Of a stretch of 64,000 bases of DNA, positions 1 through 64,000 are shown one piece after another. The position numbers and the translations under genes were made by a program. This stretch comes from Candidatus Aenigmatarchaeota archaeon (GTDB taxonomy: Archaea; Aenigmatarchaeota; Aenigmatarchaeia; CG10238-14; SpSt-28). The notes beneath the pieces are model-generated. The model did no database searches, was not told where the DNA came from, and saw nothing but the letters and a program-made list of their open reading frames with translations. How positions within the stretch are numbered: position 1 is the stretch's first letter; each line of letters begins with the position of its first letter. The stretch spans positions 1,877 through 65,876 of the forward strand of contig JAWBMD010000001.1 of the NCBI GenBank assembly GCA_039000985.1. Direction: 5' to 3'.

Positions 1-192
1 TGTAAAGACGCTTTTGAGTGCATATATGTTTGTCCAGTAGCTGCTATTCAAAAATCTTCAGAAGCACCAGAAGAAGCTAAAGGAAAGTCCTGGTTTACTT
101 TTGAAAGAAAGCTTTCTGCACAAGAAAAAAAAGAGTTCGAGGAATGGAAAGCAAAATTCAATATAAAAAGTGGACCAGAAAAATTTAGCTGA
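1..192 (+). CDS. 3' end of a 4Fe-4S ferredoxin-domain protein (partial, enters from upstream of the window)
   Basis: Frame-1 translation CKDAFECIYVCPVAAIQ... contains a CxxxxxC...CP ferredoxin-type cysteine motif and stops at TGA 190-192. Confidence 0.45.
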   Translation, partial: CKDAFECIYVCPVAAIQKSSEAPEEAKGKSWFTFERKLSAQEKKEFEEWKAKFNIKSGPEKFS

Positions 193-991
193 AAATATTT
201 TGTACGAGGGAGAGATAATAGATATAATCCAAGAAGCAATAAATGTAAAGTTGTTTAAAATAAAAATTAGTGAAAATTTTGTTTATTTGCCGGGACAATT
301 TATAAAGCTTTATTTCGATGAGGGTGAAATAATAAAATATGCTAAAGAAAGGTTGGAAAAAAATGAAATAAGTAAAGAAATTTTTGATAGAATTTGCGCG
401 AGAGCTAAAAAAACATTTAGAGAATATTCAATAACAAATTATCCAGGAGATAATTATATAGAAATTTTAGTGGAGAGAAATAATGAAGGTGGTTTTAGTC
501 CATTTTTTTACGATAAAGCTACAATAGGTTATAAAGTGAAATTTAGTGGAGCCTTTGGTAAGTTTGTTATAAACGAAAATGATGAAAAAATTTTGTTTTT
601 AGCGGCTGGTAGTGGAATTTCTCCTATAATTTGCCACATTAGATATTTGTTTAGGATTAATAAAAGTGGAAAATTCGTTTTGCTTTATAGCAATAAAACA
701 TTTCAACATATTTCTTTTAAAAAAGAGCTAGATTTTATCCAATCAAAATTTTCTTGCTTTAAAGTTTATTATACATTAACAAGATTAAATGAAGAAGAGA
801 AAAAAAGCTGGACCGGTTATTCAAGAAGAATTGATAAGGAAATGATAAAAGAAGTTTTGGAAACCAATGGAATTAATAGTGAGGATACAAAATTTTATGT
901 TTGTGGTGGTGGTGAATTTATTAAATCAATGATTTCTGAGATACGATCATTAGGATTTAAAAGAGAAAACATTAGAATGGAGGTTTATTGA
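170..991 (+). CDS. FNR-like FAD/NAD(P)-binding oxidoreductase (ferredoxin reductase-type, PyrK/sulfhydrogenase-gamma-like)
   Basis: RxYS-type FAD motif (REYSITNYP), GxGxxP NAD motif (LAAGSGISP), C-terminal CGGG motif. Apparent GTG start that overlaps the upstream ferredoxin ORF. Confidence 0.6.
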   Translation: MDQKNLAENILYEGEIIDIIQEAINVKLFKIKISENFVYLPGQFIKLYFDEGEIIKYAKERLEKNEISKEIFDRICARAKKTFREYSITNYPGDNYIEILVERNNEGGFSPFFYDKATIGYKVKFSGAFGKFVINENDEKILFLAAGSGISPIICHIRYLFRINKSGKFVLLYSNKTFQHISFKKELDFIQSKFSCFKVYYTLTRLNEEEKKSWTGYSRRIDKEMIKEVLETNGINSEDTKFYVCGGGEFIKSMISEIRSLGFKRENIRMEVY

Positions 992-1163
992 TATCTCCTA
1001 AATTTTTTAATTTTTCTTTCTTTTGTTGAAAACTGGTAAAAAATTTTTTAAATATTAATTTATGTTTGTTTAAAATTTTTATTAAATTTTCAATGTTTGA
1101 ATAGTTTTAAAAATTTTAACTTTTTAAACAAAAGATATTTAAATTTTAAATTTCAATCTATAA

Positions 1164-2027
1164 TTGGGTATGTTAGTAAAAAAAATATTGGCTATTTTAT
1201 TTGTAACAATAATACCAATAGCATTTGCTCAACCAAATACAGATAGCGCAACAGTAAATGTACAAGTTTCTTCACTAACAGCAATAGATATAAACCCAGC
1301 GATCTTTAACTTTAACAACATAGCACCAGGAACAAATAGTAGCGCATTATTCTTTCAACTAGAAAACATTGGCTCAACTAATATAACAACAGTTTATTCA
1401 GATGTTACAACAACAACAAGTAATCCATATGGAACTGGTTCTGCAAACAATTATAATGCTGGCGAGTTTGTTAGAATAGATAATTCAACAAATGGAAACT
1501 TTTACTATGTTGAGAATAAAAACTGGAACGAATCCAAACCATTATATGTGACAGCACCAAGTGGTTGGAGCGAGGGAAATCAAACAGGTGCATCTTGGGG
1601 GTATTTTGTAAGGGTAAGAAGTGTTGGTTTAGAAACTAATGAAGGAGAGGAATATTTTGCAATAACTAGGAATGGTACAGCGACAAGTTGCAATTCAGGT
1701 ACTCTTTATATAGGTAAAACACCTCACACAAAATCTCAAACAGGTACAATAGACTTAGGAGGAGGTGATGCAGCACAAATAACCTTAGATAATAATGGAA
1801 AAGGTTCTTTAGCGGGCGCGGGAATAAATACTATAATGGATTCACATACAGTATTAGTTAGCAGCGATTGCCGTGCAGTATCTCTTATATATTGGAAAAA
1901 TGAAAAATCTTTGATAGGAAGTAGATTATATCCAGGAGCAGCTGTAGATATGAGAATAATGGTTAGTGTTCCATACGGTGTAGCTCAGGGTACAATAACA
2001 GGAACATTGACTGTTATAGCTTCATAA
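1164..2027 (+). CDS. Secreted cell-surface protein (N-terminal signal peptide, Thr/Asn-rich, many N-x-S/T sequons)
   Basis: Hydrophobic N-terminus MGMLVKKILAILFVTIIPIAFAQ. Low-complexity extracellular-type composition. First gene of a co-directional surface-protein cluster. Confidence 0.45.
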   Translation: MGMLVKKILAILFVTIIPIAFAQPNTDSATVNVQVSSLTAIDINPAIFNFNNIAPGTNSSALFFQLENIGSTNITTVYSDVTTTTSNPYGTGSANNYNAGEFVRIDNSTNGNFYYVENKNWNESKPLYVTAPSGWSEGNQTGASWGYFVRVRSVGLETNEGEEYFAITRNGTATSCNSGTLYIGKTPHTKSQTGTIDLGGGDAAQITLDNNGKGSLAGAGINTIMDSHTVLVSSDCRAVSLIYWKNEKSLIGSRLYPGAAVDMRIMVSVPYGVAQGTITGTLTVIAS

Positions 2028-2058
2028 AACTTTTATTTTTTTCTACCAATATCTAATT

Positions 2059-4266
2059 GTGAAAGCATTAATAATATTAGCAGTTTTACTGTTTTTTTCT
2101 GTATCTTTTTCATTTCCAATAATAGAAAGTGTCGAGCTTTTACCTTCAAACAATATTTATATTGGAGAAAACTTAACAGTTTCTGTTAAATGCATAGATC
2201 CAAATAGCACCATATCTAGAGTTTATGTAAAGATTTATAGCAATAATTTAATATTTCCAACTTTGGATTTGGATTATTCAATTGTTGAAAATAAATATAA
2301 AAGAACTTTGGAGAATAGTTATTTTGATAGAGAAGATACTTTTAATGTTGCTGTTTATTGTTCTAATGAGGAGAATGAGGCAAATGTTACTTATTTAACT
2401 TTAAATGTTTCAAGAATTTCTTCCCAAATAATTGTTGAGAATTTATATTATGTTGGAGATGTTATAGAATTAATATTTGCTCCAATGATTAATAATGAAG
2501 TGGTAATGAGTGATATACCAAAGGTTTATTTAAATAATCAAGAAAAGCAGCTTAAGCAATTACCATTATTTAGAATTAATAGTGGTTGGATATTAAAAAT
2601 AGATGCTCCATCTTTAGAGGGAAGTTATGAATTAAAAATTATATCCAATTACAATAGAGCTATAATTCAAGGTTCAAAAATAATAACTATTAAAAAACCA
2701 TTTCAAATAGAGATATTTAATTTAAATAATCACTTAGCCAAGCCAAAAGAAGTTTTAACAGCTTATTTTAAAGCATCGTTAAAAGGTCAAAATGTTGAGC
2801 TTGATAAAGATAATGTAAGATTTTTTATTGGTGATTTAACTTTAAACATAACTGAATTTGGAAAGCAAGGAGATGTTTATTTTGCAAAAATTTCTATTCC
2901 AGATTTAACATCTTCTTCATATGAGTTAAAAATTATTATAAATTATAATGGTTATACTGTTTCTTCATCGAAGGGTATTTCTATTTTAACACCAATATCC
3001 ATTAATTTGCCTCCAGGAACACACATTGAATTTTTATCAAATTCATACAAGTTTTCTTTTGTTTCTAATAATGATGGTGTTGCAATTGGCTCAATAGTTT
3101 TAGGTAATTATGATGTTAAAGTATGGAATAATAAGGCAACTATAATTTTATATAATGCTAACATTAACAACACAGATAATCCAATAAATTTTAGAGAAGT
3201 TGATATAGAGGTTGAAGGTTTTAATAATGCTGGTAGTTACTTATTTGAAACATCATTAAGTTATGAAAGAGCTTATCTAGAACTTTTCTATGATGAAAAT
3301 AAGGTTTTAGACGAAAACAAAGTAAAAGCTTTTAAATGTAATTTCTTTAATTTTGCTATTGGAAAGTGCATTAGTAGTTGGATAGAATTAAATAATTTTA
3401 CTTTGGATACTGTTAAAAATGTTGTTAGAATTTTTACTGATTCGCTTTCTTTATTTTTAGTTGGTAGCGAGAAAAATTTGAATTTGGAATTTTCTTTCGA
3501 TAAGCAAAAATACGCATTGGAAGATTTAGTAAAATTTAGTGGTTATGTTGTTGATGAATGGAATAGTAGAATGAAAAATATTAACATAACAATTGAAGTA
3601 ATTGGAACAAATATAAAACATAAAACAATTACAAATAATGATGGAGTTTTTTCAGGTAGTTTTATTGCTCCAAATAAAGAAGGAGAATTTACAGTAACTG
3701 TTAGTGCAATTACAAGATTTTCAAAATTAACAAAAAATTATAAATTGCTTGTTGAAAGAAAAAAAGAGATGTTTATTATATTTCCAGATTCTGTAAAAGT
3801 TAGTTTTGGAAAATTTGTTGAAGCAGAAATTACTATTAAAAATACTGGACAAGCAAATTTAACAAACATAACTATTGAAATAGAAGGTATTCCAAAAGAA
3901 TATTATAGAATAGATAATTCAACAATAGAATTTTTGGAAACTGGAAAAGATTTCAATACAAAAGTAATTTTTGAATTACCAATAAAACTAAATGAATCTT
4001 ACTTGCTAGCAAAAATAAAAGCAGTTAGTAATGAAGCGTTATATGAAAAATCTTTTGGTTTTTCGATAATTAAAGAGGAGCAAATAATAACAGCTAGGGT
4101 TGTTGAAATACCAAAAGTAAATATTTCTCAAGATTGGTTAATTATTTTAGGAATATTTTTAATATTTTTTTCATTTTTGCTTGGAAGAATTAGAAAAAGT
4201 AGAGAGAAAAGGAATATAAGTGAATTAAAGGAAGAAATAGAAAAAGCTTTAAGCAAAAATAAATGA
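2059..4266 (+). CDS. Large surface glycoprotein-like protein with signal peptide, internal repeats and a C-terminal TM anchor plus basic tail
   Basis: N-terminal signal sequence. Repeated SYELKII motifs. Numerous N-x-S/T sequons. C-terminal LIILGIFLIFFSFLLGRIRKSREKR anchor. Confidence 0.5.
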   Translation: MKALIILAVLLFFSVSFSFPIIESVELLPSNNIYIGENLTVSVKCIDPNSTISRVYVKIYSNNLIFPTLDLDYSIVENKYKRTLENSYFDREDTFNVAVYCSNEENEANVTYLTLNVSRISSQIIVENLYYVGDVIELIFAPMINNEVVMSDIPKVYLNNQEKQLKQLPLFRINSGWILKIDAPSLEGSYELKIISNYNRAIIQGSKIITIKKPFQIEIFNLNNHLAKPKEVLTAYFKASLKGQNVELDKDNVRFFIGDLTLNITEFGKQGDVYFAKISIPDLTSSSYELKIIINYNGYTVSSSKGISILTPISINLPPGTHIEFLSNSYKFSFVSNNDGVAIGSIVLGNYDVKVWNNKATIILYNANINNTDNPINFREVDIEVEGFNNAGSYLFETSLSYERAYLELFYDENKVLDENKVKAFKCNFFNFAIGKCISSWIELNNFTLDTVKNVVRIFTDSLSLFLVGSEKNLNLEFSFDKQKYALEDLVKFSGYVVDEWNSRMKNINITIEVIGTNIKHKTITNNDGVFSGSFIAPNKEGEFTVTVSAITRFSKLTKNYKLLVERKKEMFIIFPDSVKVSFGKFVEAEITIKNTGQANLTNITIEIEGIPKEYYRIDNSTIEFLETGKDFNTKVIFELPIKLNESYLLAKIKAVSNEALYEKSFGFSIIKEEQIITARVVEIPKVNISQDWLIILGIFLIFFSFLLGRIRKSREKRNISELKEEIEKALSKNK

Positions 4267-5510
4267 AAAAAGTCTTATTTTTATTGTTTCTTATTTTTAT
4301 ATCTCTCTCAAAATCAGAAAGCTATATAAATGTTTCCATTGCAGAAAAAGACGATTTAGTAATAAGGCTATCTTTTAAGCCAGTTATATACATTGGATTG
4401 CTTCAAATAGGAAATCAAACTTTTTTAAATTTAACAGATATTCAAGTAATTCATTCAGAAATAATAAATATTGGTAGCACTAATTTGACAATAAAAAATT
4501 TTCTTTTAGAAATTTTATTTTTTGAAGGGGGAAGATTTATTCAACTAGCTAATTATACTGATTATTTTTTACCATCAAACTTGCTTCCAGGACAAAAACA
4601 TTATTTTAATGCAAGTTATGCTCCAGATAGATTGGGTGTGCATTACATAAGAGCTACTATTGAATATAATAACAGAAGAGCTATAGCTTTTGGAATTTTT
4701 TCTGTATTGTTGCCACCAATAATAGTTCCAGTACAACAACCACCAATCACAAGAGAAGTTCTTATTCCAAAGATAATTCATTTAAAACCACCGGTTTTGC
4801 AAATAATAGCACCAAATACAATTGATATGTTTAAAGGTGGGAATGAAAGTATTGTAATAATAGTGAAAAATGTTGGTGAAAGAGAAGCTTTTAGTTTAAG
4901 ACCTCATGTTTCAATACCAAAGCAGTTTGACTTTTCAATAGCTCCATTATATGTAGCTATTTTAAAACCAAATGAGTCAGTACCTTTTTTGTTAGCTTTA
5001 CATGTTGATAAAAATGCTTTAGAAGGAGTTTATCCAGTATCTTTTGAAATTGTTGCGAATGAGACATCAGCATCCAAAACTATTTATGTAAATGTAAGAG
5101 AATTACCTAAAATAATAGATTTTTGTGAAGATGCAAGAAATAAAATTTTAAGTTTTGAATTTATGTTAGTTTTGATAAGGTCGAGAATTTATTCATTTTA
5201 TTTAAAAGGAGCTGATGTTAAATCTGTTAATGATACTGTTATTATAATAGAAAGCAATATAACTAAAGCTAAAATTTTAGTTGATGAAAATAAATGTTTA
5301 GAAGCTTTACAAGTTTTGGAAGAGGTTAGAGTTTTAATAGAAAGAGTTTTGATAGAATTAGAAACAATATTGTTGATTCCAAAATATGTCCCAGGTTATT
5401 TCTTTATAATAGCTATTTGCTTAATAGTATTTGTTCCAATATTTGTTTTTATTTTGGTAAAGAGAAGAAAAAGAAGGCCAAAATTATTAAAACATTTGAA
5501 AGTTGAATAA
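4263..5510 (+). CDS. Surface-anchored protein (signal peptide, C-terminal TM plus RRKRRPK tail)
   Basis: Signal peptide MKKVLFLLFLIFISLS. C-terminal TM IIAICLIVFVPIFVFILV followed by KRRKRRPKLLKHLKVE. The last 30 nt plus 3'UTR are duplicated 962 bp downstream. Confidence 0.5.
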   Translation: MKKVLFLLFLIFISLSKSESYINVSIAEKDDLVIRLSFKPVIYIGLLQIGNQTFLNLTDIQVIHSEIINIGSTNLTIKNFLLEILFFEGGRFIQLANYTDYFLPSNLLPGQKHYFNASYAPDRLGVHYIRATIEYNNRRAIAFGIFSVLLPPIIVPVQQPPITREVLIPKIIHLKPPVLQIIAPNTIDMFKGGNESIVIIVKNVGEREAFSLRPHVSIPKQFDFSIAPLYVAILKPNESVPFLLALHVDKNALEGVYPVSFEIVANETSASKTIYVNVRELPKIIDFCEDARNKILSFEFMLVLIRSRIYSFYLKGADVKSVNDTVIIIESNITKAKILVDENKCLEALQVLEEVRVLIERVLIELETILLIPKYVPGYFFIIAICLIVFVPIFVFILVKRRKRRPKLLKHLKVE

Positions 5511-5527
5511 ATGCTTTTTGGTAAAAT
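5470..5527. repeat. Direct repeat copy 1 (58 bp, ~93% identical to 6432-6489); spans the stop codon of the 4263-5510 gene
   Basis: aaagaaggccaaaattattaaaacatttgaaagttgaataaatgctttttggtaaaat versus copy 2 aaagaaagccaaaattgttaagacatttgaaagttgaataaatgctttttggtagaat. Confidence 0.8.
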
Positions 5528-6007
5528 TTGTTCACAACATATACTTAAAATAAGATGGATATGTTTAAAACCTCTTTTTTTATAAATGATCTTTTACTAA
5601 TTTAGTTTATATCTAAAGATATAGTGATTATAAAAATAATTATATATAGTGATATTAGCTATAGTCTGGTATTTTCTTTAGAGTAATATTTGGAGTAGAT
5701 TCACATGGTTTGAGAATTTGTAAAAGGAGCTTTAATTAGTGAATGCACGAATTCTAAATTATTCCTATGGTTTGCTAACAAGTTAAGTAAAATATCAGTT
5801 GAATATCGTTCGGCAAAAATGTTAGCTAAACTTGGTCTTAAAGGTGTTTTAACTTCAGATGATAATGGTACTTTTAGTATAAGTTGTTCACAAATTAAAG
5901 ACATCTGTAATCTTGTAATCTTCATGGAATTTCTTAGTAAGTTAGTCAAATCTTCTATATCAAAGATTTATTTTTTGCATTTATGTAATGGTTTTTATAT
6001 TTAATTT

Positions 6008-6379
6008 ATGTCTGATGGTTTATTATTTAAAATAGTAACTTCATCAAAAATTGTATGGATAGTAGGAGTAATTCTACTGGTAGCTCTGATAATGGTTATT
6101 TTAAATAGAGTTATTTACTTTCCTAAAAGTTGTGTCTACTATGATGAACGTATATGTTTATCGTCTTTAAGAGTTGGGTGTGGAATTTGTGAAATAACTG
6201 ATGGGTGGAAGAATGAATATATTACAGTAGATATAAGAGGTTGTTCCAGAGAAATATTATCAGATTATTTAAGTCCTAGCTTAGCTAAGGATCCTGATGC
6301 AAATTGTACAACTATTTATAAATGTGGTGAGCTTAAGGACTTTTGTAGGTGGTACGGATTTAATGTATCCGATGTATAG
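6008..6379 (+). CDS. Small membrane-anchored cysteine-rich hypothetical protein (cargo of the repeat-flanked cassette)
   Basis: N-terminal TM VWIVGVILLVALIMVIL followed by a Cys-rich domain with 8 Cys. The region looks less AT-rich than its surroundings. Confidence 0.35.
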   Translation: MSDGLLFKIVTSSKIVWIVGVILLVALIMVILNRVIYFPKSCVYYDERICLSSLRVGCGICEITDGWKNEYITVDIRGCSREILSDYLSPSLAKDPDANCTTIYKCGELKDFCRWYGFNVSDV

Positions 6380-6431
6380 ATATCTTTATAACTAAGGAAT
6401 TTGTTTATTCCGATATTTCTTTTTATTTTAA

Positions 6432-6489
6432 AAAGAAAGCCAAAATTGTTAAGACATTTGAAAGTTGAATAAATGCTTTTTGGTAGAAT
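6432..6489. repeat. Direct repeat copy 2 (58 bp), closing a ~0.96-kb cassette
   Basis: Four mismatches to copy 1 and no indels. Flanking sequence is unrelated on both sides. Confidence 0.8.
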
Positions 6490-6654
6490 AAAGCAAAAAA
6501 GTTTTTTTATTTAGGGTTTAAATGTTTATAATTGTAATATAAATTTGAACCATATGGTAAAAATGATTGAACTTATCACAAATAAGCCAAAAGCTTTCTT
6601 TTTACTTATCCAACTCATGAGTTTTCTCAAACTACTTTAATATCGAAACTAAAA

Positions 6655-7092
6655 ATGGCAAAGCCAACAGTAATCAAAGCATTAAATTATTTAGAGAAAA
6701 ATAATTTAGTTTTAACAAAAAGAGTTGGTAGGGTAAAGTTTTACAGATTAAATAGGCATAGCTTTTTTGTATTTCAATTGAAAAAACTTTTTAATTTTAC
6801 TTCCAATATCCTACTTGAATTAATAGAGAAATTGAAAGAAGCTAAGAAGATAATAGTTTTCGGATCTTATGCGAGGGGTGAGGATGTTGAAGAGTCAGAT
6901 ATAGATGTGCTTGTAGTTACAGATATAAAAGATGAGTTTGTTCAGAAAGTTGCTTCATCACTTTCTCGCAAGTATGGAAAAAGGTTAGCATTCATTACAC
7001 GCACACCAGAAGAGTATGTAAAAATGGTAGATAAAGAAAGGGAATTGTTGGAAAGAGCAGTGCTTCAAGGTGTGATAATTCATGAGGCTTGA
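6655..7092 (+). CDS. Minimal nucleotidyltransferase (MNT) antitoxin-like protein with N-terminal winged-helix extension
   Basis: GSxxxG...DxD NTase motif GSYARGEDVEESDIDVLVV. Immediately followed by a HEPN gene. Confidence 0.65.
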   Translation: MAKPTVIKALNYLEKNNLVLTKRVGRVKFYRLNRHSFFVFQLKKLFNFTSNILLELIEKLKEAKKIIVFGSYARGEDVEESDIDVLVVTDIKDEFVQKVASSLSRKYGKRLAFITRTPEEYVKMVDKERELLERAVLQGVIIHEA

Positions 7093-7177
7093 TTTCGAAG
7101 CTTGTTTAAAGAAATGAAAACTTGTTAAAATAAAGCCAGATAAAGAGCTTGCGCTTATTGAATTAAAGGAGGCAAAA

Positions 7178-7444
7178 TTGGATTTAGTAAGCGCTCAAGA
7201 AGAAATTAAGAAAAAGAGCTGGAAGTGGTCTGTTGAGAAAGCTTATTATGCAATGTTTCACGCATCTAGAAGTCTTTTGTTGTTAAAGGGTTATAAGGAG
7301 AGAAGACATCGTTGCTTGCTTATAGGATTAAAAGAACTTTTTGTTAAGACAGCGCAAATATCTCAGGAATATTTTGATTTTATAGAAACTGCTAAATTTA
7401 GGAGGAAGACGCTATTTATACTTCACGATATAATGAAGAAATAG
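7178..7444 (+). CDS. HEPN-domain protein (toxin partner of MNT)
   Basis: Small all-helical protein with an AYYAMFHASRSLL...KERRHRC region resembling an HEPN R-x(n)-H motif. Sits in an MNT-HEPN gene pair arrangement. Confidence 0.55.
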   Translation: MDLVSAQEEIKKKSWKWSVEKAYYAMFHASRSLLLLKGYKERRHRCLLIGLKELFVKTAQISQEYFDFIETAKFRRKTLFILHDIMKK

Positions 7445-7509
7445 CAGTAACACATGTAAATAATGCAGCTAAATTTATTCAAATGGCTGAAAAGCTTATA
7501 AAATTTTTA

Positions 7510-7584
7510 TGCCCCAGGCGGGATTTGAACCCGCGACCTACGCCTTAGGAGGGCGCCGCTCTATCCAAACTGAGCTACTGGGGC
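7510..7584 (-). tRNA. tRNA-Arg (anticodon CCU)
   Basis: Reverse complement folds as a cloverleaf: acceptor GCCCCAG/CTGGGGC, anticodon stem GCGCC/GGCGT, loop CTCCTAA, T-arm GCGGG-TTCAAAT-CCCGC. 75 nt, discriminator A. Confidence 0.85.
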
Positions 7585-7889
7585 TTTGGTCTTGTTGGAT
7601 ATCTATATATTTTTCCACATTCTTTACAAATAATTTTTACTATCTTTTTTCTTCTTTCTATTCTAACAATTGAAGTATAGCCAGGAATTAAAATTGTATT
7701 ACAATTTTTACAAAAAGTTCTTTTAAGTTTTCTTAATCTAAAGTTAGCTCTCATACCTATTTCTCTAGCTAATTGAACATATCTTCTCGAAAGCTCTGGA
7801 TTTTCTTTTAGCTTTTCTTTTGCTAATTTTAACAATATTTCTATTCTTTCTTTTGCTATTCTTTTAATATTTCTTTCTGTCGATTTCAT
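7575..7889 (-). CDS. rnp4: RNase P protein component 4 (Rpp21/Rnp4)
   Basis: Basic N-terminal helices plus zinc ribbon CKNCNTILIPG...CKECG typical of Rpp21. The 3' end overlaps the tRNA-Arg 5' end by ~8 nt. Confidence 0.7.
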   Translation of the reverse strand: MKSTERNIKRIAKERIEILLKLAKEKLKENPELSRRYVQLAREIGMRANFRLRKLKRTFCKNCNTILIPGYTSIVRIERRKKIVKIICKECGKIYRYPTRPKPQ

Positions 7890-8454
7890 AGTTTATAATT
7901 GTTATACAGGCATAAGCTAAATATTCTATTTTACCAAGCGATACTTTGTCTTTTATATATCTTTCCAAAAATAGCTCAGTTTTTTCTGGTATGCCTTTAT
8001 TATCACCAATTATAAAAACAGAGTTTTCTTTAAAGTTAAATTCTTTTACATCTTTCCCTTCTTTTGTTAAATAATATAAGTCAAAGCCATTTTCAGATTT
8101 TTCTTTTACTATTTGCTCAAAACTTTTTTTAGATACTTTTATTCCAGGTTCACTTTCTACTTCAAAATTTTGGTTAAGTTTTCTTAAAGCTATTTTTATA
8201 TGGCTAGCTATATTTCTTTCATCTGGGTAAACATTTTTTAATTTGTTTGTATCAAAGCAAATTGTTACTGGTGGATTTGGAGGTCCATTTAGATTCAAAT
8301 ATATTTTAACATCTTTTCTAAGTGAAAAAGATAAAAAAATGGCATTAGTTACACACCTACAAGCAATGTCCATTCTGCCAGCATCTGGTAAACTATTTAA
8401 GCTAAAATTTGGGGTTGTTACTGCGTTATTTAATCTTACTAAGAATTCTCCCAC
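7864..8454 (-). CDS. trmY: tRNA (pseudouridine54-N1)-methyltransferase TrmY-like (SPOUT, DUF358)
   Basis: Similarity pattern to the COG1901/TrmY family (IFLSFSLRKD...LNGPPNPP). Confidence 0.55.
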   Translation of the reverse strand: MGEFLVRLNNAVTTPNFSLNSLPDAGRMDIACRCVTNAIFLSFSLRKDVKIYLNLNGPPNPPVTICFDTNKLKNVYPDERNIASHIKIALRKLNQNFEVESEPGIKVSKKSFEQIVKEKSENGFDLYYLTKEGKDVKEFNFKENSVFIIGDNKGIPEKTELFLERYIKDKVSLGKIEYLAYACITIINYEIDRKKY

Positions 8455-8480
8455 AAATATAAAATTTTTAGAAAAATATT

Positions 8481-8867
8481 ATGGAAGATTATTATGATTT
8501 GCTAGAAAAGGCTTTTGAAAAAGTAAGAGGAGGAAAAGATGGTACTAGATTTAAAATTCCAGAAGTTAAAGTCAATATTATCAAAAATAAAACTATTATA
8601 GAGAATTTCTCGGAAATAATTAGTATATTAAGAAGAAATGAAGAAGATTTATTAAAATTTTTTTCTAAAGAGCTTGGAGCAGCAGTAAATCTTGATTCAG
8701 CAAAACTTATAATTAACAAAATTGTAAAAAAGGAAGTTTTAGATGAAAAATTGAAAAAATTTGTAGAGGAATATGTTTTGTGTAAGCATTGTAAAAACCC
8801 AGATACCAAAATAGAAAATAAAAAAATTATTTGTGAGGCATGTGGTGCAAGCTATGTTTTGGTCTAA
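8481..8867 (+). CDS. eif2b: Translation initiation factor aIF2 beta subunit
   Basis: C-terminal zinc ribbon CKHC...CEACG and the N-terminal helical aIF2beta pattern. Confidence 0.75.
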   Translation: MEDYYDLLEKAFEKVRGGKDGTRFKIPEVKVNIIKNKTIIENFSEIISILRRNEEDLLKFFSKELGAAVNLDSAKLIINKIVKKEVLDEKLKKFVEEYVLCKHCKNPDTKIENKKIICEACGASYVLV

Positions 8868-9144
8868 AATACATTATTTAAAATATTTTGTAATAGGAGC
8901 TATTTGCGATGAAGAAATATTAGGAAAAAAGTTGAAGTTTGGGAAAATAGAAGTATATATAAATCCTAGATTTTATCAAGGCTCTTTAATTAATGAGGAA
9001 GAGGCATTAAAAGTAATGAGAAAAATTGATATAGGAAATTTATTTGGTAATAAAATTGTTGATTTGGCAATAAAAAATGGTATAATTGGAGAAAATAATG
9101 TTTTGGTAATAGATGGGATAAAACACGCTCAATTTATAAAATGA
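8833..9144 (+). CDS. Conserved hypothetical protein (DUF424-like, commonly adjacent to aIF2 beta in archaea)
   Basis: Position directly downstream of aIF2beta with overlap. Weak family resemblance only. Confidence 0.35.
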   Translation: MRHVVQAMFWSKIHYLKYFVIGAICDEEILGKKLKFGKIEVYINPRFYQGSLINEEEALKVMRKIDIGNLFGNKIVDLAIKNGIIGENNVLVIDGIKHAQFIK

Positions 9145-9506
9145 AAGGACAATTTTTTATTTTAACTGCAGTTTTCATTGTTTTTATTTTATATGCTCTT
9201 TTCCTTTACTTACAACAATTTTCGTCTATGGATGTTGCCATCTATTTATATTCTGATGAAATTATTTTAATGAGGAACTTATTTGAAAAAATTTACGAGC
9301 TTAATAAAAGTGTTGAAACATGTGCAGAGTTTAGATATTTTTCAAAAGATTTTCTTGAAACTGTTAAAAATAGTTATAAGGATAAATTGATAAGATTGGA
9401 TTATAATATAACAATGGCAAACTATTGTAACAATACTTTTTCAATAGATGTTGCTTCTCCAAAAATAAATTTATCTTCAACTTTTCAAATAAATCGAACT
9501 AAATAG
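9141..9506 (+). CDS. Putative class III signal peptide (archaeal type IV pilin-like) protein
   Basis: MKG|QFFILTAVFIVFILYALFLY: short basic n-region ending in KG followed by Q+1 and a long hydrophobic stretch. Confidence 0.4.
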   Translation: MKGQFFILTAVFIVFILYALFLYLQQFSSMDVAIYLYSDEIILMRNLFEKIYELNKSVETCAEFRYFSKDFLETVKNSYKDKLIRLDYNITMANYCNNTFSIDVASPKINLSSTFQINRTK

Positions 9507-10242
9507 AAATTAATAATAAAAAGTTTCTTGTTGATGTAGCAGCACCCAAGCTTGCTATAACTAGTTTTAAATAATTTTTTTGTAATTTTGTTAGCTTTTC
9601 TTTATCTATTAAAAAAACTATTAAAAATGCAGCAAACAGTTTAATAAAAATAAAGCTTTCTGGCAGTATTGAAAAAAAGAAATTTGCAAGTAAATGTTGT
9701 TCAGCTAATTTTTCTGAGAAAAATTTTATTGATATGTATGCAGTAATAGCATCTAAATACTGAGTAAAAATAATAGCTTTATTAGATAAGCTTATTTTAA
9801 CATTATTTAAAACAAAAATTAATGGTAAAAGAAAGAAGAAAACTAGTGAAAATCCATAATAGTTTTTTAAGTGCGGAACTAGAAAAGATAATGGTATCAT
9901 ACACAAAAAAATTCCTGAATATAAAAAGAACTTTTCTCCAATTTTTTTACTTATTAATAAAAATGTAAGTGTTATTAAAGCAGTAAAAATCCAGATGTTT
10001 GGTGTTACAAAAAGTATAGAATTTATAATTCCTAAATCAACCAAAACTCTAACAGAGGAACCAAAAAGTATATAAAAAAATATTGAAAGAGAAAATTTCT
10101 TATCAATTTTAACTTTTAATTTTTTTAGTATTTTATATATTAAAAAAACAGCTACTAAAGCTATTATTCCAAGAACAAAAGTTTTTTCAAATGTATAACC
10201 TTCTTTTAAAGGATTTGTAAAATATTCAATTGGATTTTTCAT
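9499..10242 (-). CDS. Polytopic membrane protein, unknown function
   Basis: About 7 predicted TM segments. Co-oriented and overlapping with the primase gene. Confidence 0.4.
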   Translation of the reverse strand: MKNPIEYFTNPLKEGYTFEKTFVLGIIALVAVFLIYKILKKLKVKIDKKFSLSIFFYILFGSSVRVLVDLGIINSILFVTPNIWIFTALITLTFLLISKKIGEKFFLYSGIFLCMIPLSFLVPHLKNYYGFSLVFFFLLPLIFVLNNVKISLSNKAIIFTQYLDAITAYISIKFFSEKLAEQHLLANFFFSILPESFIFIKLFAAFLIVFLIDKEKLTKLQKNYLKLVIASLGAATSTRNFLLLISI

Positions 10243-11506
10243 TTTTCATTTTTCTAAATGGATAATTTAATGGGTTTTTTATTTTTTTGTTTTCACATAT
10301 TTCATCTGGTTTACAAAATTTTGTATCATCATAATATTCAGCTCTATTGCAGGAAGGTAATACATATGCTTCTTCTCTTCTTTCCAAATAATATTTAGCT
10401 TGCGATGCTACATATCTGCTAGGTAAAGGATTAACATTTTTTTCATTCCATTTTTCAATTATTTCAATTATTTTTTCATTTGTGTAGCCACATCTTTTTA
10501 AAAAATTTACTAATAAAAATAATCCTCTTTTTCTCCCATCTTCTAATCCATTTAATATAGTTTTTATACAAGGTGGAAAATATTTTTGTGGAATTTCTTT
10601 TCTCATTTTTCTTTCACTTTTTTTGCTTTTAATATCTTTCAAAACATCAAATTTATCTTTGTTTTTTTCAAACCAATCTAAAGCTTCAATTAAAAATATT
10701 TCTGCATCATGCTCTTCTTTAAAATAAAGATTTTCAACTTTTACTTTTTCTACAGATGCTTTTGTTTTATCAAATTTTTCCAAATCTTTATACTCAACAG
10801 GAGTACTAACTAGCAAAGTTTTTTCATGAAGGGAATAAAATGATCTATATAAATGTCTATGAGAAAATACATCAAAATTTACTATTGAGTAAGGATTGAA
10901 TTCATTATTTTCTAATAGCTCATTTATTGTTTTATTATAAATTTCACATAGATCGGAAATATCAAATTTTGATAAAATTGATGCAGATATTAAATCTTTC
11001 GAATAATATTTCAAATATTCTATTAAAATTCTGTAAATGTCGGGAAACATTCTTGTTATTTCTATAGAGTTAACTTTTTTTGGAAATGATTCATAAGGTA
11101 TAAAAATGTGAAAAGATTTTCCGCCCGAAAATTTAATTATAAAGTTTTTTATTCCATGATCCTTTAAGCTTTCAATTATTGCTTTCACAACTTCTTTAGC
11201 CACTAAAAAATCTTTTGTGTCCGGATCTATAACAAAATCAAAGCCGATTCTCAAGTTATTCAAATCTTCTTTATTCATACCAGCTCTTAACATGCTTACA
11301 TTTAACCATCTTTCAATTGAACAATGAAATGAAACAGCGTTAGAATTTACAAGCTCTATTATATCTTGCTCATATTGTAAAGTGAATGGTCTTTTTCCAA
11401 AACTTCCATCTAAAAACATTGGTATGAACTCTCTATTTTTTGAAAAATTTAGCAAGAATTCCATAACATCTTTTCTCAAATACCAACTTTCAATAATTTT
11501 TTTCAT
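10226..11506 (-). CDS. priS: DNA primase, fused catalytic PriS domain plus PriL C-terminal-like domain
   Basis: N-terminal AEP motifs (GFDFVIDPD; FSGGKSFHIFIP matching SGxRGxH). C-terminal YFPPCIKTILNGLEDGRKRGLFLLVNFL matches the PPCM motif of PriL-CTD, with additional Cys. Confidence 0.7.
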   Translation of the reverse strand: MKKIIESWYLRKDVMEFLLNFSKNREFIPMFLDGSFGKRPFTLQYEQDIIELVNSNAVSFHCSIERWLNVSMLRAGMNKEDLNNLRIGFDFVIDPDTKDFLVAKEVVKAIIESLKDHGIKNFIIKFSGGKSFHIFIPYESFPKKVNSIEITRMFPDIYRILIEYLKYYSKDLISASILSKFDISDLCEIYNKTINELLENNEFNPYSIVNFDVFSHRHLYRSFYSLHEKTLLVSTPVEYKDLEKFDKTKASVEKVKVENLYFKEEHDAEIFLIEALDWFEKNKDKFDVLKDIKSKKSERKMRKEIPQKYFPPCIKTILNGLEDGRKRGLFLLVNFLKRCGYTNEKIIEIIEKWNEKNVNPLPSRYVASQAKYYLERREEAYVLPSCNRAEYYDDTKFCKPDEICENKKIKNPLNYPFRKMKNEKSN

Positions 11507-11754
11507 TTTTTCTTCAAGCTTTCTATTATGAATTCTTTATTGCAATTGCTACACTTAAAAGTTTTTGGTTTCCCAATTTTAATTTCTATTTCCTTTATTT
11601 CTTGATAACGACAATTGCATAAATATTCAACTTTAGCATATTTATCTTTTTTAAACTTAACTATTACAATATTATCTCTTTTAGTGAAAAAGTCACAATC
11701 TTCAGTTATCTTCACTTTATTTTTCATCATTTCCTCTATAATTTTACTCTTCAC
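11503..11754 (-). CDS. Small zinc-ribbon protein, co-transcribed upstream of primase
   Basis: CNCRYQ...FKCSNC motif. 4-nt overlap with the primase start. Confidence 0.4.
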   Translation of the reverse strand: MKSKIIEEMMKNKVKITEDCDFFTKRDNIVIVKFKKDKYAKVEYLCNCRYQEIKEIEIKIGKPKTFKCSNCNKEFIIESLKKK

Positions 11755-11758
11755 AAAT

Positions 11759-12259
11759 CTATTTTGGAAATATAAAAATAATTACTAGAAATGCCAAAAT
11801 TGCTAAAACATATATTATGAATTCGATAGGAATTCTCGTTAAACGAGACATTTCACTAATGAATTCAATTCTTTGAATAATTTCCAATGATTGAAATATA
11901 ATTATTACACATAATACAGCAACTCCGATAGATGTTAACCACCCTTTATTAGAGGCAGATAAAACAGATATTAGAGCAAATGAGAACAATGTAGCTAGAA
12001 TAATAAAGTTAGTAATTTCTGAATATGCAGGTAATACATTTTCCAATAGTTTTGATAATGGTGGATAAACTAACATAATTAGTATGAAAAAAACAACTAT
12101 TCCTATTAAAGCTCTAACAATTTCTTTTCTTCTTATCGCATCTATTGTAGCAAGGGCAAAAGGTATTAGTAATAAAGATTCATTACTTCTACCACTAAAT
12201 AATAGAAATAAAACTATAGTAAGTACTATTATAGCAAGCAATAAATCTTTTATACCCAC
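11759..12259 (-). CDS. Membrane protein, unknown
   Basis: Multiple hydrophobic segments. Confidence 0.35.
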   Translation of the reverse strand: MGIKDLLLAIIVLTIVLFLLFSGRSNESLLLIPFALATIDAIRRKEIVRALIGIVVFFILIMLVYPPLSKLLENVLPAYSEITNFIILATLFSFALISVLSASNKGWLTSIGVAVLCVIIIFQSLEIIQRIEFISEMSRLTRIPIEFIIYVLAILAFLVIIFIFPK

Positions 12260-12262
12260 AAA

Positions 12263-12736
12263 TTATTTTTCTTTTTTTAATTCATTTAGCAATCTTTCTA
12301 AGGTTTTTGTGTCCACTCCCCATGTTCTTTTCCATTTTTTATAGCTAACTTTAAATATTAGTATATCTTCAGTCATATCCCAAAGTAAATTTGATATAGG
12401 AGCCAAAAATATTATTCCTATATTTCTAAAATCATAAACAATTAAAAAAAGAGAAGTTAGGGAAAGAATTGAAAGGAAGAAGAAATTATGAAAAGGATAA
12501 GAAATTCTTACTCTTGTAAATTCCAAAAATGCTTTTAGCTTGAATTTTTTAAGCACCATTAAATGATCTAGATCTATCAAAATCGTGGCAATATACATTA
12601 TTAAATAGTCATAAATGGGAAAATCAAATACCCAAATCTTTATTGTATACCCTATAAGTGAAAATTTAGAAAGAAAGGTTATTATATGGACAATGAAAAA
12701 ATGAATAAACCAATGAATTAAAATATATGTGTACAT
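12263..12736 (-). CDS. Membrane protein, possibly DUF457/YdjM-like metal-dependent membrane hydrolase
   Basis: TM helices with HxxxH...DLDH-type residues. Weak. Confidence 0.3.
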   Translation of the reverse strand: MYTYILIHWFIHFFIVHIITFLSKFSLIGYTIKIWVFDFPIYDYLIMYIATILIDLDHLMVLKKFKLKAFLEFTRVRISYPFHNFFFLSILSLTSLFLIVYDFRNIGIIFLAPISNLLWDMTEDILIFKVSYKKWKRTWGVDTKTLERLLNELKKEK

Positions 12737-12747
12737 AATTTATATTT

Positions 12748-13068
12748 ATGAAAATAATAAAAGAAGAATTAATAACAAACGTTGAAGCTCTTGATATAGT
12801 TAAAAAAAGTAGTGGTGAAAAGTATTATAAAAGATTATCTGCTGAAAATCTGGAAAAATTTTATAAAGATATAGATGTTAAAAAAATGAAAAATCTTAAA
12901 GAAGAACTTACTTCCTTAGGTTTTTTAAGAAAAGAACAAATAATAAGTTTAATAAATGTTTTACCCGAGGATAAAAATGATATTCTTCTTGTTTTAGGTA
13001 AAGAGGTGAAAAACTTTACGGAAGAGCAAATTGAAAAAATATTCGAGATAATTAAGAAGTACATATAA
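12748..13068 (+). CDS. rpoF: DNA-directed RNA polymerase subunit F (Rpo4/RpoF)-like
   Basis: 106-aa helical protein with an Rpb4-like pattern. Followed by a DUF655 gene, a conserved archaeal neighbourhood. Confidence 0.5.
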   Translation: MKIIKEELITNVEALDIVKKSSGEKYYKRLSAENLEKFYKDIDVKKMKNLKEELTSLGFLRKEQIISLINVLPEDKNDILLVLGKEVKNFTEEQIEKIFEIIKKYI

Positions 13069-13073
13069 GCAAT

Positions 13074-13619
13074 ATGCTGATTAAAGTAAAGGACGAAAAT
13101 GCTATAGTGTTAGATTTCTTACCTTTTGGAAAAGGAATAGAAAGAAAAGGTAGTCCTATAGCTCAAGTTATTGGTGAAAAGTTCTTTTCTTTATTGGAAG
13201 TAGGCATAAGGGAAAATGTTACTGTTAAACCATTTGATAAAGTTTATATTGGTAGTGAAAAAAGGGAGCATGTCAAGTTCATTAAAGATAGGATAAACTA
13301 TAACCAGCTAACCTCATTAGCCAAAACAAATTTGGATATAGTTTTGGATAATATAATTACAGATGAAAAAATTCTGGAATTTTTTAATAAAGCCCCTTCG
13401 ATATCAACAAGATTACATAGCATAGAGCTTTTAAAAGGTATAGGTAAAAAAACTTTATTGGTAATATTAAATGAAAGGAGCAAAATGCCATTTAAAGATA
13501 TAGAAGATTTGAAAAAGAGAACTGGTATTGCAAATCCAAAAAAAATTATTAAAGAAAGAATTATTGATGAATTAAAAGAAGTTGATAGATATAAATTTTT
13601 CGTAGGTGTTCAGATCTAA
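13074..13619 (+). CDS. DUF655/COG1491 predicted nucleic-acid-binding OB-fold protein
   Basis: Family pattern and conserved position after rpoF. Confidence 0.45.
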   Translation: MLIKVKDENAIVLDFLPFGKGIERKGSPIAQVIGEKFFSLLEVGIRENVTVKPFDKVYIGSEKREHVKFIKDRINYNQLTSLAKTNLDIVLDNIITDEKILEFFNKAPSISTRLHSIELLKGIGKKTLLVILNERSKMPFKDIEDLKKRTGIANPKKIIKERIIDELKEVDRYKFFVGVQI

Positions 13620-14412
13620 AATTTATTTCATTGGTATGGGTGGTTCGGGAATAGTTGGCGATTTAATGAAAGTTATTTTGGAAAAGAAAAAATATGAAGT
13701 TAATGTAATAAAAGATTATAATTTACCAAGTTTTATAAATAAGAATGCAAATGTTTTTTTCATAAGTTATTCTGGTAATACATATGAAACCTTATCTTGT
13801 ATAAAGCAAGCAATTAAAAGAGGTTTGAGAAAAATAGTTGTTGTGACATCTAATGGCAAATTAGAGCAAATTGCGATGAAAAATAAATTTAAAATAATAA
13901 AAGTAAGAAAAGGTTTGCTTCCAAGGGAAGCTATTTTCAATATGCTTTTTCCATTGTTAAAACTTTTTAAAGTTAAATTTAAGGATAGGAATTATGATTT
14001 TTCTTCTTTTGATTTTTTGTTGGATATAATAAATGAAAGCTTAAGAGTTTTTGCTATAACAGAATATTATCCAATAGCTTTAAGAATGGTGAATCAATTT
14101 AATGAGAATTGCAAGCTTTCTTTTATAGTTGGTAGTTTTCCAGAAGTTTTACATAATCAAATAGAAGCATTGACAAATAAAAACATATTAATTTTTAGAA
14201 ATGGTGGTGAAAAGTTAATAGATGCATTTAAAGAAGTACTTAAAGAGAAAGCAAATATATATGAAATTATTCCAAAGGAAAAAGAATTTGTTAATAAAAT
14301 TATTTATTTGCTAAAGCTTGTTGATTATCTTAGCATAAAATATGCCACTAAAAATAACATAGATTATAAAAAGACTCCATTCATAGATAACTATAAAGCT
14401 CTTTTGCACTAA
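13606..14412 (+). CDS. SIS-domain bifunctional phosphoglucose/phosphomannose isomerase family protein
   Basis: IGMGGSGIVGDL and ISYSGNTYET signatures. Confidence 0.65.
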   Translation: MFRSKIYFIGMGGSGIVGDLMKVILEKKKYEVNVIKDYNLPSFINKNANVFFISYSGNTYETLSCIKQAIKRGLRKIVVVTSNGKLEQIAMKNKFKIIKVRKGLLPREAIFNMLFPLLKLFKVKFKDRNYDFSSFDFLLDIINESLRVFAITEYYPIALRMVNQFNENCKLSFIVGSFPEVLHNQIEALTNKNILIFRNGGEKLIDAFKEVLKEKANIYEIIPKEKEFVNKIIYLLKLVDYLSIKYATKNNIDYKKTPFIDNYKALLH

Positions 14413-14516
14413 TTAATTTATTCAACATAGAAGCAAAATGCTTAAAAAGTCTAATGTAATCATTTATAAATGAAACAAGACAAGATAAGGCTCTAAAAGT
14501 CTTGACTCAAATTAGT

Positions 14517-14755
14517 TTAACCTCCCTTATAAATTCTCAAAAGTCTTTCATAAATACTTTCATCGGAATTGCATTCTGTTCCGTTTTCAAGAACAAATAC
14601 CCCTTCGCCTAATAGCTTTAATTTTTGTGTTTTATTGTATCTACACATTCTTCCAGTACTATTTTAGTAGCCAATAGAAGCAGAAATATAAATCTCCCTA
14701 TTTTTGAAGATCCTCCACTGTAAACAACTACAAATTTTGTTTCTTTTTTAACCAT
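14517..14755 (-). pseudogene. Decayed remnant of a PP-loop ATPase gene (MJ0570/Dph6-like)
   Basis: Minus-strand frame gives MVKKETKFVVVYSGGSSKIG... (degenerate SGGxDS PP-loop). A second frame gives KLLGEGVFVLENG..., resembling the family's C-terminal GEGGEFETFVLD. No intact ORF remains, and this intergenic region looks less AT-rich. Confidence 0.4.
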
Positions 14756-15420
14756 TTTATAACCTCTGGTAATTGCTTAATTGAAGAAATATAATAATCA
14801 GCGTTTGTATTTTTTAATCCTATTGTTATAAAACCATATTTCTTAGCTCCGATTAGTTCATCACTATCATGTCCTAAAAATATTTTATTTTTTCTATTTT
14901 TGAAAATTTTGAAAAGTTCTGGCTTTTCCATTTTATACGTGTTAGAGGTATATATTTTTTTAAAGTATTTTTCTATTTTTAATATCTTAAGAATTCTTTT
15001 TACTTCTCTAACTGAATAAACACTATCTCTTATACCAATTATTTCTATCCCAATTTTTTTTAGTTTTTGAAGAACTAATTTAGAATGTTTATAGAGCTTA
15101 ATGTACTTTTTCATGTTTTCAAACTCAAATTTTATATATGCTCTTGCTAATTTTTTGTAATTTTTAGGATCTATATTTTCAAGATATTTTTCTATAGCAT
15201 CTCTGTATTTTAACTTCCCCTTTCTAGCTGCTTTTGCAAGATTCGGAAATATTTCTTTATCAATCTTTTCTACCAATTTTAAGTTTATTTTATATTTTTT
15301 GAAGAAGTTATCAGTTAATTTTTTATATATTTTTTCGTCTTTGAAGATCCAAATTCCAATAACATCAGAAAATAGTGTAACCTTTTTCATTTTCAAATAT
15401 TTAGATAAATTTTGGAACAC
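14728..15420 (-). CDS. HAD-superfamily hydrolase-like protein
   Basis: Motif IV-like GHDSDELIGAKKYG, K of motif III (MEKPE), N-terminal LFSDVIG (motif I with one Asp missing). Confidence 0.45.
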   Translation of the reverse strand: MFQNLSKYLKMKKVTLFSDVIGIWIFKDEKIYKKLTDNFFKKYKINLKLVEKIDKEIFPNLAKAARKGKLKYRDAIEKYLENIDPKNYKKLARAYIKFEFENMKKYIKLYKHSKLVLQKLKKIGIEIIGIRDSVYSVREVKRILKILKIEKYFKKIYTSNTYKMEKPELFKIFKNRKNKIFLGHDSDELIGAKKYGFITIGLKNTNADYYISSIKQLPEVIKWLKKKQNL

Positions 15421-15700
15421 CTATTCCAAACTTATAGAAAAATAAGTTACATCTCTTTCTAGCTAGTTTTTCTGTATCAATACTTTTACCAAAGTAGCTA
15501 AATTTGTTTAGACAAACATAAGCTCCCCACATTAAATAAGTTGGTAAATTAATAGGATTGTTTTTAACATAAAATTCTTGGGGTTCGGAAGTAATAATTT
15601 TGTAAGTTTTGGTAGCAAAAATTTTTATAACAATTTCCTTATCAGGATTCATACTTGTTTTTGGAATGATGCTTTTGAATTTATAATGAATGTTCACCAT
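15401..15700 (-). CDS. Hypothetical protein
   Basis: ORF only. Confidence 0.25.
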   Translation of the reverse strand: MVNIHYKFKSIIPKTSMNPDKEIVIKIFATKTYKIITSEPQEFYVKNNPINLPTYLMWGAYVCLNKFSYFGKSIDTEKLARKRCNLFFYKFGIGVPKFI

Positions 15701-15860
15701 AATGGAGTATTATAATCTAAAGGAATTAAAGTCTAATTAACATACTTTATTGCACCAAAAATCTTACTAAAAAGCTGGCTCAATTTAATTTTTTATAGAT
15801 AATACTGATGTAAATTAAACCAAGCTTGAAATCAAGATAGAATTAGCTCATTTTCTGGTC

Positions 15861-16112
15861 TTGAAATCAAAATTAAAAATTTATTTAAATAATCTTATCC
15901 AATTAAGATATATGCGAGAATTATTATGGATTTCTAAGCATCAAAAAGAAATGAAAAAATATAGTGGAAAATGGGTTGCTTTAACAGATAAAGGATTAAT
16001 TGCTGCTGGAGATTCTCTTTCGGAAGTTAGTGAAGTTGTGAAGAAACGAGGTATAAAGGATGTTATGTTCATGAAAATTCCTCGAAAAGATGAAGATATG
16101 AGTATACTGTGA
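15861..16112 (+). CDS. Small hypothetical protein (DUF5678-like; real start probably the internal Met MRELL)
   Basis: KYSGKWVALTDKGLIAAGDSLSEV pattern. Confidence 0.3.
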   Translation: MKSKLKIYLNNLIQLRYMRELLWISKHQKEMKKYSGKWVALTDKGLIAAGDSLSEVSEVVKKRGIKDVMFMKIPRKDEDMSIL

Positions 16113-16409
16113 AATTTCCCTATTTCTATTTTCGTGGTTATTATTTTCCTGTAATTCCAGTAATTATTTCCAATTGTAATTGTATAAGCTATGAAATATT
16201 TTCTAAACGAGTTTTTCCATAATTTTCATATGTAGTTTATTTCTTCTGCAATTTCTTTCCTTTTTTTCTCAAAAATAAAATTTCAACATAGAGTAATATC
16301 TATATAATGTCGATGACTTTAATCTTATTTCAATTTAAATTTTAATGAGGAACTATGCATATCATAAATCCTCTATTAATTTTCATAGACATATAGTTTT
16401 TTTTAGCAT

Positions 16410-17525
16410 TTAGTGACTCCATTCTCTCTTTCCTTTTAACCATTCGTAACTAGTTTGAAAAAATCCCTTAATTGCGGCTATAGTGTTCATAGTTCGTAAC
16501 AAGTAATAATAAGGTAAACTTTTGGCTACTTTTTTAACCATTTTTAGCTTGTTTGCATGATATAAATTTGGAACTAATAGAGAAAGAGAATCCATAATTA
16601 GAAATGAAGTTCCCCAATCTGGATAAAAATAAAGAAGTAAAGGTAAAGAAAGCCAAAATAAAGAGAATATCAAGTTTTCACCTACTTGCAACCATACTGT
16701 AGTTGCTAACCTAGGCTTTTTTCCTTTAACAATATTTTCTCCATGGATATAAAGATTCTGCCACATACCACTATACCATCTATTGAGTTGAGATAAAAGT
16801 GACCTAAAATTTTTTGGTTCTTTTGTATAAGCGATTGCTTCTGGCCAATAAATTATATCATATCCTCTTTCCTGAAAAAACCATGTTAAATCTGTATCTT
16901 CGGTAACACTTCTCCTTGGTATTCCATATTCTTTAAGTAATTTTGTTCTAAAAGCTGATGCACAACCAGCAACTGTATAAAGGGCACGACGATTAGATTG
17001 CCCAACTTTTCTAAAATACTGATAATAAATATATTCAACTAATCTTGCATTTTCTATAAAAGAAAATTCACTTTTTTGTGAAAATATAGTACCTGTAGCA
17101 CCTGCAACCTTTTCATCACTAAAAGGAGTTCTTATTTCATCTGTGAAATTTTCTTTTAAATAGGTATCTCCATCAACAAATAAAGTAATATAACTTTCAA
17201 CATATTTTAAAGCTTTTGTTATGCTAGCAGTCTTACCTAGACTTTTTTCATTTTCAATTACTTTTACTTTTTGGCTTTCATAGCTTTTTACTATTTCTCC
17301 TGTTTTATCTGTAGATCCATCATTAACCACTATTATTTTTTCTATTTCATAAAGTTGTGAAATAAGGGAATCAAGACATTTTCCAATATTTCTTTCTTCA
17401 TTCCTTGCAGGAACTATAGCTGAAATTGTATAATCTCTTTTTTCAAAGTTTTTACCTTTTTTAAAGTAAAAAATAGAGTCAAGTACATAAGACGGACTGA
17501 ACGAAAATGGAGTTATACTTACCAT
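16410..17525 (-). CDS. Family 2 glycosyltransferase, processive type (QxxRW)
   Basis: NDGSTDKT, DGD and QLNRW motifs. C-terminal TM segments. Confidence 0.8.
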   Translation of the reverse strand: MVSITPFSFSPSYVLDSIFYFKKGKNFEKRDYTISAIVPARNEERNIGKCLDSLISQLYEIEKIIVVNDGSTDKTGEIVKSYESQKVKVIENEKSLGKTASITKALKYVESYITLFVDGDTYLKENFTDEIRTPFSDEKVAGATGTIFSQKSEFSFIENARLVEYIYYQYFRKVGQSNRRALYTVAGCASAFRTKLLKEYGIPRRSVTEDTDLTWFFQERGYDIIYWPEAIAYTKEPKNFRSLLSQLNRWYSGMWQNLYIHGENIVKGKKPRLATTVWLQVGENLIFSLFWLSLPLLLYFYPDWGTSFLIMDSLSLLVPNLYHANKLKMVKKVAKSLPYYYLLRTMNTIAAIKGFFQTSYEWLKGKREWSH

Positions 17526-18014
17526 ACATACATTTAGGAGTAAAAGTTTAAAAATTTTATGAACAAGGATAGAAGTTTTCGCTTTTTATAAGGATTGAAA
17601 AATCTCTATAAGCTCGGGCTTAATTTTTCATTGGTATAAATAAGTTAATATCTACAACTATCACTAATTTACAATTAATTTCATATTCTTTAAACCTTTG
17701 TTAATTGCTATTTTCTTGAACAATTCATATTTTTCACAAACTCTTTGTGTTGAAGAATTTTCCCTTTGCTAGTTATAAGAAAATTTTTAATCTTTTCAAT
17801 GCAGAGCAAATCTCTTGTTTATTAGTTTTCCAATAAAAATTTATTTACTGTTTAATGCAAGAATAATCAGATTTGTTCTTTAAGGTTTTTCATATTTCAG
17901 AAGCTAAATATTTCAAGTTTTTAATAGTGAAGGCAGATTATGGATTGTGTTAAAATGTTAAGTAAAAAGATTATAATGGTTTGTGATAAAGCGCTAATTC
18001 AAAAGATTTATGCT

Positions 18015-18085
18015 TGCGCTAGCCGGGATTCGAACCCGGACCCCAAGCTTGGAAGGCCTGTATCCTACCGTTAGACTACTAGCGC
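18015..18085 (-). tRNA. tRNA-Gly (anticodon UCC)
   Basis: Acceptor GCGCTAG/CTAGCGC, anticodon stem CAGGC/GCTTG, loop CTTCCAA, T-arm CCGGG-TTCGAAT-CCCGG. 71 nt. Confidence 0.8.
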
Positions 18086-19746
18086 ATTCTCTTCCTTATT
18101 TTATATTTATAATTGAGTTTTATTATATAGTTTCTTAATGTATTTATCAAATCAAAAATAAAGAGAAGCAAAATGAGAAGTGAGATTATTAAAATAATAG
18201 ATGAAATTAATCTATTTTCTATTATAATCGATAGAGCTATGGAAGAAATTATAATAGCCATATAAAATATAATATCAAAAACACTTCCTGTTATTTTAAT
18301 GTTTATTTTTTTAAGTGTTGAGAAAAATACATCAGCAATTTTATAGAAACAATAAATTGAAACAAATATTAAAAGTATCAATGAAACACTTCCTGTTACA
18401 ACATTTTCTGACATGTATTTAAATATGATTGGAATTAAAGCTAATGAAATAAAAAGTAATGAAAAGTAATATATTGTTCTATATTTTTCTTCTCCTAATG
18501 CATTTACTAGTTTTGCTTTCAAACTAAAGTAATTCTGAAATAATTGTCGTAATGGTATAACTTTTCTTTCTATATTTTCACCAAGTATCATTTTTATAAA
18601 ACCATATATTTTTTCTTCATTTTTAATTAAAAAATAAGAAGAGAGAAATGTAGTTAGAACACATCCACTAACAATTCCTAAAAAATCTTCTGTTAGCAAA
18701 CCAGCTTTTATACCAACTAAAGCTATGTACATGGATACTTCTCCAATAACAACCATCGATAAACCAGCAAATAACGATGATCTTATATCAAATCCAGAAA
18801 TAAATGCACCAAGTGTAACGGAAAATATTTTACCAATTATAACAGCAAGAGAGAAAATTACTACATAAGTTAAACTAGAAACAAATACAAAAGGACTTAT
18901 TTTCATCCCCATCGATACAAAAAATATAGAAATAAATAAAATAGAAAAGTTTTTAGCAAATTTAAAAATGTTTTTAAAATTTCCGATATTGGAAATAATG
19001 CTTCCAGCAATAAATGCACCAACAGCAGGAGATAAGCCGAGAAGTGTTGCTAAGTATGTTAATAGCATTAAAATGAAAAATGAAAAAAGATATATACCTT
19101 CCTCTCCAAAGCCATAAATTTTTGGTAAAATTTTGTTTGAGAATGTAGTAATGGAAAATATTGTTATTAAAACTACAGATAGCGCTTTTATTATTGAGAA
19201 TATAGTATATTCAATAGAAAAATTGTTTCCAATAGCTATACTAGATATAGTTGAAAGCAAAAATACAATAACTAAATCTTCAAGAAATGAAATACCAACA
19301 ATGCTTGAAATTATATTTTCCCTACCTTTTTCTAAATTCATTTCTTTTATTAATCTTAGTAAAACTGCTGTACCTGTATTGCAAAATATTATAGCCATTA
19401 TTAGCGAAGGACCTATGCCAAAACCAAGTAATCTAGCTATTGAGTATGAAAGCACGAATGTTATAAGCAATTCTATTATAAACATTATATATGGTCCTAA
19501 TCCAAGTTTTTTTAATCTGGAAAAATTATATTCCATACCAATAAGGAAAAACAAGAGTATTGCTCCTATTTCACTTAAAATATCTATTATAGGATCTTCT
19601 TTAATAATTGATATTCCATTTGGTCCTATGATCATTCCAAGTATTATTAAAACTATAACAGCAGGAATTTTCGACTTACTATATATTAATAAAGAAACTA
19701 ATGATGCAAATGCAATAATTCCAAGTGGTAAAAATAGTTCAGACAT
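18079..19746 (-). CDS. Cation:proton antiporter (CPA2/Kef-type)
   Basis: About 12 TM helices and a Na_H_Exchanger-like N-terminal region. The 3' end overlaps tRNA-Gly. Confidence 0.65.
   Translation of the reverse strand: MSELFLPLGIIAFASLVSLLIYSKSKIPAVIVLIILGMIIGPNGISIIKEDPIIDILSEIGAILLFFLIGMEYNFSRLKKLGLGPYIMFIIELLITFVLSYSIARLLGFGIGPSLIMAIIFCNTGTAVLLRLIKEMNLEKGRENIISSIVGISFLEDLVIVFLLSTISSIAIGNNFSIEYTIFSIIKALSVVLITIFSITTFSNKILPKIYGFGEEGIYLFSFFILMLLTYLATLLGLSPAVGAFIAGSIISNIGNFKNIFKFAKNFSILFISIFFVSMGMKISPFVFVSSLTYVVIFSLAVIIGKIFSVTLGAFISGFDIRSSLFAGLSMVVIGEVSMYIALVGIKAGLLTEDFLGIVSGCVLTTFLSSYFLIKNEEKIYGFIKMILGENIERKVIPLRQLFQNYFSLKAKLVNALGEEKYRTIYYFSLLFISLALIPIIFKYMSENVVTGSVSLILLIFVSIYCFYKIADVFFSTLKKINIKITGSVFDIIFYMAIIISSIALSIIIENRLISSIILIISLLILLLFIFDLINTLRNYIIKLNYKYKIRKRMR
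18086..18125 (-). promoter_or_regulatory. Candidate TATA-box promoter for tRNA-Gly(UCC), lying inside the antiporter 3' coding end
   Basis: tttatatttataa about 15-27 nt upstream of the tRNA 5' end. Confidence 0.25.
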
Positions 19747-19775
19747 AATATATTGTTTTGTGATAGAATTAAATT

Positions 19776-20426
19776 ATGAAAATACTAATAATGGGTCCTC
19801 ATGGCTCTGGAAAAACTACATTAGGAAAAATGCTTTCACAACATTATAATATTCCATTTATTTCATCTGGTGAAATTCTTAGAGAATATTCTAAATTTGA
19901 TGAAAATATAAAAAGATTTTTGGAGAGCAAAACATATGTTACTGATGACATAGTTAATGAAATAATTTTGAAATATTTGCTTAGCGAGAATTGCAAAAAT
20001 GGATTTATATTAGAAGGTTACCCAAGGACGATAACCCAATTATATTTTCTTGAGAAACATTTTGATATAGATTTTGTTTTGAATTTAATAGTTAGAGAAG
20101 ATGTTTTGATGGATAGGTTGCTTTATAGATTAGTTTGTCCATCTTGCAAAGCAAATTATAACACAAAACTTAAACCTCCTAAAAATGATGAGTTATGTGA
20201 TGTTTGTAATGTTAAGCTTGAAAAAAGAATTGAAGATACTGAAGAAGGAATTAAAAAAAGATATGAGGAATATTTAAGCAAAACAACTCCTGTATTGGAA
20301 ATTTACAAAAGGAAGGGGAAAGTTATTGATGTCGATGTTAGCGAAAATGATTTAAACAAAAACTTTGAAAAGTGTATTAAAATTATTGATGAATTTAGAA
20401 GAAATAGAGGAAAAAATAAGGAATAA
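19776..20426 (+). CDS. adk: Adenylate kinase (long type with zinc-binding lid)
   Basis: P-loop GPHGSGKTT. LID with CPSC...CDVC. Confidence 0.85.
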   Translation: MKILIMGPHGSGKTTLGKMLSQHYNIPFISSGEILREYSKFDENIKRFLESKTYVTDDIVNEIILKYLLSENCKNGFILEGYPRTITQLYFLEKHFDIDFVLNLIVREDVLMDRLLYRLVCPSCKANYNTKLKPPKNDELCDVCNVKLEKRIEDTEEGIKKRYEEYLSKTTPVLEIYKRKGKVIDVDVSENDLNKNFEKCIKIIDEFRRNRGKNKE

Positions 20427-20814
20427 AAAATCGATAGAAGAAGTTTTAAAATTTTTAACATGGAAAGATTTCGAGCTTATTACTAAAGAGATTTTTGAGA
20501 GAAATGGTTTTAATGTTCGATTCAATTATCGCTTTAAAACTACTAAAAGATATCAAATAGATATATTAGCTGAGAAAAGAGATATACTGATTTGTGTTGA
20601 TTGTAAGCATTGGAGAAGAGGATATAAAGTTGGTAGAATAAAAAAAGCTGCTTTAAAGCAGAAAGAGAGAATTAATGAACTAATGAAAATTTTGAAAGAG
20701 AAAAAAATAGTTCCAATTATTTTAACTTTGTTAGATATGGGAATTTATGAGTTTGAGAATGTTTTCATAATTCCGATTTTTTATTTGAATGAGTTTTTAA
20801 ATTCTAACTTTTAG
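20365..20814 (+). CDS. Mrr_cat-type restriction-endonuclease-fold (PD-(D/E)xK) protein
   Basis: QIDILAEKRDILICVDCKHWRRGYKVG matches the Mrr catalytic-core D...(E/D)xK...QCKRW pattern. Confidence 0.5.
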   Translation: MKSVLKLLMNLEEIEEKIRNKKSIEEVLKFLTWKDFELITKEIFERNGFNVRFNYRFKTTKRYQIDILAEKRDILICVDCKHWRRGYKVGRIKKAALKQKERINELMKILKEKKIVPIILTLLDMGIYEFENVFIIPIFYLNEFLNSNF

Positions 20815-21040
20815 TTTTCATGAACAATTTGCAAGCAATTATATGACTACATTCCTTTAATTTTAAAGAAAAATATTTGCAATCGCAAAACCATTCTTTT
20901 TTTTCTTTATCAAAAAAAACTGAGTGAATTTCATTGCTTTTAACACTAAAATAAATTCTTTTTTCTGTTTCAAAATCCAATTTTACTTTTTTTTCTCTTA
21001 AAAATCTATAAGCTTTTAGTTTTTTGTATAATTTGCTCAT
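20804..21040 (-). CDS. SWIM zinc-finger protein
   Basis: CDCKYFSLKLKECSHIIAC = CxCx(n)CxH. Confidence 0.5.
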   Translation of the reverse strand: MSKLYKKLKAYRFLREKKVKLDFETEKRIYFSVKSNEIHSVFFDKEKKEWFCDCKYFSLKLKECSHIIACKLFMKTKS

Positions 21041-21048
21041 AAATAATT

Positions 21049-21678
21049 ATGATAACAAAAGAAAAATTAGCAATTTTTTTGTCAAAACTGAAAAAAGTAG
21101 AAAATCCAAAATATTGGTTAGAGCAATATAGCTTATCTTCGGAGTTAGCAGCTGAAATATTATGGTTAGCTCATTTGAGTAAAGATATAAAAAATAAAAT
21201 AATTTTGGATTTAGGTTGTGGAAATGGAATATTAGCTATAGGAGCAAAAAAGCTTGGCGCTAAATATTGTATTGGTTTGGATATTGATAAAGAAAGCATA
21301 AAAACTGCTTTAGAAAATTCTAAGAAATTCAAAAAAATTTTTTATGTGCTTGGTGATGTTGAAAAATTTTATTTGAAAAGGAATGTTGATACTGTTATTC
21401 AAAACCCACCATTTGGATTAAAGAGTAAAAGACATGAAGATATAAAATTTTTAAAGAAGGCATTTTCTCTAGCTAAAAAAGTTTATTCGTTGCATAGAAA
21501 TGGTTATAAAAGAACTTTTAATTTTATAAAAAGCTTTGCCGAAAAAAATGGATTTAGCTTAGTTAATAGTTTTAAAATAAAACTCGAACTATTTAAAACA
21601 TTCAGTTTTCACAGAAGTTATAAAAAAGTTGTTGATGTTAGATTATATTGTTTTAGTTCAACAAAAAATTTATTTTAG
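21049..21678 (+). CDS. Class I SAM-dependent methyltransferase with NPPF motif (putative RNA N6-adenine methylase, COG2263-like)
   Basis: GCGNGILAIG (motif I). VIQNPPFG (motif IV). Confidence 0.6.
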   Translation: MITKEKLAIFLSKLKKVENPKYWLEQYSLSSELAAEILWLAHLSKDIKNKIILDLGCGNGILAIGAKKLGAKYCIGLDIDKESIKTALENSKKFKKIFYVLGDVEKFYLKRNVDTVIQNPPFGLKSKRHEDIKFLKKAFSLAKKVYSLHRNGYKRTFNFIKSFAEKNGFSLVNSFKIKLELFKTFSFHRSYKKVVDVRLYCFSSTKNLF

Positions 21679-21729
21679 ATTTGTTATAATATAATTATGG
21701 AGAAGAAAGCTAAAAAGAAGAAATAGATA

Positions 21730-24700
21730 TTAAGAGCAACCTGACGTAGCTCCACAAACTACACAAACAAAACAAGTTCCAGCTCTTATCATTAAGTTAC
21801 CACAAGTATAGCAACTTATTCCACTATTATTTACTTCCACTTTTTCTTTTTTTCTTTCTTGCTTATCCCCTTTTGTTAATCCTATTTCTTCTAGCTCTTC
21901 TTTACTAAGAAATTTAAAAGCTAGCCACTTAAATATGTAATCCAAAATAGAAGTAGCTACAGGTATTTCTTTATTTTCTGTCCAGCCAGAGGGTTCAAAT
22001 CTTGTATTAATGAATTTACTTACCAAATCTTTTAATGGTACTCCATATTGTAAAGCTACTGAGGTTAATATTGCAACTCCATCCATTAATCCAGCTAATG
22101 TACTTCCTTGTTTTGAAATTGTAACAAATATTTCTCCAGGTTTTCCATCTTCAAACAAACCAACATGTATGTAGCCTTCTTGATTACCAACTCTAAATTT
22201 ATGCGTTATTGATTTTCTTTCTGGAGGCAATCTTCTTTTTTCCAGCTTTTTCTCCTTTGGAAATAGTTCCTCAATCTTTGAATATAGTGCTTGAATTGTT
22301 TTGCTACCATCTCTATAAATCGAAATTGATTTTAAACCAAGTTTCCAAGCTTCTATGTAAATATCTTTAATATCTTCAATACTTGCTTCATTTGGTAGAT
22401 TAACTGTTTTACTTATCCCTCCACTTAAAAGTGGTTGTATAGTTGCCATCATTTTCACATGTGCAATTGGTTGTATGAATCTTTTACCTTTTTTTCCACA
22501 TTTAACAGCACAATCAAATGTGGAATAATGCTCTGGTTTAATGTGAGGTGCCCCCTCAATTGTTTGAGTTCCACAAATATATTCGTTTGCAATTTCTATT
22601 TCCTTATCGCTAAAACCAAGTGATTTTAATAAATCAAAATTAAGATCCTTATATTCATTTTCTTCAAATCCTAGTTTTTTCATGCAATCCTCTCCCAAAA
22701 ATGATGGATTAAATACTAATTTAATATCCATAATATTTGGTAGAGCATTTTCTATTTTCTCTATATCAGTTTCATCAAATCCGATTTCTAACAATTTTTC
22801 TTTGTTTATGAAGGGAGCATTTTCTAGTGTATTATGACCAAGCACATATTTTACAATATCTTCTATTTGTTCTTTAGTATAACCTAAATTGCTTAATGCT
22901 ATTAAAAATGATTTATTTACTATTTTCAAATATCCACCACCAGCCAATTTTTTAAATTTAACTAATGAATAATCCGGTTCAATTCCAGTAGTATCAGCAT
23001 CCATTACAAATGATATTGTACCAGTTGGTGCAATTAATGTGACTTGAGCATTTCTATAACCAAATCTTTCACCCAAAAACAAAGCTTTATCCCAAAGTTT
23101 TAAAAGCTCTTTGCTAATATATTCGGGAATGAAAGAATGATTTAAAACAACAGGTTTTATGCTCAATCCTTCAAATTCTTCTTCATTAGCACCATAAGCA
23201 GCTTTTCTATGATTTCTAATTACTTTTAGCATATACTCTCTATTTTTTTCAAACTCTGGAAATGGTCCTTTAAAGCTTGCTATTTCTGCACTAGTAATAT
23301 AGCATTGAGCTGTCATTATTCCTGTTATTGCTCCAGCTAAGTTTCTTGCTTGCTCACTATCATATGGTAAACCCATTATCATTAAAAGTGAACCTAAATT
23401 TGTATAACCCAATCCAAGTGGTCTAGTTTTATAACTATTTTCAGCAATTTCTTTTGATGGAAATGAAGCAGCATCTACTGTTATATCTAAAACAATTGTC
23501 CAAAGTCTAACAACATGTTTAAATTTTTCCAAATCAAAAGTTTTGGATTTAAAATCATAAAATTTAACTAAGTTTATTGATGCCAAATTACAAGCTGTGT
23601 TATCTAAAAATATGAATTCGCTACATGGATTCGTTGCATTTATTCTTCCTGTTAATGGAACAGTATTCCACTCATTTATAGTATCATCATATTGTAAAGC
23701 TGGGTCACCACATTCCCAAGTAGCTTTTGAGATAAGTTCTAATAAATAGGAAGCTTTGATTACTTTTGCTATTTTTTTATCAGTTCTTCTTATTAAGTTC
23801 CAATCCTCATTATTTATAGCTATTCTCATGAATTCATTAGTTACTCTTACACTATTATTAGAATTTTGTCCAAAAACAGTTGAGCTCATTTCATCTATAT
23901 CTAAATTAGCTAAACCAGATTTTACTAATGCCAAATATTTTCTTTCTTCTTTAACTTTCCACATTATGAAATCTTCTATTTCTGGGTGATCTGCATTTAA
24001 AATAACCATTTTTGCAGATCTTCTAACTCTCCCACCACTTTTTATGCTATTTGCAGCAACGTCAAAAATTTTCAAAAATGAAATAACTCCACTTGAAAAT
24101 CCACCTCCACTTAAAGGCTCTCCTTTTGCTCTTAAAGGAGAAAAGTTTATTCCACTTCCAGCACCAAACTTGAATATTTTCACTTCTTTATTCAACAAAT
24201 CCATTATTCCTCCTTCATTAAGTAAGTCGTCTTTTATCGATTGAATAAAACATGCATGCACTAAAGGTCTTGAATAAGAATCTTCACTTTCTTTTATTGT
24301 TCCACTTTCGGGATCAAAATAATATAATCCAGCTTCACTACCTTTTATTCCATATAGTAAATTTAAGCCAGCATTAAACCATTGTGGTGAGTTTGGAGCA
24401 GCAATTTGAAATATTAATGTATAGCCAACTTCGGCTTCAAAAGCATTTGCATCTTCTTTACTAGCAAACATTCCATTTTTTTCTCCAAAGTATCTCCAAA
24501 ATTTAACAAGTCTTCTAACTACTTGCTTTAATGAGCTTTCATATTTTACTTCTGGGACATCACCTTTTCTAAAATATTTTTGTGCTAATATATCTGCAGC
24601 TGTCTGGCTCCAGAATTCAGGAACTTCAACATTATCCATTTCAAAAATAACTTTCCCACCAATATCTTTAATTTCACATTTTCTTTTACTCCATTTTACA

Positions 24701-24795
24701 TAGTTGAAAACATCCTCTAAGGTTTCCCCATGTTTTGTAAAAACTCTTGGTATTTTTAGTCCAGTTTTTGTTGCAAGTATTTCAATTTTATCCAT
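21730..24795 (-). CDS. nrdJ: Adenosylcobalamin-dependent ribonucleoside-diphosphate reductase (class II) with C-terminal zinc ribbon
   Basis: 1021 aa. Typical class II RNR core with catalytic NPCSE and C-terminal CYTCG...CVVCG. Confidence 0.9.
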   Translation of the reverse strand: MDKIEILATKTGLKIPRVFTKHGETLEDVFNYVKWSKRKCEIKDIGGKVIFEMDNVEVPEFWSQTAADILAQKYFRKGDVPEVKYESSLKQVVRRLVKFWRYFGEKNGMFASKEDANAFEAEVGYTLIFQIAAPNSPQWFNAGLNLLYGIKGSEAGLYYFDPESGTIKESEDSYSRPLVHACFIQSIKDDLLNEGGIMDLLNKEVKIFKFGAGSGINFSPLRAKGEPLSGGGFSSGVISFLKIFDVAANSIKSGGRVRRSAKMVILNADHPEIEDFIMWKVKEERKYLALVKSGLANLDIDEMSSTVFGQNSNNSVRVTNEFMRIAINNEDWNLIRRTDKKIAKVIKASYLLELISKATWECGDPALQYDDTINEWNTVPLTGRINATNPCSEFIFLDNTACNLASINLVKFYDFKSKTFDLEKFKHVVRLWTIVLDITVDAASFPSKEIAENSYKTRPLGLGYTNLGSLLMIMGLPYDSEQARNLAGAITGIMTAQCYITSAEIASFKGPFPEFEKNREYMLKVIRNHRKAAYGANEEEFEGLSIKPVVLNHSFIPEYISKELLKLWDKALFLGERFGYRNAQVTLIAPTGTISFVMDADTTGIEPDYSLVKFKKLAGGGYLKIVNKSFLIALSNLGYTKEQIEDIVKYVLGHNTLENAPFINKEKLLEIGFDETDIEKIENALPNIMDIKLVFNPSFLGEDCMKKLGFEENEYKDLNFDLLKSLGFSDKEIEIANEYICGTQTIEGAPHIKPEHYSTFDCAVKCGKKGKRFIQPIAHVKMMATIQPLLSGGISKTVNLPNEASIEDIKDIYIEAWKLGLKSISIYRDGSKTIQALYSKIEELFPKEKKLEKRRLPPERKSITHKFRVGNQEGYIHVGLFEDGKPGEIFVTISKQGSTLAGLMDGVAILTSVALQYGVPLKDLVSKFINTRFEPSGWTENKEIPVATSILDYIFKWLAFKFLSKEELEEIGLTKGDKQERKKEKVEVNNSGISCYTCGNLMIRAGTCFVCVVCGATSGCS

Positions 24796-24850
24796 ACAAT
24801 TTAATATCTTTCTCTATTTAAATTTTTTTATTGACAACAAACTATATTTT

Positions 24851-25243
24851 TTATTTTATTTGTTTTAGTGTTTTTATTCCAAGAACTTCAAAATATTGAA
24901 TTTCTTTTCCAATTTCAAGCTTTCCTTTTAGTTCTTCTGGTATTTCTAATTCAAATGTTGAAAAATCATTTAAATCCATTAACTGAACCTTTTCTCCTAT
25001 AAAAGCTATAACTTGGGCATTTTTCTTTAAGATTATTGGAACTTCAACTTCTTCATCAGATGGTGCAACAACACTTCTTCTTTTATCATCTAACAAGCCA
25101 ATTGCTTCTATTCTAACCTTAGATGCACCATGTTTACCGCTAGTAGAAATTTGTACTTTTTCAACTCTACAAGGTGCCCCATCTATTACTATAAAGCCAT
25201 TTGGTTTTAAATTCTTTATTTCTGTTTTTGTTACTTCTGTCAT
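24851..25243 (-). CDS. eif5a: Translation initiation factor 5A (aIF5A)
   Basis: Hypusine-loop STSGKHGASK. Confidence 0.85.
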   Translation of the reverse strand: MTEVTKTEIKNLKPNGFIVIDGAPCRVEKVQISTSGKHGASKVRIEAIGLLDDKRRSVVAPSDEEVEVPIILKKNAQVIAFIGEKVQLMDLNDFSTFELEIPEELKGKLEIGKEIQYFEVLGIKTLKQIK

Positions 25244-25404
25244 ATTAAATATAAAATTATTTCTATTATTGCCATACCCAAAGCAAAAAGTATTACATGA
25301 ATTGGTTTTAATTTTATTTTGCTTTTTTCTTCTTCAGGATATCTTATTAAGCCACCAATTCCAGCTGGGATATAAACTTTATCTTTCTTTGCCATAATGA
25401 TATT

Positions 25405-26175
25405 ATGAAAATTAAATTTTTAATAGCAAAAGAGCTTGGATTAAATAGCGAAATGATTAAATATATTCACTCCTACCAAAAAATTGGTGATATAATTATT
25501 GTAAAAATAGAAAAAGAAATTGAGGAATATAAAAATAAAATTGCTGAAATTTTGTTTAAAAATATACCAAATACAAAAACTGTTTGTAGAATTTTAGGTA
25601 TAGAAGGAGAAAAAAGAATTCCCCAAATAGAAATTTTAATTGGGAAGGATACAGAAACAATTCATAGGGAAAATAAATGTATTTTTAAGTTAGATGTTTC
25701 AAAAGTTATGTTTTCAAAAGGAAACTTGTTTGAGAGGAGAAGGTTGGTTGATTATGTAAATGATAATGAAAAAATAGTTGATATGTGTGCAGGTATAGGT
25801 TATTTTTCTATACCAATAGCAAAATTTAGAAAAGTTAAAATGGTTGTTTGTTTTGATATCAACAAAAATGCTATAAAATATTTGCTTGAAAATATAAAAC
25901 TAAATAAAATTGAAAATATATATCCTGTTATTGGTAATTCTTTAAAAGTTTTAAAGAGAAAAAAATTTTTTGATAGGGCAATAATTGGTTGCATTTTTAA
26001 TTCTTTTAAGTTTTTAGATTTAGCAAAGGAAATTGCTAGTGAAGTTACCTTTCATACATTAATTAAAAAAGAAGAGCTGGAAAGCTTTTTAAAAAGTTAT
26101 AATGTTTTAAGATATAGAAAGGTTAAAAGCTATGCTCCGCATATTTATCATTATGTTTTTGATATAAAATTTTAG
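25405..26175 (+). CDS. Trm5/Taw2-family tRNA methyltransferase
   Basis: VDMCAGIGYFSIP class I MTase core typical of Trm5/TYW2. A tRNA gene follows directly. Confidence 0.6.
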   Translation: MKIKFLIAKELGLNSEMIKYIHSYQKIGDIIIVKIEKEIEEYKNKIAEILFKNIPNTKTVCRILGIEGEKRIPQIEILIGKDTETIHRENKCIFKLDVSKVMFSKGNLFERRRLVDYVNDNEKIVDMCAGIGYFSIPIAKFRKVKMVVCFDINKNAIKYLLENIKLNKIENIYPVIGNSLKVLKRKKFFDRAIIGCIFNSFKFLDLAKEIASEVTFHTLIKKEELESFLKSYNVLRYRKVKSYAPHIYHYVFDIKF

Positions 26176-26176
26176 A

Positions 26177-26249
26177 GCGCCAGTCATCTAGCCTGGTAGG
26201 ATACGAGCTTCCCAAGCTCGGTGCCCGGGTTCAAATCCCGGCTGGCGCA
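26177..26249 (+). tRNA. tRNA-Gly (anticodon CCC)
   Basis: Acceptor GCGCCAG/CTGGCGC, anticodon stem CGAGC/GCTCG, loop TTCCCAA, T-arm CCGGG-TTCAAAT-CCCGG. 73 nt. Confidence 0.85.
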
Positions 26250-27535
26250 TATTTTTTTCTAATTGCATAAAAAGCAAGGCATCCTGTTAAAATAATACTA
26301 AAAATTATTACCAAAGCAATTAAGCTGGATTGTAGTATTAAAAAAATACAGAAAGTTAATCCAATAAAAGAAAGTAAAGGAAATTTACCAATATTTAAAG
26401 GTATTTTGAAAGGTCTTTTTATTTTTGACTTGCTAAACCTTAATTTTATTACAGAAGCATTTACGAAAGCAAAAATTATTAATGTCCCAATGCTTGTTGC
26501 CATTGCAACTATTTCTATTTCACCAGTTAGTGTAAACAAAATTGAAAACAACATGAAAACCATTATAGCAATATATGGTGTTCTTCTTTTTTTGTGGATA
26601 TGAGCTAAAAATTTTGGTAAAGAATTATGTTTTGCCATGCCATATATCATTCTTGATCCAACTATAAGAATTACAAGTACTGTATTGGCTGTTGCAAATA
26701 GTGCAATTATCCATAAAATAAAAAATGCTTCTTTTCCAATTGCTTTTGAAGCTACTAAAGCTAATGGTGCTTTTGAGCTTGCTAATTCTTGCCAGCTAAC
26801 TGTGCTTATAGCTGAGATTGAAACTAAAATATAAAGCAAGCTTGTAATTGTTATTGCCAAAATTGTCGCTTTTGGTAAAGTTTTTGTTGGCTTTTTGGTT
26901 TCTTCAGCAAGATTAACTATATTTTCAAATCCGATATAAGCAAAAAATATAAGAGTAGCTGCAGAAAAAATACCGCTTATACCAAATGGAGCTTCTAAAT
27001 AATTAACCTTTCCCAAATTTCCCAAACCTATAAAAATGATAAAGAGTAAACCAAGTGCTTCAATTATTGTAAAAGTTATGTTTAATTTAGCTGATTCTTC
27101 AATTCCATAAAAATTTAAAAAGGAAAGAACAACAATTAATAAAATTGCTATTAATGTAATTGAAAACGTTTTATTTGTGCTGATTGGAAATAATTCATGG
27201 AAATATCCACCAAAACCAAGAGCAACAGCAGAAGCACTTATTATTTCAACACAAATTATTAACCAACCTATCAAAAATGAAATTAAATCATTTTTAAATG
27301 CTTTTTTAACATAAACGTATTCAGCAGCAGATTTAGGATAAATAGAAGAAAGTTCACAATAGCTTAAACCAGTTAATGATGCTAATAAAGCACCGATTAT
27401 AAATGAAATCCAAAGTGAATTACCAGCAGTTTTAGATGCTTCTCCAATTAAAGCATAGATACCAGCTCCAAGTATTATCCCAACTCCATATAATGTAATT
27501 GCAAATAAACCAAGTGTTCTTTTAAGCTTTGCCAT
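26231..27535 (-). CDS. APC-family amino acid permease
   Basis: 12 TM segments with the GxG-rich N-terminal signature LGLFAITLYGVGIILGAGIY. The start codon lies 2 nt from the tRNA-Thr 3' end. Confidence 0.8.
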   Translation of the reverse strand: MAKLKRTLGLFAITLYGVGIILGAGIYALIGEASKTAGNSLWISFIIGALLASLTGLSYCELSSIYPKSAAEYVYVKKAFKNDLISFLIGWLIICVEIISASAVALGFGGYFHELFPISTNKTFSITLIAILLIVVLSFLNFYGIEESAKLNITFTIIEALGLLFIIFIGLGNLGKVNYLEAPFGISGIFSAATLIFFAYIGFENIVNLAEETKKPTKTLPKATILAITITSLLYILVSISAISTVSWQELASSKAPLALVASKAIGKEAFFILWIIALFATANTVLVILIVGSRMIYGMAKHNSLPKFLAHIHKKRRTPYIAIMVFMLFSILFTLTGEIEIVAMATSIGTLIIFAFVNASVIKLRFSKSKIKRPFKIPLNIGKFPLLSFIGLTFCIFLILQSSLIALVIIFSIILTGCLAFYAIRKKYAPAGI

Positions 27536-27536
27536 T

Positions 27537-27610
27537 AGCCCTGGGCGGGATTTGAACCCGCGACCTATTGCTTACCAAGCAATCGCTCTACCAGTCTGAG
27601 CTACCAGGGC
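27537..27610 (-). tRNA. tRNA-Thr (anticodon GGU)
   Basis: Acceptor GCCCTGG/CCAGGGC, anticodon stem ATTGC/GCAAT, loop TTGGTAA, T-arm GCGGG-TTCAAAT-CCCGC. 74 nt. Confidence 0.85.
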
Positions 27611-27624
27611 ATATTTAAATTCTT

Positions 27625-27650
27625 TTTCATTAAATTATTTATGGCATTCA
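27625..27650 (-). promoter_or_regulatory. Candidate TATA-like element upstream of tRNA-Thr
   Basis: aaataatttaa about 20-35 nt upstream of the tRNA 5' end. Confidence 0.2.
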
Positions 27651-28168
27651 ATATACCATACCTACCAGGACTATATGAATTTTATTTACCATTTTTGCTC
27701 GTATTTGCAGTAGTATATGCTTTGCTTGCAAAAGCTAAAGTATTTGGTGAAGGAAAACCAGGAAAAGTAGCAAATTTAGTAATCTCATTAGCTTTTGGTT
27801 TATATATAGCAGCTAGTCCATTTTCATCAACTTTAGTAGGATTCTTAATGAGTCTATTTGGTCAAGGTATGATAATAATACTTACAATAGTTTTAGTATT
27901 AATGATATTTGCATTGTTTGCAGGTAGTATAGCATTTAAAGAGGAACCGTGGGGAGGAAAAGCATTAAAATATGTCTTAGCATTTGCAGTAGTAGTTGGT
28001 GTTTTGTTATTTTTATCCAGCGGCGGTTTAGCTATTTTTAATATCATTTTTCCCGGAGGACTTCCACCTATGGATGAGGGTATAATAGCAGGAATAATTA
28101 TGATAATAATAACCTTAGGAATAATAATCTTTCTAATGGCTGGTGAAAAAGAAGAAAAGAAAGGCTAA
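27641..28168 (+). CDS. Membrane protein, unknown function
   Basis: Four or five TM helices. Codon usage looks less AT-rich than neighbouring genes. Confidence 0.35.
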   Translation: MAFNIPYLPGLYEFYLPFLLVFAVVYALLAKAKVFGEGKPGKVANLVISLAFGLYIAASPFSSTLVGFLMSLFGQGMIIILTIVLVLMIFALFAGSIAFKEEPWGGKALKYVLAFAVVVGVLLFLSSGGLAIFNIIFPGGLPPMDEGIIAGIIMIIITLGIIIFLMAGEKEEKKG

Positions 28169-28177
28169 CTAAAGTGA

Positions 28178-28804
28178 ATGAAAATAACTTTTTTTCTTAT
28201 TCTTTTAAACATATTTGTATTTTTATTGCAGCTTTTTAATCCATTTTTGGTTGATGAGTTTTCTTTTAATAAGTTAGATTTCTTATCAGGAAAATATTAC
28301 TTACCATTAACATCAATGTTTTTGCATGCAAATATTTATCATCTTTTTTATAATATGATCGCATTGCTATTAGTAGGACCAACTATAGAAAAAGAATCTG
28401 GCAAAATATTGTTTTTTATTGTTTACTTTCTTTCCGGCTATATAGGTGCTCTTTCTCTTATTTTCTATAAAGGAAATCCATATGGAATGGGAGCATCTTC
28501 AGCTATTTCTGGTTTAATTGGTTTTGGTGCAATAAAATTTCCTGCTAAAATAATTCTTTCACCAATTGGAGTAATAATGCCACTTCCATTTATTGTAGTT
28601 GGCTCTCTTTTCATGTTAATAAATTTTCTAGGTTTATTTATTCCATCAGAAATAGGTTTTCTTTCTCATTTATTTGGATTTTTTATGGGTGCTTTAATTG
28701 CTTTGCTAATTTCAAAAAGAAAATTAATTAGAATTATAGTACTTTTTATTTTAGCAATTTTATTTTACTTTCTCTTCACTCATTTTTTGAATTTCCAATT
28801 CTAA
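28178..28804 (+). CDS. Rhomboid-family intramembrane serine protease
   Basis: GASSAISG (GxSG) and the downstream LSHLFGF catalytic His. Six TM helices. Confidence 0.7.
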   Translation: MKITFFLILLNIFVFLLQLFNPFLVDEFSFNKLDFLSGKYYLPLTSMFLHANIYHLFYNMIALLLVGPTIEKESGKILFFIVYFLSGYIGALSLIFYKGNPYGMGASSAISGLIGFGAIKFPAKIILSPIGVIMPLPFIVVGSLFMLINFLGLFIPSEIGFLSHLFGFFMGALIALLISKRKLIRIIVLFILAILFYFLFTHFLNFQF

Positions 28805-29173
28805 TGATTTTAAAATAGTGAATAGTTGATTAGCTTCAATTCTAAGCTTTTGAATGTTTTCATTAATTTCTTTATCTAAATTTTCTAAAAATTCAATAGT
28901 TTGTTTTAAGTTTTTTTCTAAAAATATGTTATGACCAACATTAACCAAAAATTTTTCTTTATCCAATATTGTTGCTTTTATTAATAGATTATCTGTAATT
29001 GGTATTAGACATTCGTTTTCCTCAATTTTTTTAAGTGCATTTATAGCATTTCTTATTACAATTAGTTTGTTTTCTCTTTCTTTAATCAAGTTTGTCAAAA
29101 TTTGAAAATTTTCTTCAATAATTTTGTAATAGTAAATTTTTTGTGCAATTTCTTCTTTTTTTGTTTCTTCCAT
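28760..29173 (-). CDS. pfdA: Prefoldin alpha subunit
   Basis: Coiled coil, beta-hairpin, coiled coil, with the LIPITDNLLIKATI...VNVGHNIFLEK core. Confidence 0.6.
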   Translation of the reverse strand: MEETKKEEIAQKIYYYKIIEENFQILTNLIKERENKLIVIRNAINALKKIEENECLIPITDNLLIKATILDKEKFLVNVGHNIFLEKNLKQTIEFLENLDKEINENIQKLRIEANQLFTILKSLELEIQKMSEEKVK

Positions 29174-29200
29174 TAATTTAATTTAAAGATAAGTAAATAT

Positions 29201-29845
29201 ATGGAAATCGAGAAATACATAGATCATACAAACGTAAATCCAAATTGTACAAAAGAAGATGTTATAAAGTTAGTAGAAGAAGCAAAAAAATATAATTTTT
29301 ATTCTGTAGTTGTTTTACCATATTATGTAAAATTTACTAAAGAGCTTTTGAAGGATACAAATATTAAAATATGTACAGTAATTAGCTTTCCTTATGGTTG
29401 CCAAACTACAAAAGCTAAAATATTAGAAATGAAAGAAGTCTTTGATTTTGTTGATGAATTTGATGTTGTAATGAATAGAACTGCATTTAAAAATAAAGAT
29501 TATGATTTTGTTCTAAAGGAATTGAAAAAAATAAAAAGGGCATCTAAAGGAAAAATTGTAAAAGTTATTATAGAAACACCAGAATTAAGTGAAGAAGAAA
29601 TAAGAGAAGCTAGTAAAATTGTTTTAAAATCTAATTGCGATTTTGTGAAAACAGCTGTTGGTTTAAAAGGACCAACTGAGTTAAGGCATGTGGAGATAAT
29701 AAAAGAGGTTGTTGGTGATAAAGTAAAAATAAAAGCATCTGGAGGAATAAGAGATTATAAAACAGCTGTTGAATTTATAAATGCGGGTGCTAGTAGAATA
29801 GGTTCCTCAAAAAGTATTGAAATAGTAAGCGGAAAAAGTGGTTAA
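29201..29845 (+). CDS. deoC: Deoxyribose-phosphate aldolase
   Basis: DeoC-family Schiff-base Lys region FVKTAVGLKG and C-terminal KASGGIRD. Confidence 0.8.
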   Translation: MEIEKYIDHTNVNPNCTKEDVIKLVEEAKKYNFYSVVVLPYYVKFTKELLKDTNIKICTVISFPYGCQTTKAKILEMKEVFDFVDEFDVVMNRTAFKNKDYDFVLKELKKIKRASKGKIVKVIIETPELSEEEIREASKIVLKSNCDFVKTAVGLKGPTELRHVEIIKEVVGDKVKIKASGGIRDYKTAVEFINAGASRIGSSKSIEIVSGKSG

Positions 29846-30608
29846 GAGAGCAGATTTACCAGAGGAAAATGAATTAGTTTTAGCAAGAATTTATGAAACA
29901 TCAAACATAGCTGCTTGGTGCTATCTTTTAGAATATCCAAAAATTAAAGGAGTAATACATATTTCAGAAGCAATAGGAAAATGGATTTATGATATAAATG
30001 AAGTTGTTAAGGTTGGTGATACTGTTGTTGCAAAAGTTATAAGAATCGATGAAAAAGATAATATTGTTAGATTAAGTTTAAAAAGGGTTTCTGAAGAAGA
30101 GAAAAAAGAGAAGATTAATGAATATAAAAGGGAAGAAACTGCTGAAAAAATATTGGAAAGAGCAGCTAAAAAGTTAGGAAAAACATTAGATGAAGCTTAT
30201 GAAGAAATAGGATTTTTTCTCCAAAAAAAGTTTGGTTATTTGTTTGTAGCATTTAATGAAATAATGCAAAAAGAAAATACATTAGATAAAATTGGAGTTA
30301 AAGATGAGTGGAAAAATGCTATATTGGAAGCATTAAAAGAAAGATATGGGGAAAGATTAGTAGAAATAAAATATGAAATAAACATGAGTTCATTTGAAGA
30401 AGATGGAGTGAAAGCAATTAATGAAATTTTGAAAAAATTGCAAAATGGAAATGTTAAAATAATTTATCTTTCAGCACCGAGATATCTTTTAAAGCTTTCA
30501 ACTAAAAATCCAAAAGAAGATGAAAGGAAATTAATAAAAAATCTAGAAGATGTTAAAAAAATTGCTTTGAGTAAAAAAGTTAATTTTGAGTTTAAAAAAT
30601 TGAAATGA
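29838..30608 (+). CDS. eif2a: Translation initiation factor aIF2 alpha subunit
   Basis: N-terminal S1 domain (LPEENELVLARI...VIHISE) plus helical and alpha-beta domains. Confidence 0.8.
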   Translation: MVKRADLPEENELVLARIYETSNIAAWCYLLEYPKIKGVIHISEAIGKWIYDINEVVKVGDTVVAKVIRIDEKDNIVRLSLKRVSEEEKKEKINEYKREETAEKILERAAKKLGKTLDEAYEEIGFFLQKKFGYLFVAFNEIMQKENTLDKIGVKDEWKNAILEALKERYGERLVEIKYEINMSSFEEDGVKAINEILKKLQNGNVKIIYLSAPRYLLKLSTKNPKEDERKLIKNLEDVKKIALSKKVNFEFKKLK

Positions 30609-31522
30609 AAAAAGTAATTGATTTAAACATAGAAAAAAATTTTGATTTGAAAAAAATAATTGATTCTTATTCAAATATAGGTGGTTTTAATGCAGCACAT
30701 TTTTATGATGGTATAAAAATTTTGGAAAAAATGATAAAAGATGAAAAATGTAAAAAAATATTGTCATTTACTGGAAATATAATTTCAACAGGAGTTAGAG
30801 GGATAATAAAAAGCTTTTTGGAGAAAAAATTTTTTGATTTAGTAATAACTACTTGTGGTTCTTTAGATCATGATATTGCAAGGAGTTTTTCAAATTATTA
30901 TTGTGGAAGTTTTTTTGTAGATGATAAAGAATTGGTTAAAAAAGGTTTTCATAGGTTGGGAAATGTTTTCATACCTTTTAAAAATTATGGAAAATTAATA
31001 GAAGAAAAGATTTCGGAATTAGTGAAAAAATTAAATGGGAAGGAATTAGCAACTTATGAATTTTGTTGGGAGTTAGGGAAATTTATAAATAAAGAATCAT
31101 CTTTTCTATTCCAATGCTATAAAAATAAAATTCCTGTTATAGTACCAGGATTTTATGATGGAGCTGTTGGTTGTCAAATTTGGCTTAATTTTCAAAGAGG
31201 TAAAAAAGTTTTTATTAATTTAATTAAAGATGAGCAATTTTTAAGTGATTTTGTTTGGAATAGTGAAAAGCTTGGTGCTTTAATAATTGGTGGTGGAATT
31301 TCAAAGCATCATACAATTTGGTGGGCTCAGTTTAAAAATGGTTTAGATTATTCTGTTTATATAACAACAGCTAGTGAATATGATGGTAGTTTAGCAGGAG
31401 CAAGAACAAGGGAAGCTATTACATGGAAAAAAATAAAGAGAAATGCTTTACATACAACTATAGAGTGTGATGTTACAATAATTTTACCAATAATTTATAG
31501 CTATTTGATACAATCGGTCTAA
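30605..31522 (+). CDS. dys: Deoxyhypusine synthase
   Basis: DHS family length and motifs (GGGISKHH). Sits in a cluster with translation factors. Confidence 0.8.
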   Translation: MKKVIDLNIEKNFDLKKIIDSYSNIGGFNAAHFYDGIKILEKMIKDEKCKKILSFTGNIISTGVRGIIKSFLEKKFFDLVITTCGSLDHDIARSFSNYYCGSFFVDDKELVKKGFHRLGNVFIPFKNYGKLIEEKISELVKKLNGKELATYEFCWELGKFINKESSFLFQCYKNKIPVIVPGFYDGAVGCQIWLNFQRGKKVFINLIKDEQFLSDFVWNSEKLGALIIGGGISKHHTIWWAQFKNGLDYSVYITTASEYDGSLAGARTREAITWKKIKRNALHTTIECDVTIILPIIYSYLIQSV

Positions 31523-31645
31523 AAGCTATTTTTTATAATTGCTATCAGAATTATATAATTACAATAGACCAGATTCAAAATCAAAAGTATAGTAGAGAAA
31601 AAATCTTTATTTAACTAATTTAAAACATTTTTATTAAATTAATTT

Positions 31646-33139
31646 GTGATTATAGAAAAATATAATGTAGTTTCTCAAAACATTTCAAATGAAGTAACTA
31701 TTGAAAAAACAAATGATTTTGTATTGCATTATAATTTAAAAACTCAAGAAATTGGAAAAGGAACTATTGGTTTATTAAATAAAGTTAAGACAAATTTGCT
31801 TGCCGAGATACCATTAAAGCATGGCGAAATCACAGATTTTCAAAAATGGGAGGAAATAAAAAATAATGTATACCAAAAAGCTATTAATGAAATAAAAAAA
31901 GAGCTTCCAACAATAGATGAAAAAACATGCAAATTTTTAGCCGGGACTTTAATTCAAGAAATGTTTGGTTTAGGTAAGCTAGAATTTTTAATAGAAGACC
32001 CAAATTTAGAAGAAATAGCTATAAATGGTTCTAAACAACCAGTTTGGGTTTATCATAAAAAATATGGATGGTTAAAAACTAATATATTTGTACCAAGCGA
32101 AATGGATATACAAAATTATGCTAACACAATAGCTAGAAGAATTGGTAGACAAATAACTTTGTTAGATCCTTTGCTAGATGCACATTTACCAACTGGTGAT
32201 AGAGTAAATTCAACTTTATTTCCAATATCATCTTTTGGAAATACTTTAACTATAAGAAAGTTTAGAAGGTCTCCATGGACTATTACAGAATTAATAAAAA
32301 ATAATACTTTTAATTCGGAAATAGCTAGTTTTATTTGGTTATCAATTCAATATGAATTAAACATGATAGTTGCTGGTGGTACCGGTAGCGGAAAAACAAC
32401 ATTGTTAAATGTTTTTGCAAATTTTATACCTCCAAATCATAGAATAGTTTCTATTGAAGACACAAGGGAGCTAAATCTTTCAGAATTTTTACATTGGGTA
32501 CCTTTAACAACAAGAGAACCAAATCCAGAAGGTCTTGGTGGTGTGGAAATGCTTGATTTAGTTATAAATAGCTTGAGAATGAGACCGGATAGAATAATAG
32601 TTGGAGAAATAAGAAGGGCTAGGGAGGCTGAAGTTTTATTTGAAGCTATGCATACTGGTCATTCTGTTTATGCTACATTGCACGCAGATACGGCAGATCA
32701 AGCAGTAAAAAGATTAATAAATCCACCAATAAATGTTCCGGAATCTGTTCTAGATGCTTTACATTTAATTGCTGTTGCTTTCAGAGATAGAAGAACTGGT
32801 AAAAGGAGATTGTTTCAAGTAGCTGAAATAATAGCTGGAGAAAAAGGAGTTAGGATTAATGTTTTTTATAAATGGAAGCCAGCTAAGGATATAATAGAAA
32901 AAGAGGGAGAGATTTATAGAATATTTGAGGAAATAAGGTCATTTACTGGAATGAGCGATGAAGAAATAAAGGATGATCTGGAAGAGAAAGAAAAAATAAT
33001 TAAATATTTTGTAAAAAATGATATAACGGATTTGAATAAAATTGGGAAAATAATTTCCATTTATTACATAGATAAAAATTTCGTTCTAAAAAATTTAGAC
33101 AAAAAAATTGATGAGATAATAAAGAAATGGGAAAGTTGA
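31646..33139 (+). CDS. Type IV pilus/archaellum-family secretion ATPase (FlaI/TadA/CpaF-like)
   Basis: Walker A VAGGTGSGKTT, Walker B and Asp/His boxes. N-terminal domain of FlaI-like length. Confidence 0.8.
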   Translation: MIIEKYNVVSQNISNEVTIEKTNDFVLHYNLKTQEIGKGTIGLLNKVKTNLLAEIPLKHGEITDFQKWEEIKNNVYQKAINEIKKELPTIDEKTCKFLAGTLIQEMFGLGKLEFLIEDPNLEEIAINGSKQPVWVYHKKYGWLKTNIFVPSEMDIQNYANTIARRIGRQITLLDPLLDAHLPTGDRVNSTLFPISSFGNTLTIRKFRRSPWTITELIKNNTFNSEIASFIWLSIQYELNMIVAGGTGSGKTTLLNVFANFIPPNHRIVSIEDTRELNLSEFLHWVPLTTREPNPEGLGGVEMLDLVINSLRMRPDRIIVGEIRRAREAEVLFEAMHTGHSVYATLHADTADQAVKRLINPPINVPESVLDALHLIAVAFRDRRTGKRRLFQVAEIIAGEKGVRINVFYKWKPAKDIIEKEGEIYRIFEEIRSFTGMSDEEIKDDLEEKEKIIKYFVKNDITDLNKIGKIISIYYIDKNFVLKNLDKKIDEIIKKWES

Positions 33140-33996
33140 GAATACCACTTTTACCTTTTCCTTTAGAAAAAGCAGTAAAGTTTTCAAAGGGTATTATGTT
33201 TTTAAGCAATTATTTAATTAAATTCTTTCCAGGATTGCAGCAATCTTTAATTCAGGCTAATATAAATTTGAAGGATAGGGAATATTTATCTGTAGCTATA
33301 TTTTCAAGTATTTTTTGGTTTTTGATTTTTTTTACAATTTTTATTTCTCTTTCAAAATCTCTACTTAATTCATTTTTGGTATCATTTGCTTTACAAATAA
33401 TTATTTTAATTTATATAGCATCATTTCCAAAATATCTTGTTTCAAAAAGAAATAGAGATATAGAAAGAAATTTGCTTTTTGCTGTTAAGCATTTGCTTAT
33501 TCAAATAAAAAGTGGAGTTTCTTTGTTCGACGCAATAGTTTCTGTTTCTAAAGGAAATTACGGAGAAGTATCAAAAGAATTTGAAAGATGTGCAAAAGAA
33601 ATTTATTCTGGTAGAGAACAAATATCAGCTTTAGAAGATATAACAATTAGAAATCCAAATATTTCTTTTAGAAGAGTAATTTGGCAATTAATAAATGCTA
33701 TGAGAACGGGTACAGATTTAGGTAGTTCATTAGAAGTTATGGTTAATAATTTATCAAATGAGCAAAGAATAGCAATAAGAAAATATGGTTCCGAGCTAGG
33801 ACCAATTGCTTTAATGTATTTAATGACATCTATTATATTTCCAACTTTGGGAATTGTTTTCATGATAATTTTTTCTTCGTTTAGCGGGATAGCAGTTCCA
33901 GAAACCCTTTTTTATATTGTGATATTTATGGTTTTAGTTTTTCAATTTACATTTCTAGGAATGATAAAAAGCAAAAGACCTTCTGTTGAAGTATGA
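33127..33996 (+). CDS. TadC/FlaJ-like pilus platform membrane protein (single T2SSF-type domain), first of two
   Basis: Polytopic membrane protein immediately downstream of the ATPase, overlapping it. Confidence 0.55.
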   Translation: MGKLRIPLLPFPLEKAVKFSKGIMFLSNYLIKFFPGLQQSLIQANINLKDREYLSVAIFSSIFWFLIFFTIFISLSKSLLNSFLVSFALQIIILIYIASFPKYLVSKRNRDIERNLLFAVKHLLIQIKSGVSLFDAIVSVSKGNYGEVSKEFERCAKEIYSGREQISALEDITIRNPNISFRRVIWQLINAMRTGTDLGSSLEVMVNNLSNEQRIAIRKYGSELGPIALMYLMTSIIFPTLGIVFMIIFSSFSGIAVPETLFYIVIFMVLVFQFTFLGMIKSKRPSVEV

Positions 33997-34991
33997 ATTA
34001 CAAAAAAATTTTTAGAAAAATAAGGGGGTTTTTCCCAGGTTTTTTAATAAAAAAGTTTGAAGAATATCATTCTTTAGCTTCAATAGAAACAGAATTTGAA
34101 AAATTTTTTGTCTATTCATTTAATTTTTCTTTAGCATTTTCGTTTTTCATTTTTGTTTTGTCAATAATATTTTTCAAAAGCTTGTTTTCGATAATTTTGA
34201 TTCCAATAGGATTTTTACTTTCAATGGTTTTAATATTAGTTAATTTAAATTTAATAGCTGATAAAAAAGCTAGATTTTCAGAAGAAGTGTTGCCAGATTT
34301 ATTATTGTTAATGGCAAGCAATATAAGAGCTGGTTTAACTCCAGATAAATCATTAGCTCTTTCAGCAAGGCCAGAATTTGGTATATTGGAAAGAGAAATA
34401 AAAAGTGTTGCAACAAAATCATTAGCTGGAAAACCTTTTGAGGAAGCTTTATTAGAATTAACTAAAAAAATAAAGTCTAGATTAATAGAAAGAACCATTA
34501 ATTTGATTATTGAGGGAGTGAAAAAAGGTGGTGAAATAGCAAAGCTTTTAGAGCAAACAGCTAATGATATAAGGGATTTAAAAACTATGAAAAGAGAAAT
34601 TTCATCACAAGTTGGTATGTATGTTATTTTTATTTTTATTGCTTCCGGAATAATTTCTCCAGCACTTTTTTCATTTTCCACCTATTTGTTAGAGACATTG
34701 CAAAAAATATCAAAAGAAGTAAGAATAGAGGGACCAACAACAGCTTCATTGCCCCAATTCAAGTTTTTAAGATTTGGTGGAGGAATTAGTATTTCTGTAG
34801 ATTTTATTAGAATTTATGCTTTATCAATAAATTTGCTAATTTCATTTTTTGGTAGTTTGATAATTGGATTAATAAGTGAAGGTAGAGAAAAAGCTGGAGT
34901 AAAATTCATCCCATCATTATTAACTTTAAATATTGCAGTATTTTTTGGAGCAAGTTATGCTGTTAATATAATTTCTAAGCTGTTTGTGTGA
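33993..34991 (+). CDS. TadC/FlaJ-like pilus platform membrane protein, second of two
   Basis: Same topology class. Overlapping start with the first TadC-like gene. Confidence 0.55.
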   Translation: MNYKKIFRKIRGFFPGFLIKKFEEYHSLASIETEFEKFFVYSFNFSLAFSFFIFVLSIIFFKSLFSIILIPIGFLLSMVLILVNLNLIADKKARFSEEVLPDLLLLMASNIRAGLTPDKSLALSARPEFGILEREIKSVATKSLAGKPFEEALLELTKKIKSRLIERTINLIIEGVKKGGEIAKLLEQTANDIRDLKTMKREISSQVGMYVIFIFIASGIISPALFSFSTYLLETLQKISKEVRIEGPTTASLPQFKFLRFGGGISISVDFIRIYALSINLLISFFGSLIIGLISEGREKAGVKFIPSLLTLNIAVFFGASYAVNIISKLFV

Positions 34992-35991
34992 ATTTTCCAA
35001 AAATTTTTATTTTATAACCACAAAACTTACAATTGTTTTTTTCATCTAAGTTCCAAGATGTTATAGAAAATCCATATCTTCCAACAACAACATTTTTACA
35101 TTCCGGACAATAAGTGCTTTCATACGGATGACCCCAAACATTTCCTATATAAACATAATTAAAGCCAAAATCCTTAGCTATTTCATAATGCTTTTCTAAT
35201 GTTTTTATTGGAGTTGGTGGTAAATCTAAAAGCTTATAATTTGGGAAAAACCTAAGGAAATGTATAGGTAAATCATTACCAAAATTATCTAACAAAAATT
35301 TAAGCATTTTTTTACAATCTTCTATATCATCACCAATTTTTGGAATAATTAAATCAGTAATTTCAACATGCAATCCTTTTAATTTTGGTAAACAATCAAA
35401 AACTGGTTGCATTGATGGAATTAAAATATTTTTTCTGACAAATTCTAAATTTCCATTACCTTTTATATCAACTGTTATGCAATCCAAAAACTTTTTAACT
35501 TCTTTTATTGTTTCATCAGTATAATAACCATTTGAAACGAAAATATTTATCAAACCTTTTTTTCTTGCAATTTTTCCAGTATCGCTTGCAAACTCTATAA
35601 AAATGGATGGCTCATTATATGTATAAGCAATTCCTTGGCAATTGTTAACAATAGCTTCATTAACTATTTCTTTTGGTAGCATATCAATTCCAGCTATTTC
35701 TCTTCTTTGGCTTATATCAAAATTTTGGCAATATTTGCAAGCCCAAGAACAACCCGTTGTACCTATTGAAAGAATTTTTGATCCAGGCATGTAATGCATA
35801 ACTGGTTTTTTTTCTATTGGGTCTATATTGCAAGCTATAACTTTACCATATACAAGCAAATAGAGATTACCATTTATATTTTTTCTTACACCACAAAATC
35901 CTATTTGATTTTTAGATAATGTGCATTTTCTTGCACATGCTTTACAAATTACCCTTCCATTAGCTTTTTCAAACAATCTAGCTTTTTTCAC
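34975..35991 (-). CDS. Radical SAM enzyme, PflA-activase-like (AmmeMemoRadiSam-type)
   Basis: GCSWACKYCQN CxxxCxxC cluster. Additional N-terminal Cys CKACARKC...FCG. Confidence 0.65.
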   Translation of the reverse strand: MKKARLFEKANGRVICKACARKCTLSKNQIGFCGVRKNINGNLYLLVYGKVIACNIDPIEKKPVMHYMPGSKILSIGTTGCSWACKYCQNFDISQRREIAGIDMLPKEIVNEAIVNNCQGIAYTYNEPSIFIEFASDTGKIARKKGLINIFVSNGYYTDETIKEVKKFLDCITVDIKGNGNLEFVRKNILIPSMQPVFDCLPKLKGLHVEITDLIIPKIGDDIEDCKKMLKFLLDNFGNDLPIHFLRFFPNYKLLDLPPTPIKTLEKHYEIAKDFGFNYVYIGNVWGHPYESTYCPECKNVVVGRYGFSITSWNLDEKNNCKFCGYKIKIFGKFTQTA

Positions 35992-36755
35992 TATTTGCTA
36001 AAAAATTTTTTGATTTTTGTAAATAAACTTTCTTTTTCTTCAAATTTTTCTCCAGCTATAAAGGAAGCTATTTTTATTATTTCTATTGCAGCTTTAGAAT
36101 TTTTATTTAACAAAATTAATGGTACTCTAGCATTTATGCTTTTTTCAACATTTTCGTCTTCAGGAATTTTACCTATTATGTTTAATCCGGTTAAAGCTCT
36201 TATTTCTTCTTCCAGCATTTCATATTTTTTTCTTTTTACTCTGTTCAGAACTAAACCTAATGGTATTACAGAATGAGCATCTAAAATTTTCAAGCATTTT
36301 ACTATATCAACTATTGAGATGAAATTTGGGTTTGATATAAAAATAGCTTCCTCGCTACATAAAATGCTAAGCATACCTTCTCTACCAAATCCTGGAGCAG
36401 AGTCAATAATTACAAAATCTCTTGTTGAAAAATTTTCTTTTATTTTTTCTTTCAATCCATCAAAATTTACATTAACCAAATCTGATATATCCAAAGATGA
36501 TGGAATGAATTCTATACCATTACCATAGCTATATATCACATTGCTTATTGGGACTTCATTTCTAAGAAAATTGTTTAATGTATATGCATAGTTATATTTT
36601 CCAAGATATAGTGAAAGATGGGATGTTGTTATGTTTAAATCAATCAAAACTACTCTTTTTTTAAAAAATAATGATAAAGCTATTGCAAGATTTGCTGTGA
36701 AAACAGTTTTTCCAACACCACCTTTGCCAGATAATACAGATATTATCCTCACCAT
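35991..36755 (-). CDS. MinD/ParA-family P-loop ATPase
   Basis: Deviant Walker A LSGKGGVGKT. 254 aa. Confidence 0.75.
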   Translation of the reverse strand: MVRIISVLSGKGGVGKTVFTANLAIALSLFFKKRVVLIDLNITTSHLSLYLGKYNYAYTLNNFLRNEVPISNVIYSYGNGIEFIPSSLDISDLVNVNFDGLKEKIKENFSTRDFVIIDSAPGFGREGMLSILCSEEAIFISNPNFISIVDIVKCLKILDAHSVIPLGLVLNRVKRKKYEMLEEEIRALTGLNIIGKIPEDENVEKSINARVPLILLNKNSKAAIEIIKIASFIAGEKFEEKESLFTKIKKFFSK

Positions 36756-37046
36756 CTATAAATTCTTTATGATTCCTTTATTTTTTAACCAAAAAAATTC
36801 TGTTGGGCTATACTTATGTATTATATCTCCTTTCTTATCTCCACCAATTTTCCATTTTTTTACTAAAATTAAATCACCCCTACTTACCCAAATTCTTTTC
36901 CTAATTCTTCCAGTTAATCTACATATTCTCACTTTTCCATCTTCACATTTAACAGAAAATCTGTCCCCACCTAAAGCTTCGTCTATTATTCCAAAAACTT
37001 CATCCTCATTTTCAGGCAATCTAACTCTTATTACTTCTTCTCCCAT
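36756..37046 (-). CDS. eif1a: Translation initiation factor aIF1A
   Basis: S1-like OB-fold pattern VKCEDGKVRICRLTGRIRKRIWVSRGDLILV. Confidence 0.8.
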   Translation of the reverse strand: MGEEVIRVRLPENEDEVFGIIDEALGGDRFSVKCEDGKVRICRLTGRIRKRIWVSRGDLILVKKWKIGGDKKGDIIHKYSPTEFFWLKNKGIIKNL

Positions 37047-37092
37047 AATAAGAAGTTCCTTAATAATTTTTTATTTTTTCCACAATTAAATT

Positions 37093-37440
37093 ATGGAGAA
37101 ATTTAAACAAGTTATTATTGTAAGAAAAGATTTAAAAACGAGTAAAGGAAAACTAGCAGTTCAATGCTGTCATGCTTGTATAGGTGCTTTAAAGCAAGTG
37201 GAAGAAAAAGTTATCGAGGAATGGGAAAAAGAAGGAGCAAAAAAAGTTATTTTAAAAGTTAAGGATTTAAATGAATTAGAAAAAATAGAAAAAGAGCTAA
37301 AGAAAAACAAAATAAATTATTTTTTGGTTATAGATGCCGGTAAAACTCAGCTAAAGAAAGGAACAATAACTTGCATAGGTATTGGTCCAATAGAAAGTAA
37401 AAAAATAGATAAAATAACAGGAAAACTAAAGCTACTTTGA
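37093..37440 (+). CDS. pth2: Peptidyl-tRNA hydrolase, archaeal type (Pth2)
   Basis: PTH2 family pattern (KQVIIVRKDL...GKLAVQCCHA...TCIGIGP). Confidence 0.85.
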   Translation: MEKFKQVIIVRKDLKTSKGKLAVQCCHACIGALKQVEEKVIEEWEKEGAKKVILKVKDLNELEKIEKELKKNKINYFLVIDAGKTQLKKGTITCIGIGPIESKKIDKITGKLKLL

Positions 37441-39387
37441 ATTTATATCAATTCTTGTTGATATTGTGATATCAGCTTTACACGCTATTGGTTTTGGAAT
37501 ATCTGTGCCAGTTGGAGATATTTGAATACATTTATTATATTTGTATTTTTCACATTCCTTTGTAATAATATTAGTCTTTATACATGGACAGTTTTCGTCT
37601 ATTGTTTTTTCATCTACGTTAACTATTTCACCACTTGGAAGTTTACATGTTATTTTGCTTATGAAATTTTCATCTTTATCTTCTATACTTATATTAAGAA
37701 AAATATTTTCTCTTGTTATTATTTCTTTTCTCAAATAAACACTACAACCATCTTTGCATTTTTCTTCATAATAGTTTGCTATAAATGGAAAATTTTCTTT
37801 GTAGGAAATTACATTTTCACATTTATTATTGCTAAAGCAATCTTCATTGTTGTTTATACAAGTTTGTTCTTTTTTGCTACAAATAGAAAAGTACCAATTT
37901 TCTGGTATTACTGCACAATCATAATGAATCGTATCTACATATATACTATCTCCATCATTCTCTAAAACTACATCATATATTGCATTAACTAAAAATGTTA
38001 ATGTTTTTTGTTCTTTTTCTCCTACATCAACATTAGAAATATCTAAAACACAATCTATAAAATAGTCTTTACCCCTTTCTAAATATATTTTTCGAGGTAA
38101 TTCTCCACCTCCAGAAAGATCGAAAGGTTTGCAATTAAATATTCTCAATTTTTCGCTTCCTATTCCAAGTGTTCTTAAAGATACTTTTGATATGTAAATA
38201 TCTCCCCTACCTTTATTAGCAAAACCTATTGTTAGTGGAACTATTTCATCTATTCCTTTTATTAAAGTTTTCTCTATTGCCTTTACACCAATTGCAAGAG
38301 GACCTGGAGTGCTAGTTGATTCAAATGCAGTTGGTCTTTGTTTAAAATCTTTTCCTATTATATTTACAGAGACAAATCCAGTTGTGTTATAGGAATATCT
38401 AAATTTATATTTCCACTTAAGAGGGCTTTTACATGTAGAGTCAAATCTAAATATATATTCTTTTGGTAGTTGGTCTATTTCTAAATTTTCAAGCTTACAT
38501 TCATACAATCTACCCTCTTCCTCTTCTTTATATTCACATTTTGTTCCAAATGCTGTTGTAAATAGAAAATCATTTGAGTGTGCTGATAAATAAACATTTT
38601 TTGCTGGAGGGACTATATCACAAATTTTTTGACCAGCTACTTTTATACAATATTCTCTATCACCACCAGCTTTTATATTTATTGATATAGAACCAATAGA
38701 ATAGGGAATTATATTTTGTCTCTGAACTTTAGTTTCTAATAAAAAACAATCTACACAGCCCAGTTTTATCGTTTCTACTTTTCTACAAACTACTTCTCTA
38801 CAATATTTTCCTATACCGCCAGCACTATACCAAACATCAGGACTTATAAAATTTGTTATTATGCAGGAAGCCATGCAAAAATTATCACTTATTTTTCCAA
38901 TACCGGGTATTCTCATTTTTAATATGTCTGTTATGTTCTGAAAAAGGAGAAAAGCAGCAATAATGATTAGAATTATAAATATAAAAGAAAATATAGGACG
39001 TGAACTAGGAAATTTATTATACAAAAACATAAAGGCTATAATAATTCCAATTAAAGCAATTATTATAAGGACCAGTGTCCAAATATTAAAAAACAAACCT
39101 CTTAGGAATGCGATAATGGAAATTAATATGATTAAAACTATTGGCAAAGCTAATATTTTGGAAGATGTTAATGCTGGTTGTTTTGATAAAAACTTTTCTT
39201 TAAATTCTGAAAATTCCTTAGGTTTTTCTTCAGCCATGCTTTTAGCCTTATTGAAATGATCTTCACATAAGAATCCAAAAGGAGTAGGTTTACCGGGTTT
39301 TTTACAAGCAGGCCAAACACATTTTACACTAATCTTTTCTTCAATTTTCTTTCCCCACTCTTTAAGCTTTTTACCTATTTTTACCAT
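37432..39387 (-). CDS. Large cysteine-rich membrane protein with N-terminal zinc-ribbon-like cytoplasmic segment and big extracellular domain; function unknown
   Basis: CVWPACKK...CEDH at the N-terminus, then 3-4 TM helices, then a ~480-aa Cys-rich region. Confidence 0.4.
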   Translation of the reverse strand: MVKIGKKLKEWGKKIEEKISVKCVWPACKKPGKPTPFGFLCEDHFNKAKSMAEEKPKEFSEFKEKFLSKQPALTSSKILALPIVLIILISIIAFLRGLFFNIWTLVLIIIALIGIIIAFMFLYNKFPSSRPIFSFIFIILIIIAAFLLFQNITDILKMRIPGIGKISDNFCMASCIITNFISPDVWYSAGGIGKYCREVVCRKVETIKLGCVDCFLLETKVQRQNIIPYSIGSISINIKAGGDREYCIKVAGQKICDIVPPAKNVYLSAHSNDFLFTTAFGTKCEYKEEEEGRLYECKLENLEIDQLPKEYIFRFDSTCKSPLKWKYKFRYSYNTTGFVSVNIIGKDFKQRPTAFESTSTPGPLAIGVKAIEKTLIKGIDEIVPLTIGFANKGRGDIYISKVSLRTLGIGSEKLRIFNCKPFDLSGGGELPRKIYLERGKDYFIDCVLDISNVDVGEKEQKTLTFLVNAIYDVVLENDGDSIYVDTIHYDCAVIPENWYFSICSKKEQTCINNNEDCFSNNKCENVISYKENFPFIANYYEEKCKDGCSVYLRKEIITRENIFLNISIEDKDENFISKITCKLPSGEIVNVDEKTIDENCPCIKTNIITKECEKYKYNKCIQISPTGTDIPKPIACKADITISTRIDINSK

Positions 39388-39974
39388 TTGCTTATCTTGC
39401 TTTTTATATCTTCAAAAACTTCCTCTTTATTTTTTTCTCCATTCACAATAATCATTTTTACTTTTTTTATTATTTTCCTTTCTTTTAAAATCTTTTCATA
39501 TTTTTCTTCTACTTTCTTTAAAAATTCCAATTCTTCAAATAATTTTCTTTTCTTTCCTTTTATTCTTTCAATAGATACTTCTGGCTTAATTTTAATAAAT
39601 ATTAAGTAATCTGGTAATGGAAATAATTTTAGGTTTATTTCTAATAATTCTTTATAGTATTTATCATCCTCAACACTTCCATAAGCTATTGTAGAGAAAA
39701 AATATCTATCACATAAAACCCAATATCCACTTTTAAGTTTTTCTTTTATTTCTTTTACATGCTCAGATCTATCAGCCATCATTAACAATTGTATTGATAA
39801 ATTGCTTAATTCATACTTTTTTTCCAACACTTTTCTTAAAAATTTTCCTATTATTCCATATGTTGGTTCTTTTGTTAAAAAAACTTTTTCGTTTTTCTTT
39901 GTTAAATAATCATATAGTAATTTACATTGAGTACTTTTACCAGCTCCATCTATACCTTCCAAAACTATGAACAT
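39381..39974 (-). CDS. tmk: Thymidylate kinase
   Basis: P-loop EGIDGAGKST, DRY-like box, LID region. Confidence 0.8.
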   Translation of the reverse strand: MFIVLEGIDGAGKSTQCKLLYDYLTKKNEKVFLTKEPTYGIIGKFLRKVLEKKYELSNLSIQLLMMADRSEHVKEIKEKLKSGYWVLCDRYFFSTIAYGSVEDDKYYKELLEINLKLFPLPDYLIFIKIKPEVSIERIKGKKRKLFEELEFLKKVEEKYEKILKERKIIKKVKMIIVNGEKNKEEVFEDIKSKISKW

Positions 39975-40001
39975 TAATTAAATTTTATCTATTACAAATT
40001 T

Positions 40002-40736
40002 ATGAGAAAAATAGCTATTACATCGCTAAAAAAAGGAATAGGTAGAACATCGTTTAGCTTTTCTTTAGCTTTTGCATTTAAAGAAATGGGAAAAAGCACA
40101 ATAGCTATATTAGATAGTCCTATTATCGCTTCTAATAAATATGTTGATGATTTTTTTAAAGAGCAAAGAAATATTAGCAATTATATAACATTTTTTGAAG
40201 GTTTATCTGTTTTACTAAGGAAAGGAGATGTTAATTTAGATAGGGAAATTGTTAATATTTTATTACAAAAAATTGGTGATGAAAAAAGATTTGATATACT
40301 TGTTTGGGATATAGATTATGATATTTTATCTAATTGTTCTGATTTTTTTGAGGAAATAATTTTTGTTTCATTACCATATAAATCAGATTTAATTGAGTTA
40401 AAAGAAACTGCTAAGAATATAAAAAGAAAAGTTTATGTTGTTATAAATTTTTTACCTACAAGCATGGAAATAGATGATAAAAGCATATCTAATTTTTTAG
40501 GTTTAGAGCTATTGGGAAAAATTAGTTATGATGAAAGTGTTCAAGAAAGTATTTATTATAAATTGCCAGTTACTTTTTATAAAAGATATTCTTTATCATC
40601 AAAACAAATTTTTGATATTGCTTCAAAACTTTTGGTAACAGAGTATAATGAGAAATTCTTTTATAGGATATTAAGATTTTTCGATAGCTTGAAAAAATCA
40701 AAAATAAAATTAACAATAGAAGAGCTTTCTTTTTAA
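40002..40736 (+). CDS. ParA/MinD-like protein with degenerate Walker A (probable pseudo-ATPase)
   Basis: IAITSLKKGIGRTSFS aligns to IAITSGKGGVGKTTTS. The signature Lys is kept, but the P-loop Lys is Arg and two Gly are lost. Confidence 0.45.
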   Translation: MRKIAITSLKKGIGRTSFSFSLAFAFKEMGKSTIAILDSPIIASNKYVDDFFKEQRNISNYITFFEGLSVLLRKGDVNLDREIVNILLQKIGDEKRFDILVWDIDYDILSNCSDFFEEIIFVSLPYKSDLIELKETAKNIKRKVYVVINFLPTSMEIDDKSISNFLGLELLGKISYDESVQESIYYKLPVTFYKRYSLSSKQIFDIASKLLVTEYNEKFFYRILRFFDSLKKSKIKLTIEELSF

Positions 40737-43684
40737 ACAAATTTGTAAAAAACTTTATTTCCTTCTATTTCCATTTCATAGCATTCAGTTAAATTATCTT
40801 CAAATAAAATATTTCCAGCATTAGTTTCTTTTTTTATTTTTTCCATATTAGCTTTTATAATATCTAACCAAAAAGATTTATTCTCAAAACAAATGTTTAC
40901 TTTATCAATAACTTTTAATCCAACTCTTTTTCTTCTTTCTTGAATATTTCTTATCAATTCTCTAATAAATGCTTCTTTTTTACATTCTTCTTCAATTATT
41001 TTCGGTATAAATAATACAAATTTCTTTTGTTTTTCTTCAATATAGTTTTCATTTTCAAACTTTCTTGTAATAACTATTTCTTTAATATTACCCATGTTTT
41101 TTATTATATTTTCATATTTTTTGAAAAATTGCTCAATTTTTTTGCTTTTTGTTAGAACTATTAATTCTTTTACCGGCCATCTAAGTTTTATTTTTGCTCT
41201 TTCTCTTAATGAAAGTATTAGATTAATTATTTCTTTTACAGCTTCTATATTCTTTTCCAAATTTTTATTTATTAGTTTTTTATCAGCTTTCGGATAACTT
41301 TCTTCAAATATTGATTCTTTTTTATCTAAAGCAATTTCTTGATATATTTTTTCTGTTATGAACGGACAAATTGGTGCTAAAAGCTTAATTAAGTTAATTA
41401 TAACATAATACATTGTAGAAAGTGCAGCATTTTTTGTTTTTTCTTCACTATAAATCCACGCCCTATCTCTAATTTTTTTAATGTAAAATCTACTAAAATC
41501 GTTAACTGCAAAGTTTAAAAATTCCTTCCCAGCTTTGTGAAACTCAAAATTTTTCATGTATTTATTGAAGTTGTTTATTAATGTATTTATTTTTGATAAA
41601 ATCCAATAATCTTCTATTTCTAAATTTTCCAATGAAAATTTCCAATTTTCTGTTTTGTAAGTTTTGAAAAATTCAATGCAATTTAAAAATATATTAAATT
41701 GTTTTTTTAACTCTTCGATTGTTTTAAAGCTAAAGTTTTGTTGTTCCCAAGGAGCATTTCCATAGCAATAGTAAAGTCTTAATAAATCAGCTCCAACTTT
41801 TTCTAAAGCATCTTTTCCATCAATAACATTTCCTTTGCTTTTACTCATTTTTTCTCCAAATTCATCTAAAACCCAGCCATTCATACAAACGGTTTTAAAA
41901 GGTCTTTTATTTATAAAGGCAATAGAAACAAACATCAATGTATAAAACCAACCTCTTATTTGATCTTGGCTTTCATCTATTAGGTCAGCAATTTTTGTTT
42001 TTTTAGTTAAGAATGGATATCCAAGTGAAGCGAATGTTGCTGCTCCACTATCATACCAAACATCAAATATATCTGGAATTCTTTTTGCATTATTTCCACA
42101 TTTATCGCATTTCAAAATAATTTTATCAACAAAATGTTTATGTAAATCTAAATTACTTTCATCAATTTTTTCTATTGATTTTTCCATTAATTCTTTTATA
42201 CTTCCAGCAACAATTTTTTCTCCACATTTTTCGCATATCCAAATTGGTATTGGTATTCCCCAAAATCTTTGTCTAGATATGCACCAATCTATAGCATTTC
42301 TTACCCAGTTTTTAAAACTTTCTTTTGCAAATCTTGGTAACCATCTAACTTTATCGCTTTCTAAAAGCATTTTTTCTTTTATTTCATCTACAGAAATAAA
42401 CCATTGTTTTGTTAATCTGAATATTAAAGGAGATTTACATCTCCAACACAAAGGATAGGAATGAACTACATAATCAGAATAAAGTAGCAAATTATTACTT
42501 TTAAGTTTTTCTATTATTAGTTTGTCAGCATCCTTAACAAAAATATCTTTAAATTCTCCAGCATCTTCATCAAATTTACCATCGTTTTTTACTGGGGAAA
42601 TAGCTGGTAGATTATAATGTTGAGCAATATAATAATCTTCTTGTCCATGACCAGGAGCTACATGTACACAACCAGAACCTTCTTCAACATTTACAAAATC
42701 AAAAAATTCACTTTTCATTTCGGCATATTTCTCTAGAATACCATGTTTATATGATTTTGATTTTAATACTGGGATAGACATTATGATTTTTCTAAAGTTT
42801 ATTTTTTGTTGAGCAGGACAATTAATTACAGGGAGGTATTCTAAACCATCTAAGTTTTTACCTTCAAAAATATCAACGATTTTATATTGCTCTGTTTTCA
42901 GCAATTCTTTAAATACATATTCTACTCTTTTTTCAGCTAATATAATTTTTTCATCATTATACTCAACTTTAACATATTTTTCATTTGGATGAACAGCTAT
43001 TGCGACATTACTTATTAATGTCCAGGGGGTTGTTGTAAATACTAAAATAAATTCTTTTTCTTTGTTTTTTATAGGAAATTTAACAAATATATATGGATCT
43101 GAAACATCAGCATAACTATCTGTAACTTCATAACCAGATAAAGCTGTTTCGCATCTTGGGCACCAAAAATAAGCTCTTTCGCCAAAATATACTAAACCTT
43201 TTTCGAAAATTTTTTTGAAAATAAACCAGCATGATTGAATATAATTATTATCTAAAGTCAAATAAGGTTTAAAATATCCACGCCAAGCACCAAGTTGTTT
43301 ATATAGTTCCAACCATATATTTTCATTTCCTCTAGCTTTTTGCTTGCACAATTCTATAAATTTTTCTATACCAAGCTCCTCTATATCTTTTTTGCTTTTT
43401 AATCCAAGCTCCCTTTCAACTATGTTTTCTATGGGTAAGCCATGGCAATCAAATCCAGGTTGAAATATTACATTGAATCCTTTCATTAAATAAAACTTAC
43501 TCCATATATCCTTCAAAGTTGTTGTTTTCACATTTCCAACATGAGGACTAGCATTAACATATGGTGGTCCATCCAATAAGAAAAATGTTTTTTTACCTTT
43601 TTTAAATTTTGTAAGTTTTTCTATAATTCTATTTTTTTCCCAATATTCTTTTACCTCTGCTTCTACTTTTTTTAGGTCTAACAT
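40733..43684 (-). CDS. ileS: Isoleucyl-tRNA synthetase
   Basis: HIGH (PHVGN), KMSKS and editing domain. 983 aa. Confidence 0.9.
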   Translation of the reverse strand: MLDLKKVEAEVKEYWEKNRIIEKLTKFKKGKKTFFLLDGPPYVNASPHVGNVKTTTLKDIWSKFYLMKGFNVIFQPGFDCHGLPIENIVERELGLKSKKDIEELGIEKFIELCKQKARGNENIWLELYKQLGAWRGYFKPYLTLDNNYIQSCWFIFKKIFEKGLVYFGERAYFWCPRCETALSGYEVTDSYADVSDPYIFVKFPIKNKEKEFILVFTTTPWTLISNVAIAVHPNEKYVKVEYNDEKIILAEKRVEYVFKELLKTEQYKIVDIFEGKNLDGLEYLPVINCPAQQKINFRKIIMSIPVLKSKSYKHGILEKYAEMKSEFFDFVNVEEGSGCVHVAPGHGQEDYYIAQHYNLPAISPVKNDGKFDEDAGEFKDIFVKDADKLIIEKLKSNNLLLYSDYVVHSYPLCWRCKSPLIFRLTKQWFISVDEIKEKMLLESDKVRWLPRFAKESFKNWVRNAIDWCISRQRFWGIPIPIWICEKCGEKIVAGSIKELMEKSIEKIDESNLDLHKHFVDKIILKCDKCGNNAKRIPDIFDVWYDSGAATFASLGYPFLTKKTKIADLIDESQDQIRGWFYTLMFVSIAFINKRPFKTVCMNGWVLDEFGEKMSKSKGNVIDGKDALEKVGADLLRLYYCYGNAPWEQQNFSFKTIEELKKQFNIFLNCIEFFKTYKTENWKFSLENLEIEDYWILSKINTLINNFNKYMKNFEFHKAGKEFLNFAVNDFSRFYIKKIRDRAWIYSEEKTKNAALSTMYYVIINLIKLLAPICPFITEKIYQEIALDKKESIFEESYPKADKKLINKNLEKNIEAVKEIINLILSLRERAKIKLRWPVKELIVLTKSKKIEQFFKKYENIIKNMGNIKEIVITRKFENENYIEEKQKKFVLFIPKIIEEECKKEAFIRELIRNIQERRKRVGLKVIDKVNICFENKSFWLDIIKANMEKIKKETNAGNILFEDNLTECYEMEIEGNKVFYKFV

Positions 43685-44222
43685 TTTTTCTAGTTGAATA
43701 AATACTACTTACTATAAATTTTCTTATATTTATTTCAGATTCTAAAAGCAATGTATAAATTGCTCCGTAAAATGATAAAAAAGCAATTATGGTTATAAAA
43801 ATAATAATTATTCCACTCAATGCAGGACTTATGGATTCTAAAAAATCTTTAAACAGCCAAAAAAGAAAAACTGAAAATATAATAAAAATTATTACTTTTA
43901 TAGAGCGTCTCAATCTATTTATCGAGGAAGTTTTCTTTATATTTAAAAAATATGAAGAAATACCAGAAACAGCATCACTTATTTCATTCATTTCCCTTAT
44001 TGTTAAAACTAAAATTGATGCAGAAATAACTGTAGCTATAAAGCTTATTATGTTAGATACTTGTATGTTTGCTAATGGTGGCAATTCTCTAGAAAGTGGA
44101 ATAAAAACAAATTTTGAGAATAAAAGAACTATACTAAAAAATATGCATAACAATATGAATTTTGGTAACGATCTTCTTAGCTTGATTATAGAGATGAAAT
44201 AAAGCCTTTCTAAGTTTTTCAT
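43629..44222 (-). CDS. Membrane protein, unknown
   Basis: Several TM helices. Overlaps the ileS start, so the true extent is uncertain. Confidence 0.3.
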   Translation of the reverse strand: MKNLERLYFISIIKLRRSLPKFILLCIFFSIVLLFSKFVFIPLSRELPPLANIQVSNIISFIATVISASILVLTIREMNEISDAVSGISSYFLNIKKTSSINRLRRSIKVIIFIIFSVFLFWLFKDFLESISPALSGIIIIFITIIAFLSFYGAIYTLLLESEINIRKFIVSSIYSTRKNVRPKKSRSRGKRILGKK

Positions 44223-44249
44223 AAAATTAATAAAAACTAAATAAAATTA

Positions 44250-44918
44250 ATGCCTATATTTGGTAAAAAAGAAGTAAAGAAGGGGAAGGGTATTATACCA
44301 ACGGATAGAGTTAAGGACCTATCCTCTAAAGGATTTTCTGAGCCAGAAATAATAGATATTTTAAGAAGGGAGGGATATAGCCCAGAAGAAATAGATAAAG
44401 CTTTGGGAGAGGCAATAAAGTCAGCTATAGAAAAAGAAGAAAAGAGAGAAGAAGTAAAGGAACCATTGTCTCAACTCACTCCATTACCAACTTCTCCAGT
44501 TCCTCCAGCACCAGCTCCGTTAAAGGAACTCGAGTCTCTTTTTGGAGCAAAGGGAGAGGTTACTGCATTAGAGGTTCCTGAAACGTCTCTTCCTTCTCCA
44601 GCAAGAGCTTTAACAGAAGAATATATTGAATATATTATTGATCAAAAGCTAATAGAGGTTTATCAAAGGTTTGAAGATATTTATTATAGAATTGAGGAAA
44701 TAGAAAAAGCAATGAAAGAAATGAATGAAAGTATATCAGAAATAGCTAGAAAGAAAGTATTAGAAAGTGAAGAATTAACTAGAAGATTTGAAAACTTTTC
44801 AGAAAGTATGCAAACTATAACTGGAAGAGTAGGTAGCTTAGAAAAAGCATTTAAAGAAACTTTACCATCATTAGTTGAAGCTATAAGAAATTTGAACGAA
44901 TCACTGAGAAAGAAATAA
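44250..44918 (+). CDS. Hypothetical coiled-coil protein with Pro-rich linker
   Basis: N-terminal helical motif SEPEIIDILRREGYSPEEIDKAL, PLPTSPVPPAPAP linker, C-terminal coiled coil. Abuts the aIF2 gamma start. Confidence 0.35.
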   Translation: MPIFGKKEVKKGKGIIPTDRVKDLSSKGFSEPEIIDILRREGYSPEEIDKALGEAIKSAIEKEEKREEVKEPLSQLTPLPTSPVPPAPAPLKELESLFGAKGEVTALEVPETSLPSPARALTEEYIEYIIDQKLIEVYQRFEDIYYRIEEIEKAMKEMNESISEIARKKVLESEELTRRFENFSESMQTITGRVGSLEKAFKETLPSLVEAIRNLNESLRKK

Positions 44919-46145
44919 ATGGGAATAGATCCCAGATTAATATCTAGAACAAACATTGGTGTTTTTGGTCATGTTGCTCATGGAAAAAGTACTTTGGTTA
45001 ATGCTATTACTGGTATTTCTACTTTAAGGTATTCTGAAGAAATGGAAAGGGGAATAACAATAAAGCTTGGTTATGCAGATGCTAGAATTTATAAGTGTAA
45101 AAGTTGTGAAAAATATTCAACAAGCGAAAAATGTCCATATTGTTTTTCTGAAACAGAATTGATAAGAACTGTTAGTTTTGTAGATTCACCAGGTCATGAA
45201 AGCTTGATGTCGGTAGCTATAACTGGAGCATCTATAATAAATGGTGCTATTTTAGTAATAGCTGCTAATGAAAAATGTCCTAGACCGCAAACAAGAGAAC
45301 ATTTAATAGCTTTGCAAGCAGCCAATATAGAAAAAGTAATTGTTGTTCAAAACAAAATAGATTGTGTTACTAAAGAAAGAGCATTAGAAAATTATAAAGA
45401 AATAAAAGATTTTCTTAAAGGAACAATTTATGAAAATTCTCCAATAATACCAATTTCTGCACAAGAAAAAATAAACATAGATAAAGTTTTGGAGCTTATA
45501 GTTAAAGAAATTCAAGAGTGTGAAGATAGTAAAACCAATGATTTCAAAATGTATGTTGTAAGAAGTTTTGATATAAATAAGCCAGGTTCAATAGCGGAAA
45601 ATATAAAAGGTGGAGTTTTAGGTGGTTGTATAAATAGAGGTATAATAAAAAAATTTGATGAAATAAAGATTTTGCCAGGTATAAAAATTGAAGGGAAATA
45701 TAAAGCTTTAAAAACTAGGGTTGAAAACATAAAAAAATCTAATATTAGTTTAGATGAAGCTGGTGCCGGTGGTTTAGTAGGAATATTAACAACTTTAGAT
45801 CCATCTTTAACTAAATCTGATAATTTGGCTGGGAGTATTGTTATACCTTCTAATAAAAATGTTGAAATGAAGGAAGAAGCTATTATTAAATATAAATTAT
45901 TTGAAAGAGTAATGGGAATTGTTGATGAAAGAATTGTTGAACCAATTAAAAATGGAGAAAATTTACTTTTAAATATTGGGGTTATAAAAAACATTGGAAA
46001 AGTTATTAATTGTGATAAAGAAATTTTAAAAGTTAAGCTTTCTATACCAACATTTTATGAAGAGGATGATAAAGTTACAATTTTAAGATTAATAGAAGGA
46101 AAATGGAGGCTTATTGGTTATGGTTCTTTAGTAGAAGCTAAATAG
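44919..46145 (+). CDS. eif2g: Translation initiation factor aIF2 gamma subunit
   Basis: GTPase G1 GHVAHGKST, G2-G4, and zinc knuckle CKSCEKYSTSEKCPYC. Confidence 0.9.
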   Translation: MGIDPRLISRTNIGVFGHVAHGKSTLVNAITGISTLRYSEEMERGITIKLGYADARIYKCKSCEKYSTSEKCPYCFSETELIRTVSFVDSPGHESLMSVAITGASIINGAILVIAANEKCPRPQTREHLIALQAANIEKVIVVQNKIDCVTKERALENYKEIKDFLKGTIYENSPIIPISAQEKINIDKVLELIVKEIQECEDSKTNDFKMYVVRSFDINKPGSIAENIKGGVLGGCINRGIIKKFDEIKILPGIKIEGKYKALKTRVENIKKSNISLDEAGAGGLVGILTTLDPSLTKSDNLAGSIVIPSNKNVEMKEEAIIKYKLFERVMGIVDERIVEPIKNGENLLLNIGVIKNIGKVINCDKEILKVKLSIPTFYEEDDKVTILRLIEGKWRLIGYGSLVEAK

Positions 46146-46180
46146 CTTGATTTTTATTTAACTAAATTTAAATAAATTTT

Positions 46181-46531
46181 ATGAAAGGAGTTAGTGAAGT
46201 AGTAGCTATGGTTATGATGTTAGTAATAACTTTAGCATTAGCAGGAACTGCCTATGTTTTTATAAGTCGTACATTTACAGTACAAACACAAGGTATACAA
46301 TTAGACGAGGCGTCTTGTTTTGATGGTAGTGTTACTCTGATATACCGAAATATTGGAGATCAAACATTAACAGTCAATGTCTTCAAGGGCAACACACCGA
46401 TTGATACAAGGTTGGTATTTCCAGGTAGAACAAACATAACAACAGACAGTTGTGGTACAGGAAATATATGTAGATATAGGATAGTACCGAGTGTAGGTAA
46501 AACAGTTACAACAACGGTTCAATGCATATAG
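46181..46531 (+). CDS. Archaeal type IV pilin-like protein (class III signal peptide, Pilin_N/DUF1628-like)
   Basis: MKGVSEVVAMVMMLVITLALAGTAYVFI matches the KGxSPVIxxVLLIAITV pilin N-terminal consensus. Confidence 0.6.
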   Translation: MKGVSEVVAMVMMLVITLALAGTAYVFISRTFTVQTQGIQLDEASCFDGSVTLIYRNIGDQTLTVNVFKGNTPIDTRLVFPGRTNITTDSCGTGNICRYRIVPSVGKTVTTTVQCI

Positions 46532-46869
46532 AGCTTTTGCTTTTATTAGTAATATTAACTTCTTTACTTTTTCTATTTCTTTATAATATAAGTAGTTCTG
46601 GATTAGAAACTGTAAAAATTAATGATATAAACGGAAGTTTTTTAGGGAAAAAGATTGTTGCAGAAGGTAAAGTAAAAAATATAAGAAATTATAAAGGTCA
46701 CTATTTTTTAGAGTTTTACAATAGCAATATAACTGTTGTTTTTTTCAAAAATAATGTTAATGAGAAAGTAGTTAGTTTAACAGCTAATAAAGAAGTTAAA
46801 GTAATTGGTATTGTTAGCATGTATAAAAATAATTTAGAAATAATAGGTGAAGATATAATTTATGTTTAA
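46522..46869 (+). CDS. Membrane-anchored OB-fold (tRNA_anti-like/BOF-type) protein
   Basis: N-terminal TM, then GKKIVAEGKVKNI...HYFLEF...VIGIVSMYKNNLEI OB-fold pattern. Confidence 0.5.
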   Translation: MHIELLLLLVILTSLLFLFLYNISSSGLETVKINDINGSFLGKKIVAEGKVKNIRNYKGHYFLEFYNSNITVVFFKNNVNEKVVSLTANKEVKVIGIVSMYKNNLEIIGEDIIYV

Positions 46870-48076
46870 TTTTTTTCTTTCACTAGTTTTTGGAATAATA
46901 GTTGGTTGTGTTGCTGGTTTGCTTCCCGGCTTGCATACAAACAATTTATTACCAATAGTTTTTTCACTTTCTTTACTTGGTGGAGAAAATGGTGTAATAT
47001 TTATTTCTTCAATGGTTGCTTCTCAATTAATTTTTAACTTTTTAATTGCTACTTTTTTTGGTGCTGCAGACGATGAAGCAAATTCTTTAGCTTCTTTACC
47101 TTCACATAGATTATTGATAAAGGGAGAGGGAATGAAATCTGTTGTTAGCTTGATTTATGGTTCTTTATTAGGTTTTTTGTTTTCAATAGTTTTGCTTGTA
47201 ATTTTTTTCAATTATATTAAGCCAATTTATACTTATTCAAGAAGCATAATAGTTTTTGTAATAATATTTGTTGTTAGCTATTTAATTTTACTAGAAAGAG
47301 AAATTGGTAAAATATTTAAATCATTTTTAATTTTCATTATCTCTGGAATTTTTGGAATTTTGGTATTAAATGGATTGAACATTCCAGAGGAAAGCAAACT
47401 ATTACCATGTTTTACAGGTTTATTTGGTATAAGTTCTTTATTAACAAGTATTTATACAAAAACAAAGCTACAAAAGCAAAAAACTGATTTTAATTTAGGT
47501 TTAAATAAGATAAACATATTAAAAGCATCTTTTGCTGGTAGTATAGCTGGGTTTTTAGTAGGTTTATTACCAGGAATTGGGGTAGCACAAGGAATTATTT
47601 TAGTATCAAGCTTTTTTAAAATTTCTAATCCTGTAGGGTTTTTATTAGTACAGGGTTCTGTTGCTTCTAGCGATAATATATTTTCAACAGCTGCAGTTTA
47701 CTTAATAGGTAATCCTAGAAGTGGAGCAAGTGTTTATTTAGAAAGAATTGTTGATAAGTTAGAAATAAAGCATCTTTTTTTAGTTTTATTTTCTTTTGGT
47801 ATTTCATTAGCTTTATCTTCATTTTTCGTTTTTAAACTATCACCTTTAGTTTTTAAGTTAATAGAAAAAATTGATTATAAAACAGTTAATATTTCAGTAA
47901 TATCTTTTTTAGTTTTCATAGTTTTTATTTTTTCTGGTTTTATTGGTTTATATTTACTTTTCATTGCTACATTAATTGGTTTTTTAAATATTAAGTTTAA
48001 TGTAAATAGAAGCTTTTCAATGGGATTTTTAATTTTACCAACTATTTTATTTTTCTTTAACTACTTTTACATATAA
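46862..48076 (+). CDS. TctA-family (DUF112) polytopic membrane protein
   Basis: Repeated GxxxGLLPGxG motifs (GCVAGLLPGLHTNNL; GSIAGFLVGLLPGIGVAQGIIL). About 12 TM helices. Confidence 0.55.
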   Translation: MFNFFLSLVFGIIVGCVAGLLPGLHTNNLLPIVFSLSLLGGENGVIFISSMVASQLIFNFLIATFFGAADDEANSLASLPSHRLLIKGEGMKSVVSLIYGSLLGFLFSIVLLVIFFNYIKPIYTYSRSIIVFVIIFVVSYLILLEREIGKIFKSFLIFIISGIFGILVLNGLNIPEESKLLPCFTGLFGISSLLTSIYTKTKLQKQKTDFNLGLNKINILKASFAGSIAGFLVGLLPGIGVAQGIILVSSFFKISNPVGFLLVQGSVASSDNIFSTAAVYLIGNPRSGASVYLERIVDKLEIKHLFLVLFSFGISLALSSFFVFKLSPLVFKLIEKIDYKTVNISVISFLVFIVFIFSGFIGLYLLFIATLIGFLNIKFNVNRSFSMGFLILPTILFFFNYFYI

Positions 48077-48079
48077 ATT

Positions 48080-49483
48080 ATGGGAAGTCAGGAATTTTTT
48101 ATAATTATCGGAGTTATAGTTGTTAGCTTATTATTTTTTTCAATAATTTATTTCAATATAGGAGAAAGAGCTAGAGAAAGTATAAAAAATCAAGTTAAAG
48201 CAGAAGCAAGTGAGTTAACTTCTTTAGTTTACAGAGTTTTTAACGATCCAGCAAAATATTTAAAATATTGTGTACCTGTAAATTTAGCGAATATAACAAT
48301 AGAAAAAGGAATATTTAAATATGAGAGACAAGGATTTAGTTTTATCAATGCATTACCACCAAATATTTCCGATGCAACTCTTTCAGATATTACTGATTTT
48401 TGTATTGTTAAAACCGATAGCATGATAAAAATTTTAGGTACTGCTCCTACTTGTGAAATAGATAGAATTTGTTCAATTGATGAATGTAAAGAAAACTGTA
48501 TTGATTGTTATGGTCCAGCAAATATTTGTATTGGAGATAAGTATTGTAATAAAGAGATTGGTGAAAATTGTGGAAAATCACCAAATGATTGTAGTTGTAA
48601 TAATTTCGGTTCTGATTACACATGTTGTCCAGAGGATCCCTCTTCAAACGAATATGGTTGTATTGATAAAACCAGACAAAATAAGAAAAGAGGTGAGGAA
48701 TGTTTTTGTAGCAATCAATGTGAAGCAGGTTTAGAATGCAATCCCGTCGCACCTTCTTTTACAAAATACAAAAAAGCTTGTTGTGATCCAGGAAAGGGTT
48801 GGAATGGAACTGATTGCACATCTATTGAGAAAAAATTGAAAGTACTATTTGTGCCTGTAAATTGGGATAGTGATTTCTCATCATTTGATAGCGTTGCAAA
48901 AAATCATTTCGATTTTTTAATAAAAAATATTCCGTTATCAGCTTGTCCAGAAAAGGCAGAAGCAAAATTTTTACATAATAACTGCAAATTTACTATGACG
49001 TGTGATTGTTCCGATCTTTTGAAAATCCAACAATGTGCAAGAGCTTCGGGAGAAACTTATGATTATATAATGGGTTTAGAAGATAGTAATGTATGCGATA
49101 GTGTGGCTGGATTTTCTTGTGGATTTGGTGTTGTTTTTGGAGAATCTCCTTATGTTTTAGTAACTACACACGAATTAGGTCATGAATGGGGGTTAAATGA
49201 TGAATATATAGATGCATGTAGATGTGGATTCGGTCTTGTTAATCCAAATGCTAATTGTCTGAGGTCTCGGCTTCATGGAGATGATGCTGTTCCACCCTAT
49301 ACTCGAGATTATTGTAGTGAAAAGGGAACAAAATGTCCATCAGGATATTCTATAACATGTATGGGAAATCAAAACAAATTGGGTGGAAGAGATATTATGA
49401 GTTTTGCTAATGCGCCAGGTCCTCGTGCTTTTGCAGAAGAAAGCTGGAATTATTTATTAACGGTTCCAATTATAAATTGTTAA
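48080..49483 (+). CDS. Membrane-anchored cysteine-rich zinc metalloprotease (HExxH zincin)
   Basis: N-terminal TM. About 40 Cys in EGF-like spacing. HELGHEWGLNDEY zincin motif. Confidence 0.55.
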   Translation: MGSQEFFIIIGVIVVSLLFFSIIYFNIGERARESIKNQVKAEASELTSLVYRVFNDPAKYLKYCVPVNLANITIEKGIFKYERQGFSFINALPPNISDATLSDITDFCIVKTDSMIKILGTAPTCEIDRICSIDECKENCIDCYGPANICIGDKYCNKEIGENCGKSPNDCSCNNFGSDYTCCPEDPSSNEYGCIDKTRQNKKRGEECFCSNQCEAGLECNPVAPSFTKYKKACCDPGKGWNGTDCTSIEKKLKVLFVPVNWDSDFSSFDSVAKNHFDFLIKNIPLSACPEKAEAKFLHNNCKFTMTCDCSDLLKIQQCARASGETYDYIMGLEDSNVCDSVAGFSCGFGVVFGESPYVLVTTHELGHEWGLNDEYIDACRCGFGLVNPNANCLRSRLHGDDAVPPYTRDYCSEKGTKCPSGYSITCMGNQNKLGGRDIMSFANAPGPRAFAEESWNYLLTVPIINC

Positions 49484-49484
49484 A

Positions 49485-50387
49485 ATGGTTAGCAAAAAAA
49501 TTCTACACTCATTTTTGATTATTTTCTCATTTTTAATTATTGTACAATTAACTTATGCTGAAACAATTTTATCTTTACAGTTTAATGTATCTAAAGACGA
49601 TACTGTAATTCTAGAAGAGATAAAGGTAATGGAGGGAAGATCTACACAATATTTTGTTCCAGGTGATTATAAAATTCAGCTATTAGATAGTGGTAAAGAG
49701 GTTATATTTGAAAAATCTATTAATATAGTATTTTTTATACTTTCGGAACCACCAATACCAGTAGATAGTATGATAGTTAGCTTAAGAGTAACTTATAATC
49801 CAGATATGAGATATGTTAGGTTACTTCATAATGAAAAAGAAATATTTTTCAGTGAAATAATTGTATGTAACAATAATAAAGTATGTGAAGCTTCGGAGAG
49901 TTATTTAAGTTGTCCTTCTGATTGTCCTTTGAATTTACCAGATGGTATATGTATTAAGGATAAAGATGGAATTTGTGATCCAGACTGTGCTCCAAATGTG
50001 GACCCAGATTGTATAGAGAAAGTTTCTATTTGCGGTAACAAGGTTTGTGAAAGTAATGAAACATATCAAAATTGTTGTATAGATTGTGGTTGTCCAAAAG
50101 GACTAATCTGTAAAAACAATTTTTGTATAGAGGATAGATGTGGTAATAAAATTTGTGAAAGTTTTTCTCCATATAACGAAAATTATGTGAATTGTCCGAA
50201 GGATTGCCCTTCCGGAAGTAAAGATAATTATTGTGATGCCATAGCAGATGGAAAATGTGACCCAGATTGTGAAAAAAATAAAGATATAGATTGTATTAAA
50301 CCATCAACAACATGGATTTATTTTTTGATTATTGGTGTAATTGTTGTTTTGGTAATATTTATATTTTTGTTAACAAAAAGGGAATAA
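49485..50387 (+). CDS. Secreted Cys-repeat protein with C-terminal TM anchor
   Basis: Signal peptide. Three modules of CxNK[VI]CE(x)nY..CP.DC. C-terminal TM WIYFLIIGVIVVLVIFIFLL plus a basic tail. Confidence 0.45.
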   Translation: MVSKKILHSFLIIFSFLIIVQLTYAETILSLQFNVSKDDTVILEEIKVMEGRSTQYFVPGDYKIQLLDSGKEVIFEKSINIVFFILSEPPIPVDSMIVSLRVTYNPDMRYVRLLHNEKEIFFSEIIVCNNNKVCEASESYLSCPSDCPLNLPDGICIKDKDGICDPDCAPNVDPDCIEKVSICGNKVCESNETYQNCCIDCGCPKGLICKNNFCIEDRCGNKICESFSPYNENYVNCPKDCPSGSKDNYCDAIADGKCDPDCEKNKDIDCIKPSTTWIYFLIIGVIVVLVIFIFLLTKRE

Positions 50388-50423
50388 CCTAATTTATTTT
50401 TTAAATATCTTAAAAATACTTTA

Positions 50424-51122
50424 ATGAAGATAAAAAAGTTACATTCAGATAATGAAAAAATGGTGTTTTTAGTAGATGGAATAGATTATTCTTTTGCAAA
50501 TGGTTTAAGGAGGATTTTTATGAACATGGTACCAACTTTGGCTATAGAATATGTTGATTTTATAGAGAATGACTCTGTTATTAACGATGAGGTGCTTGCT
50601 CATAGGTTAGGGTTAATTCCATTAACTTTTGAGAAAAATCTTTTGGTAATGAGAGAAGATTGTAGTTGTAAAGGTAAAGGATGTAGCAATTGCATGGTTG
50701 AGTTAAGAATAAAAAAGGAAGGTCCTTGTACTGTTTATTCGAGAGATTTAATATCTTCAGAATCATCTGTAAAACCATTGTATGATAATATAATTATATG
50801 TAGATTAGCTTCTGGTATGAAGCTTGAGCTAATTGCATATGCTTTTTTGGGAATTGGAGAAGAAAGTCCAAAATGGCAAGCATCTTTAGCTACATATGTT
50901 AATGTTGTTAAAGAACAAAAAGGCAAAACAAAGAAATGCTGGACACAAGATTATGGTATTTATTGTGTTGAATGTTTCGAAGATTTAAAAGATATTGAGG
51001 TAGAAAAGGATAAGTTTTTGTTTTATGTTGAAAGTGTTTCTGGTTTAACTACTGAAAGAGTTGTTGAAGAAGGTTTAGAGTTTGCCAAAAAATATTTAGG
51101 AAAAGTTAAAAAAGTTTTATGA
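50424..51122 (+). CDS. rpoD: DNA-directed RNA polymerase subunit D (Rpo3)
   Basis: ANGLRR motif and Fe-S cysteine cluster CSCKGKGCSNC. Confidence 0.8.
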   Translation: MKIKKLHSDNEKMVFLVDGIDYSFANGLRRIFMNMVPTLAIEYVDFIENDSVINDEVLAHRLGLIPLTFEKNLLVMREDCSCKGKGCSNCMVELRIKKEGPCTVYSRDLISSESSVKPLYDNIIICRLASGMKLELIAYAFLGIGEESPKWQASLATYVNVVKEQKGKTKKCWTQDYGIYCVECFEDLKDIEVEKDKFLFYVESVSGLTTERVVEEGLEFAKKYLGKVKKVL

Positions 51123-51610
51123 AAAAAATATTAGCAATTTCTGATTCACATGTAAATAATTTATCTCAGCTTCCTGTTGAGCTAGTTCAAATTTTTAAAG
51201 ATTTTGATTTTATTGTTCATTGTGGAGATTTTACTGGCATAAAAATTGTTCAAGAATTAAAAGAGTTTAAAAATTTTTTTGGTGTTGTTGGAAATGTAGA
51301 TGATTTTGAAATATCTAAAATTTTAGATAAAAAAGTTGTTTTTGATATAAATGGCTTTAAAATAGGAATTATACATCCTTATGAAGGTGGACCACCAATA
51401 AATATTAAAACAAGGATTTTAAAAAGTTTTGGTAATGAAAAACTTGATTTAATTATATTTGGACATACTCATTTTGCAGAAATATCAGAATTCAATTCAG
51501 TTAAATTTGTTAATCCCGGTAGTTGTACAGGAAAATTACCAGCTTTGTTTAAAAGTTATGCTATAATAGAAATAGATAATGAAATTAAAGCTAGAATTGT
51601 AAGGTATTGA
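51119..51610 (+). CDS. Calcineurin-like metallophosphoesterase (YfcE/MJ0936 family)
   Basis: ISDSH, HCGDF, GNVD, GHTH motifs. Confidence 0.75.
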   Translation: MKKILAISDSHVNNLSQLPVELVQIFKDFDFIVHCGDFTGIKIVQELKEFKNFFGVVGNVDDFEISKILDKKVVFDINGFKIGIIHPYEGGPPINIKTRILKSFGNEKLDLIIFGHTHFAEISEFNSVKFVNPGSCTGKLPALFKSYAIIEIDNEIKARIVRY

Positions 51611-54212
51611 AAATAACTTTTTTTGATAAAGTGTTGTTATAAGAGAAATATAAATCTCCATCACAATAAACACATCTGCAAGATAATGGTATTGTTTGAT
51701 ATTCTTTCTCACATTTTTTACAAACTATTTTATCAAAGCTTTCTAAAAATTCCTTAACTTCTTTTTTATTATTAATTATTTTTGCTATTTCAAGTTTTGT
51801 TTGTTTACCAATTTCTTTTATATCACTAACATTTGCTCCTATTGCTTCCATTATTCTTTCTATTGGTGGAAATAGTTGGCTTTTTATGTAATAATCATAA
51901 TCTATTTCCAATCCTTCTCTTTTAACAAAATTAGGATCTTCAGCTCTTTTTGATAAAATTTCACCACCTTTTACTATAACAAAGCTTATTCTATCACCAA
52001 CTCCAGGTATTCTTTTTTCTCCCCTCTCTTTCATTTTTTTAATTAGTTCTATATGTGGCTGAATTCCTTTATAATTTGTTTTAGAAATACCTTTTGTTAT
52101 TAATAGTTTTTCTAAAGGTATTTTACCTTCTCTAAGATTTTTAACAATTTCTTTAAATCTGTTAACAGCTTTTTCAACATTCTTTTCTTTTAATATAGTG
52201 CTAACAACTTCTTCTAAAGTATCTGTAACTAAATCACACCAATCTCTTCTAACTGTTTCTATTCCTTTCATAACAATTTTTTCATTACCATTTTCATCAA
52301 CAGAAAGAGCAGCATATCTTTTTTTAGTTAAAATTATAATGCTTTTGAAAATACTCTCTATTTTCATTTTCAAATTCTCATATTTTATATTTACAATATT
52401 CTCCAATTCTTTAGCTTTTTCAAAAGCTAACTTTATATCATCTGTATCAAGTTTAACCATTATAGAATCTGTATCTCCATAAATAACTTTATAATTTGTT
52501 TCTTTCTCGATAGTTTCCTTCATTTCTGTTATTAATTTTCTACCGTTCGCTGTTATTGAGTTAGCTATTTCCAATATATACAATCTACCAGAAACAAAAC
52601 CCGTATAACCATAAAATGCATTTGCTATTCTTTTAAAAGCCTCTTGCATAGCATCCAGTTTTTCTCTCATAATTTCGTCTTTTTCATTTTTTAGCGAGCT
52701 CTTTATTTTATTTCTTTCTTCAATCATCCTTTTTAAAATTTTTGGATATATACCCTCTCTAACATTTTTAGAAACAAATTTTGGAATTCCATTTTCTATA
52801 ATAAGTGTTGTTGGACAAATGTTAAAACTTATTATTATGTTTGGGTACATGCTTGCAAAATCTAAGTAAACTATGCATTTATCATGAAAACCTATTTGTG
52901 GTTGCAACACTAATCCACCTTCCAATCCCTTAGCTTCTTTTTCCTTTTCTCTTTCCAATTTAATTTTTTCTGATGGTTTGTTTGGCATTACAAAATCACG
53001 TTTATTAAATTCTTTAAGCAAAAGGAATTCTATTTTTGAGGCTTCTCCACCATCAAGTATATCTTGTAACAATAAACCACTAACTTTGCTTAGAGCAATA
53101 TATTTATCAAGCATTTTATATTTCAAAAACAGTTTAAAGGCAAGTTCTGAATCTTTTCTAGCATATTCTATTACTTTTTTTGGATTTTCATACCAGTATT
53201 TTTCTATTTCGCTATGAGATATATCTATTTTGCTTTCATTTAACAAAAAGTTTGCCACACTGTTTAAGTCAAATCTTTTCAATTTTTTGAAAAAACCAAC
53301 TTTTACTAATTCTTTTATAATTTTATAGCTATCTACAATAAATCTACCAACTATATGATTTTTATATTTGTTTTCTCTTAGTTTTTTTGATGAAGCTGAT
53401 TTTTCTTCTGCTCTTCCCATTATCGGCTTTATATTTAGTTTTTTCATTCTGTTTATTAGATATGGTAAATCGAAATCATTTATGTTATACCCAACTATAA
53501 AATCTGGATCAAAATCTTTAACTATTTCTAAAAACTTCTTTAGCATTTCTTTTTCATCTTCAAAACAAATTACATCAACTTCACTATTTTTAATAATTTT
53601 TGAAGTCAAAATTAGACTATTTTTTTCGTTGTAGTGTGGATAAAAGAAAAGGGAAATAATTATTATTTCCCCTTCTGCAGTTTCTACATTTGGACTACCT
53701 ATACATTCTATATCTATTGTCAAGAATTTAAAATTAGCATTTTTTTCTTCATTCAAGTTCTCAAAGCTTTCCGCTTCATATGCTTCATTTACATATAAAG
53801 AGTTCGAATTTATTCTTTTACCTTTAATTTTTATCCAATTCATTCCATTAATGTTGAAATCTGCTGCAAATCTATATTTAAACAATATATCAGCTTCAAA
53901 TGTTTCCACCTTTATTTTATTTCTAATATTCGGTACATCTGCCGGATTTGATAAATAAACTTTCATAAGCTTTGTTTTATTTTCATTAAATCCTATTGGT
54001 AAAAATTTTTCTACAATTTCAGATTTTATAAAATGAGGTTCCTTTAAAATTTCTTCGTTTAAAGAATTTATGTAAAAATATGGATAAAATTTTTTGTATA
54101 TTACACAAACTGTTTTACCATCTTCTTTTTTTCCAAATATTCTTATTATTGGTACTTTTTCGCTTTTAGAATAAACATAATCTATGTCAAATACTTGAAA
54201 GGATACTTCCAC
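51591..54212 (-). CDS. polB: DNA polymerase, family B
   Basis: Exo I DIE, YGDTDS Pol C motif, KxxxNSxYG motif. C-terminal Cys4 zinc finger. 873 aa with no intein. Confidence 0.9.
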   Translation of the reverse strand: MEVSFQVFDIDYVYSKSEKVPIIRIFGKKEDGKTVCVIYKKFYPYFYINSLNEEILKEPHFIKSEIVEKFLPIGFNENKTKLMKVYLSNPADVPNIRNKIKVETFEADILFKYRFAADFNINGMNWIKIKGKRINSNSLYVNEAYEAESFENLNEEKNANFKFLTIDIECIGSPNVETAEGEIIIISLFFYPHYNEKNSLILTSKIIKNSEVDVICFEDEKEMLKKFLEIVKDFDPDFIVGYNINDFDLPYLINRMKKLNIKPIMGRAEEKSASSKKLRENKYKNHIVGRFIVDSYKIIKELVKVGFFKKLKRFDLNSVANFLLNESKIDISHSEIEKYWYENPKKVIEYARKDSELAFKLFLKYKMLDKYIALSKVSGLLLQDILDGGEASKIEFLLLKEFNKRDFVMPNKPSEKIKLEREKEKEAKGLEGGLVLQPQIGFHDKCIVYLDFASMYPNIIISFNICPTTLIIENGIPKFVSKNVREGIYPKILKRMIEERNKIKSSLKNEKDEIMREKLDAMQEAFKRIANAFYGYTGFVSGRLYILEIANSITANGRKLITEMKETIEKETNYKVIYGDTDSIMVKLDTDDIKLAFEKAKELENIVNIKYENLKMKIESIFKSIIILTKKRYAALSVDENGNEKIVMKGIETVRRDWCDLVTDTLEEVVSTILKEKNVEKAVNRFKEIVKNLREGKIPLEKLLITKGISKTNYKGIQPHIELIKKMKERGEKRIPGVGDRISFVIVKGGEILSKRAEDPNFVKREGLEIDYDYYIKSQLFPPIERIMEAIGANVSDIKEIGKQTKLEIAKIINNKKEVKEFLESFDKIVCKKCEKEYQTIPLSCRCVYCDGDLYFSYNNTLSKKVIFNTLQF

Positions 54213-54226
54213 AATTTCTTTATTAT

Positions 54227-55186
54227 TTAGAAATTTTTATATATTTCTCTACTTTTTAAGTTTATATCAACAAATGTATTTTCTTTTATATATAATATTG
54301 TTGTACCCTTGTAGTTCAGGCAAATATTGTCAAATTTATTACCATAAACAACTATAAAATCTGGAATTTCTTTAAGCAAAAGAGCATTTGATGGTAGTTT
54401 TTTTATTAATGGGTTTAAATTTCTTTTTTTAACTAAACTTATTATCTCTTTTTCGAAATCATTTTCTATCTTTGTTAAATTTTCATTAACTATTAAAACT
54501 AAAAAATCATTTTCTATTTTTGCCTTTAGCATATTGTTAAAAACTATTGTGTTTTTCCAAATTTTTTTATTATTAAAAAAGTAATAATTGTTGCTTTTTG
54601 GTGTTTCATTACATTCATAACCAAATCTAACAAAAACATCTCTACTAGCTTTTTTAGATTTGGCTAAAGGTATATCCGGATAAACTACTTTTTTTATTTT
54701 ATAATCCTTTACAATAAAGCCAAAAACATCAGATTCAAATATTTTTTCATCAATATCTAATTGTAATTTTATTTTATCTGTATAATCTTCAACTAATATA
54801 TTATCATTATTAACTTCAATTACAATACCTATTATATTACCGCTTTTGTTCTTTTTTAAATTTGATATCGACATTACATTTACCATTTCTATCTTGCTTT
54901 TGATTAAGTTTCTTAAAAATTCAAATCTATCAACAATTATTTTATTAATGCTTTCTATACTAATTTCATTTATACTAATATCACTTTCTATAATTTCAAA
55001 TTCATTTTTTTCAAAGATTTTATTTAATAAATCTAAAGTTATGCATTTATCAGGTATTTTTTCAAATTCAATATTTTTAAACAAATCTTCTAAGCTTTCA
55101 ATTCCCTTTAAATATTCTAATGCTTCGGGAGTTACAGTAAAACCTCTCAGCAAAAATTCCTTTATAATTTCATTTGTTGATAACAT
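54227..55186 (-). CDS. Hypothetical protein with DP1/B-subunit-like N-terminal domain, possibly a degenerate polymerase accessory subunit
   Basis: N-terminus IIKEFLLRGFTVTPEALEYL resembles the PolD small-subunit/eukaryotic B-subunit N-terminal helix bundle. A central OB-like segment follows. Phosphodiesterase His motifs are absent (GNKFD instead of GNHD). It sits immediately upstream of polB and is co-oriented. Confidence 0.35.
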   Translation of the reverse strand: MLSTNEIIKEFLLRGFTVTPEALEYLKGIESLEDLFKNIEFEKIPDKCITLDLLNKIFEKNEFEIIESDISINEISIESINKIIVDRFEFLRNLIKSKIEMVNVMSISNLKKNKSGNIIGIVIEVNNDNILVEDYTDKIKLQLDIDEKIFESDVFGFIVKDYKIKKVVYPDIPLAKSKKASRDVFVRFGYECNETPKSNNYYFFNNKKIWKNTIVFNNMLKAKIENDFLVLIVNENLTKIENDFEKEIISLVKKRNLNPLIKKLPSNALLLKEIPDFIVVYGNKFDNICLNYKGTTILYIKENTFVDINLKSREIYKNF

Positions 55187-55400
55187 AAAGTCTTGTTTTT
55201 TTTGTTTTACTTGAATTTATTTCAAATACTTTAACTTTTCCAATAGATATTAATTCATTAATATATTTTTTCGCTGTTCCCCAATTCAAGTTACAAATTT
55301 TTGATATTTTAAGCAAAGTTAATGGATATTTTGAACTAGATAAAACTTCTAAAATTTTCTTTTGAGTTTCAAATCTTTTAGAAGGCCTTCCAACTTTCAT
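55170..55400 (-). CDS. Small winged-helix transcriptional regulator
   Basis: 76 aa wHTH (LTLLKISKICNLNWGTAKKYINEL). Confidence 0.5.
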   Translation of the reverse strand: MKVGRPSKRFETQKKILEVLSSSKYPLTLLKISKICNLNWGTAKKYINELISIGKVKVFEINSSKTKKTRLYVINK

Positions 55401-56599
55401 ATAAAGCCTCTTATTTTACCATTACATAACGCTTTTATAAACTTATCTGTATTGTTTATTTTGTTTTCAACAATATTAGATATTTCTTTTTCATCAACCT
55501 CTTTTTTATTCTTAGGTATTAATTGCACGGAAATTAATTCTGGATCAGAAACAGGTTTACCTATTTTGCTAACTAGCCATACATATACTTCCTCTAAGTA
55601 ATCATCAAACTTCTCATAAATTTCTTTTGCCATTTCTAGTGAAAGAAAGTTATATATTTTTCCAACATGAATTAAAGGATTTTTTCCAGCAGCAGCTTCA
55701 TTGCTTATTGGTCTAAATAACGAAAATACACCATTCACTTTATTACCTCTACCAACTTGTCCACTATCTGCATTTTCTGCACAAGTTCCAGTAACTGTTA
55801 AATACAATCCATTAACCCCTCTCCCCCTTTGATCTAAGGTATTTATATCTATTCCAACATTAACATCAAAGAATTTTTTTATTAAATCTTTAATTTCTTC
55901 TTTTATTTCATCTTTAGTTCTAAAATATTCCTCTTCATTCTTTATAAATCTATCGATTATAGCAATTGCTATTATTAAGTTTATTTCACTATTTTTTCTT
56001 ATTCCCATTATTTTAATATCTTCTCCAGATTCTGGAAATTCTTTTTTAAATTTTTTAGAGTTCATATATCTTTCTGTTTTTATTAATATTTCTTCAAGCT
56101 TTGTTAAAGGCCAATAACCAACACAAGCAGATGTATCGTTAGAACCTAAGGTTTTTTCATATTTTCTTTTAAATATATCTACAAGTGAAGCAGAACCTTC
56201 TTTAACCTCTATATAATATTTTACATGCTTTTCTTCAACAAATCTCATATTTTTCTTAAACCAGTTTTTGGCAGAATTTATTAATATTTTTTCAACATCT
56301 ATTTTTTCATTATCAACTTTAAATGTTGCTCTGTCACCAAAAATAAATTTCATTGGCTTTAAAACTTTTCCACCACCAAACTTACTAATTGCTTTTCCAG
56401 CTGATAGAAAAGCTTTATCTATATTGAAATGTAAAACTCTTCCAAACTTCTTCTTATATTCTTTTGATAGATTAATAGAAGCTTCTTCGCAAATTAAATC
56501 ACATATTGTATCTGGATGTCCTATTCCTTTTCTTTCAGCAATTTCAGTTCTTAATTTTGAAATTGGTATGTTGTTTACTTTTTCTACAAAAATTTTCAT
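55397..56599 (-). CDS. mat: S-adenosylmethionine synthetase, archaeal type
   Basis: Archaeal MAT family signature regions (GHPDT; long 400-aa form). Confidence 0.85.
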   Translation of the reverse strand: MKIFVEKVNNIPISKLRTEIAERKGIGHPDTICDLICEEASINLSKEYKKKFGRVLHFNIDKAFLSAGKAISKFGGGKVLKPMKFIFGDRATFKVDNEKIDVEKILINSAKNWFKKNMRFVEEKHVKYYIEVKEGSASLVDIFKRKYEKTLGSNDTSACVGYWPLTKLEEILIKTERYMNSKKFKKEFPESGEDIKIMGIRKNSEINLIIAIAIIDRFIKNEEEYFRTKDEIKEEIKDLIKKFFDVNVGIDINTLDQRGRGVNGLYLTVTGTCAENADSGQVGRGNKVNGVFSLFRPISNEAAAGKNPLIHVGKIYNFLSLEMAKEIYEKFDDYLEEVYVWLVSKIGKPVSDPELISVQLIPKNKKEVDEKEISNIVENKINNTDKFIKALCNGKIRGFI

Positions 56600-56723
56600 A
56601 AAGGATTTATAAAATATTTATTTAAATTTTAAGTATGAAAACTTTTTGAATTATGTTCTAATTAGCTATGCATAAAAGTGATGAAGAGCATAGAATTTAT
56701 TGCTGTTTTGTTGATTCAATAAT

Positions 56724-57110
56724 TTAAGGTAATTTAACAAAAACTACTAGCTTTTTAATTTCAGGATTATTATAATCACCACCTATTAAAAATGGAATTG
56801 CTAAAACATTTTTAGACAATATATCTTTTTGATAACTTTCTGTAGCATTAAATATATCAACTTCTATTTCAAAATTTCCTGGTAAAATTTCTAGGAGGAG
56901 ATTTTCTATCATAGTTTTATTATTTTCCATTATATATTTTCTAAGGTTTTTTGTTTTAATAAGGCTATTAACGCTTTCATAAACTAATAATTTCATTTTT
57001 ATGTCTATTTTTTCTTGTTCTAATCTAGTTAGTGAAGTTGAAATAAGTATTATGAAAAGAATTGCTAAAAAAGCTATTATTACTTCCAAAATTGCACTTA
57101 AAGATTTCAT
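56724..57110 (-). CDS. Pilin-like protein with class III signal peptide
   Basis: MKSLSAILEVIIAFLAILFIIL N-terminus. Confidence 0.45.
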   Translation of the reverse strand: MKSLSAILEVIIAFLAILFIILISTSLTRLEQEKIDIKMKLLVYESVNSLIKTKNLRKYIMENNKTMIENLLLEILPGNFEIEVDIFNATESYQKDILSKNVLAIPFLIGGDYNNPEIKKLVVFVKLP

Positions 57111-57137
57111 AAATTAATTTTTTATAAGTTTAGATAT

Positions 57138-57671
57138 ATGGAAAGAACACTTGTTTTAATAAAACCAGATGCTATTGAAAGAAAATTAGCTGGTGAAATA
57201 ATAAAAAGATTTGAGCAAGATTTTGAAATATTAGCTATGAAAATTGTTAAAGTTAGTAGAGAGCTTGCAGAAAAGCATTATAGAGCTACTGAAGAGCAAT
57301 TAATTGGCATGGGTAAAAAAACATTGGAATCATCTAGCTTAGAAGATATTATGAAAATATTCAGAACAAAAGATCCTTTGGAGATAGGTAAAAAATTAAG
57401 AGAGTGGCTCATAGAATTTTTGAGCAATAAAAAAGTTATCGCAATTGTTCTTGCTGGAGAAAAAGCTGTTGAAAGAGTTAGAAAGATGGTTGGTCATACA
57501 AATCCAGCAAAAGCAGAAAAAGGAACAATAAGAGGAGATTTTGGTCAAGATTCTATAGAAAAAGCTAATTTGGAGAAAAGATGTGTTAGGAATCTTGTTC
57601 ATGCTTCAGGCTCTCTTAGTGAGGCCGAGTATGAAATTAAAGTTTGGTTTAAAGATGAGGAAATTATATAA
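57138..57671 (+). CDS. ndk: Nucleoside diphosphate kinase
   Basis: ERTLVLIKPDA...; NxxHASD-type active site (NLVHASGS). Confidence 0.85.
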   Translation: MERTLVLIKPDAIERKLAGEIIKRFEQDFEILAMKIVKVSRELAEKHYRATEEQLIGMGKKTLESSSLEDIMKIFRTKDPLEIGKKLREWLIEFLSNKKVIAIVLAGEKAVERVRKMVGHTNPAKAEKGTIRGDFGQDSIEKANLEKRCVRNLVHASGSLSEAEYEIKVWFKDEEII

Positions 57672-57921
57672 AGTTTTATTTTATGGAAAAGTACAGGGAG
57701 TAGGTTTTAGAGCAACTTGTGCTAGATTAGCAAACAGACTTAACATTTTTGGTTATGTTAAAAACTTAGAAGATGGCTCTGTAGAAGCTGTTTTCGATTG
57801 CGATAAAAATTCTATGCTTGAAATAATCGAGAAGCTTAAAGATATTTTTGATATAGAAAATATTACAATAGAAGAAATGGATAGTAATAAAAAATTTTCT
57901 AGGTTTGAAATAATATTATGA
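57655..57921 (+). CDS. acyP: Acylphosphatase
   Basis: YGKVQGVGFR signature. Start placed at the internal ATG 57655, because the ORF-track start at 57583 has no acylphosphatase-like N-terminus. Overlaps the ndk 3' end. Confidence 0.75.
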   Translation: MRKLYKVLFYGKVQGVGFRATCARLANRLNIFGYVKNLEDGSVEAVFDCDKNSMLEIIEKLKDIFDIENITIEEMDSNKKFSRFEIIL

Positions 57922-58349
57922 AATTAATTAAAAAAAATGTGGCAATTTATGTCGATGGTCCAAATTTTCTAAGAAAAGAATATAATGTAGATTTATCAGA
58001 AATAAAAAAAATAGGCAAAAAATATGGAAGAATAGTAATAGCTAGAGTTTTTGTTAATCAATTTGCTCCGCAAAAATTGATTGAAGCTATAGTAAATGAA
58101 GGGTTTGAATGTTTAACATTTTTATCTGAAAGAGAAGAGGCTGATATAGATGTACCTTTAGCTGTTGATGCATTAGAAGTGGCTTTAACTAAAAATATTG
58201 ATGTTTTTGTTTTTTGTACTAGAGATACGGATTTTTTCTCTTTGATAAAAAAAATTAAAGGTTATGGAAAAACTGTAGTTATAGTTGGTTTAGAAAACGA
58301 TATTCCAGCATCTTTAAAAAATTCTGCAGATTTCTTAGAATTTTTATGA
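57918..58349 (+). CDS. NYN-domain (LabA-like, PIN-fold) protein
   Basis: VAIYVDGPNF...; acidic residues D...D...TRDTDF typical of the NYN fold. Confidence 0.5.
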   Translation: MKLIKKNVAIYVDGPNFLRKEYNVDLSEIKKIGKKYGRIVIARVFVNQFAPQKLIEAIVNEGFECLTFLSEREEADIDVPLAVDALEVALTKNIDVFVFCTRDTDFFSLIKKIKGYGKTVVIVGLENDIPASLKNSADFLEFL

Positions 58350-60352
58350 AGAAAAGAGTTTTAGTTCTTTGTGCTTTACCATATACGAACAACATTCCAC
58401 ATATAGGAAATATTGTTGGTTCTCATTTACCAGCGGATATATTTGCTAGATTTTGTAGAATGAAAGGTTATGAAGTTTTATTTGTTGGAGGAGCAGATGA
58501 AAATGGTAGTACTTCAGAAATTGCAGCTAGAGAAATTAATTTAGATGTTAAAAAATTTTTAGATGTTTTGTACTCGCTACACAAAAAAATTTATGATTGG
58601 TTTAACATTTCTTATGATATATTTTCAAGAACAAGCAAAGATATTCATCATGATGTTGTAAAAAAATTTTTCTTGAAAATAAAAGAAAATGGTTTTATTA
58701 GTGAGGGGGAAATGATATTACCATTTTGCGATAATTGTGGAATTTTTCTTACAGATAGATATGTTTATGGCACATGCCCAAATTGTAAATATGAAAATGC
58801 TAGAGGTGATCAGTGTGAAAATTGTGGCAAAATTTTAGATCCAACAGATTTAATAAATCCAAAATGTAAATTATGTGGCAATAAGCCTATATTTAAAAAA
58901 GAAAAGCACTTATTTTTAGATTTAGATAAGCTTGAAAGTAAAGTTAAAGAATGGATAGAAAGTAAAAAAGGAATATGGAGAGAACATGTCATTTCTTATT
59001 CCTTAGGTTGGTTAAAAGATGGATTAAGAAAAAGATGTATAACGAGAGATTTAAAATTGGGTGTAAAAGTTCCTTTAGAAGGATATGAAAACAAAGTTTT
59101 TTATGTTTGGTTTGATGCTCCAATAGGTTATATTTCTTTTACATTAGAAGCTGCTAAAGAAAATTTTGAAAAGTTTTGGAAAGATAAAGATTGTTTAATA
59201 TATAATTTTTTAGGTAAGGATAACATCCCATTTCATACTATATTTTGGCCAGCAATGTTAATGGCAAATGGAGAATACAATTTACCTTATAATGTTGTTG
59301 GTTTAAATTATTGCAATTACGAGGGTTCAAAAATATCTAAAAGCAAAAAATGGGGAATATTTTGTGAAAAAATGATTGAAGAAAATGTTGATGTTGATAT
59401 TTGGAGATATTATTTAATTCATTTAATTCCAGAAAATAGTGATACTGAATTCAAATGGAAAGAGTTCCAAGATAAAGTAAATGGGGAATTAATTGGTAAT
59501 TTAGCAAATTTTGTTTATAGAGTTTTGAGTTTTTTGAAAAGCCATTTTAATGGAAAAATAGATAATTTCAAACTTGGTGATAAAGAAAAGTTTATAATTG
59601 CACAAATTGATTATTTACTTAAAACAATAAATGAAAACTTGGAAGAAGTTAATATAAGAGAAGCTTTTAGGAATGTATTTAAAATTGCTGAAATTGGAAA
59701 TAAATATTTTCAGGAAAATGAACCATGGAATTTATTAAAAACAAATAAAACTAAATGCAAAAGAGTTGTTTTCTTTTCTGCCAACATAGTAAGGATATTA
59801 GCTATTGCTTTATATCCATTTCTTCCAAGAACAGCTGAAAGAATATTTGAGCAATTAAACTTAGAAAAAAATTTTGCTTTTGAAGAAAGATTTGAAGTAA
59901 AGCTTTTTCAGCATACAATAAATGAGCCAAAGATTCTTTTTGAAAAGCTTGATGATAAGAAAATTGAAAAATTGAAAAAATCTTTAACAGAGCCATCTAA
60001 TTTAAAAACTTTTTTTGAAGATGAAAAAAGAATAAGCTTAGATGATTTTTTAAAAGTTAAAATGAGAGTTGGTAAAATTATAAAAGCAGAAAAAGTACCA
60101 AATTCAAAAAAACTTTTAAATCTTTTAGTTGATTTTGGTACTGAAAAAAGGCAAGTTATTAGTGGTATAGGGGAATATTATAAGCCAGAAGAGCTAATAG
60201 ATAAAAAATTTGTTTTCGTTGTTAATTTGGAAAAGAAAAAAATAATGAGTTTAGAAAGTGAGGCAATGATTCTTGCAGCTATTGGTAAAACTGGGAAAAT
60301 TTCTTTAGTTACTGTTGATAAAGATATAGAAGAAGGTTCAGAGATCTATTGA
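58346..60352 (+). CDS. metS: Methionyl-tRNA synthetase with C-terminal tRNA-binding (EMAP/Trbp111-like) domain
   Basis: HIGN-type HIGH motif, KISKS, zinc knuckles CPNC...CENCG, C-terminal KVKMRVGKIIKAEKVPNSKKL. Confidence 0.9.
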   Translation: MKKRVLVLCALPYTNNIPHIGNIVGSHLPADIFARFCRMKGYEVLFVGGADENGSTSEIAAREINLDVKKFLDVLYSLHKKIYDWFNISYDIFSRTSKDIHHDVVKKFFLKIKENGFISEGEMILPFCDNCGIFLTDRYVYGTCPNCKYENARGDQCENCGKILDPTDLINPKCKLCGNKPIFKKEKHLFLDLDKLESKVKEWIESKKGIWREHVISYSLGWLKDGLRKRCITRDLKLGVKVPLEGYENKVFYVWFDAPIGYISFTLEAAKENFEKFWKDKDCLIYNFLGKDNIPFHTIFWPAMLMANGEYNLPYNVVGLNYCNYEGSKISKSKKWGIFCEKMIEENVDVDIWRYYLIHLIPENSDTEFKWKEFQDKVNGELIGNLANFVYRVLSFLKSHFNGKIDNFKLGDKEKFIIAQIDYLLKTINENLEEVNIREAFRNVFKIAEIGNKYFQENEPWNLLKTNKTKCKRVVFFSANIVRILAIALYPFLPRTAERIFEQLNLEKNFAFEERFEVKLFQHTINEPKILFEKLDDKKIEKLKKSLTEPSNLKTFFEDEKRISLDDFLKVKMRVGKIIKAEKVPNSKKLLNLLVDFGTEKRQVISGIGEYYKPEELIDKKFVFVVNLEKKKIMSLESEAMILAAIGKTGKISLVTVDKDIEEGSEIY

Positions 60353-60757
60353 TTCTATAAATTTAATTGCTTTTTCCAAAACTTTCTTACTATTTTCAAA
60401 TTTTAATAATTTCATTGCTTCTTCATATGTTACCCAGGCATATCCTTTATGTTCAAAGGAAAGTTTTACATCTTTTTCTTCGCTTTCTGCTAAAAAATAT
60501 GAAACAGTTTTTTTGATAGTTTCTTTATTTTTTCTATAAAACCATGTAATAGTTTCTTTAAAAAGTGGATATACCTTTATTTTTTCAATTCCAGTTTCTT
60601 CAGCTAGTTCTCTTTTGGCAGCTAAAAGTTCTGTTTCCCCCTTTTCTATATTACCTCTTGGAAAATCGAAATAATTTTCATATTGGAGAATTAAAAATTT
60701 TGGTTTATTATTTTCTGTTATAAAAAGAATAAAGCCGGCGCTTTTTTCTTCTTTCAC
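60338..60757 (-). CDS. NUDIX hydrolase
   Basis: Nudix box GNIEKGETELLAAKRELAEETGI. Confidence 0.75.
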   Translation of the reverse strand: MKEEKSAGFILFITENNKPKFLILQYENYFDFPRGNIEKGETELLAAKRELAEETGIEKIKVYPLFKETITWFYRKNKETIKKTVSYFLAESEEKDVKLSFEHKGYAWVTYEEAMKLLKFENSKKVLEKAIKFIESIDL

Positions 60758-61203
60758 AACATTCTTTTAATCAATTTATTAATTTCTATACCTCTATAAC
60801 CCAAATCACCTTTTGGATAAGCTTCTTTTATGCTTTTATATCCTCCTTTTGGAGGTTTTAATGGGAAAACTTTTTTAAATTCTTTTAAATTAGCTTCTTT
60901 TTTTAATAAAGCTTCAGAGAATTTTTCAAAATTTTCATAGCCAGTAATTTCTTTTAATAATTTTTCATCAACAACTTTATTATCTTTTGTTCTAAGTCTT
61001 TTTGATAAAAGTTCTATTAATGTTTCTTTATCTATTTCACCATATGTTACAAAATCTTTAACAACATTTAACATTCCTAAAAAGCTTGTAGAATTATCTA
61101 CTAAAGTGCAACTATTTACTTTTTCAAGCTTTAATAATTTTAATGTATCTCGAATTTTTCTGCTAGCACCTATGCTGCTTCTTACCTTAATTACTGCTAG
61201 CAT
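60754..61203 (-). CDS. rpl30p: 50S ribosomal protein uL30 (L30P)
   Basis: VIKVRSSIGASRKIRDTLKLLKLEKVNSCTLV matches the archaeal L30 N-terminus. Confidence 0.65.
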   Translation of the reverse strand: MLAVIKVRSSIGASRKIRDTLKLLKLEKVNSCTLVDNSTSFLGMLNVVKDFVTYGEIDKETLIELLSKRLRTKDNKVVDEKLLKEITGYENFEKFSEALLKKEANLKEFKKVFPLKPPKGGYKSIKEAYPKGDLGYRGIEINKLIKRML

Positions 61204-62173
61204 TTACTATATAGTTTTTAAATGTATTTTCATCTCTAGCTAATAAAACAACTCTGCTAGCATTATCAGTAAGCTTTATTTCATAGTTGCTATAAAAAGA
61301 AATTTGCTTTCCAAATTCTATTAATTCTTCTAATGTAGGCATATTAGTATTTTTCAATCTTTTTCTTGATTCTCCAAGCCAGGCATATCCTTTTAGCTCT
61401 ACAAACATTGGTTTAGACATTTTTATTAAATTCGAGAATCCTTTTGAGTTATGCATATTTAAATCTTTTACACATGTTATTCTAAATATAGTTCTACAAT
61501 TTCTTTTTTCAAATTCTTTCATTAAATTTAAACTTTCTATTACTTTATCTAAAGGATTTTTTATAAATGAGTTTGTTATTTTAATATATTCTTCATTGTT
61601 TGTTGCATAAACACTAATATATAAATTGGTTGGTATAGCATCTTTTTCTAACAATTCTTTTAATCTATTTGGCATAGTTCCGTTCGTTACTAAAAATGCT
61701 GTACAATTTCTCCTTTTTATTTCTTTTATTAGTTCAGCTAAATGAGGATACAAAGTTGGTTCTCCATCCAGGCTTATTGCAAAATGTACAGGATTATTTG
61801 CTTCTTCAAAAGTTTTTTTAGAAGTTTTTGGATTACCACCAAATCCACTAATTAATTCTCTTTGAGCTTTTATTGCTTGCTCAACTATCAATTTAGCGTC
61901 ATCCCATTTATTTTCGTGTTTAAATCTTTCTTCACTAAAACTTCTCCAGCAGAAACCACAACTAAAATTGCAAAAATCTAATGTCGGGGTCATTTGTATA
62001 CATCTATGGGAAGCTATTCCATACCATTTTTTATAACAATTTCTTCCACCTCTTAATGCAGATTTTGTCCATCTACAAATAGAAACAGCGGAATGTAAAT
62101 AATTTCCTATTAGTTTATAATGTGCCCTTTTATATTTGCTAATCCACTCTTCGCTAAATTTTTTTGTTCCCAT
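61187..62173 (-). CDS. taw1: tRNA 4-demethylwyosine synthase TYW1/Taw1 (radical SAM)
   Basis: HSAVSICRWTKSALRGGRNCYKKWYGIASHRCIQMTP and CNFSCGFCWR match TYW1 signatures. Confidence 0.75.
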   Translation of the reverse strand: MGTKKFSEEWISKYKRAHYKLIGNYLHSAVSICRWTKSALRGGRNCYKKWYGIASHRCIQMTPTLDFCNFSCGFCWRSFSEERFKHENKWDDAKLIVEQAIKAQRELISGFGGNPKTSKKTFEEANNPVHFAISLDGEPTLYPHLAELIKEIKRRNCTAFLVTNGTMPNRLKELLEKDAIPTNLYISVYATNNEEYIKITNSFIKNPLDKVIESLNLMKEFEKRNCRTIFRITCVKDLNMHNSKGFSNLIKMSKPMFVELKGYAWLGESRKRLKNTNMPTLEELIEFGKQISFYSNYEIKLTDNASRVVLLARDENTFKNYIVNASSN

Positions 62174-62202
62174 ATTAAAATATTAATATTAATAAATTAT
62201 TT

Positions 62203-62631
62203 GTGGTTTTCATAAGGGATGTAATGAATAGAGTAGTATTCACATGTGAACCAAATTTAACTGTCGAAAGAGCAGCATCTATAATGGTTGAAAAGGGGAT
62301 AGGTAGTTTAATTGTTGTTGAAAATAATAAATTGATTGGTGTAGTAACAAATAGGGATATAATGAAGGCAGTTGCTAGAGGAGAGGATTTATCAAGATTG
62401 GAGGTAAAAAATATAATGACAAAAAAAGTTATAACTATTTCCCCTTCAAATACTTTAGAAGAGGCTGTTGATTTAATGTTGAAATTTAAAATAAAAAGAT
62501 TGCCAGTAATAGATGGAGATAAGTTAGTGGGTATTGTTACAGTTTCTGATATTATAGTAATAGAGCCAAAAATAATTCAAAGCTTAGCTAGCTTACTATC
62601 AATTAAAATTTCAGGCTATAAAGCTGCTTGA
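62203..62631 (+). CDS. CBS-domain pair protein
   Basis: Two CBS motifs (GIGSLIVV...; RLPVIDGDKLVGIVT). Confidence 0.75.
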   Translation: MVFIRDVMNRVVFTCEPNLTVERAASIMVEKGIGSLIVVENNKLIGVVTNRDIMKAVARGEDLSRLEVKNIMTKKVITISPSNTLEEAVDLMLKFKIKRLPVIDGDKLVGIVTVSDIIVIEPKIIQSLASLLSIKISGYKAA

Positions 62632-63059
62632 GATTTTTCAATAACTCTAACTAACTCAAAGCTAAGAGTTAAAGGTAAAATTGTTGGTACTTCTAGCAAG
62701 CTTATTACAACTTCTCTTTTTACTGGATCTATTTTTGTTACTTTTCCTTTCTCTCCTTTAAATGGTCCACCTATTATTTCAACTATATCTCCAACATTAA
62801 TTTCTACTTTTTCTTTTTTCACTTCCATGTATTTTTCCAAATCATTTATAGTTATGCTTTGTACAACACCTCTAGCTGGAGGAATTTCTTTTAGTATATC
62901 TAGTAATTGATCTAAATTTCCCTCTACAAAAACATATCCTTTTACTTCTCTAGTAAAGAAAATAGATTTTATATCAAGGTTTCTAGATATTGCCATATTT
63001 TTTATATATTCTGAAACAACAAGCTCTCTTCCAATTGCAACTTTTAAAACGTGAAACAT
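62616..63059 (-). CDS. spt5: Transcription elongation factor Spt5 (NusG homolog)
   Basis: NGN domain plus KOW motif VGDIVEIIGGPFKGEKGKVTKID. Confidence 0.8.
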   Translation of the reverse strand: MFHVLKVAIGRELVVSEYIKNMAISRNLDIKSIFFTREVKGYVFVEGNLDQLLDILKEIPPARGVVQSITINDLEKYMEVKKEKVEINVGDIVEIIGGPFKGEKGKVTKIDPVKREVVISLLEVPTILPLTLSFELVRVIEKSQAAL

Positions 63060-63461
63060 TTATTTACAACTTGTTTCTTTTTTTAATTGAGGGCATACTT
63101 TGCTAGAAATTGTTAATTTTGAAAAATTATCAACATCAGTATCAATTGTAAAACTTTTCTTTTCTCCAGGTTGTATATCACCTAGATTTTGTACAGAGCC
63201 AGTATAAGTAGCATTTTCTAGTTGTGCTGTTAAATTTGTTAAAGGATTATTCAAATAGTTAAATAGTTTTAAAGAAATTTTATTTCCAATTACTCGACAA
63301 TCATCTATGCTAACATCTATTCCTTCACAAACATTTTTTTCTGTTGTTGGTAATTTTGCTTTAAAAAATCCTATGGCCCAAATAGCTAACAATGCTGAAG
63401 TTGCCATTGTTACACCTATTAACAAAACTGTTGCAACTAATGGAGATATTGCTTTTACCAT
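63060..63461 (-). CDS. Archaeal type IV pilin-like protein (class III signal peptide)
   Basis: MVKAISPLVATVLLIGVTMATSALLAIWAIGFF matches the Pilin_N consensus. Confidence 0.55.
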   Translation of the reverse strand: MVKAISPLVATVLLIGVTMATSALLAIWAIGFFKAKLPTTEKNVCEGIDVSIDDCRVIGNKISLKLFNYLNNPLTNLTAQLENATYTGSVQNLGDIQPGEKKSFTIDTDVDNFSKLTISSKVCPQLKKETSCK

Positions 63462-63470
63462 AATAATATT

Positions 63471-63713
63471 TTATCTTAAAGTTATAAGAATATAAGTAAC
63501 GTAAAGCATAATTAAAACAATACCAGCTATTATTAGCACTAGTATAAAAACTAAAATTTTGTTTGACGATAAATTACTACAAATTTGTAAAGAAGGATTT
63601 TCTTTGCATTTAGTTGACAATTCTCCAAGTTTATCAAATATAAATAGCCATGTAATAAAACTTATGAATATAATTATTAATCCAAGTAAAACTGGAATTT
63701 TTTTACTAACCAT
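63471..63713 (-). CDS. Small two-TM membrane protein, unknown
   Basis: Two hydrophobic helices. ORF only. Confidence 0.3.
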   Translation of the reverse strand: MVSKKIPVLLGLIIIFISFITWLFIFDKLGELSTKCKENPSLQICSNLSSNKILVFILVLIIAGIVLIMLYVTYILITLR

Positions 63714-63741
63714 AAATTTAATTAACAGATATTTATAAAAT

Positions 63742-64000
63742 ATGGTGAATCCAAGAAATAAACCAGAATTTAAAAGACATATGTATGAAGCTTATAAAAG
63801 AATAGGTGAAAGTTGGAGAAGACCAAGGGGCTTGCATAGTAAAGTTAGAATTGAAAAAAAGGGAAAAATTAGAAAGCCAAAAATAGGTTGGGGCGCACCT
63901 TCCGAATTAAGATATTTACATCCATCTGGCTATAAAGAAGTTTTGGTTAGAAATGTTAAAGATTTAGAAAAAGTTAATAAAGAAAAAGAAGCTATAAGAA
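63742..64000 (+). CDS. rpl32e: 50S ribosomal protein L32e (partial, runs off window end)
   Basis: NPRNKPEFKRHMYEAYKRIGESWRRPRGLHSKVR...GWGAPSELRYLHPSGY matches the L32e pattern. Start taken at ATG 63742. Confidence 0.7.
   Translation, partial: MVNPRNKPEFKRHMYEAYKRIGESWRRPRGLHSKVRIEKKGKIRKPKIGWGAPSELRYLHPSGYKEVLVRNVKDLEKVNKEKEAIR

Follow-up and report, generated by a model that had tools for sequence, protein, structure and literature searches.

In Escherichia coli, the element e14 and phage 21 insert at the 3' end of the icd gene, where attL regenerates the gene and a pseudo-icd' fragment is left at attR (PMC6379469). A regenerated target and a displaced fragment also mark the ends of genomic islands (PMC4383910). 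Integrons and CALINs have furthermore been reported in archaeal metagenome-assembled genomes (MAGs), including those of Aenigmatarchaeota (PMC9668308). Here we describe a locus in a 64-kb stretch of DNA (the window) from a DPANN archaeon of the Aenigmatarchaeota, in which about 1 kb of orphan DNA is flanked by two copies of a surface-protein gene's tail and, judged from the sequence, resembles a scar left by recombinational insertion. The best reading of this arrangement is a Campbell-type insertion in which the gene tail was regenerated, comparable to e14 at icd, and we give it about an even chance. The likeness to e14 would consist in an insert at the 3' end of a protein-coding gene, an incoming alternative 3' end with a few conservative or synonymous differences, and the displacement of the original 3' end to the far side as a short pseudo-fragment (PMC6379469). 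The repeat is shorter here, 86–98 nt compared to 163 bp at icd (PMC6379469). Moreover, e14 is a prophage-like element of ~15 kb with its own integrase and demonstrated excision, whereas the 962-bp unit has no recombinase, is native in composition, offers no evidence of mobility and resides in a DPANN archaeon.

The target gene (4263–5510, + strand, from the ORF list) encodes a 415-aa surface-anchored protein. It is the third and last gene of a surface-protein operon (1164–2027, 2059–4266 and 4263–5510) and was left intact beside the insert. An AF2 model built on a 5-sequence alignment (pLDDT 72) exhibited a signal helix, two beta-sandwich domains, a helical stalk and a C-terminal transmembrane (TM) helix, and Foldseek matched it to Ig-like/adhesin beta-sandwich proteins; a weak Pfam match to NPCBM_assoc/NEW3 was also detected. 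Five homologues were found, all of Aenigmatarchaeota type, and the tail (K/R)RRK..(K/R)PKLL..(K)VE is kept across them. A search of the GTDB species representatives with this gene family returned only one truncated locus (L010, the same as L011), which was uninformative.

The 58-bp direct repeat described in the earlier note was confirmed, as positions 5470–5527 and 6432–6489 are identical at 54/58 positions without indels, the mismatches falling at 5476, 5486, 5491 and 5524. The spacing of 962 bp was also recovered by a repeat search, which paired 5468–5527 with 6430–6489 at 93% identity (56/60). The full repeat is nevertheless longer than first noted, extending over 5430–5527 (98 nt) and 6404–6489 (86 nt), which differ by seven substitutions and a 12-nt indel, a match with a blastn E value of 1.5e-22 against the window. 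In its upstream extension, 5430–5455 and 6404–6429 agree at 23/26 positions, and the 12-nt gap separates this block from the other. The longest identical run between the copies is 32 nt (5492–5523 = 6454–6485). A degenerate 33-nt pattern of the repeat core had exactly two matches in the window, with 0 expected from shuffles, and no other repeat above 83% identity was detected in the 64 kb. An IS or MITE element was considered as a candidate and rejected: no terminal inverted repeats pair the insert ends at 5528 and 6403, the flanking repeat of 60–98 nt compares with target-site duplications of 2–15 bp, and no further copy occurs in the 64 kb.

Copy 1 (5430–5527, + strand; attL-like) is indeed made of the 3' end of the gene and its flank, as had been noted, but it holds the last 26 codons plus the stop (5430–5510) rather than only the last 10 codons, followed by 17 nt of 3' flank with a T5 run (GCTTTTTGG). 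Copy 2 (6404–6489, + strand) is an attR-like relic, composed of a truncated tail, with 6404–6429 (TTTATTCCGATATTTCTTTTTATTTT) as its left block, that encodes FIPIFLFILKRKPKLLRHLKVE followed by a stop, and then of 17 nt of flank. The homology of copy 2 to the gene breaks off midway through the TM-coding segment, which makes it a fragment rather than a complete anchor. Its tail lies in frame with the ORF at 6008–6379, from which it is cut off by two stops, TAG and TAA, in agreement with the earlier observation. The copies differ by synonymous and conservative changes and by an in-frame indel. A<->G transitions account for five of the seven substitutions, however, and the 12-nt indel lies within an AAG/AGA-rich run prone to triplet slippage, so that the coding-like character of this divergence constitutes weak evidence.

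The closest relative, L007, shares 90% nucleotide identity over the gene, and in it the stop codon directly abuts the 3' end of tRNA-Arg(CCT): positions 1511–1548 of L007, immediately after the TAA of the gene, are 100% identical to 7509–7546 of the window. L007 lacks the insert, the HEPN/MNT module described below and the 17-nt flank, and in L008 a convergent tRNA likewise abuts the stop. The abutting stop and tRNA in L007 argue that the whole of 5511–7509, comprising the cassette, copy 2 and the HEPN/MNT module, is lineage-specific. As it is this larger 2-kb block that L007 lacks, the insertion point is more aptly placed where the gene stop meets tRNA-Arg, a variable spot that has seen two events or more, and the repeat-bracketed insert is housed in this 2-kb patch next to the tRNA gene. 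The empty site proposed as a check was thus found at the level of the lineage; at the level of the strain there was none for the 962-bp unit itself, all three same-species MAGs being filled. The earlier note had reasoned that the same arrangement in all related strains, together with native composition, would indicate a simple local duplication. The outcome lies in between: the insert has native composition and the strains offered no empty site, but one exists at the level of the lineage.

The tRNA-Arg(CCT) at 7510–7584 (− strand) was detected by ARAGORN and Rfam and was the only Rfam match. The locus shares with tRNA/tmRNA islands, of the Islander type or the archaeal pNOB8-type integrative elements, the principle of a regenerated target plus a displaced fragment (PMC4383910). 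The site also adjoins the 3' end of a tRNA gene, with nothing between gene and tRNA in the closest relative. It differs from such islands in that the tail of a protein gene was duplicated instead of the tRNA, in that no partial tRNA-Arg copy that could act as an att site is present within 5511–7509, and in that there is no integrase.

Between copy 2 and the tRNA lies a decayed wHTH-MNT/HEPN toxin-antitoxin module (6516–7509, + strand; Pfam NTP_transf_2/Polbeta and HEPN), outside the repeat-bracketed unit and inside the lineage-specific block 5511–7509. Its counterparts in L016 and L017, intact or semi-intact, are 68–72% identical to it at the nucleotide level. Compared to the intact pair of L016, the MNT gene carries one frameshift and the HEPN gene one nonsense codon and one frameshift, damage that identifies the module as a decayed type II toxin-antitoxin member; its HEPN frame reads into the tRNA. 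In L017 the homologous module adjoins another tRNA, and in L016 its surroundings are unrelated; by these contexts the neighborhood is demonstrably a place where DNA comes and goes.

A three-way alignment with L007, which is only a proxy for the pre-insertion sequence, revealed that the two copies are reciprocal mosaics. Copy 1 agrees with L007 on the left, at 5433, 5438, 5445 and the 12-nt indel, while on the right (5476, 5486 and 5491) copy 2 agrees with L007 and copy 1 differs; from 5476, 5486 and 5491 to 5524, copy 1 reads G-A-A...A and copy 2 (6438, 6448 and 6453 to 6486) A-G-G...G. Copy 1 thus appears ancestral-like in its left part and derived in its right part, with the opposite in copy 2, a pattern suggestive of attL and attR after a single crossover, at a significance of p of about 0.03–0.1. 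The Fisher test gave p = 0.10, or 0.029 when the indel was counted, on a basis of only six substitutions and one indel, and this small number leaves room for an in-situ duplication. Moreover, K/R toggles occur at the same tail positions in more distant orthologues, one of which (P0005) reads RPKLLK, as copy 1 does, and they make the polarity of the mosaic sites uncertain. The candidate exchange window (5468–5475, + strand; equivalent to 6430–6437) consists of the 8 nt AAAAAGAA, placed between the 12-nt indel and the first informative site on the right.

Under the Campbell-type reading, a single reciprocal crossover would have inserted the donor into the 3' end of the surface-protein gene. The donor, of ~962 bp or larger and later reduced by deletion, would have carried its own diverged copy of the last ~22–26 codons of the gene, with the stop and the 17-nt flank, and would have recombined with the chromosomal tail in or near AAAAAGAA. 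The gene would thereby have been regenerated with a slightly altered tail (RRPKLLKHLKVE, compared to the K-P...L-R-H form of the relative) and would have retained an oligo-T terminator; the end of the native tail would have been displaced 962 bp downstream as a non-functional relic, the present copy 2. The inserted DNA would have contributed ORF123, the Cys-rich ORF at 6008–6379. Insertion would have taken place in the 2-kb block that runs from the gene stop to the 3' end of tRNA-Arg(CCT), where the HEPN/MNT module, since decayed, was probably already present. We infer the circular or other donor intermediate, the position of the crossover, the order of the two events and the expression of ORF123. 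The recombination could have been site-specific, with an integrase provided in trans or since lost, or homologous. Campbell-type integration of a circle, such as a suicide plasmid with a cloned fragment, likewise flanks the insert with a direct duplication and yields a reciprocal mosaic if donor and recipient differ; homology is in contrast very short here, with the longest identical run of 32 nt, and no donor molecule is known.

The same data bear on a rearrangement in situ, with neither foreign nor circular DNA, which we regard as possible though rather unlikely. In that case the 876 bp between the two copies would already have resided between the gene and the HEPN/MNT module, and a piece of ~100 nt from the 3' end of the gene would have gained an ectopic copy downstream, arising as filler DNA at a break, through template switching, or through a tandem duplication and a later deletion; copy 2 would have decayed since. 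The statistical weakness of the mosaic agrees with this scheme, as do the three derived changes in copy 1, which are in line with the ~9% by which the gene ordinarily diverges from L007; the native GC and codon usage of the insert, the lack of a recombinase gene and of any second copy or homologue of the insert, and the identity of the same-species assemblies at the locus (all detailed below) point in the same direction. The distribution of changes along copy 2 fits it poorly, in that its right half plus flank (60 nt) has stayed nearly static, with no more than one change, while the functional copy, although constrained, would have gained three changes in 43 nt, and its left 26 nt would have had to gain three changes plus the deletion. 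Such uneven change argues weakly against a simple uniform decay of an in-situ duplicate. In addition, the two copies are homologous and yet enclose 876 bp of unique, unduplicated DNA. The tandem-duplication route requires an extra precise deletion. We also know of no mechanism that would favor the copying of exactly a tail and its terminator, which counts against such a rearrangement.

That surface-protein genes are typically variable speaks for another rival, a relic of allelic replacement. The gene or the operon, together with the 876 bp downstream, would have been imported from a related strain, with an illegitimate right junction inside the old TM-coding region, and the last ~22 codons of the old allele would persist as copy 2. 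At three sites the right half of copy 2 matches L007 and the current gene does not, which suits this scenario, as do the synonymous and conservative changes and the in-frame indel between the copies. The left part of copy 2, with three changes and the deletion, however resembles L007 less than copy 1 does, whereas an old native allele should resemble it more. Moreover, the gene is uniformly about 9% divergent from L007, and bins of 100 nt revealed no obvious breakpoint except in the signal-peptide region. We consider such a replacement improbable.

The DNA between the copies is a unique insert of 876 bp (5528–6403, + strand). The earlier impression that it is less AT-rich than the genome did not hold, its GC content of 0.272 compared with a window mean of 0.269 falling at the 58th percentile of tiles of the same size. 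Codon usage proved native too, and searches against plasmids, phages and IMG/VR returned no match. No similarity or second copy was detected in the rest of the 64-kb window or in related loci. Consistent with the earlier remark that no integrase is recognizable, none was found in the insert, and integrase, transposase and replication genes were absent both from it and from the Pfam-annotated genes at roughly 1–58 kb of the window. In sum, the proposal of an att-site duplication by an integrating element is favored by the regenerated target and displaced fragment, by a relative that lacks the DNA and by the reciprocal mosaic, still without an integrase; its weak side, and that of a captured foreign cassette, is the native GC and codon usage, the lack of viral or plasmid matches and the lack of an empty site for the unit.

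Small orphan ORFs are present in the insert as described, including the Cys-rich membrane peptide at 6008–6379 (+ strand), here named ORF123, with 123 aa, an N-terminal TM helix and 8 Cys in its C-terminal part; the NCBI annotation gives a 95-aa version. Its open frame is long for a genome with 27% GC, and its codon-usage score (0.308) is gene-like, on a par with that of bona fide small genes such as Rpp21 (0.312). A word-indexed search of 5.8 billion proteins returned only ORF123 itself, and an exhaustive HMMER search of 1.84 billion representatives returned itself plus three weak matches that were rejected as spurious, being internally repetitive proteins aligned through multiple short stretches. 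In the AF2 model (pLDDT 52) the TM helix alone was confident. From these sequence features, ORF123 is a plausible gene for a predicted small, membrane-anchored, Cys-rich protein. Upstream, and in frame with both ORF123 and the tail of copy 2, 96 codons are open (5714–6001, + strand), a stretch that includes a 61-aa ORF at 5819–6004. Stops are expected about every 12 codons at this composition (the genome has 27% GC), the probability of 96 open codons at local composition is about 2e-4 and the codon score of the stretch is 0.25; it could be a coding sequence or the remains of one. On the − strand it is overlapped by an 82-aa ORF (5701–5949). Pfam and PHROG searches with all three cassette ORFs gave no matches. 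We also examined the cassette as a degenerate paralogue of the 415-aa gene and rejected it (hhalign E = 0.34 and 0.58, with a weak DNA match in a different register). A scan for bacterial promoters and terminators was uninformative, the host being an archaeon.

A size of ~1 kb and the content of a single ORF are what the unit has in common with integron gene cassettes and CALINs, with the two repeats as attC sites. Unlike in these, the repeat is the coding end of a gene and bears no attC-like structure or core sites: only the inverted arms CCAAAA/TTTTGG are present, paired RYYYAAC...GTTRRRY cores are missing, and a lone GTTGAAT has no complementary RYYYAAC partner. Moreover, the folds of the 60-nt repeats show no significant difference from shuffles (z −0.7 to −1.8), and no IntI or other integrase family occurs among the annotated genes of the window. 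An integron origin is on these grounds scarcely credible.

The arrangement was found in three independent same-species MAG assemblies (L001/L012 with one similar place, and L005) with zero differences across the region, and each segment is also present in Logan unitigs of three runs (L002–L004, L006 and L013). JGI metagenomes and IMG/VR were scanned for the repeat-core pattern, and JGI metagenomes for the L007-type gene/tRNA junction, with 0 matches each. The unitigs break exactly at the shared 32-mer (5492–5523 = 6454–6485), L002–L004 ending at 5521–5523, L006 spanning 5494–6483 and L013 starting at 6456. Insertion polymorphism was rejected as the cause of these breaks, since an exact 32-nt repeat at k = 31 explains them. 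By the same token, at k = 31 the path from gene through insert to MNT is indistinguishable from a chromosome plus a circle, which agrees with an assembly artefact, that is, a free circle of ~962 bp or a strain variant sharing the exact 32 nt that the assembler worked into the chromosomal contig. Both copies are nevertheless spanned, in the same order, by three MAG contigs that come from different assemblies, and a repeat of just 60–98 nt with mismatches should be resolved by ordinary 150-nt reads and large-k assembly. Such an artefact is very unlikely.

The repeat-bracketed unit is real but a modest finding, and at most a putative mobile element. A bolder proposal, which we hold to be quite doubtful, would take the 962-bp unit as a miniature integrase-less integrative cassette of DPANN archaea, mobilized in trans or through homologous recombination of the host, that targets the membrane-anchor tail sequence of a surface-protein gene, carries a replacement tail that spares the host gene and delivers a small Cys-rich membrane protein. 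If so, it would represent a minimal archaeal mobile cassette of a previously undescribed kind and a route to swap the C-termini of surface proteins. If the insertion reading is right, ultra-small, gene-poor DPANN genomes would gain lineage-specific membrane or surface genes with the target gene unharmed, and the event would have occurred at a tRNA-adjacent spot that captured a toxin-antitoxin module as well. The general importance of the locus is limited, the insert being single, immobile and orphan on present evidence.

Some sequences can be predicted under the insertion reading. A free circle or a tandem copy would join 6404–6429 (TTTATTCCGATATTTCTTTTTATTTT) to AAAAAGAAGGCC...GGTAAAATTTGTTCAC, while an empty site of the 962-bp unit would read the gene, the 17 nt and AAAGCAAAAAAG, without the 876 bp. 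Recombination between the two repeat copies could delete the cassette, and polymorphism is conceivable in the source metagenomes. Finally, a perfect 10-bp palindrome, TTTCTTTTTA-TTT-TAAAAAGAAA (6416–6438, no strand assigned), straddles the junction between the left and right blocks of copy 2. The DNA fold of copy 2 has −11.6 kcal/mol (z = −3.3), which was equaled by 0/200 shuffles. The palindrome arises from the 12-nt deletion plus a G>C change at 6419, and may simply reflect T-rich codons for hydrophobic residues that precede A-rich codons for Lys and Arg.

The 3' end of the 415-aa surface-protein gene (4263-5510) takes part in the sole pair of high-identity repeats in the 64 kb. Positions 5470-5527 and 6432-6489 match at 54/58 positions with no indels, as the earlier note had reported (mismatches at 5476, 5486, 5491 and 5524), and the similarity extends upstream (5430-5455 against 6404-6429, 23/26 matching), with 12 nt between the two matching blocks in copy 1 that are absent from copy 2. 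The full repeat spans 98 nt in copy 1 (5430-5527) and 86 nt in copy 2 (6404-6489), with a blastn E value of 1.5e-22, and a degenerate 33-mer of its core is found at just these two places in the window and in no shuffled sequence. Copy 1 includes the gene end, stop codon and flank described earlier, its coding part being 26 codons (FVPIFVFILVKRRKRRPKLLKHLKVE) rather than 10, followed by a 17-nt flank, ATGCTTTTTGGTAAAAT, that contains an oligo-T run. Copy 2 encodes FIPIFLFILKRKPKLLRHLKVE and a stop codon and, as had been noticed, lies in the frame of the ORF at 6008-6379, with TAG and TAA in between. Its homology to the gene gives out halfway through the TM-coding segment, so copy 2 represents a fragment rather than a whole anchor. 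Exactly where its left and right parts meet (6416-6438) lies a perfect palindrome, 10 bp on each side of a 3-nt loop (TTTCTTTTTA TTT TAAAAAGAAA), arising from the 12-nt deletion and a G>C change. The fold of copy 2 beats shuffles significantly (z = -3.3), whereas that of copy 1 does not, and the palindrome may represent a site for a recombinase, act as a terminator or result from coding bias.

Candidatus Aenigmatarchaeota belongs to the DPANN archaea, and the window comes from a metagenome-assembled genome (MAG). Its GC content is 26.9%, and the neighbouring genes have archaeal housekeeping roles (Rpp21, SPOUT methyltransferase, eIF2-beta and primase). Same-species contigs from GCA_039091915.1 (JAWCHB010000002.1) and GCA_044343585.1 are 99.98% and 99.6% identical to it, respectively. 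As both repeat copies are spanned by three MAG contigs, an assembly artefact is very improbable; what can be said for it is that the 32-mer common to both copies (5492-5523 = 6454-6485) is the exact breakpoint of the Logan unitigs (k=31), which therefore cannot confirm segment order.

The closest relative, Logan contig L007 (SRR21619494), is colinear with the window at 90% identity from the end of the 735-aa gene through the entire 415-aa gene. There the stop codon directly abuts the 3' end of tRNA-Arg(CCT), with 38/38 identity to window 7509-7546, and in L008, which carries a more distant orthologue (56% aa identity), a convergent tRNA-Ala(GGC) abuts the gene stop. The spacer is 0-1 nt at these loci (L007 1500-1548; L008 2825-2910), with convergent tRNAs in both. 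The junction is unusually tight and is the spot that received 2 kb in the window's lineage, which therefore has about 2 kb extra between stop and tRNA (5511-7509) relative to L007. This block has two parts, the repeat-bracketed unit and, from 6516, a wHTH-MNT/HEPN toxin-antitoxin module. No partial tRNA-Arg copy was found within 5511-7509, so the duplicated att sequence is not the tRNA. An empty site in relatives, suggested earlier as a check, was found at lineage level, in L007, for the whole block; none was found for the 962-bp unit itself, which is present in all three same-species MAGs. Another Logan contig (L013, equivalent to window 6456-7539 and identical in four samples) ends exactly 30 nt (k-1) inside the tRNA-Arg, so more than one sequence joins the tRNA 3' end (~7509/7510) in those samples; this fits a co-occurring strain of other arrangement or a related organism with a common tRNA sequence.

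In a three-way comparison of the two copies and L007, the latter a mere proxy for the pre-insertion sequence, copy 1 agrees with L007 at the left variable sites (5433, 5438, 5445 and the 12-nt indel), where copy 2 differs, and copy 2 agrees with L007 at the right sites (5476, 5486 and 5491), where copy 1 differs. The switch lies within the 8-nt AAAAAGAA (5468-5475). With at most one change in the right half and flank of copy 2 (60 nt), as against three changes and a deletion in its left 26 nt, the distribution looks uneven for a uniformly decaying duplicate. The left/right mosaic is the pattern to be expected after one reciprocal crossover of an L007-like chromosomal tail (attB) with a diverged tail on incoming DNA (attP). 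Statistical backing is weak (Fisher p = 0.10 when only the substitutions are counted, 0.029 with the indel included), K/R positions of the tail toggle among distant orthologues, the indel sits in a slippage-prone AAG/AGA run and 5/7 substitutions between the copies are A<->G transitions; for these reasons, and given the proxy role of L007, the mosaic is suggestive and not decisive. A relic of allelic replacement, with which the left half of copy 2 disagrees, is improbable.

The best-supported model, to which we give about an even chance, is the scar of a Campbell-type insertion that would have regenerated the end of the gene and displaced the former tail end, of which copy 2 would be the relic. 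Homologous recombination could account for the exchange, as could a site-specific recombinase that acted in trans or was lost when a larger element was deleted. The att-site duplication proposed in the earlier note is thereby supported in part, in its geometry, by the lineage-level empty site and by the weak mosaic, with no empty site found for the 962-bp unit. The geometry is that of e14 in icd (PMC6379469), and the arrangement is plausibly a new example of a known scar type in an unusual host.

The insert itself (5528-6403) is 876 bp of unique DNA whose GC of 0.272 falls at the 58th percentile of same-size tiles and whose codon usage is native-like, contrary to the impression of lower AT content and the expectation of foreign composition. 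Nor did it resemble a recognisable mobile element: its DNA matched no plasmid, phage or IMG/VR contig and had no similarity to the rest of the window or related loci, its proteins matched nothing in Pfam or PHROGs, no inverted repeat joins its two ends, and no recombinase family is represented in the gene annotation, which covers ~1-58 kb of the window, in line with the reported lack of an integrase. The native composition, the missing recombinase, the lack of any other copy and the fixation across the three MAGs favor the main rival, an in-situ rearrangement of resident DNA: the 876 bp would already have been in place, and a tail fragment would have been copied downstream of them; we consider it possible, though clearly less probable than the Campbell-type insertion. 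An integron-cassette reading, considered because archaeal integrons include Aenigmatarchaeota (PMC9668308), was rejected, as attC cores, a significant hairpin and IntI are all lacking. A 28-nt inverted repeat (5525-5552/5869-5896, 23/28 complementary), whose left arm starts exactly at the end of copy 1, encloses 316 nt and has neither a target-site duplication nor a further copy in the window. A blastn E value of 0.23 against the whole window, and a lower one when just the local region is considered, make it a borderline case.

Within the insert, ORF123 (6008-6379, plus strand) encodes 123 aa with eight Cys and, at the N terminus, a TM helix that is the one part its AF2 model predicts with confidence. 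It is preceded in frame by 96 open codons (5714-6001), overlapped by an 82-aa minus-strand ORF. As its codon-usage score resembles those of the genome's real small genes (0.308, against 0.312 for Rpp21) and stops are expected about every 12 codons at the window composition, ORF123 is probably a real gene. A word-indexed search for homologues returned only ORF123 itself, which makes it an orphan; three extra matches from exhaustive HMMER were internally repetitive proteins and were regarded as spurious.

The wHTH-MNT/HEPN module (6516-7509) shares 68-72% DNA identity with modules in loci L016 and L017, that of L016 being intact (182 + 152 aa). In the window, MNT has one frameshift, in the N-terminal winged helix, and HEPN has one nonsense codon (an in-frame TGA) and one frameshift near 7405; the corrected HEPN frame has no stop of its own and continues into the tRNA-Arg (7510-7584, minus strand). 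With these lesions, identical in all same-species assemblies, the module is decayed. The L017 module (1-1083, Logan SRR21619491; 72% nt identity to window 6515-7466) begins 16 nt past the 3' end of another tRNA gene, one on the plus strand, which argues that such modules move and that tRNA-flanking positions receive them. Its MNT is frameshifted too, in a poly-A run, its HEPN looks degraded, and the modules seem to land beside tRNA genes and then decay. Arrival of the module was most likely a separate, earlier event than the cassette insertion, because the 17-nt flank common to both copies, and missing in L007, precedes it.

The 415-aa protein has only five homologues among 5.8 billion proteins; two of the five have named sources, both Aenigmatarchaeota, and the other three have none. 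Its AF2 model (pLDDT 72) comprises a signal helix, two beta-sandwich domains, a helical stalk and a C-terminal TM helix, with Foldseek matches to Ig-like adhesin and scaffold domains, so a surface-protein role is a reasonable prediction. Throughout the family the basic tail, (K/R)n-PKLL-x-x-x-(K)VE, is kept. The gene is the last of three consecutive ones (287, 735 and 415 aa; 1164-5510), with a start/stop overlap at 4263-4266, which together resemble a single surface-structure operon. C-terminal TM anchors are present in the two larger proteins, and the 287-aa protein and a homologue at L009 3292-3516 have a pilin-like N-terminus; the family is confined to a handful of Aenigmatarchaeota sequences. 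Elsewhere in the window, 26 of the 27 differences from the GCA_044343585.1 contig are packed into 240 nt (11836-12076) near the end of that contig, in a 166-aa membrane-protein gene (11759-12259, minus strand), and the 6.2 kb before them show no difference; the patch looks as if it varied between strains or had been recombined.

What the first reader, a model, noticed from the sequence alone, without database searches (positions are those of the whole stretch)
46181..50387. Compact five-gene operon coupling a pilin to an OB-fold anchor, a TctA-like membrane protein, a Cys-rich zincin and a Cys-repeat surface protein
Five + strand genes are packed with 1-10 nt overlaps or gaps: 46531/46522, 46869/46862, 48076/48080, 49483/49485. 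That argues for a single transcript. The products are a class-III-signal pilin, a membrane-anchored OB-fold protein, a DUF112/TctA-type polytopic membrane protein, a ~40-Cys extracellular HExxH metalloprotease, and a signal-plus-anchor protein built from CxNKxCE...CP.DC modules. I do not recognise this combination as a described system. In a small-genome, probably host-attached archaeon, it is a strong candidate for a cell-surface attachment, processing or uptake apparatus. The OB-fold module raises the possibility of extracellular nucleic-acid binding.
Basis: partly seen in the sequence, partly recalled or inferred. Interest (0 to 1): 0.75.

Follow-up and report, generated by a model that had tools for sequence, protein, structure and literature searches.

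The report
Archaeal DNA-uptake genes beside protease cassette
The five tightly packed genes are real but are two separate surface modules placed side by side: a pilin with a membrane-anchored OB-fold protein and a TctA-like permease, which has the same domain families, architecture and gene order as a pair shown genetically to be essential for natural DNA uptake in methanogens, and a pilin-like, cysteine-rich zinc protease with its partner surface protein.

Summary
All five ORFs, their spacing and their domain calls are confirmed. Tight spacing is the norm in this Aenigmatarchaeota (DPANN) genome: 27 of 44 same-strand gene pairs lie within 10 nt. It therefore says little about function.

The cluster is composite.

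(A) OB-fold protein plus TctA-like permease. This is a conserved two-gene module. The OB gene lies directly upstream of the TctA gene in 54 of 83 archaeal loci. Type IV pilus genes sit next to it in three separate lineages. It has the same architecture and gene order as Methanococcus maripaludis MMJJ_13020/13030. Both of those genes, together with type IV pili, are essential for natural transformation (Fonseca 2023). The pilin, OB and TctA order recurs in a close relative.

Verdict: a new member of a known, mechanistically unsolved kind.

The parts
46181..46531 (+). g1: archaeal type IV pilin (class III signal, MKG|VSEVVAMVMML...), 116 aa, 4 Cys
   Evidence: TIGR02537 scores 27.2 bits against a cutoff of 20, E 2e-6. 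Pilin_N scores E 2e-4, below its gathering score. A 55%-identical ortholog occupies the same position upstream of OB-TctA in relative L084.
46522..46869 (+). g2: membrane-anchored OB-fold protein. One N-terminal TM helix, then a nucleic-acid-type OB domain (XseA/YhcR/AspRS-anticodon class), predicted to face outward.
   Evidence: PF01336 E 3.8e-7 (above its gathering score) and PF13742 E 8e-6. The family lies directly upstream of TctA in 54 of 83 loci. 205 homologs were found, which sources name 'OB-fold nucleic acid binding', 'exodeoxyribonuclease VII large subunit' or 'YhcR'. Most homologs carry K/R before the TM helix, which implies N-in, OB-out (inference).
46862..48076 (+). g3: TctA-family (DUF112, arCOG04469-type) polytopic permease, 404 aa, with internal repeat motifs GLLPGLHTNN and GLLPGIGVAQ
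48080..48439 (+). g4 residues 1-120: pilin-like module, a 53-residue N-terminal helix followed by a 5-stranded sheet
   Evidence: AF2 model with pLDDT 90: helix 3-55, strands 61-119. Distant homologs begin with canonical class III motifs (MKG|LTILSE, MNRMKG|LTIISE, MKG|ISTEF). In other proteins this N-terminal half is fused to papain C1 or gingipain C25 domains. No pilin HMM hit was obtained, so the assignment is an inference.
48440..48829 (+). g4 residues 121-250: Cys-rich linker or stalk (CxxDxxCxxxECKxxCxDCxGPxxxCxGDxxCN...)
   Evidence: The alignment shows nearly invariant Cys columns. The model has little regular secondary structure here but high pLDDT.
48830..49483 (+). g4 residues 251-467: metzincin-type zinc metalloprotease domain. 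HELGHEWGLND lies at nt 49169-49201, and a conserved GGRDIMS is the candidate Met-turn.
49485..50387 (+). g5: partner surface protein. Signal peptide, a conserved N-terminal beta-rich domain of about 110-170 aa, three Cys modules and a C-terminal TM anchor.
   Evidence: Its homolog lies directly downstream of g4 homologs in L089, L090, L091, L092 and L093. At 50% clustering, 1437 cluster representatives match at E<=1e-3. The N-domain also occurs in giant proteins with CARDB, beta-helix or VWA domains. There is no Pfam or NCBIfam match.
31961..34991 (+). Type IV filament assembly core elsewhere in the window: a T2SSE ATPase (31961-33139) and two T2SSF platform proteins (33127-33996, 33993-34991). 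This is the machinery that g1, and possibly g4, would need.
   Evidence: PF00437 E 6e-36, and PF00482 E 1e-17 and 2e-14. The functional link to g1 and g4 is an inference.

Best explanation
The run is a juxtaposition of two envelope modules in a compact DPANN genome.

Module A (g1-g3) most likely belongs to the archaeal natural-transformation / DNA-uptake gene set: a type IV pilin, a membrane-anchored extracytoplasmic nucleic-acid-type OB-fold protein, and a TctA-like permease that has no TctB or TctC partner. The proposed mechanism, all inferred, has three steps:
1. The pilus, assembled by the T2SSE/T2SSF core 11-14 kb upstream, captures extracellular DNA.
2. The OB domain, tethered at the outer face of the membrane, binds the DNA.
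3. The OB domain hands the DNA, or a processed strand or oligonucleotide, to the TctA-like protein, which moves it across the membrane.
For an organism like this, imported DNA could be a nucleotide source as well as genetic material.

Module B (g4-g5) is a separate cassette. It pairs an adamalysin-type metzincin, displayed through a pilin-like N-terminal helix and sheet on a disulfide-rich stalk, with a membrane-anchored partner protein. It is probably an extracellular or surface protease with a dedicated partner (chaperone, inhibitor or anchor).

Shown here: gene identities, folds, conserved pairings and the linkage to pilus genes. Taken from the literature: the OB-plus-TctA requirement for transformation in methanogens. 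Inferred: DNA as the substrate, the topology, the pilin-like nature of g4, and any cooperation between modules A and B.
For: OB-TctA pairing:
- The OB gene lies directly upstream of TctA (overlapping, or 60 nt or less apart) in 54 of 83 loci. The loci are from Aenigmatarchaeota, Hydrothermarchaeota, Methanosarcinales and Woese-/Nanoarchaeia.

Independent linkage to type IV pilus genes:
- Hydrothermarchaeota L050, L074 and L083 carry Peptidase_A24+Arc_PepC, four class-III-signal pilins, DUF2101, OB and TctA, all co-directional.
- Five Methanobacterium loci carry TctA followed about 1.1 kb downstream by T2SSE and T2SSF.
- The window and relative L084 carry pilin-OB-TctA.

Literature:
- Deleting MMJJ_13020 (OB, one TM helix) or MMJJ_13030 (TctA-like, 11 TM helices) abolishes transformation. 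Complementation restores it.
- The TctA homolog is also essential in Methanoculleus thermophilus, and pili are essential too (PMC10133366).

Nature of the OB domain:
- It is of the nucleic-acid-binding class (PF01336/PF13742).

Module B:
- Model and fold results.
- The g4-g5 pairing recurs in five other loci, away from TctA.
- The N- and C-terminal halves of g4 are modular.
Against: - Sequence-level orthology to the Methanococcus proteins could not be tested, because no Methanococcus sequence was reachable.
- No biochemical evidence anywhere shows that TctA-like proteins move DNA. The family is otherwise a small-molecule carrier family, and the model resembles carriers (OPT, DASS) rather than a known polymer channel.
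- OB ectodomains are basic in Aenigmatarchaeota (pI 9-10) but acidic (pI 4-5) in Methanosarcinales- and Woese-type homologs. That is odd for a universal DNA binder.
- 25 of 83 TctA loci have no OB gene within 6 kb.
- In most Aenigmatarchaeota the pair is flanked by genes assigned as IleRS and AlaRS, from the L001 annotation and cluster lengths, not by pilus genes.
- The pilin-like call for g4 has no HMM support.
Confidence: 0.55

Rival explanations
1. OB-TctA is a secondary transporter for a small solute (a carboxylate, or some other metabolite, oligopeptide or chelate). The OB protein acts as an accessory or substrate-capturing subunit in place of TctB/TctC. Its requirement for transformation in methanogens is indirect.
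For: The PF01970 match is strong. Makarova et al. predicted that arCOG04469 proteins are carboxylate transporters (PMC5898192). The conserved duplicated G-L-L-P-G motifs and polar intramembrane residues look like a carrier. The fold resembles OPT and DASS carriers. OB ectodomains are acidic in several lineages. The module is retained next to housekeeping genes in most genomes.
Against: The OB domain belongs to the nucleic-acid-binding class. Both genes are specifically required for transformation, with complementation. The module is repeatedly adjacent to type IV pilus genes in three lineages. TctB and TctC are absent within 10 kb either side.
Confidence: 0.2
2. OB-TctA is an accessory of type IV pilus biogenesis or function, for example anchoring, modification or energising. 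It affects transformation only because pili are required. It does not translocate DNA itself.
For: The genomic linkage is to pilins, the prepilin peptidase and the T2SSE/T2SSF genes themselves. In the passages read, the 2023 study does not report whether the OB/TctA mutants are still piliated.
Against: A nucleic-acid-type OB fold and a carrier-type permease are not known pilus assembly parts. Many genomes keep the pair far from pilus genes.
Confidence: 0.12
3. One reading: all five genes encode one dedicated apparatus in which the pilin, OB anchor, permease, protease and Cys-repeat protein work together in attachment, processing and uptake.
For: All five are co-directional with 10 nt or less between them. 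All five products are envelope proteins. Both g1 and g4 have pilin-type N-termini. The arrangement is identical in several near-identical assemblies.
Against: Spacing this tight is the genome norm. No g4 or g5 homolog lies near TctA in 83 other loci. A 54%-identical relative has Fe-SOD after TctA. The g4-g5 pair sits in other contexts in five genomes.
Confidence: 0.1

Closest known systems
Methanococcus maripaludis MMJJ_13020 (OB-fold, one TM helix) and MMJJ_13030 (TctA-like, 11 TM helices), the natural-transformation pair (Fonseca et al. 2023, PMC10133366)
   Same: Same two Pfam families, same architecture (single-TM OB protein; TctA-like protein without TctB or TctC) and adjacent genes in the same order. 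Type IV pilus genes are present in the genome.
   Different: The host is a DPANN (Aenigmatarchaeota) archaeon and a pilin gene is fused onto the same gene run. Sequence-level orthology and function were not tested here. No mechanism is established even in Methanococcus.
Bacterial tripartite tricarboxylate transporter TctABC (TTT family)
   Same: g3 is a full-length member of the TctA family (PF01970, E 4e-41).
   Different: No TctB or TctC gene lies within 10 kb either side. The partner is instead a membrane-anchored OB-fold protein. The substrate is probably not a tricarboxylate.
Bacterial competence proteins ComEC and ComEA with the competence pilus
   Same: The functional logic is the same: a type IV pilus, a membrane-tethered DNA-binding module (ComEC itself has an N-terminal OB fold) and a polytopic membrane protein.
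   Different: There is no homology. No DUF4131, Competence or metallo-beta-lactamase domain hit was found. The resemblance is an analogy only.
Class-III-signal (pilin-like) exoproteins of archaea (for example the Sulfolobus bindosome sugar-binding proteins); from my own knowledge, not tested here
   Same: g4 and its neighbours in other genomes carry pilin-type N-termini in front of enzymatic or binding domains. They occur in arrays of such proteins.
   Different: The cargo here is a Cys-rich metzincin, or in relatives a papain, gingipain or M28 domain. It is paired with a conserved g5-like partner. Cleavage by a prepilin peptidase has not been shown.
Adamalysin/ADAM, fragilysin and archaemetzincin zinc proteases (metzincins)
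   Different: The third ligand position holds Asp (HELGHEWGLND, as in snapalysin). Sequence identity is 12-19%. There are extra disulfides and no recognised prodomain.
Acinetobacter CpaA metzincin with its adjacent membrane-bound chaperone CpaB (PDB 6o38)
   Different: No homology between g5 and CpaB was tested. The analogy is a lead, not a finding.

Membership tests
TctA family (Pfam PF01970 / arCOG04469) | Full-length match to the family profile above its gathering score | tested here: met
   141.4 bits against a cutoff of 28.9, covering residues 6-386 of 404. Full-length homologs are 30-54% identical.
Tripartite tricarboxylate transporter TctABC | Partner genes for TctB (small membrane subunit) and TctC (extracytoplasmic binding protein) | tested here: not met
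   No TctB or TctC Pfam hit on any gene within 10 kb either side. The upstream partner is an OB-fold protein.
Archaeal OB + TctA-like transformation pair (MMJJ_13020/13030 type) | OB-fold protein with a single N-terminal TM helix | tested here: met
   A hydrophobic helix at residues about 3-22 followed by PF01336 at residues 48-112
Archaeal OB + TctA-like transformation pair (MMJJ_13020/13030 type) | OB gene adjacent to and co-directional with the TctA-like gene | tested here: met
   8-nt overlap in the window. The same arrangement is seen in 54 of 83 loci.
Archaeal OB + TctA-like transformation pair (MMJJ_13020/13030 type) | Sequence orthology to the M. maripaludis proteins | not testable with these tools
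   No Methanococcus sequence was returned or reachable. Methanobacterium TctA homologs are 33-34% identical over the full length.
Archaeal OB + TctA-like transformation pair (MMJJ_13020/13030 type) | Loss of either gene abolishes natural transformation | not testable with these tools
   This needs genetics. It is known only for M. maripaludis and M. thermophilus.
Archaeal type IV pilin (g1) | Class III signal peptide / pilin N-terminal domain | tested here: met
   TIGR02537 scores 27.2 bits against a cutoff of 20. Pilin_N scores 22.4 against a gathering score of 25.2, which is below threshold.
Archaeal type IV pilin (g1, g4) | Cognate prepilin peptidase and assembly ATPase/platform in the genome | tested here: inconclusive
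   T2SSE and two T2SSF genes are present at 31961-34991. No A24 peptidase was identified among the window proteins scanned, and the rest of the genome was not available.
Metzincin metalloproteases (g4 C-terminal domain) | Catalytic fold, HExxHxxGxx(H/D) motif and Met-turn | tested here: met
   [not shown]
ComEC competence channel | DUF4131 OB domain, Competence domain, metallo-beta-lactamase domain | tested here: not met
   No such Pfam hit at E<=1 for g2 or g3

The most novel reading that the evidence does not exclude
OB-TctA is the long-sought archaeal functional counterpart of ComEC: a pilus-coupled importer of DNA or oligonucleotides. In genome-reduced DPANN archaea it would serve mainly to scavenge nucleic acid from hosts or the environment. 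In this lineage the adjacent pilin-like metzincin cassette would have been recruited to the same pilus-based surface machinery, for example to breach a host S-layer.
Probability: 0.2. Interest if true: 0.8.

Novelty: new member of a known kind. Interest (0 to 1): 0.5.

Why it matters
How archaea move DNA across the membrane is unresolved. They have no ComEC, and the only candidates are the OB and TctA-like genes found in one 2023 transposon screen.

This window shows the same module in a DPANN archaeon, joined directly to a pilin gene. The comparative work here adds evidence independent of that screen. The OB-TctA pairing is conserved across several archaeal lineages. It also sits next to pilins and the prepilin peptidase in Hydrothermarchaeota, and next to the pilus ATPase and platform genes in Methanobacterium.

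These results strengthen the case that the pair belongs to pilus-dependent uptake. They also nominate small, tractable proteins for biochemistry. For DPANN biology, the module is a candidate route for nucleotide acquisition.

The second module defines a recurring, unannotated cassette: a pilin-like hydrolase with a partner protein. It may matter for host interaction.

Tried and rejected
- A 34-sequence TctA alignment was too diverse for the locus search. A 12-sequence alignment was used instead.
- I looked for natural OB-TctA fusions as evidence of physical interaction and found none. One apparent long form (L034) is an over-extended ORF.
- I tried to reach the Methanococcus sequences through both homology searches. 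None were named among the hits, so orthology is argued from architecture only.
- Sigma-70 promoter and intrinsic terminator scans are at shuffle level. Archaeal TATA-like motifs and oligo-T runs are too frequent in this 27% GC DNA to define transcript ends.
- HMM support for a pilin N-terminus in g4 homologs and their neighbours: none.
- Foldseek against the PDB returned only metzincins, so the pilin-like domain has no structural match on record.
- The afdb50 library was unavailable.
- Cluster-member names for g5 relatives were uninformative.
- tblastn found no paralogs of the five genes in the window.
- An electrostatic argument for DNA binding by the OB domain was dropped as general evidence, because ectodomain pI ranges from 4 to 10 across the family.

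Full report
**Observation**

The five + strand ORFs exist at the stated coordinates: 46181-46531, 46522-46869, 46862-48076, 48080-49483 and 49485-50387. The junctions are a 10-nt overlap, an 8-nt overlap, a 3-nt gap and a 1-nt gap.

- g1 passes the NCBIfam archaellin/type IV pilin N-terminal model (TIGR02537, 27.2 bits against a cutoff of 20).
- g2 has an N-terminal hydrophobic helix and a nucleic-acid-type OB fold (PF01336, 30.4 bits against a cutoff of 27; PF13742 just below its cutoff).
- g3 is a full-length TctA-family protein (PF01970, E 4e-41).
- g4 has 36 Cys and an HELGH motif, with only weak zincin hits.
- g5 has 24 Cys, a signal peptide, three CxNKxCE...C..DC modules and a C-terminal TM helix.

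The window is from a Candidatus Aenigmatarchaeota MAG (g3 is 100% identical to an NCBI protein) with about 27% GC.

**Is the packing informative?**

No. A crude gene call over the whole window gives 44 same-strand neighbouring pairs. Of these, 27 are 10 nt or less apart, and the median is 2 nt.

The co-directional run is longer than five genes. It extends from 43789 to 51610. eIF2-gamma ends 35 nt before g1, rpoD starts 36 nt after g5, and other housekeeping genes abut or overlap one another.

TATA-like motifs lie before g1 and rpoD, and a T6 run follows g5. However, such motifs occur at 1.3 per kb and 4 per kb, and 18 T6 runs lie inside the cluster. Bacterial-type signal scans are at shuffle level. 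The transcript structure cannot be inferred from the sequence.

**Module A: OB-TctA**

I fetched 80 genomic loci encoding TctA relatives and three more through exact look-ups.
- An iterated profile of g2 finds an OB-fold gene directly upstream of TctA, on the same strand and overlapping or 60 nt or less away, in 54 of 83 loci. Four more loci have one within 1.4 kb.
- The loci with the pair come from Aenigmatarchaeota, Hydrothermarchaeota/Pyrohabitans, Methanosarcinales and Woese-/Nanoarchaeia.
- All OB partners share one architecture. A short N-terminal stretch, usually carrying K/R, precedes one TM helix and an OB domain of about 90-105 residues. G49, G96, F75 and Y101 are invariant or nearly so.
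- By the positive-inside rule this predicts that the OB domain faces outward (inference).
- A profile search returned 205 homologs. Sources name them 'OB-fold nucleic acid binding', 'exodeoxyribonuclease VII large subunit' or 'YhcR'. This is the nucleic-acid-binding OB class.
- No natural OB-TctA fusions were found.
- The commonest neighbours are two gene clusters that I assign as IleRS (upstream) and AlaRS (downstream). The assignment rests on the L001 annotation and matching cluster lengths.

**Literature on the pair**

Makarova et al. (2015; PMC5898192) treated arCOG04469 TctA proteins as mostly stand-alone putative carboxylate transporters.

Fonseca et al. (2023; PMC10133366) ran a transposon screen in Methanococcus maripaludis.
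- It hit MMJJ_13020, an OB-fold protein with a single TM helix.
- In-frame deletion of either gene abolished natural transformation, and complementation restored it.
- The TctA homolog is also essential in Methanoculleus thermophilus.
- Type IV-like pili are required as well.
- The authors proposed that the TctA-like protein is the archaeal DNA transporter.

I found no later mechanistic follow-up. The window's g2-g3 pair has the same families, architecture and gene order. Sequence-level orthology could not be tested, because no Methanococcus sequence was reachable.

**Linkage to type IV pili**

The comparative data add a point I did not find in the papers I read.
- In Hydrothermarchaeota loci L050, L074 and L083 the order is prepilin peptidase (Peptidase_A24 plus Arc_PepC), four class-III-signal pilins, a DUF2101 membrane protein, OB and TctA. 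All are co-directional.
- In five Methanobacterium loci TctA is followed about 1.1 kb downstream, on the same strand, by a T2SSE ATPase and a T2SSF platform gene.
- In the window, and in relative L084 (TctA 66% identical), a pilin gene directly precedes OB-TctA. The two pilins are 55% identical.
- The window also holds a type IV filament assembly core at 31961-34991.

So the module sits beside pilus genes in three separate lineages. This fits the genetics, but I did not test it against a random-locus control.

**The TctA-like protein itself**

- The PDB holds no sequence relative.
- The AF2 model is confident (pLDDT 88, pTM 0.87) and all-helical, with short helices after the duplicated GLLPG motifs.

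The protein therefore looks like a carrier, not a known polymer channel. That is the main reason for keeping a small-solute rival.

Two further cautions apply.
- OB ectodomains are basic in Aenigmatarchaeota but acidic in Methanosarcinales- and Woese-type homologs.
- In the passages I read, the 2023 study does not report whether the mutants still make pili. A pilus-accessory role is therefore not excluded.

**Module B: g4-g5**

g4 has about 25 relatives, mostly in Aenigmatarchaeota, and it is modular.
- Residues 1-250 recur fused to papain C1 or gingipain C25 domains, or to other HExxH domains.
- Residues 250-467 recur behind PKD, beta-helix or other N-terminal regions.

The AF2 model (pLDDT 90) shows three parts:
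- a 53-residue N-terminal helix followed by a five-stranded sheet, which is the type IV pilin architecture
- a Cys-rich region
- an alpha/beta domain

More distant homologs begin with canonical class III signals such as MKG|LTILSE and MNRMKG|LTIISE. No pilin HMM fires, so 'pilin-like' remains an inference from the model, the motifs and the genomic context.

**Context of g4-g5 elsewhere**

- In L089, L090 and L091 (g4 homologs 47-53% identical) the gene directly downstream is a g5 homolog. The neighbours are small proteins with pilin-type N-termini, and none is a TctA gene.
- In L092 and L093 the g4-like genes sit in long co-directional arrays of class-III-signal proteins. Some of these carry VWA, M28 or zincin-like domains. 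g5-like genes follow several of them, so the pairing is a repeated cassette.
- None of the 83 TctA loci has a g4 or g5 homolog within 6 kb.
- A relative with 54% TctA identity has Fe-SOD directly after TctA.
- g5's N-terminal domain is widespread. At 50% clustering, 1437 cluster representatives match at E<=1e-3. It has no Pfam annotation, and it also occurs in giant proteins with CARDB, beta-helix or VWA domains.

**Conclusion**

The five-gene run is a lineage-specific juxtaposition of two modules. It is identical in several near-identical assemblies.
- Module A is a pilin plus the conserved OB-TctA module. It most likely belongs to pilus-dependent DNA uptake.
- Module B is a pilin-like metzincin with its partner protein.

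The claims that this is one apparatus and that it is undescribed are not. I rate it a new member of a known but mechanistically open kind, of moderate interest. Most of that interest comes from the DPANN setting and the new pilus-linkage evidence.

Noticed in passing
window 31961-34991 (+): A type IV filament assembly core: a T2SSE ATPase (E 6e-36) followed by two separate T2SSF platform genes. It lies 11-14 kb upstream of the finding.
   Followed up: partly
window 9141-9506 (+), 63060-63461 (-), 56724-57110 (-), 6008-6379 (+): Further small ORFs with pilin-type N-termini (MKGQFFILTAVF..., MVKAISPLVATVLLIG..., MKSLSAILEVII...). Only 63060-63461 has a weak Pilin_N hit (E 2e-3).
   Followed up: partly
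L050, L074 and L083, about 4870-5660: A DUF2101 membrane protein (E 7e-32) is conserved between the pilin genes and OB-TctA in Hydrothermarchaeota. It may be another part of the same system.
   Followed up: partly
[not shown]
   Followed up: no
window 49485-50387; P0266-P0415: The N-terminal domain of g5 defines a large family with no Pfam annotation (1437 cluster representatives at E<=1e-3). It occurs alone, or inside proteins of 800-1500 aa with CARDB, beta-helix or VWA domains. One member is fused to a bacterial-type outer-membrane beta-barrel domain (OMP_b-brl).
   Followed up: partly
P0129, P0132, P0137, P0138; L093 6008-7450: The pilin-like N-terminal half of g4 is a swappable carrier. 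In relatives the same module bears papain C1, gingipain C25 or M28 aminopeptidase domains in place of the metzincin.
   Followed up: partly
window 43629-44222 (-) versus 43789-44202 (+): Two overlapping ORFs lie on opposite strands. Public gene calls use the 137-aa + strand ORF, and relative L084 also has a + strand gene there. The 197-aa - strand ORF has only a weak DUF2975 hit.
   Followed up: no
L005, L032, L080: Contigs carrying the archaeal OB-TctA pair are filed under bacterial MAGs (Thermodesulfobacteriota, 'bacterium', Dehalococcoidales). This is probably mis-binning.
   Followed up: no
window 35991-36755 (-), 40002-40736 (+), 37432-39387 (-): Two MinD/ParA-like ATPases and a 651-aa protein with no Pfam match lie nearby. 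The M. maripaludis transformation screen also hit a MinD-like ATPase and an adjacent uncharacterised gene. Homology between the two sets was not tested.
   Followed up: no
window 51591-54212 (-); L003, L042 and others: A family-B DNA polymerase gene lies close downstream of TctA on the opposite strand in the window. A cluster of about 882-aa proteins occupies that position in 11 other loci. One of them (L003, Hodarchaeales) carries DNA_pol_B Pfam hits. This is unexplained conserved proximity.
   Followed up: no
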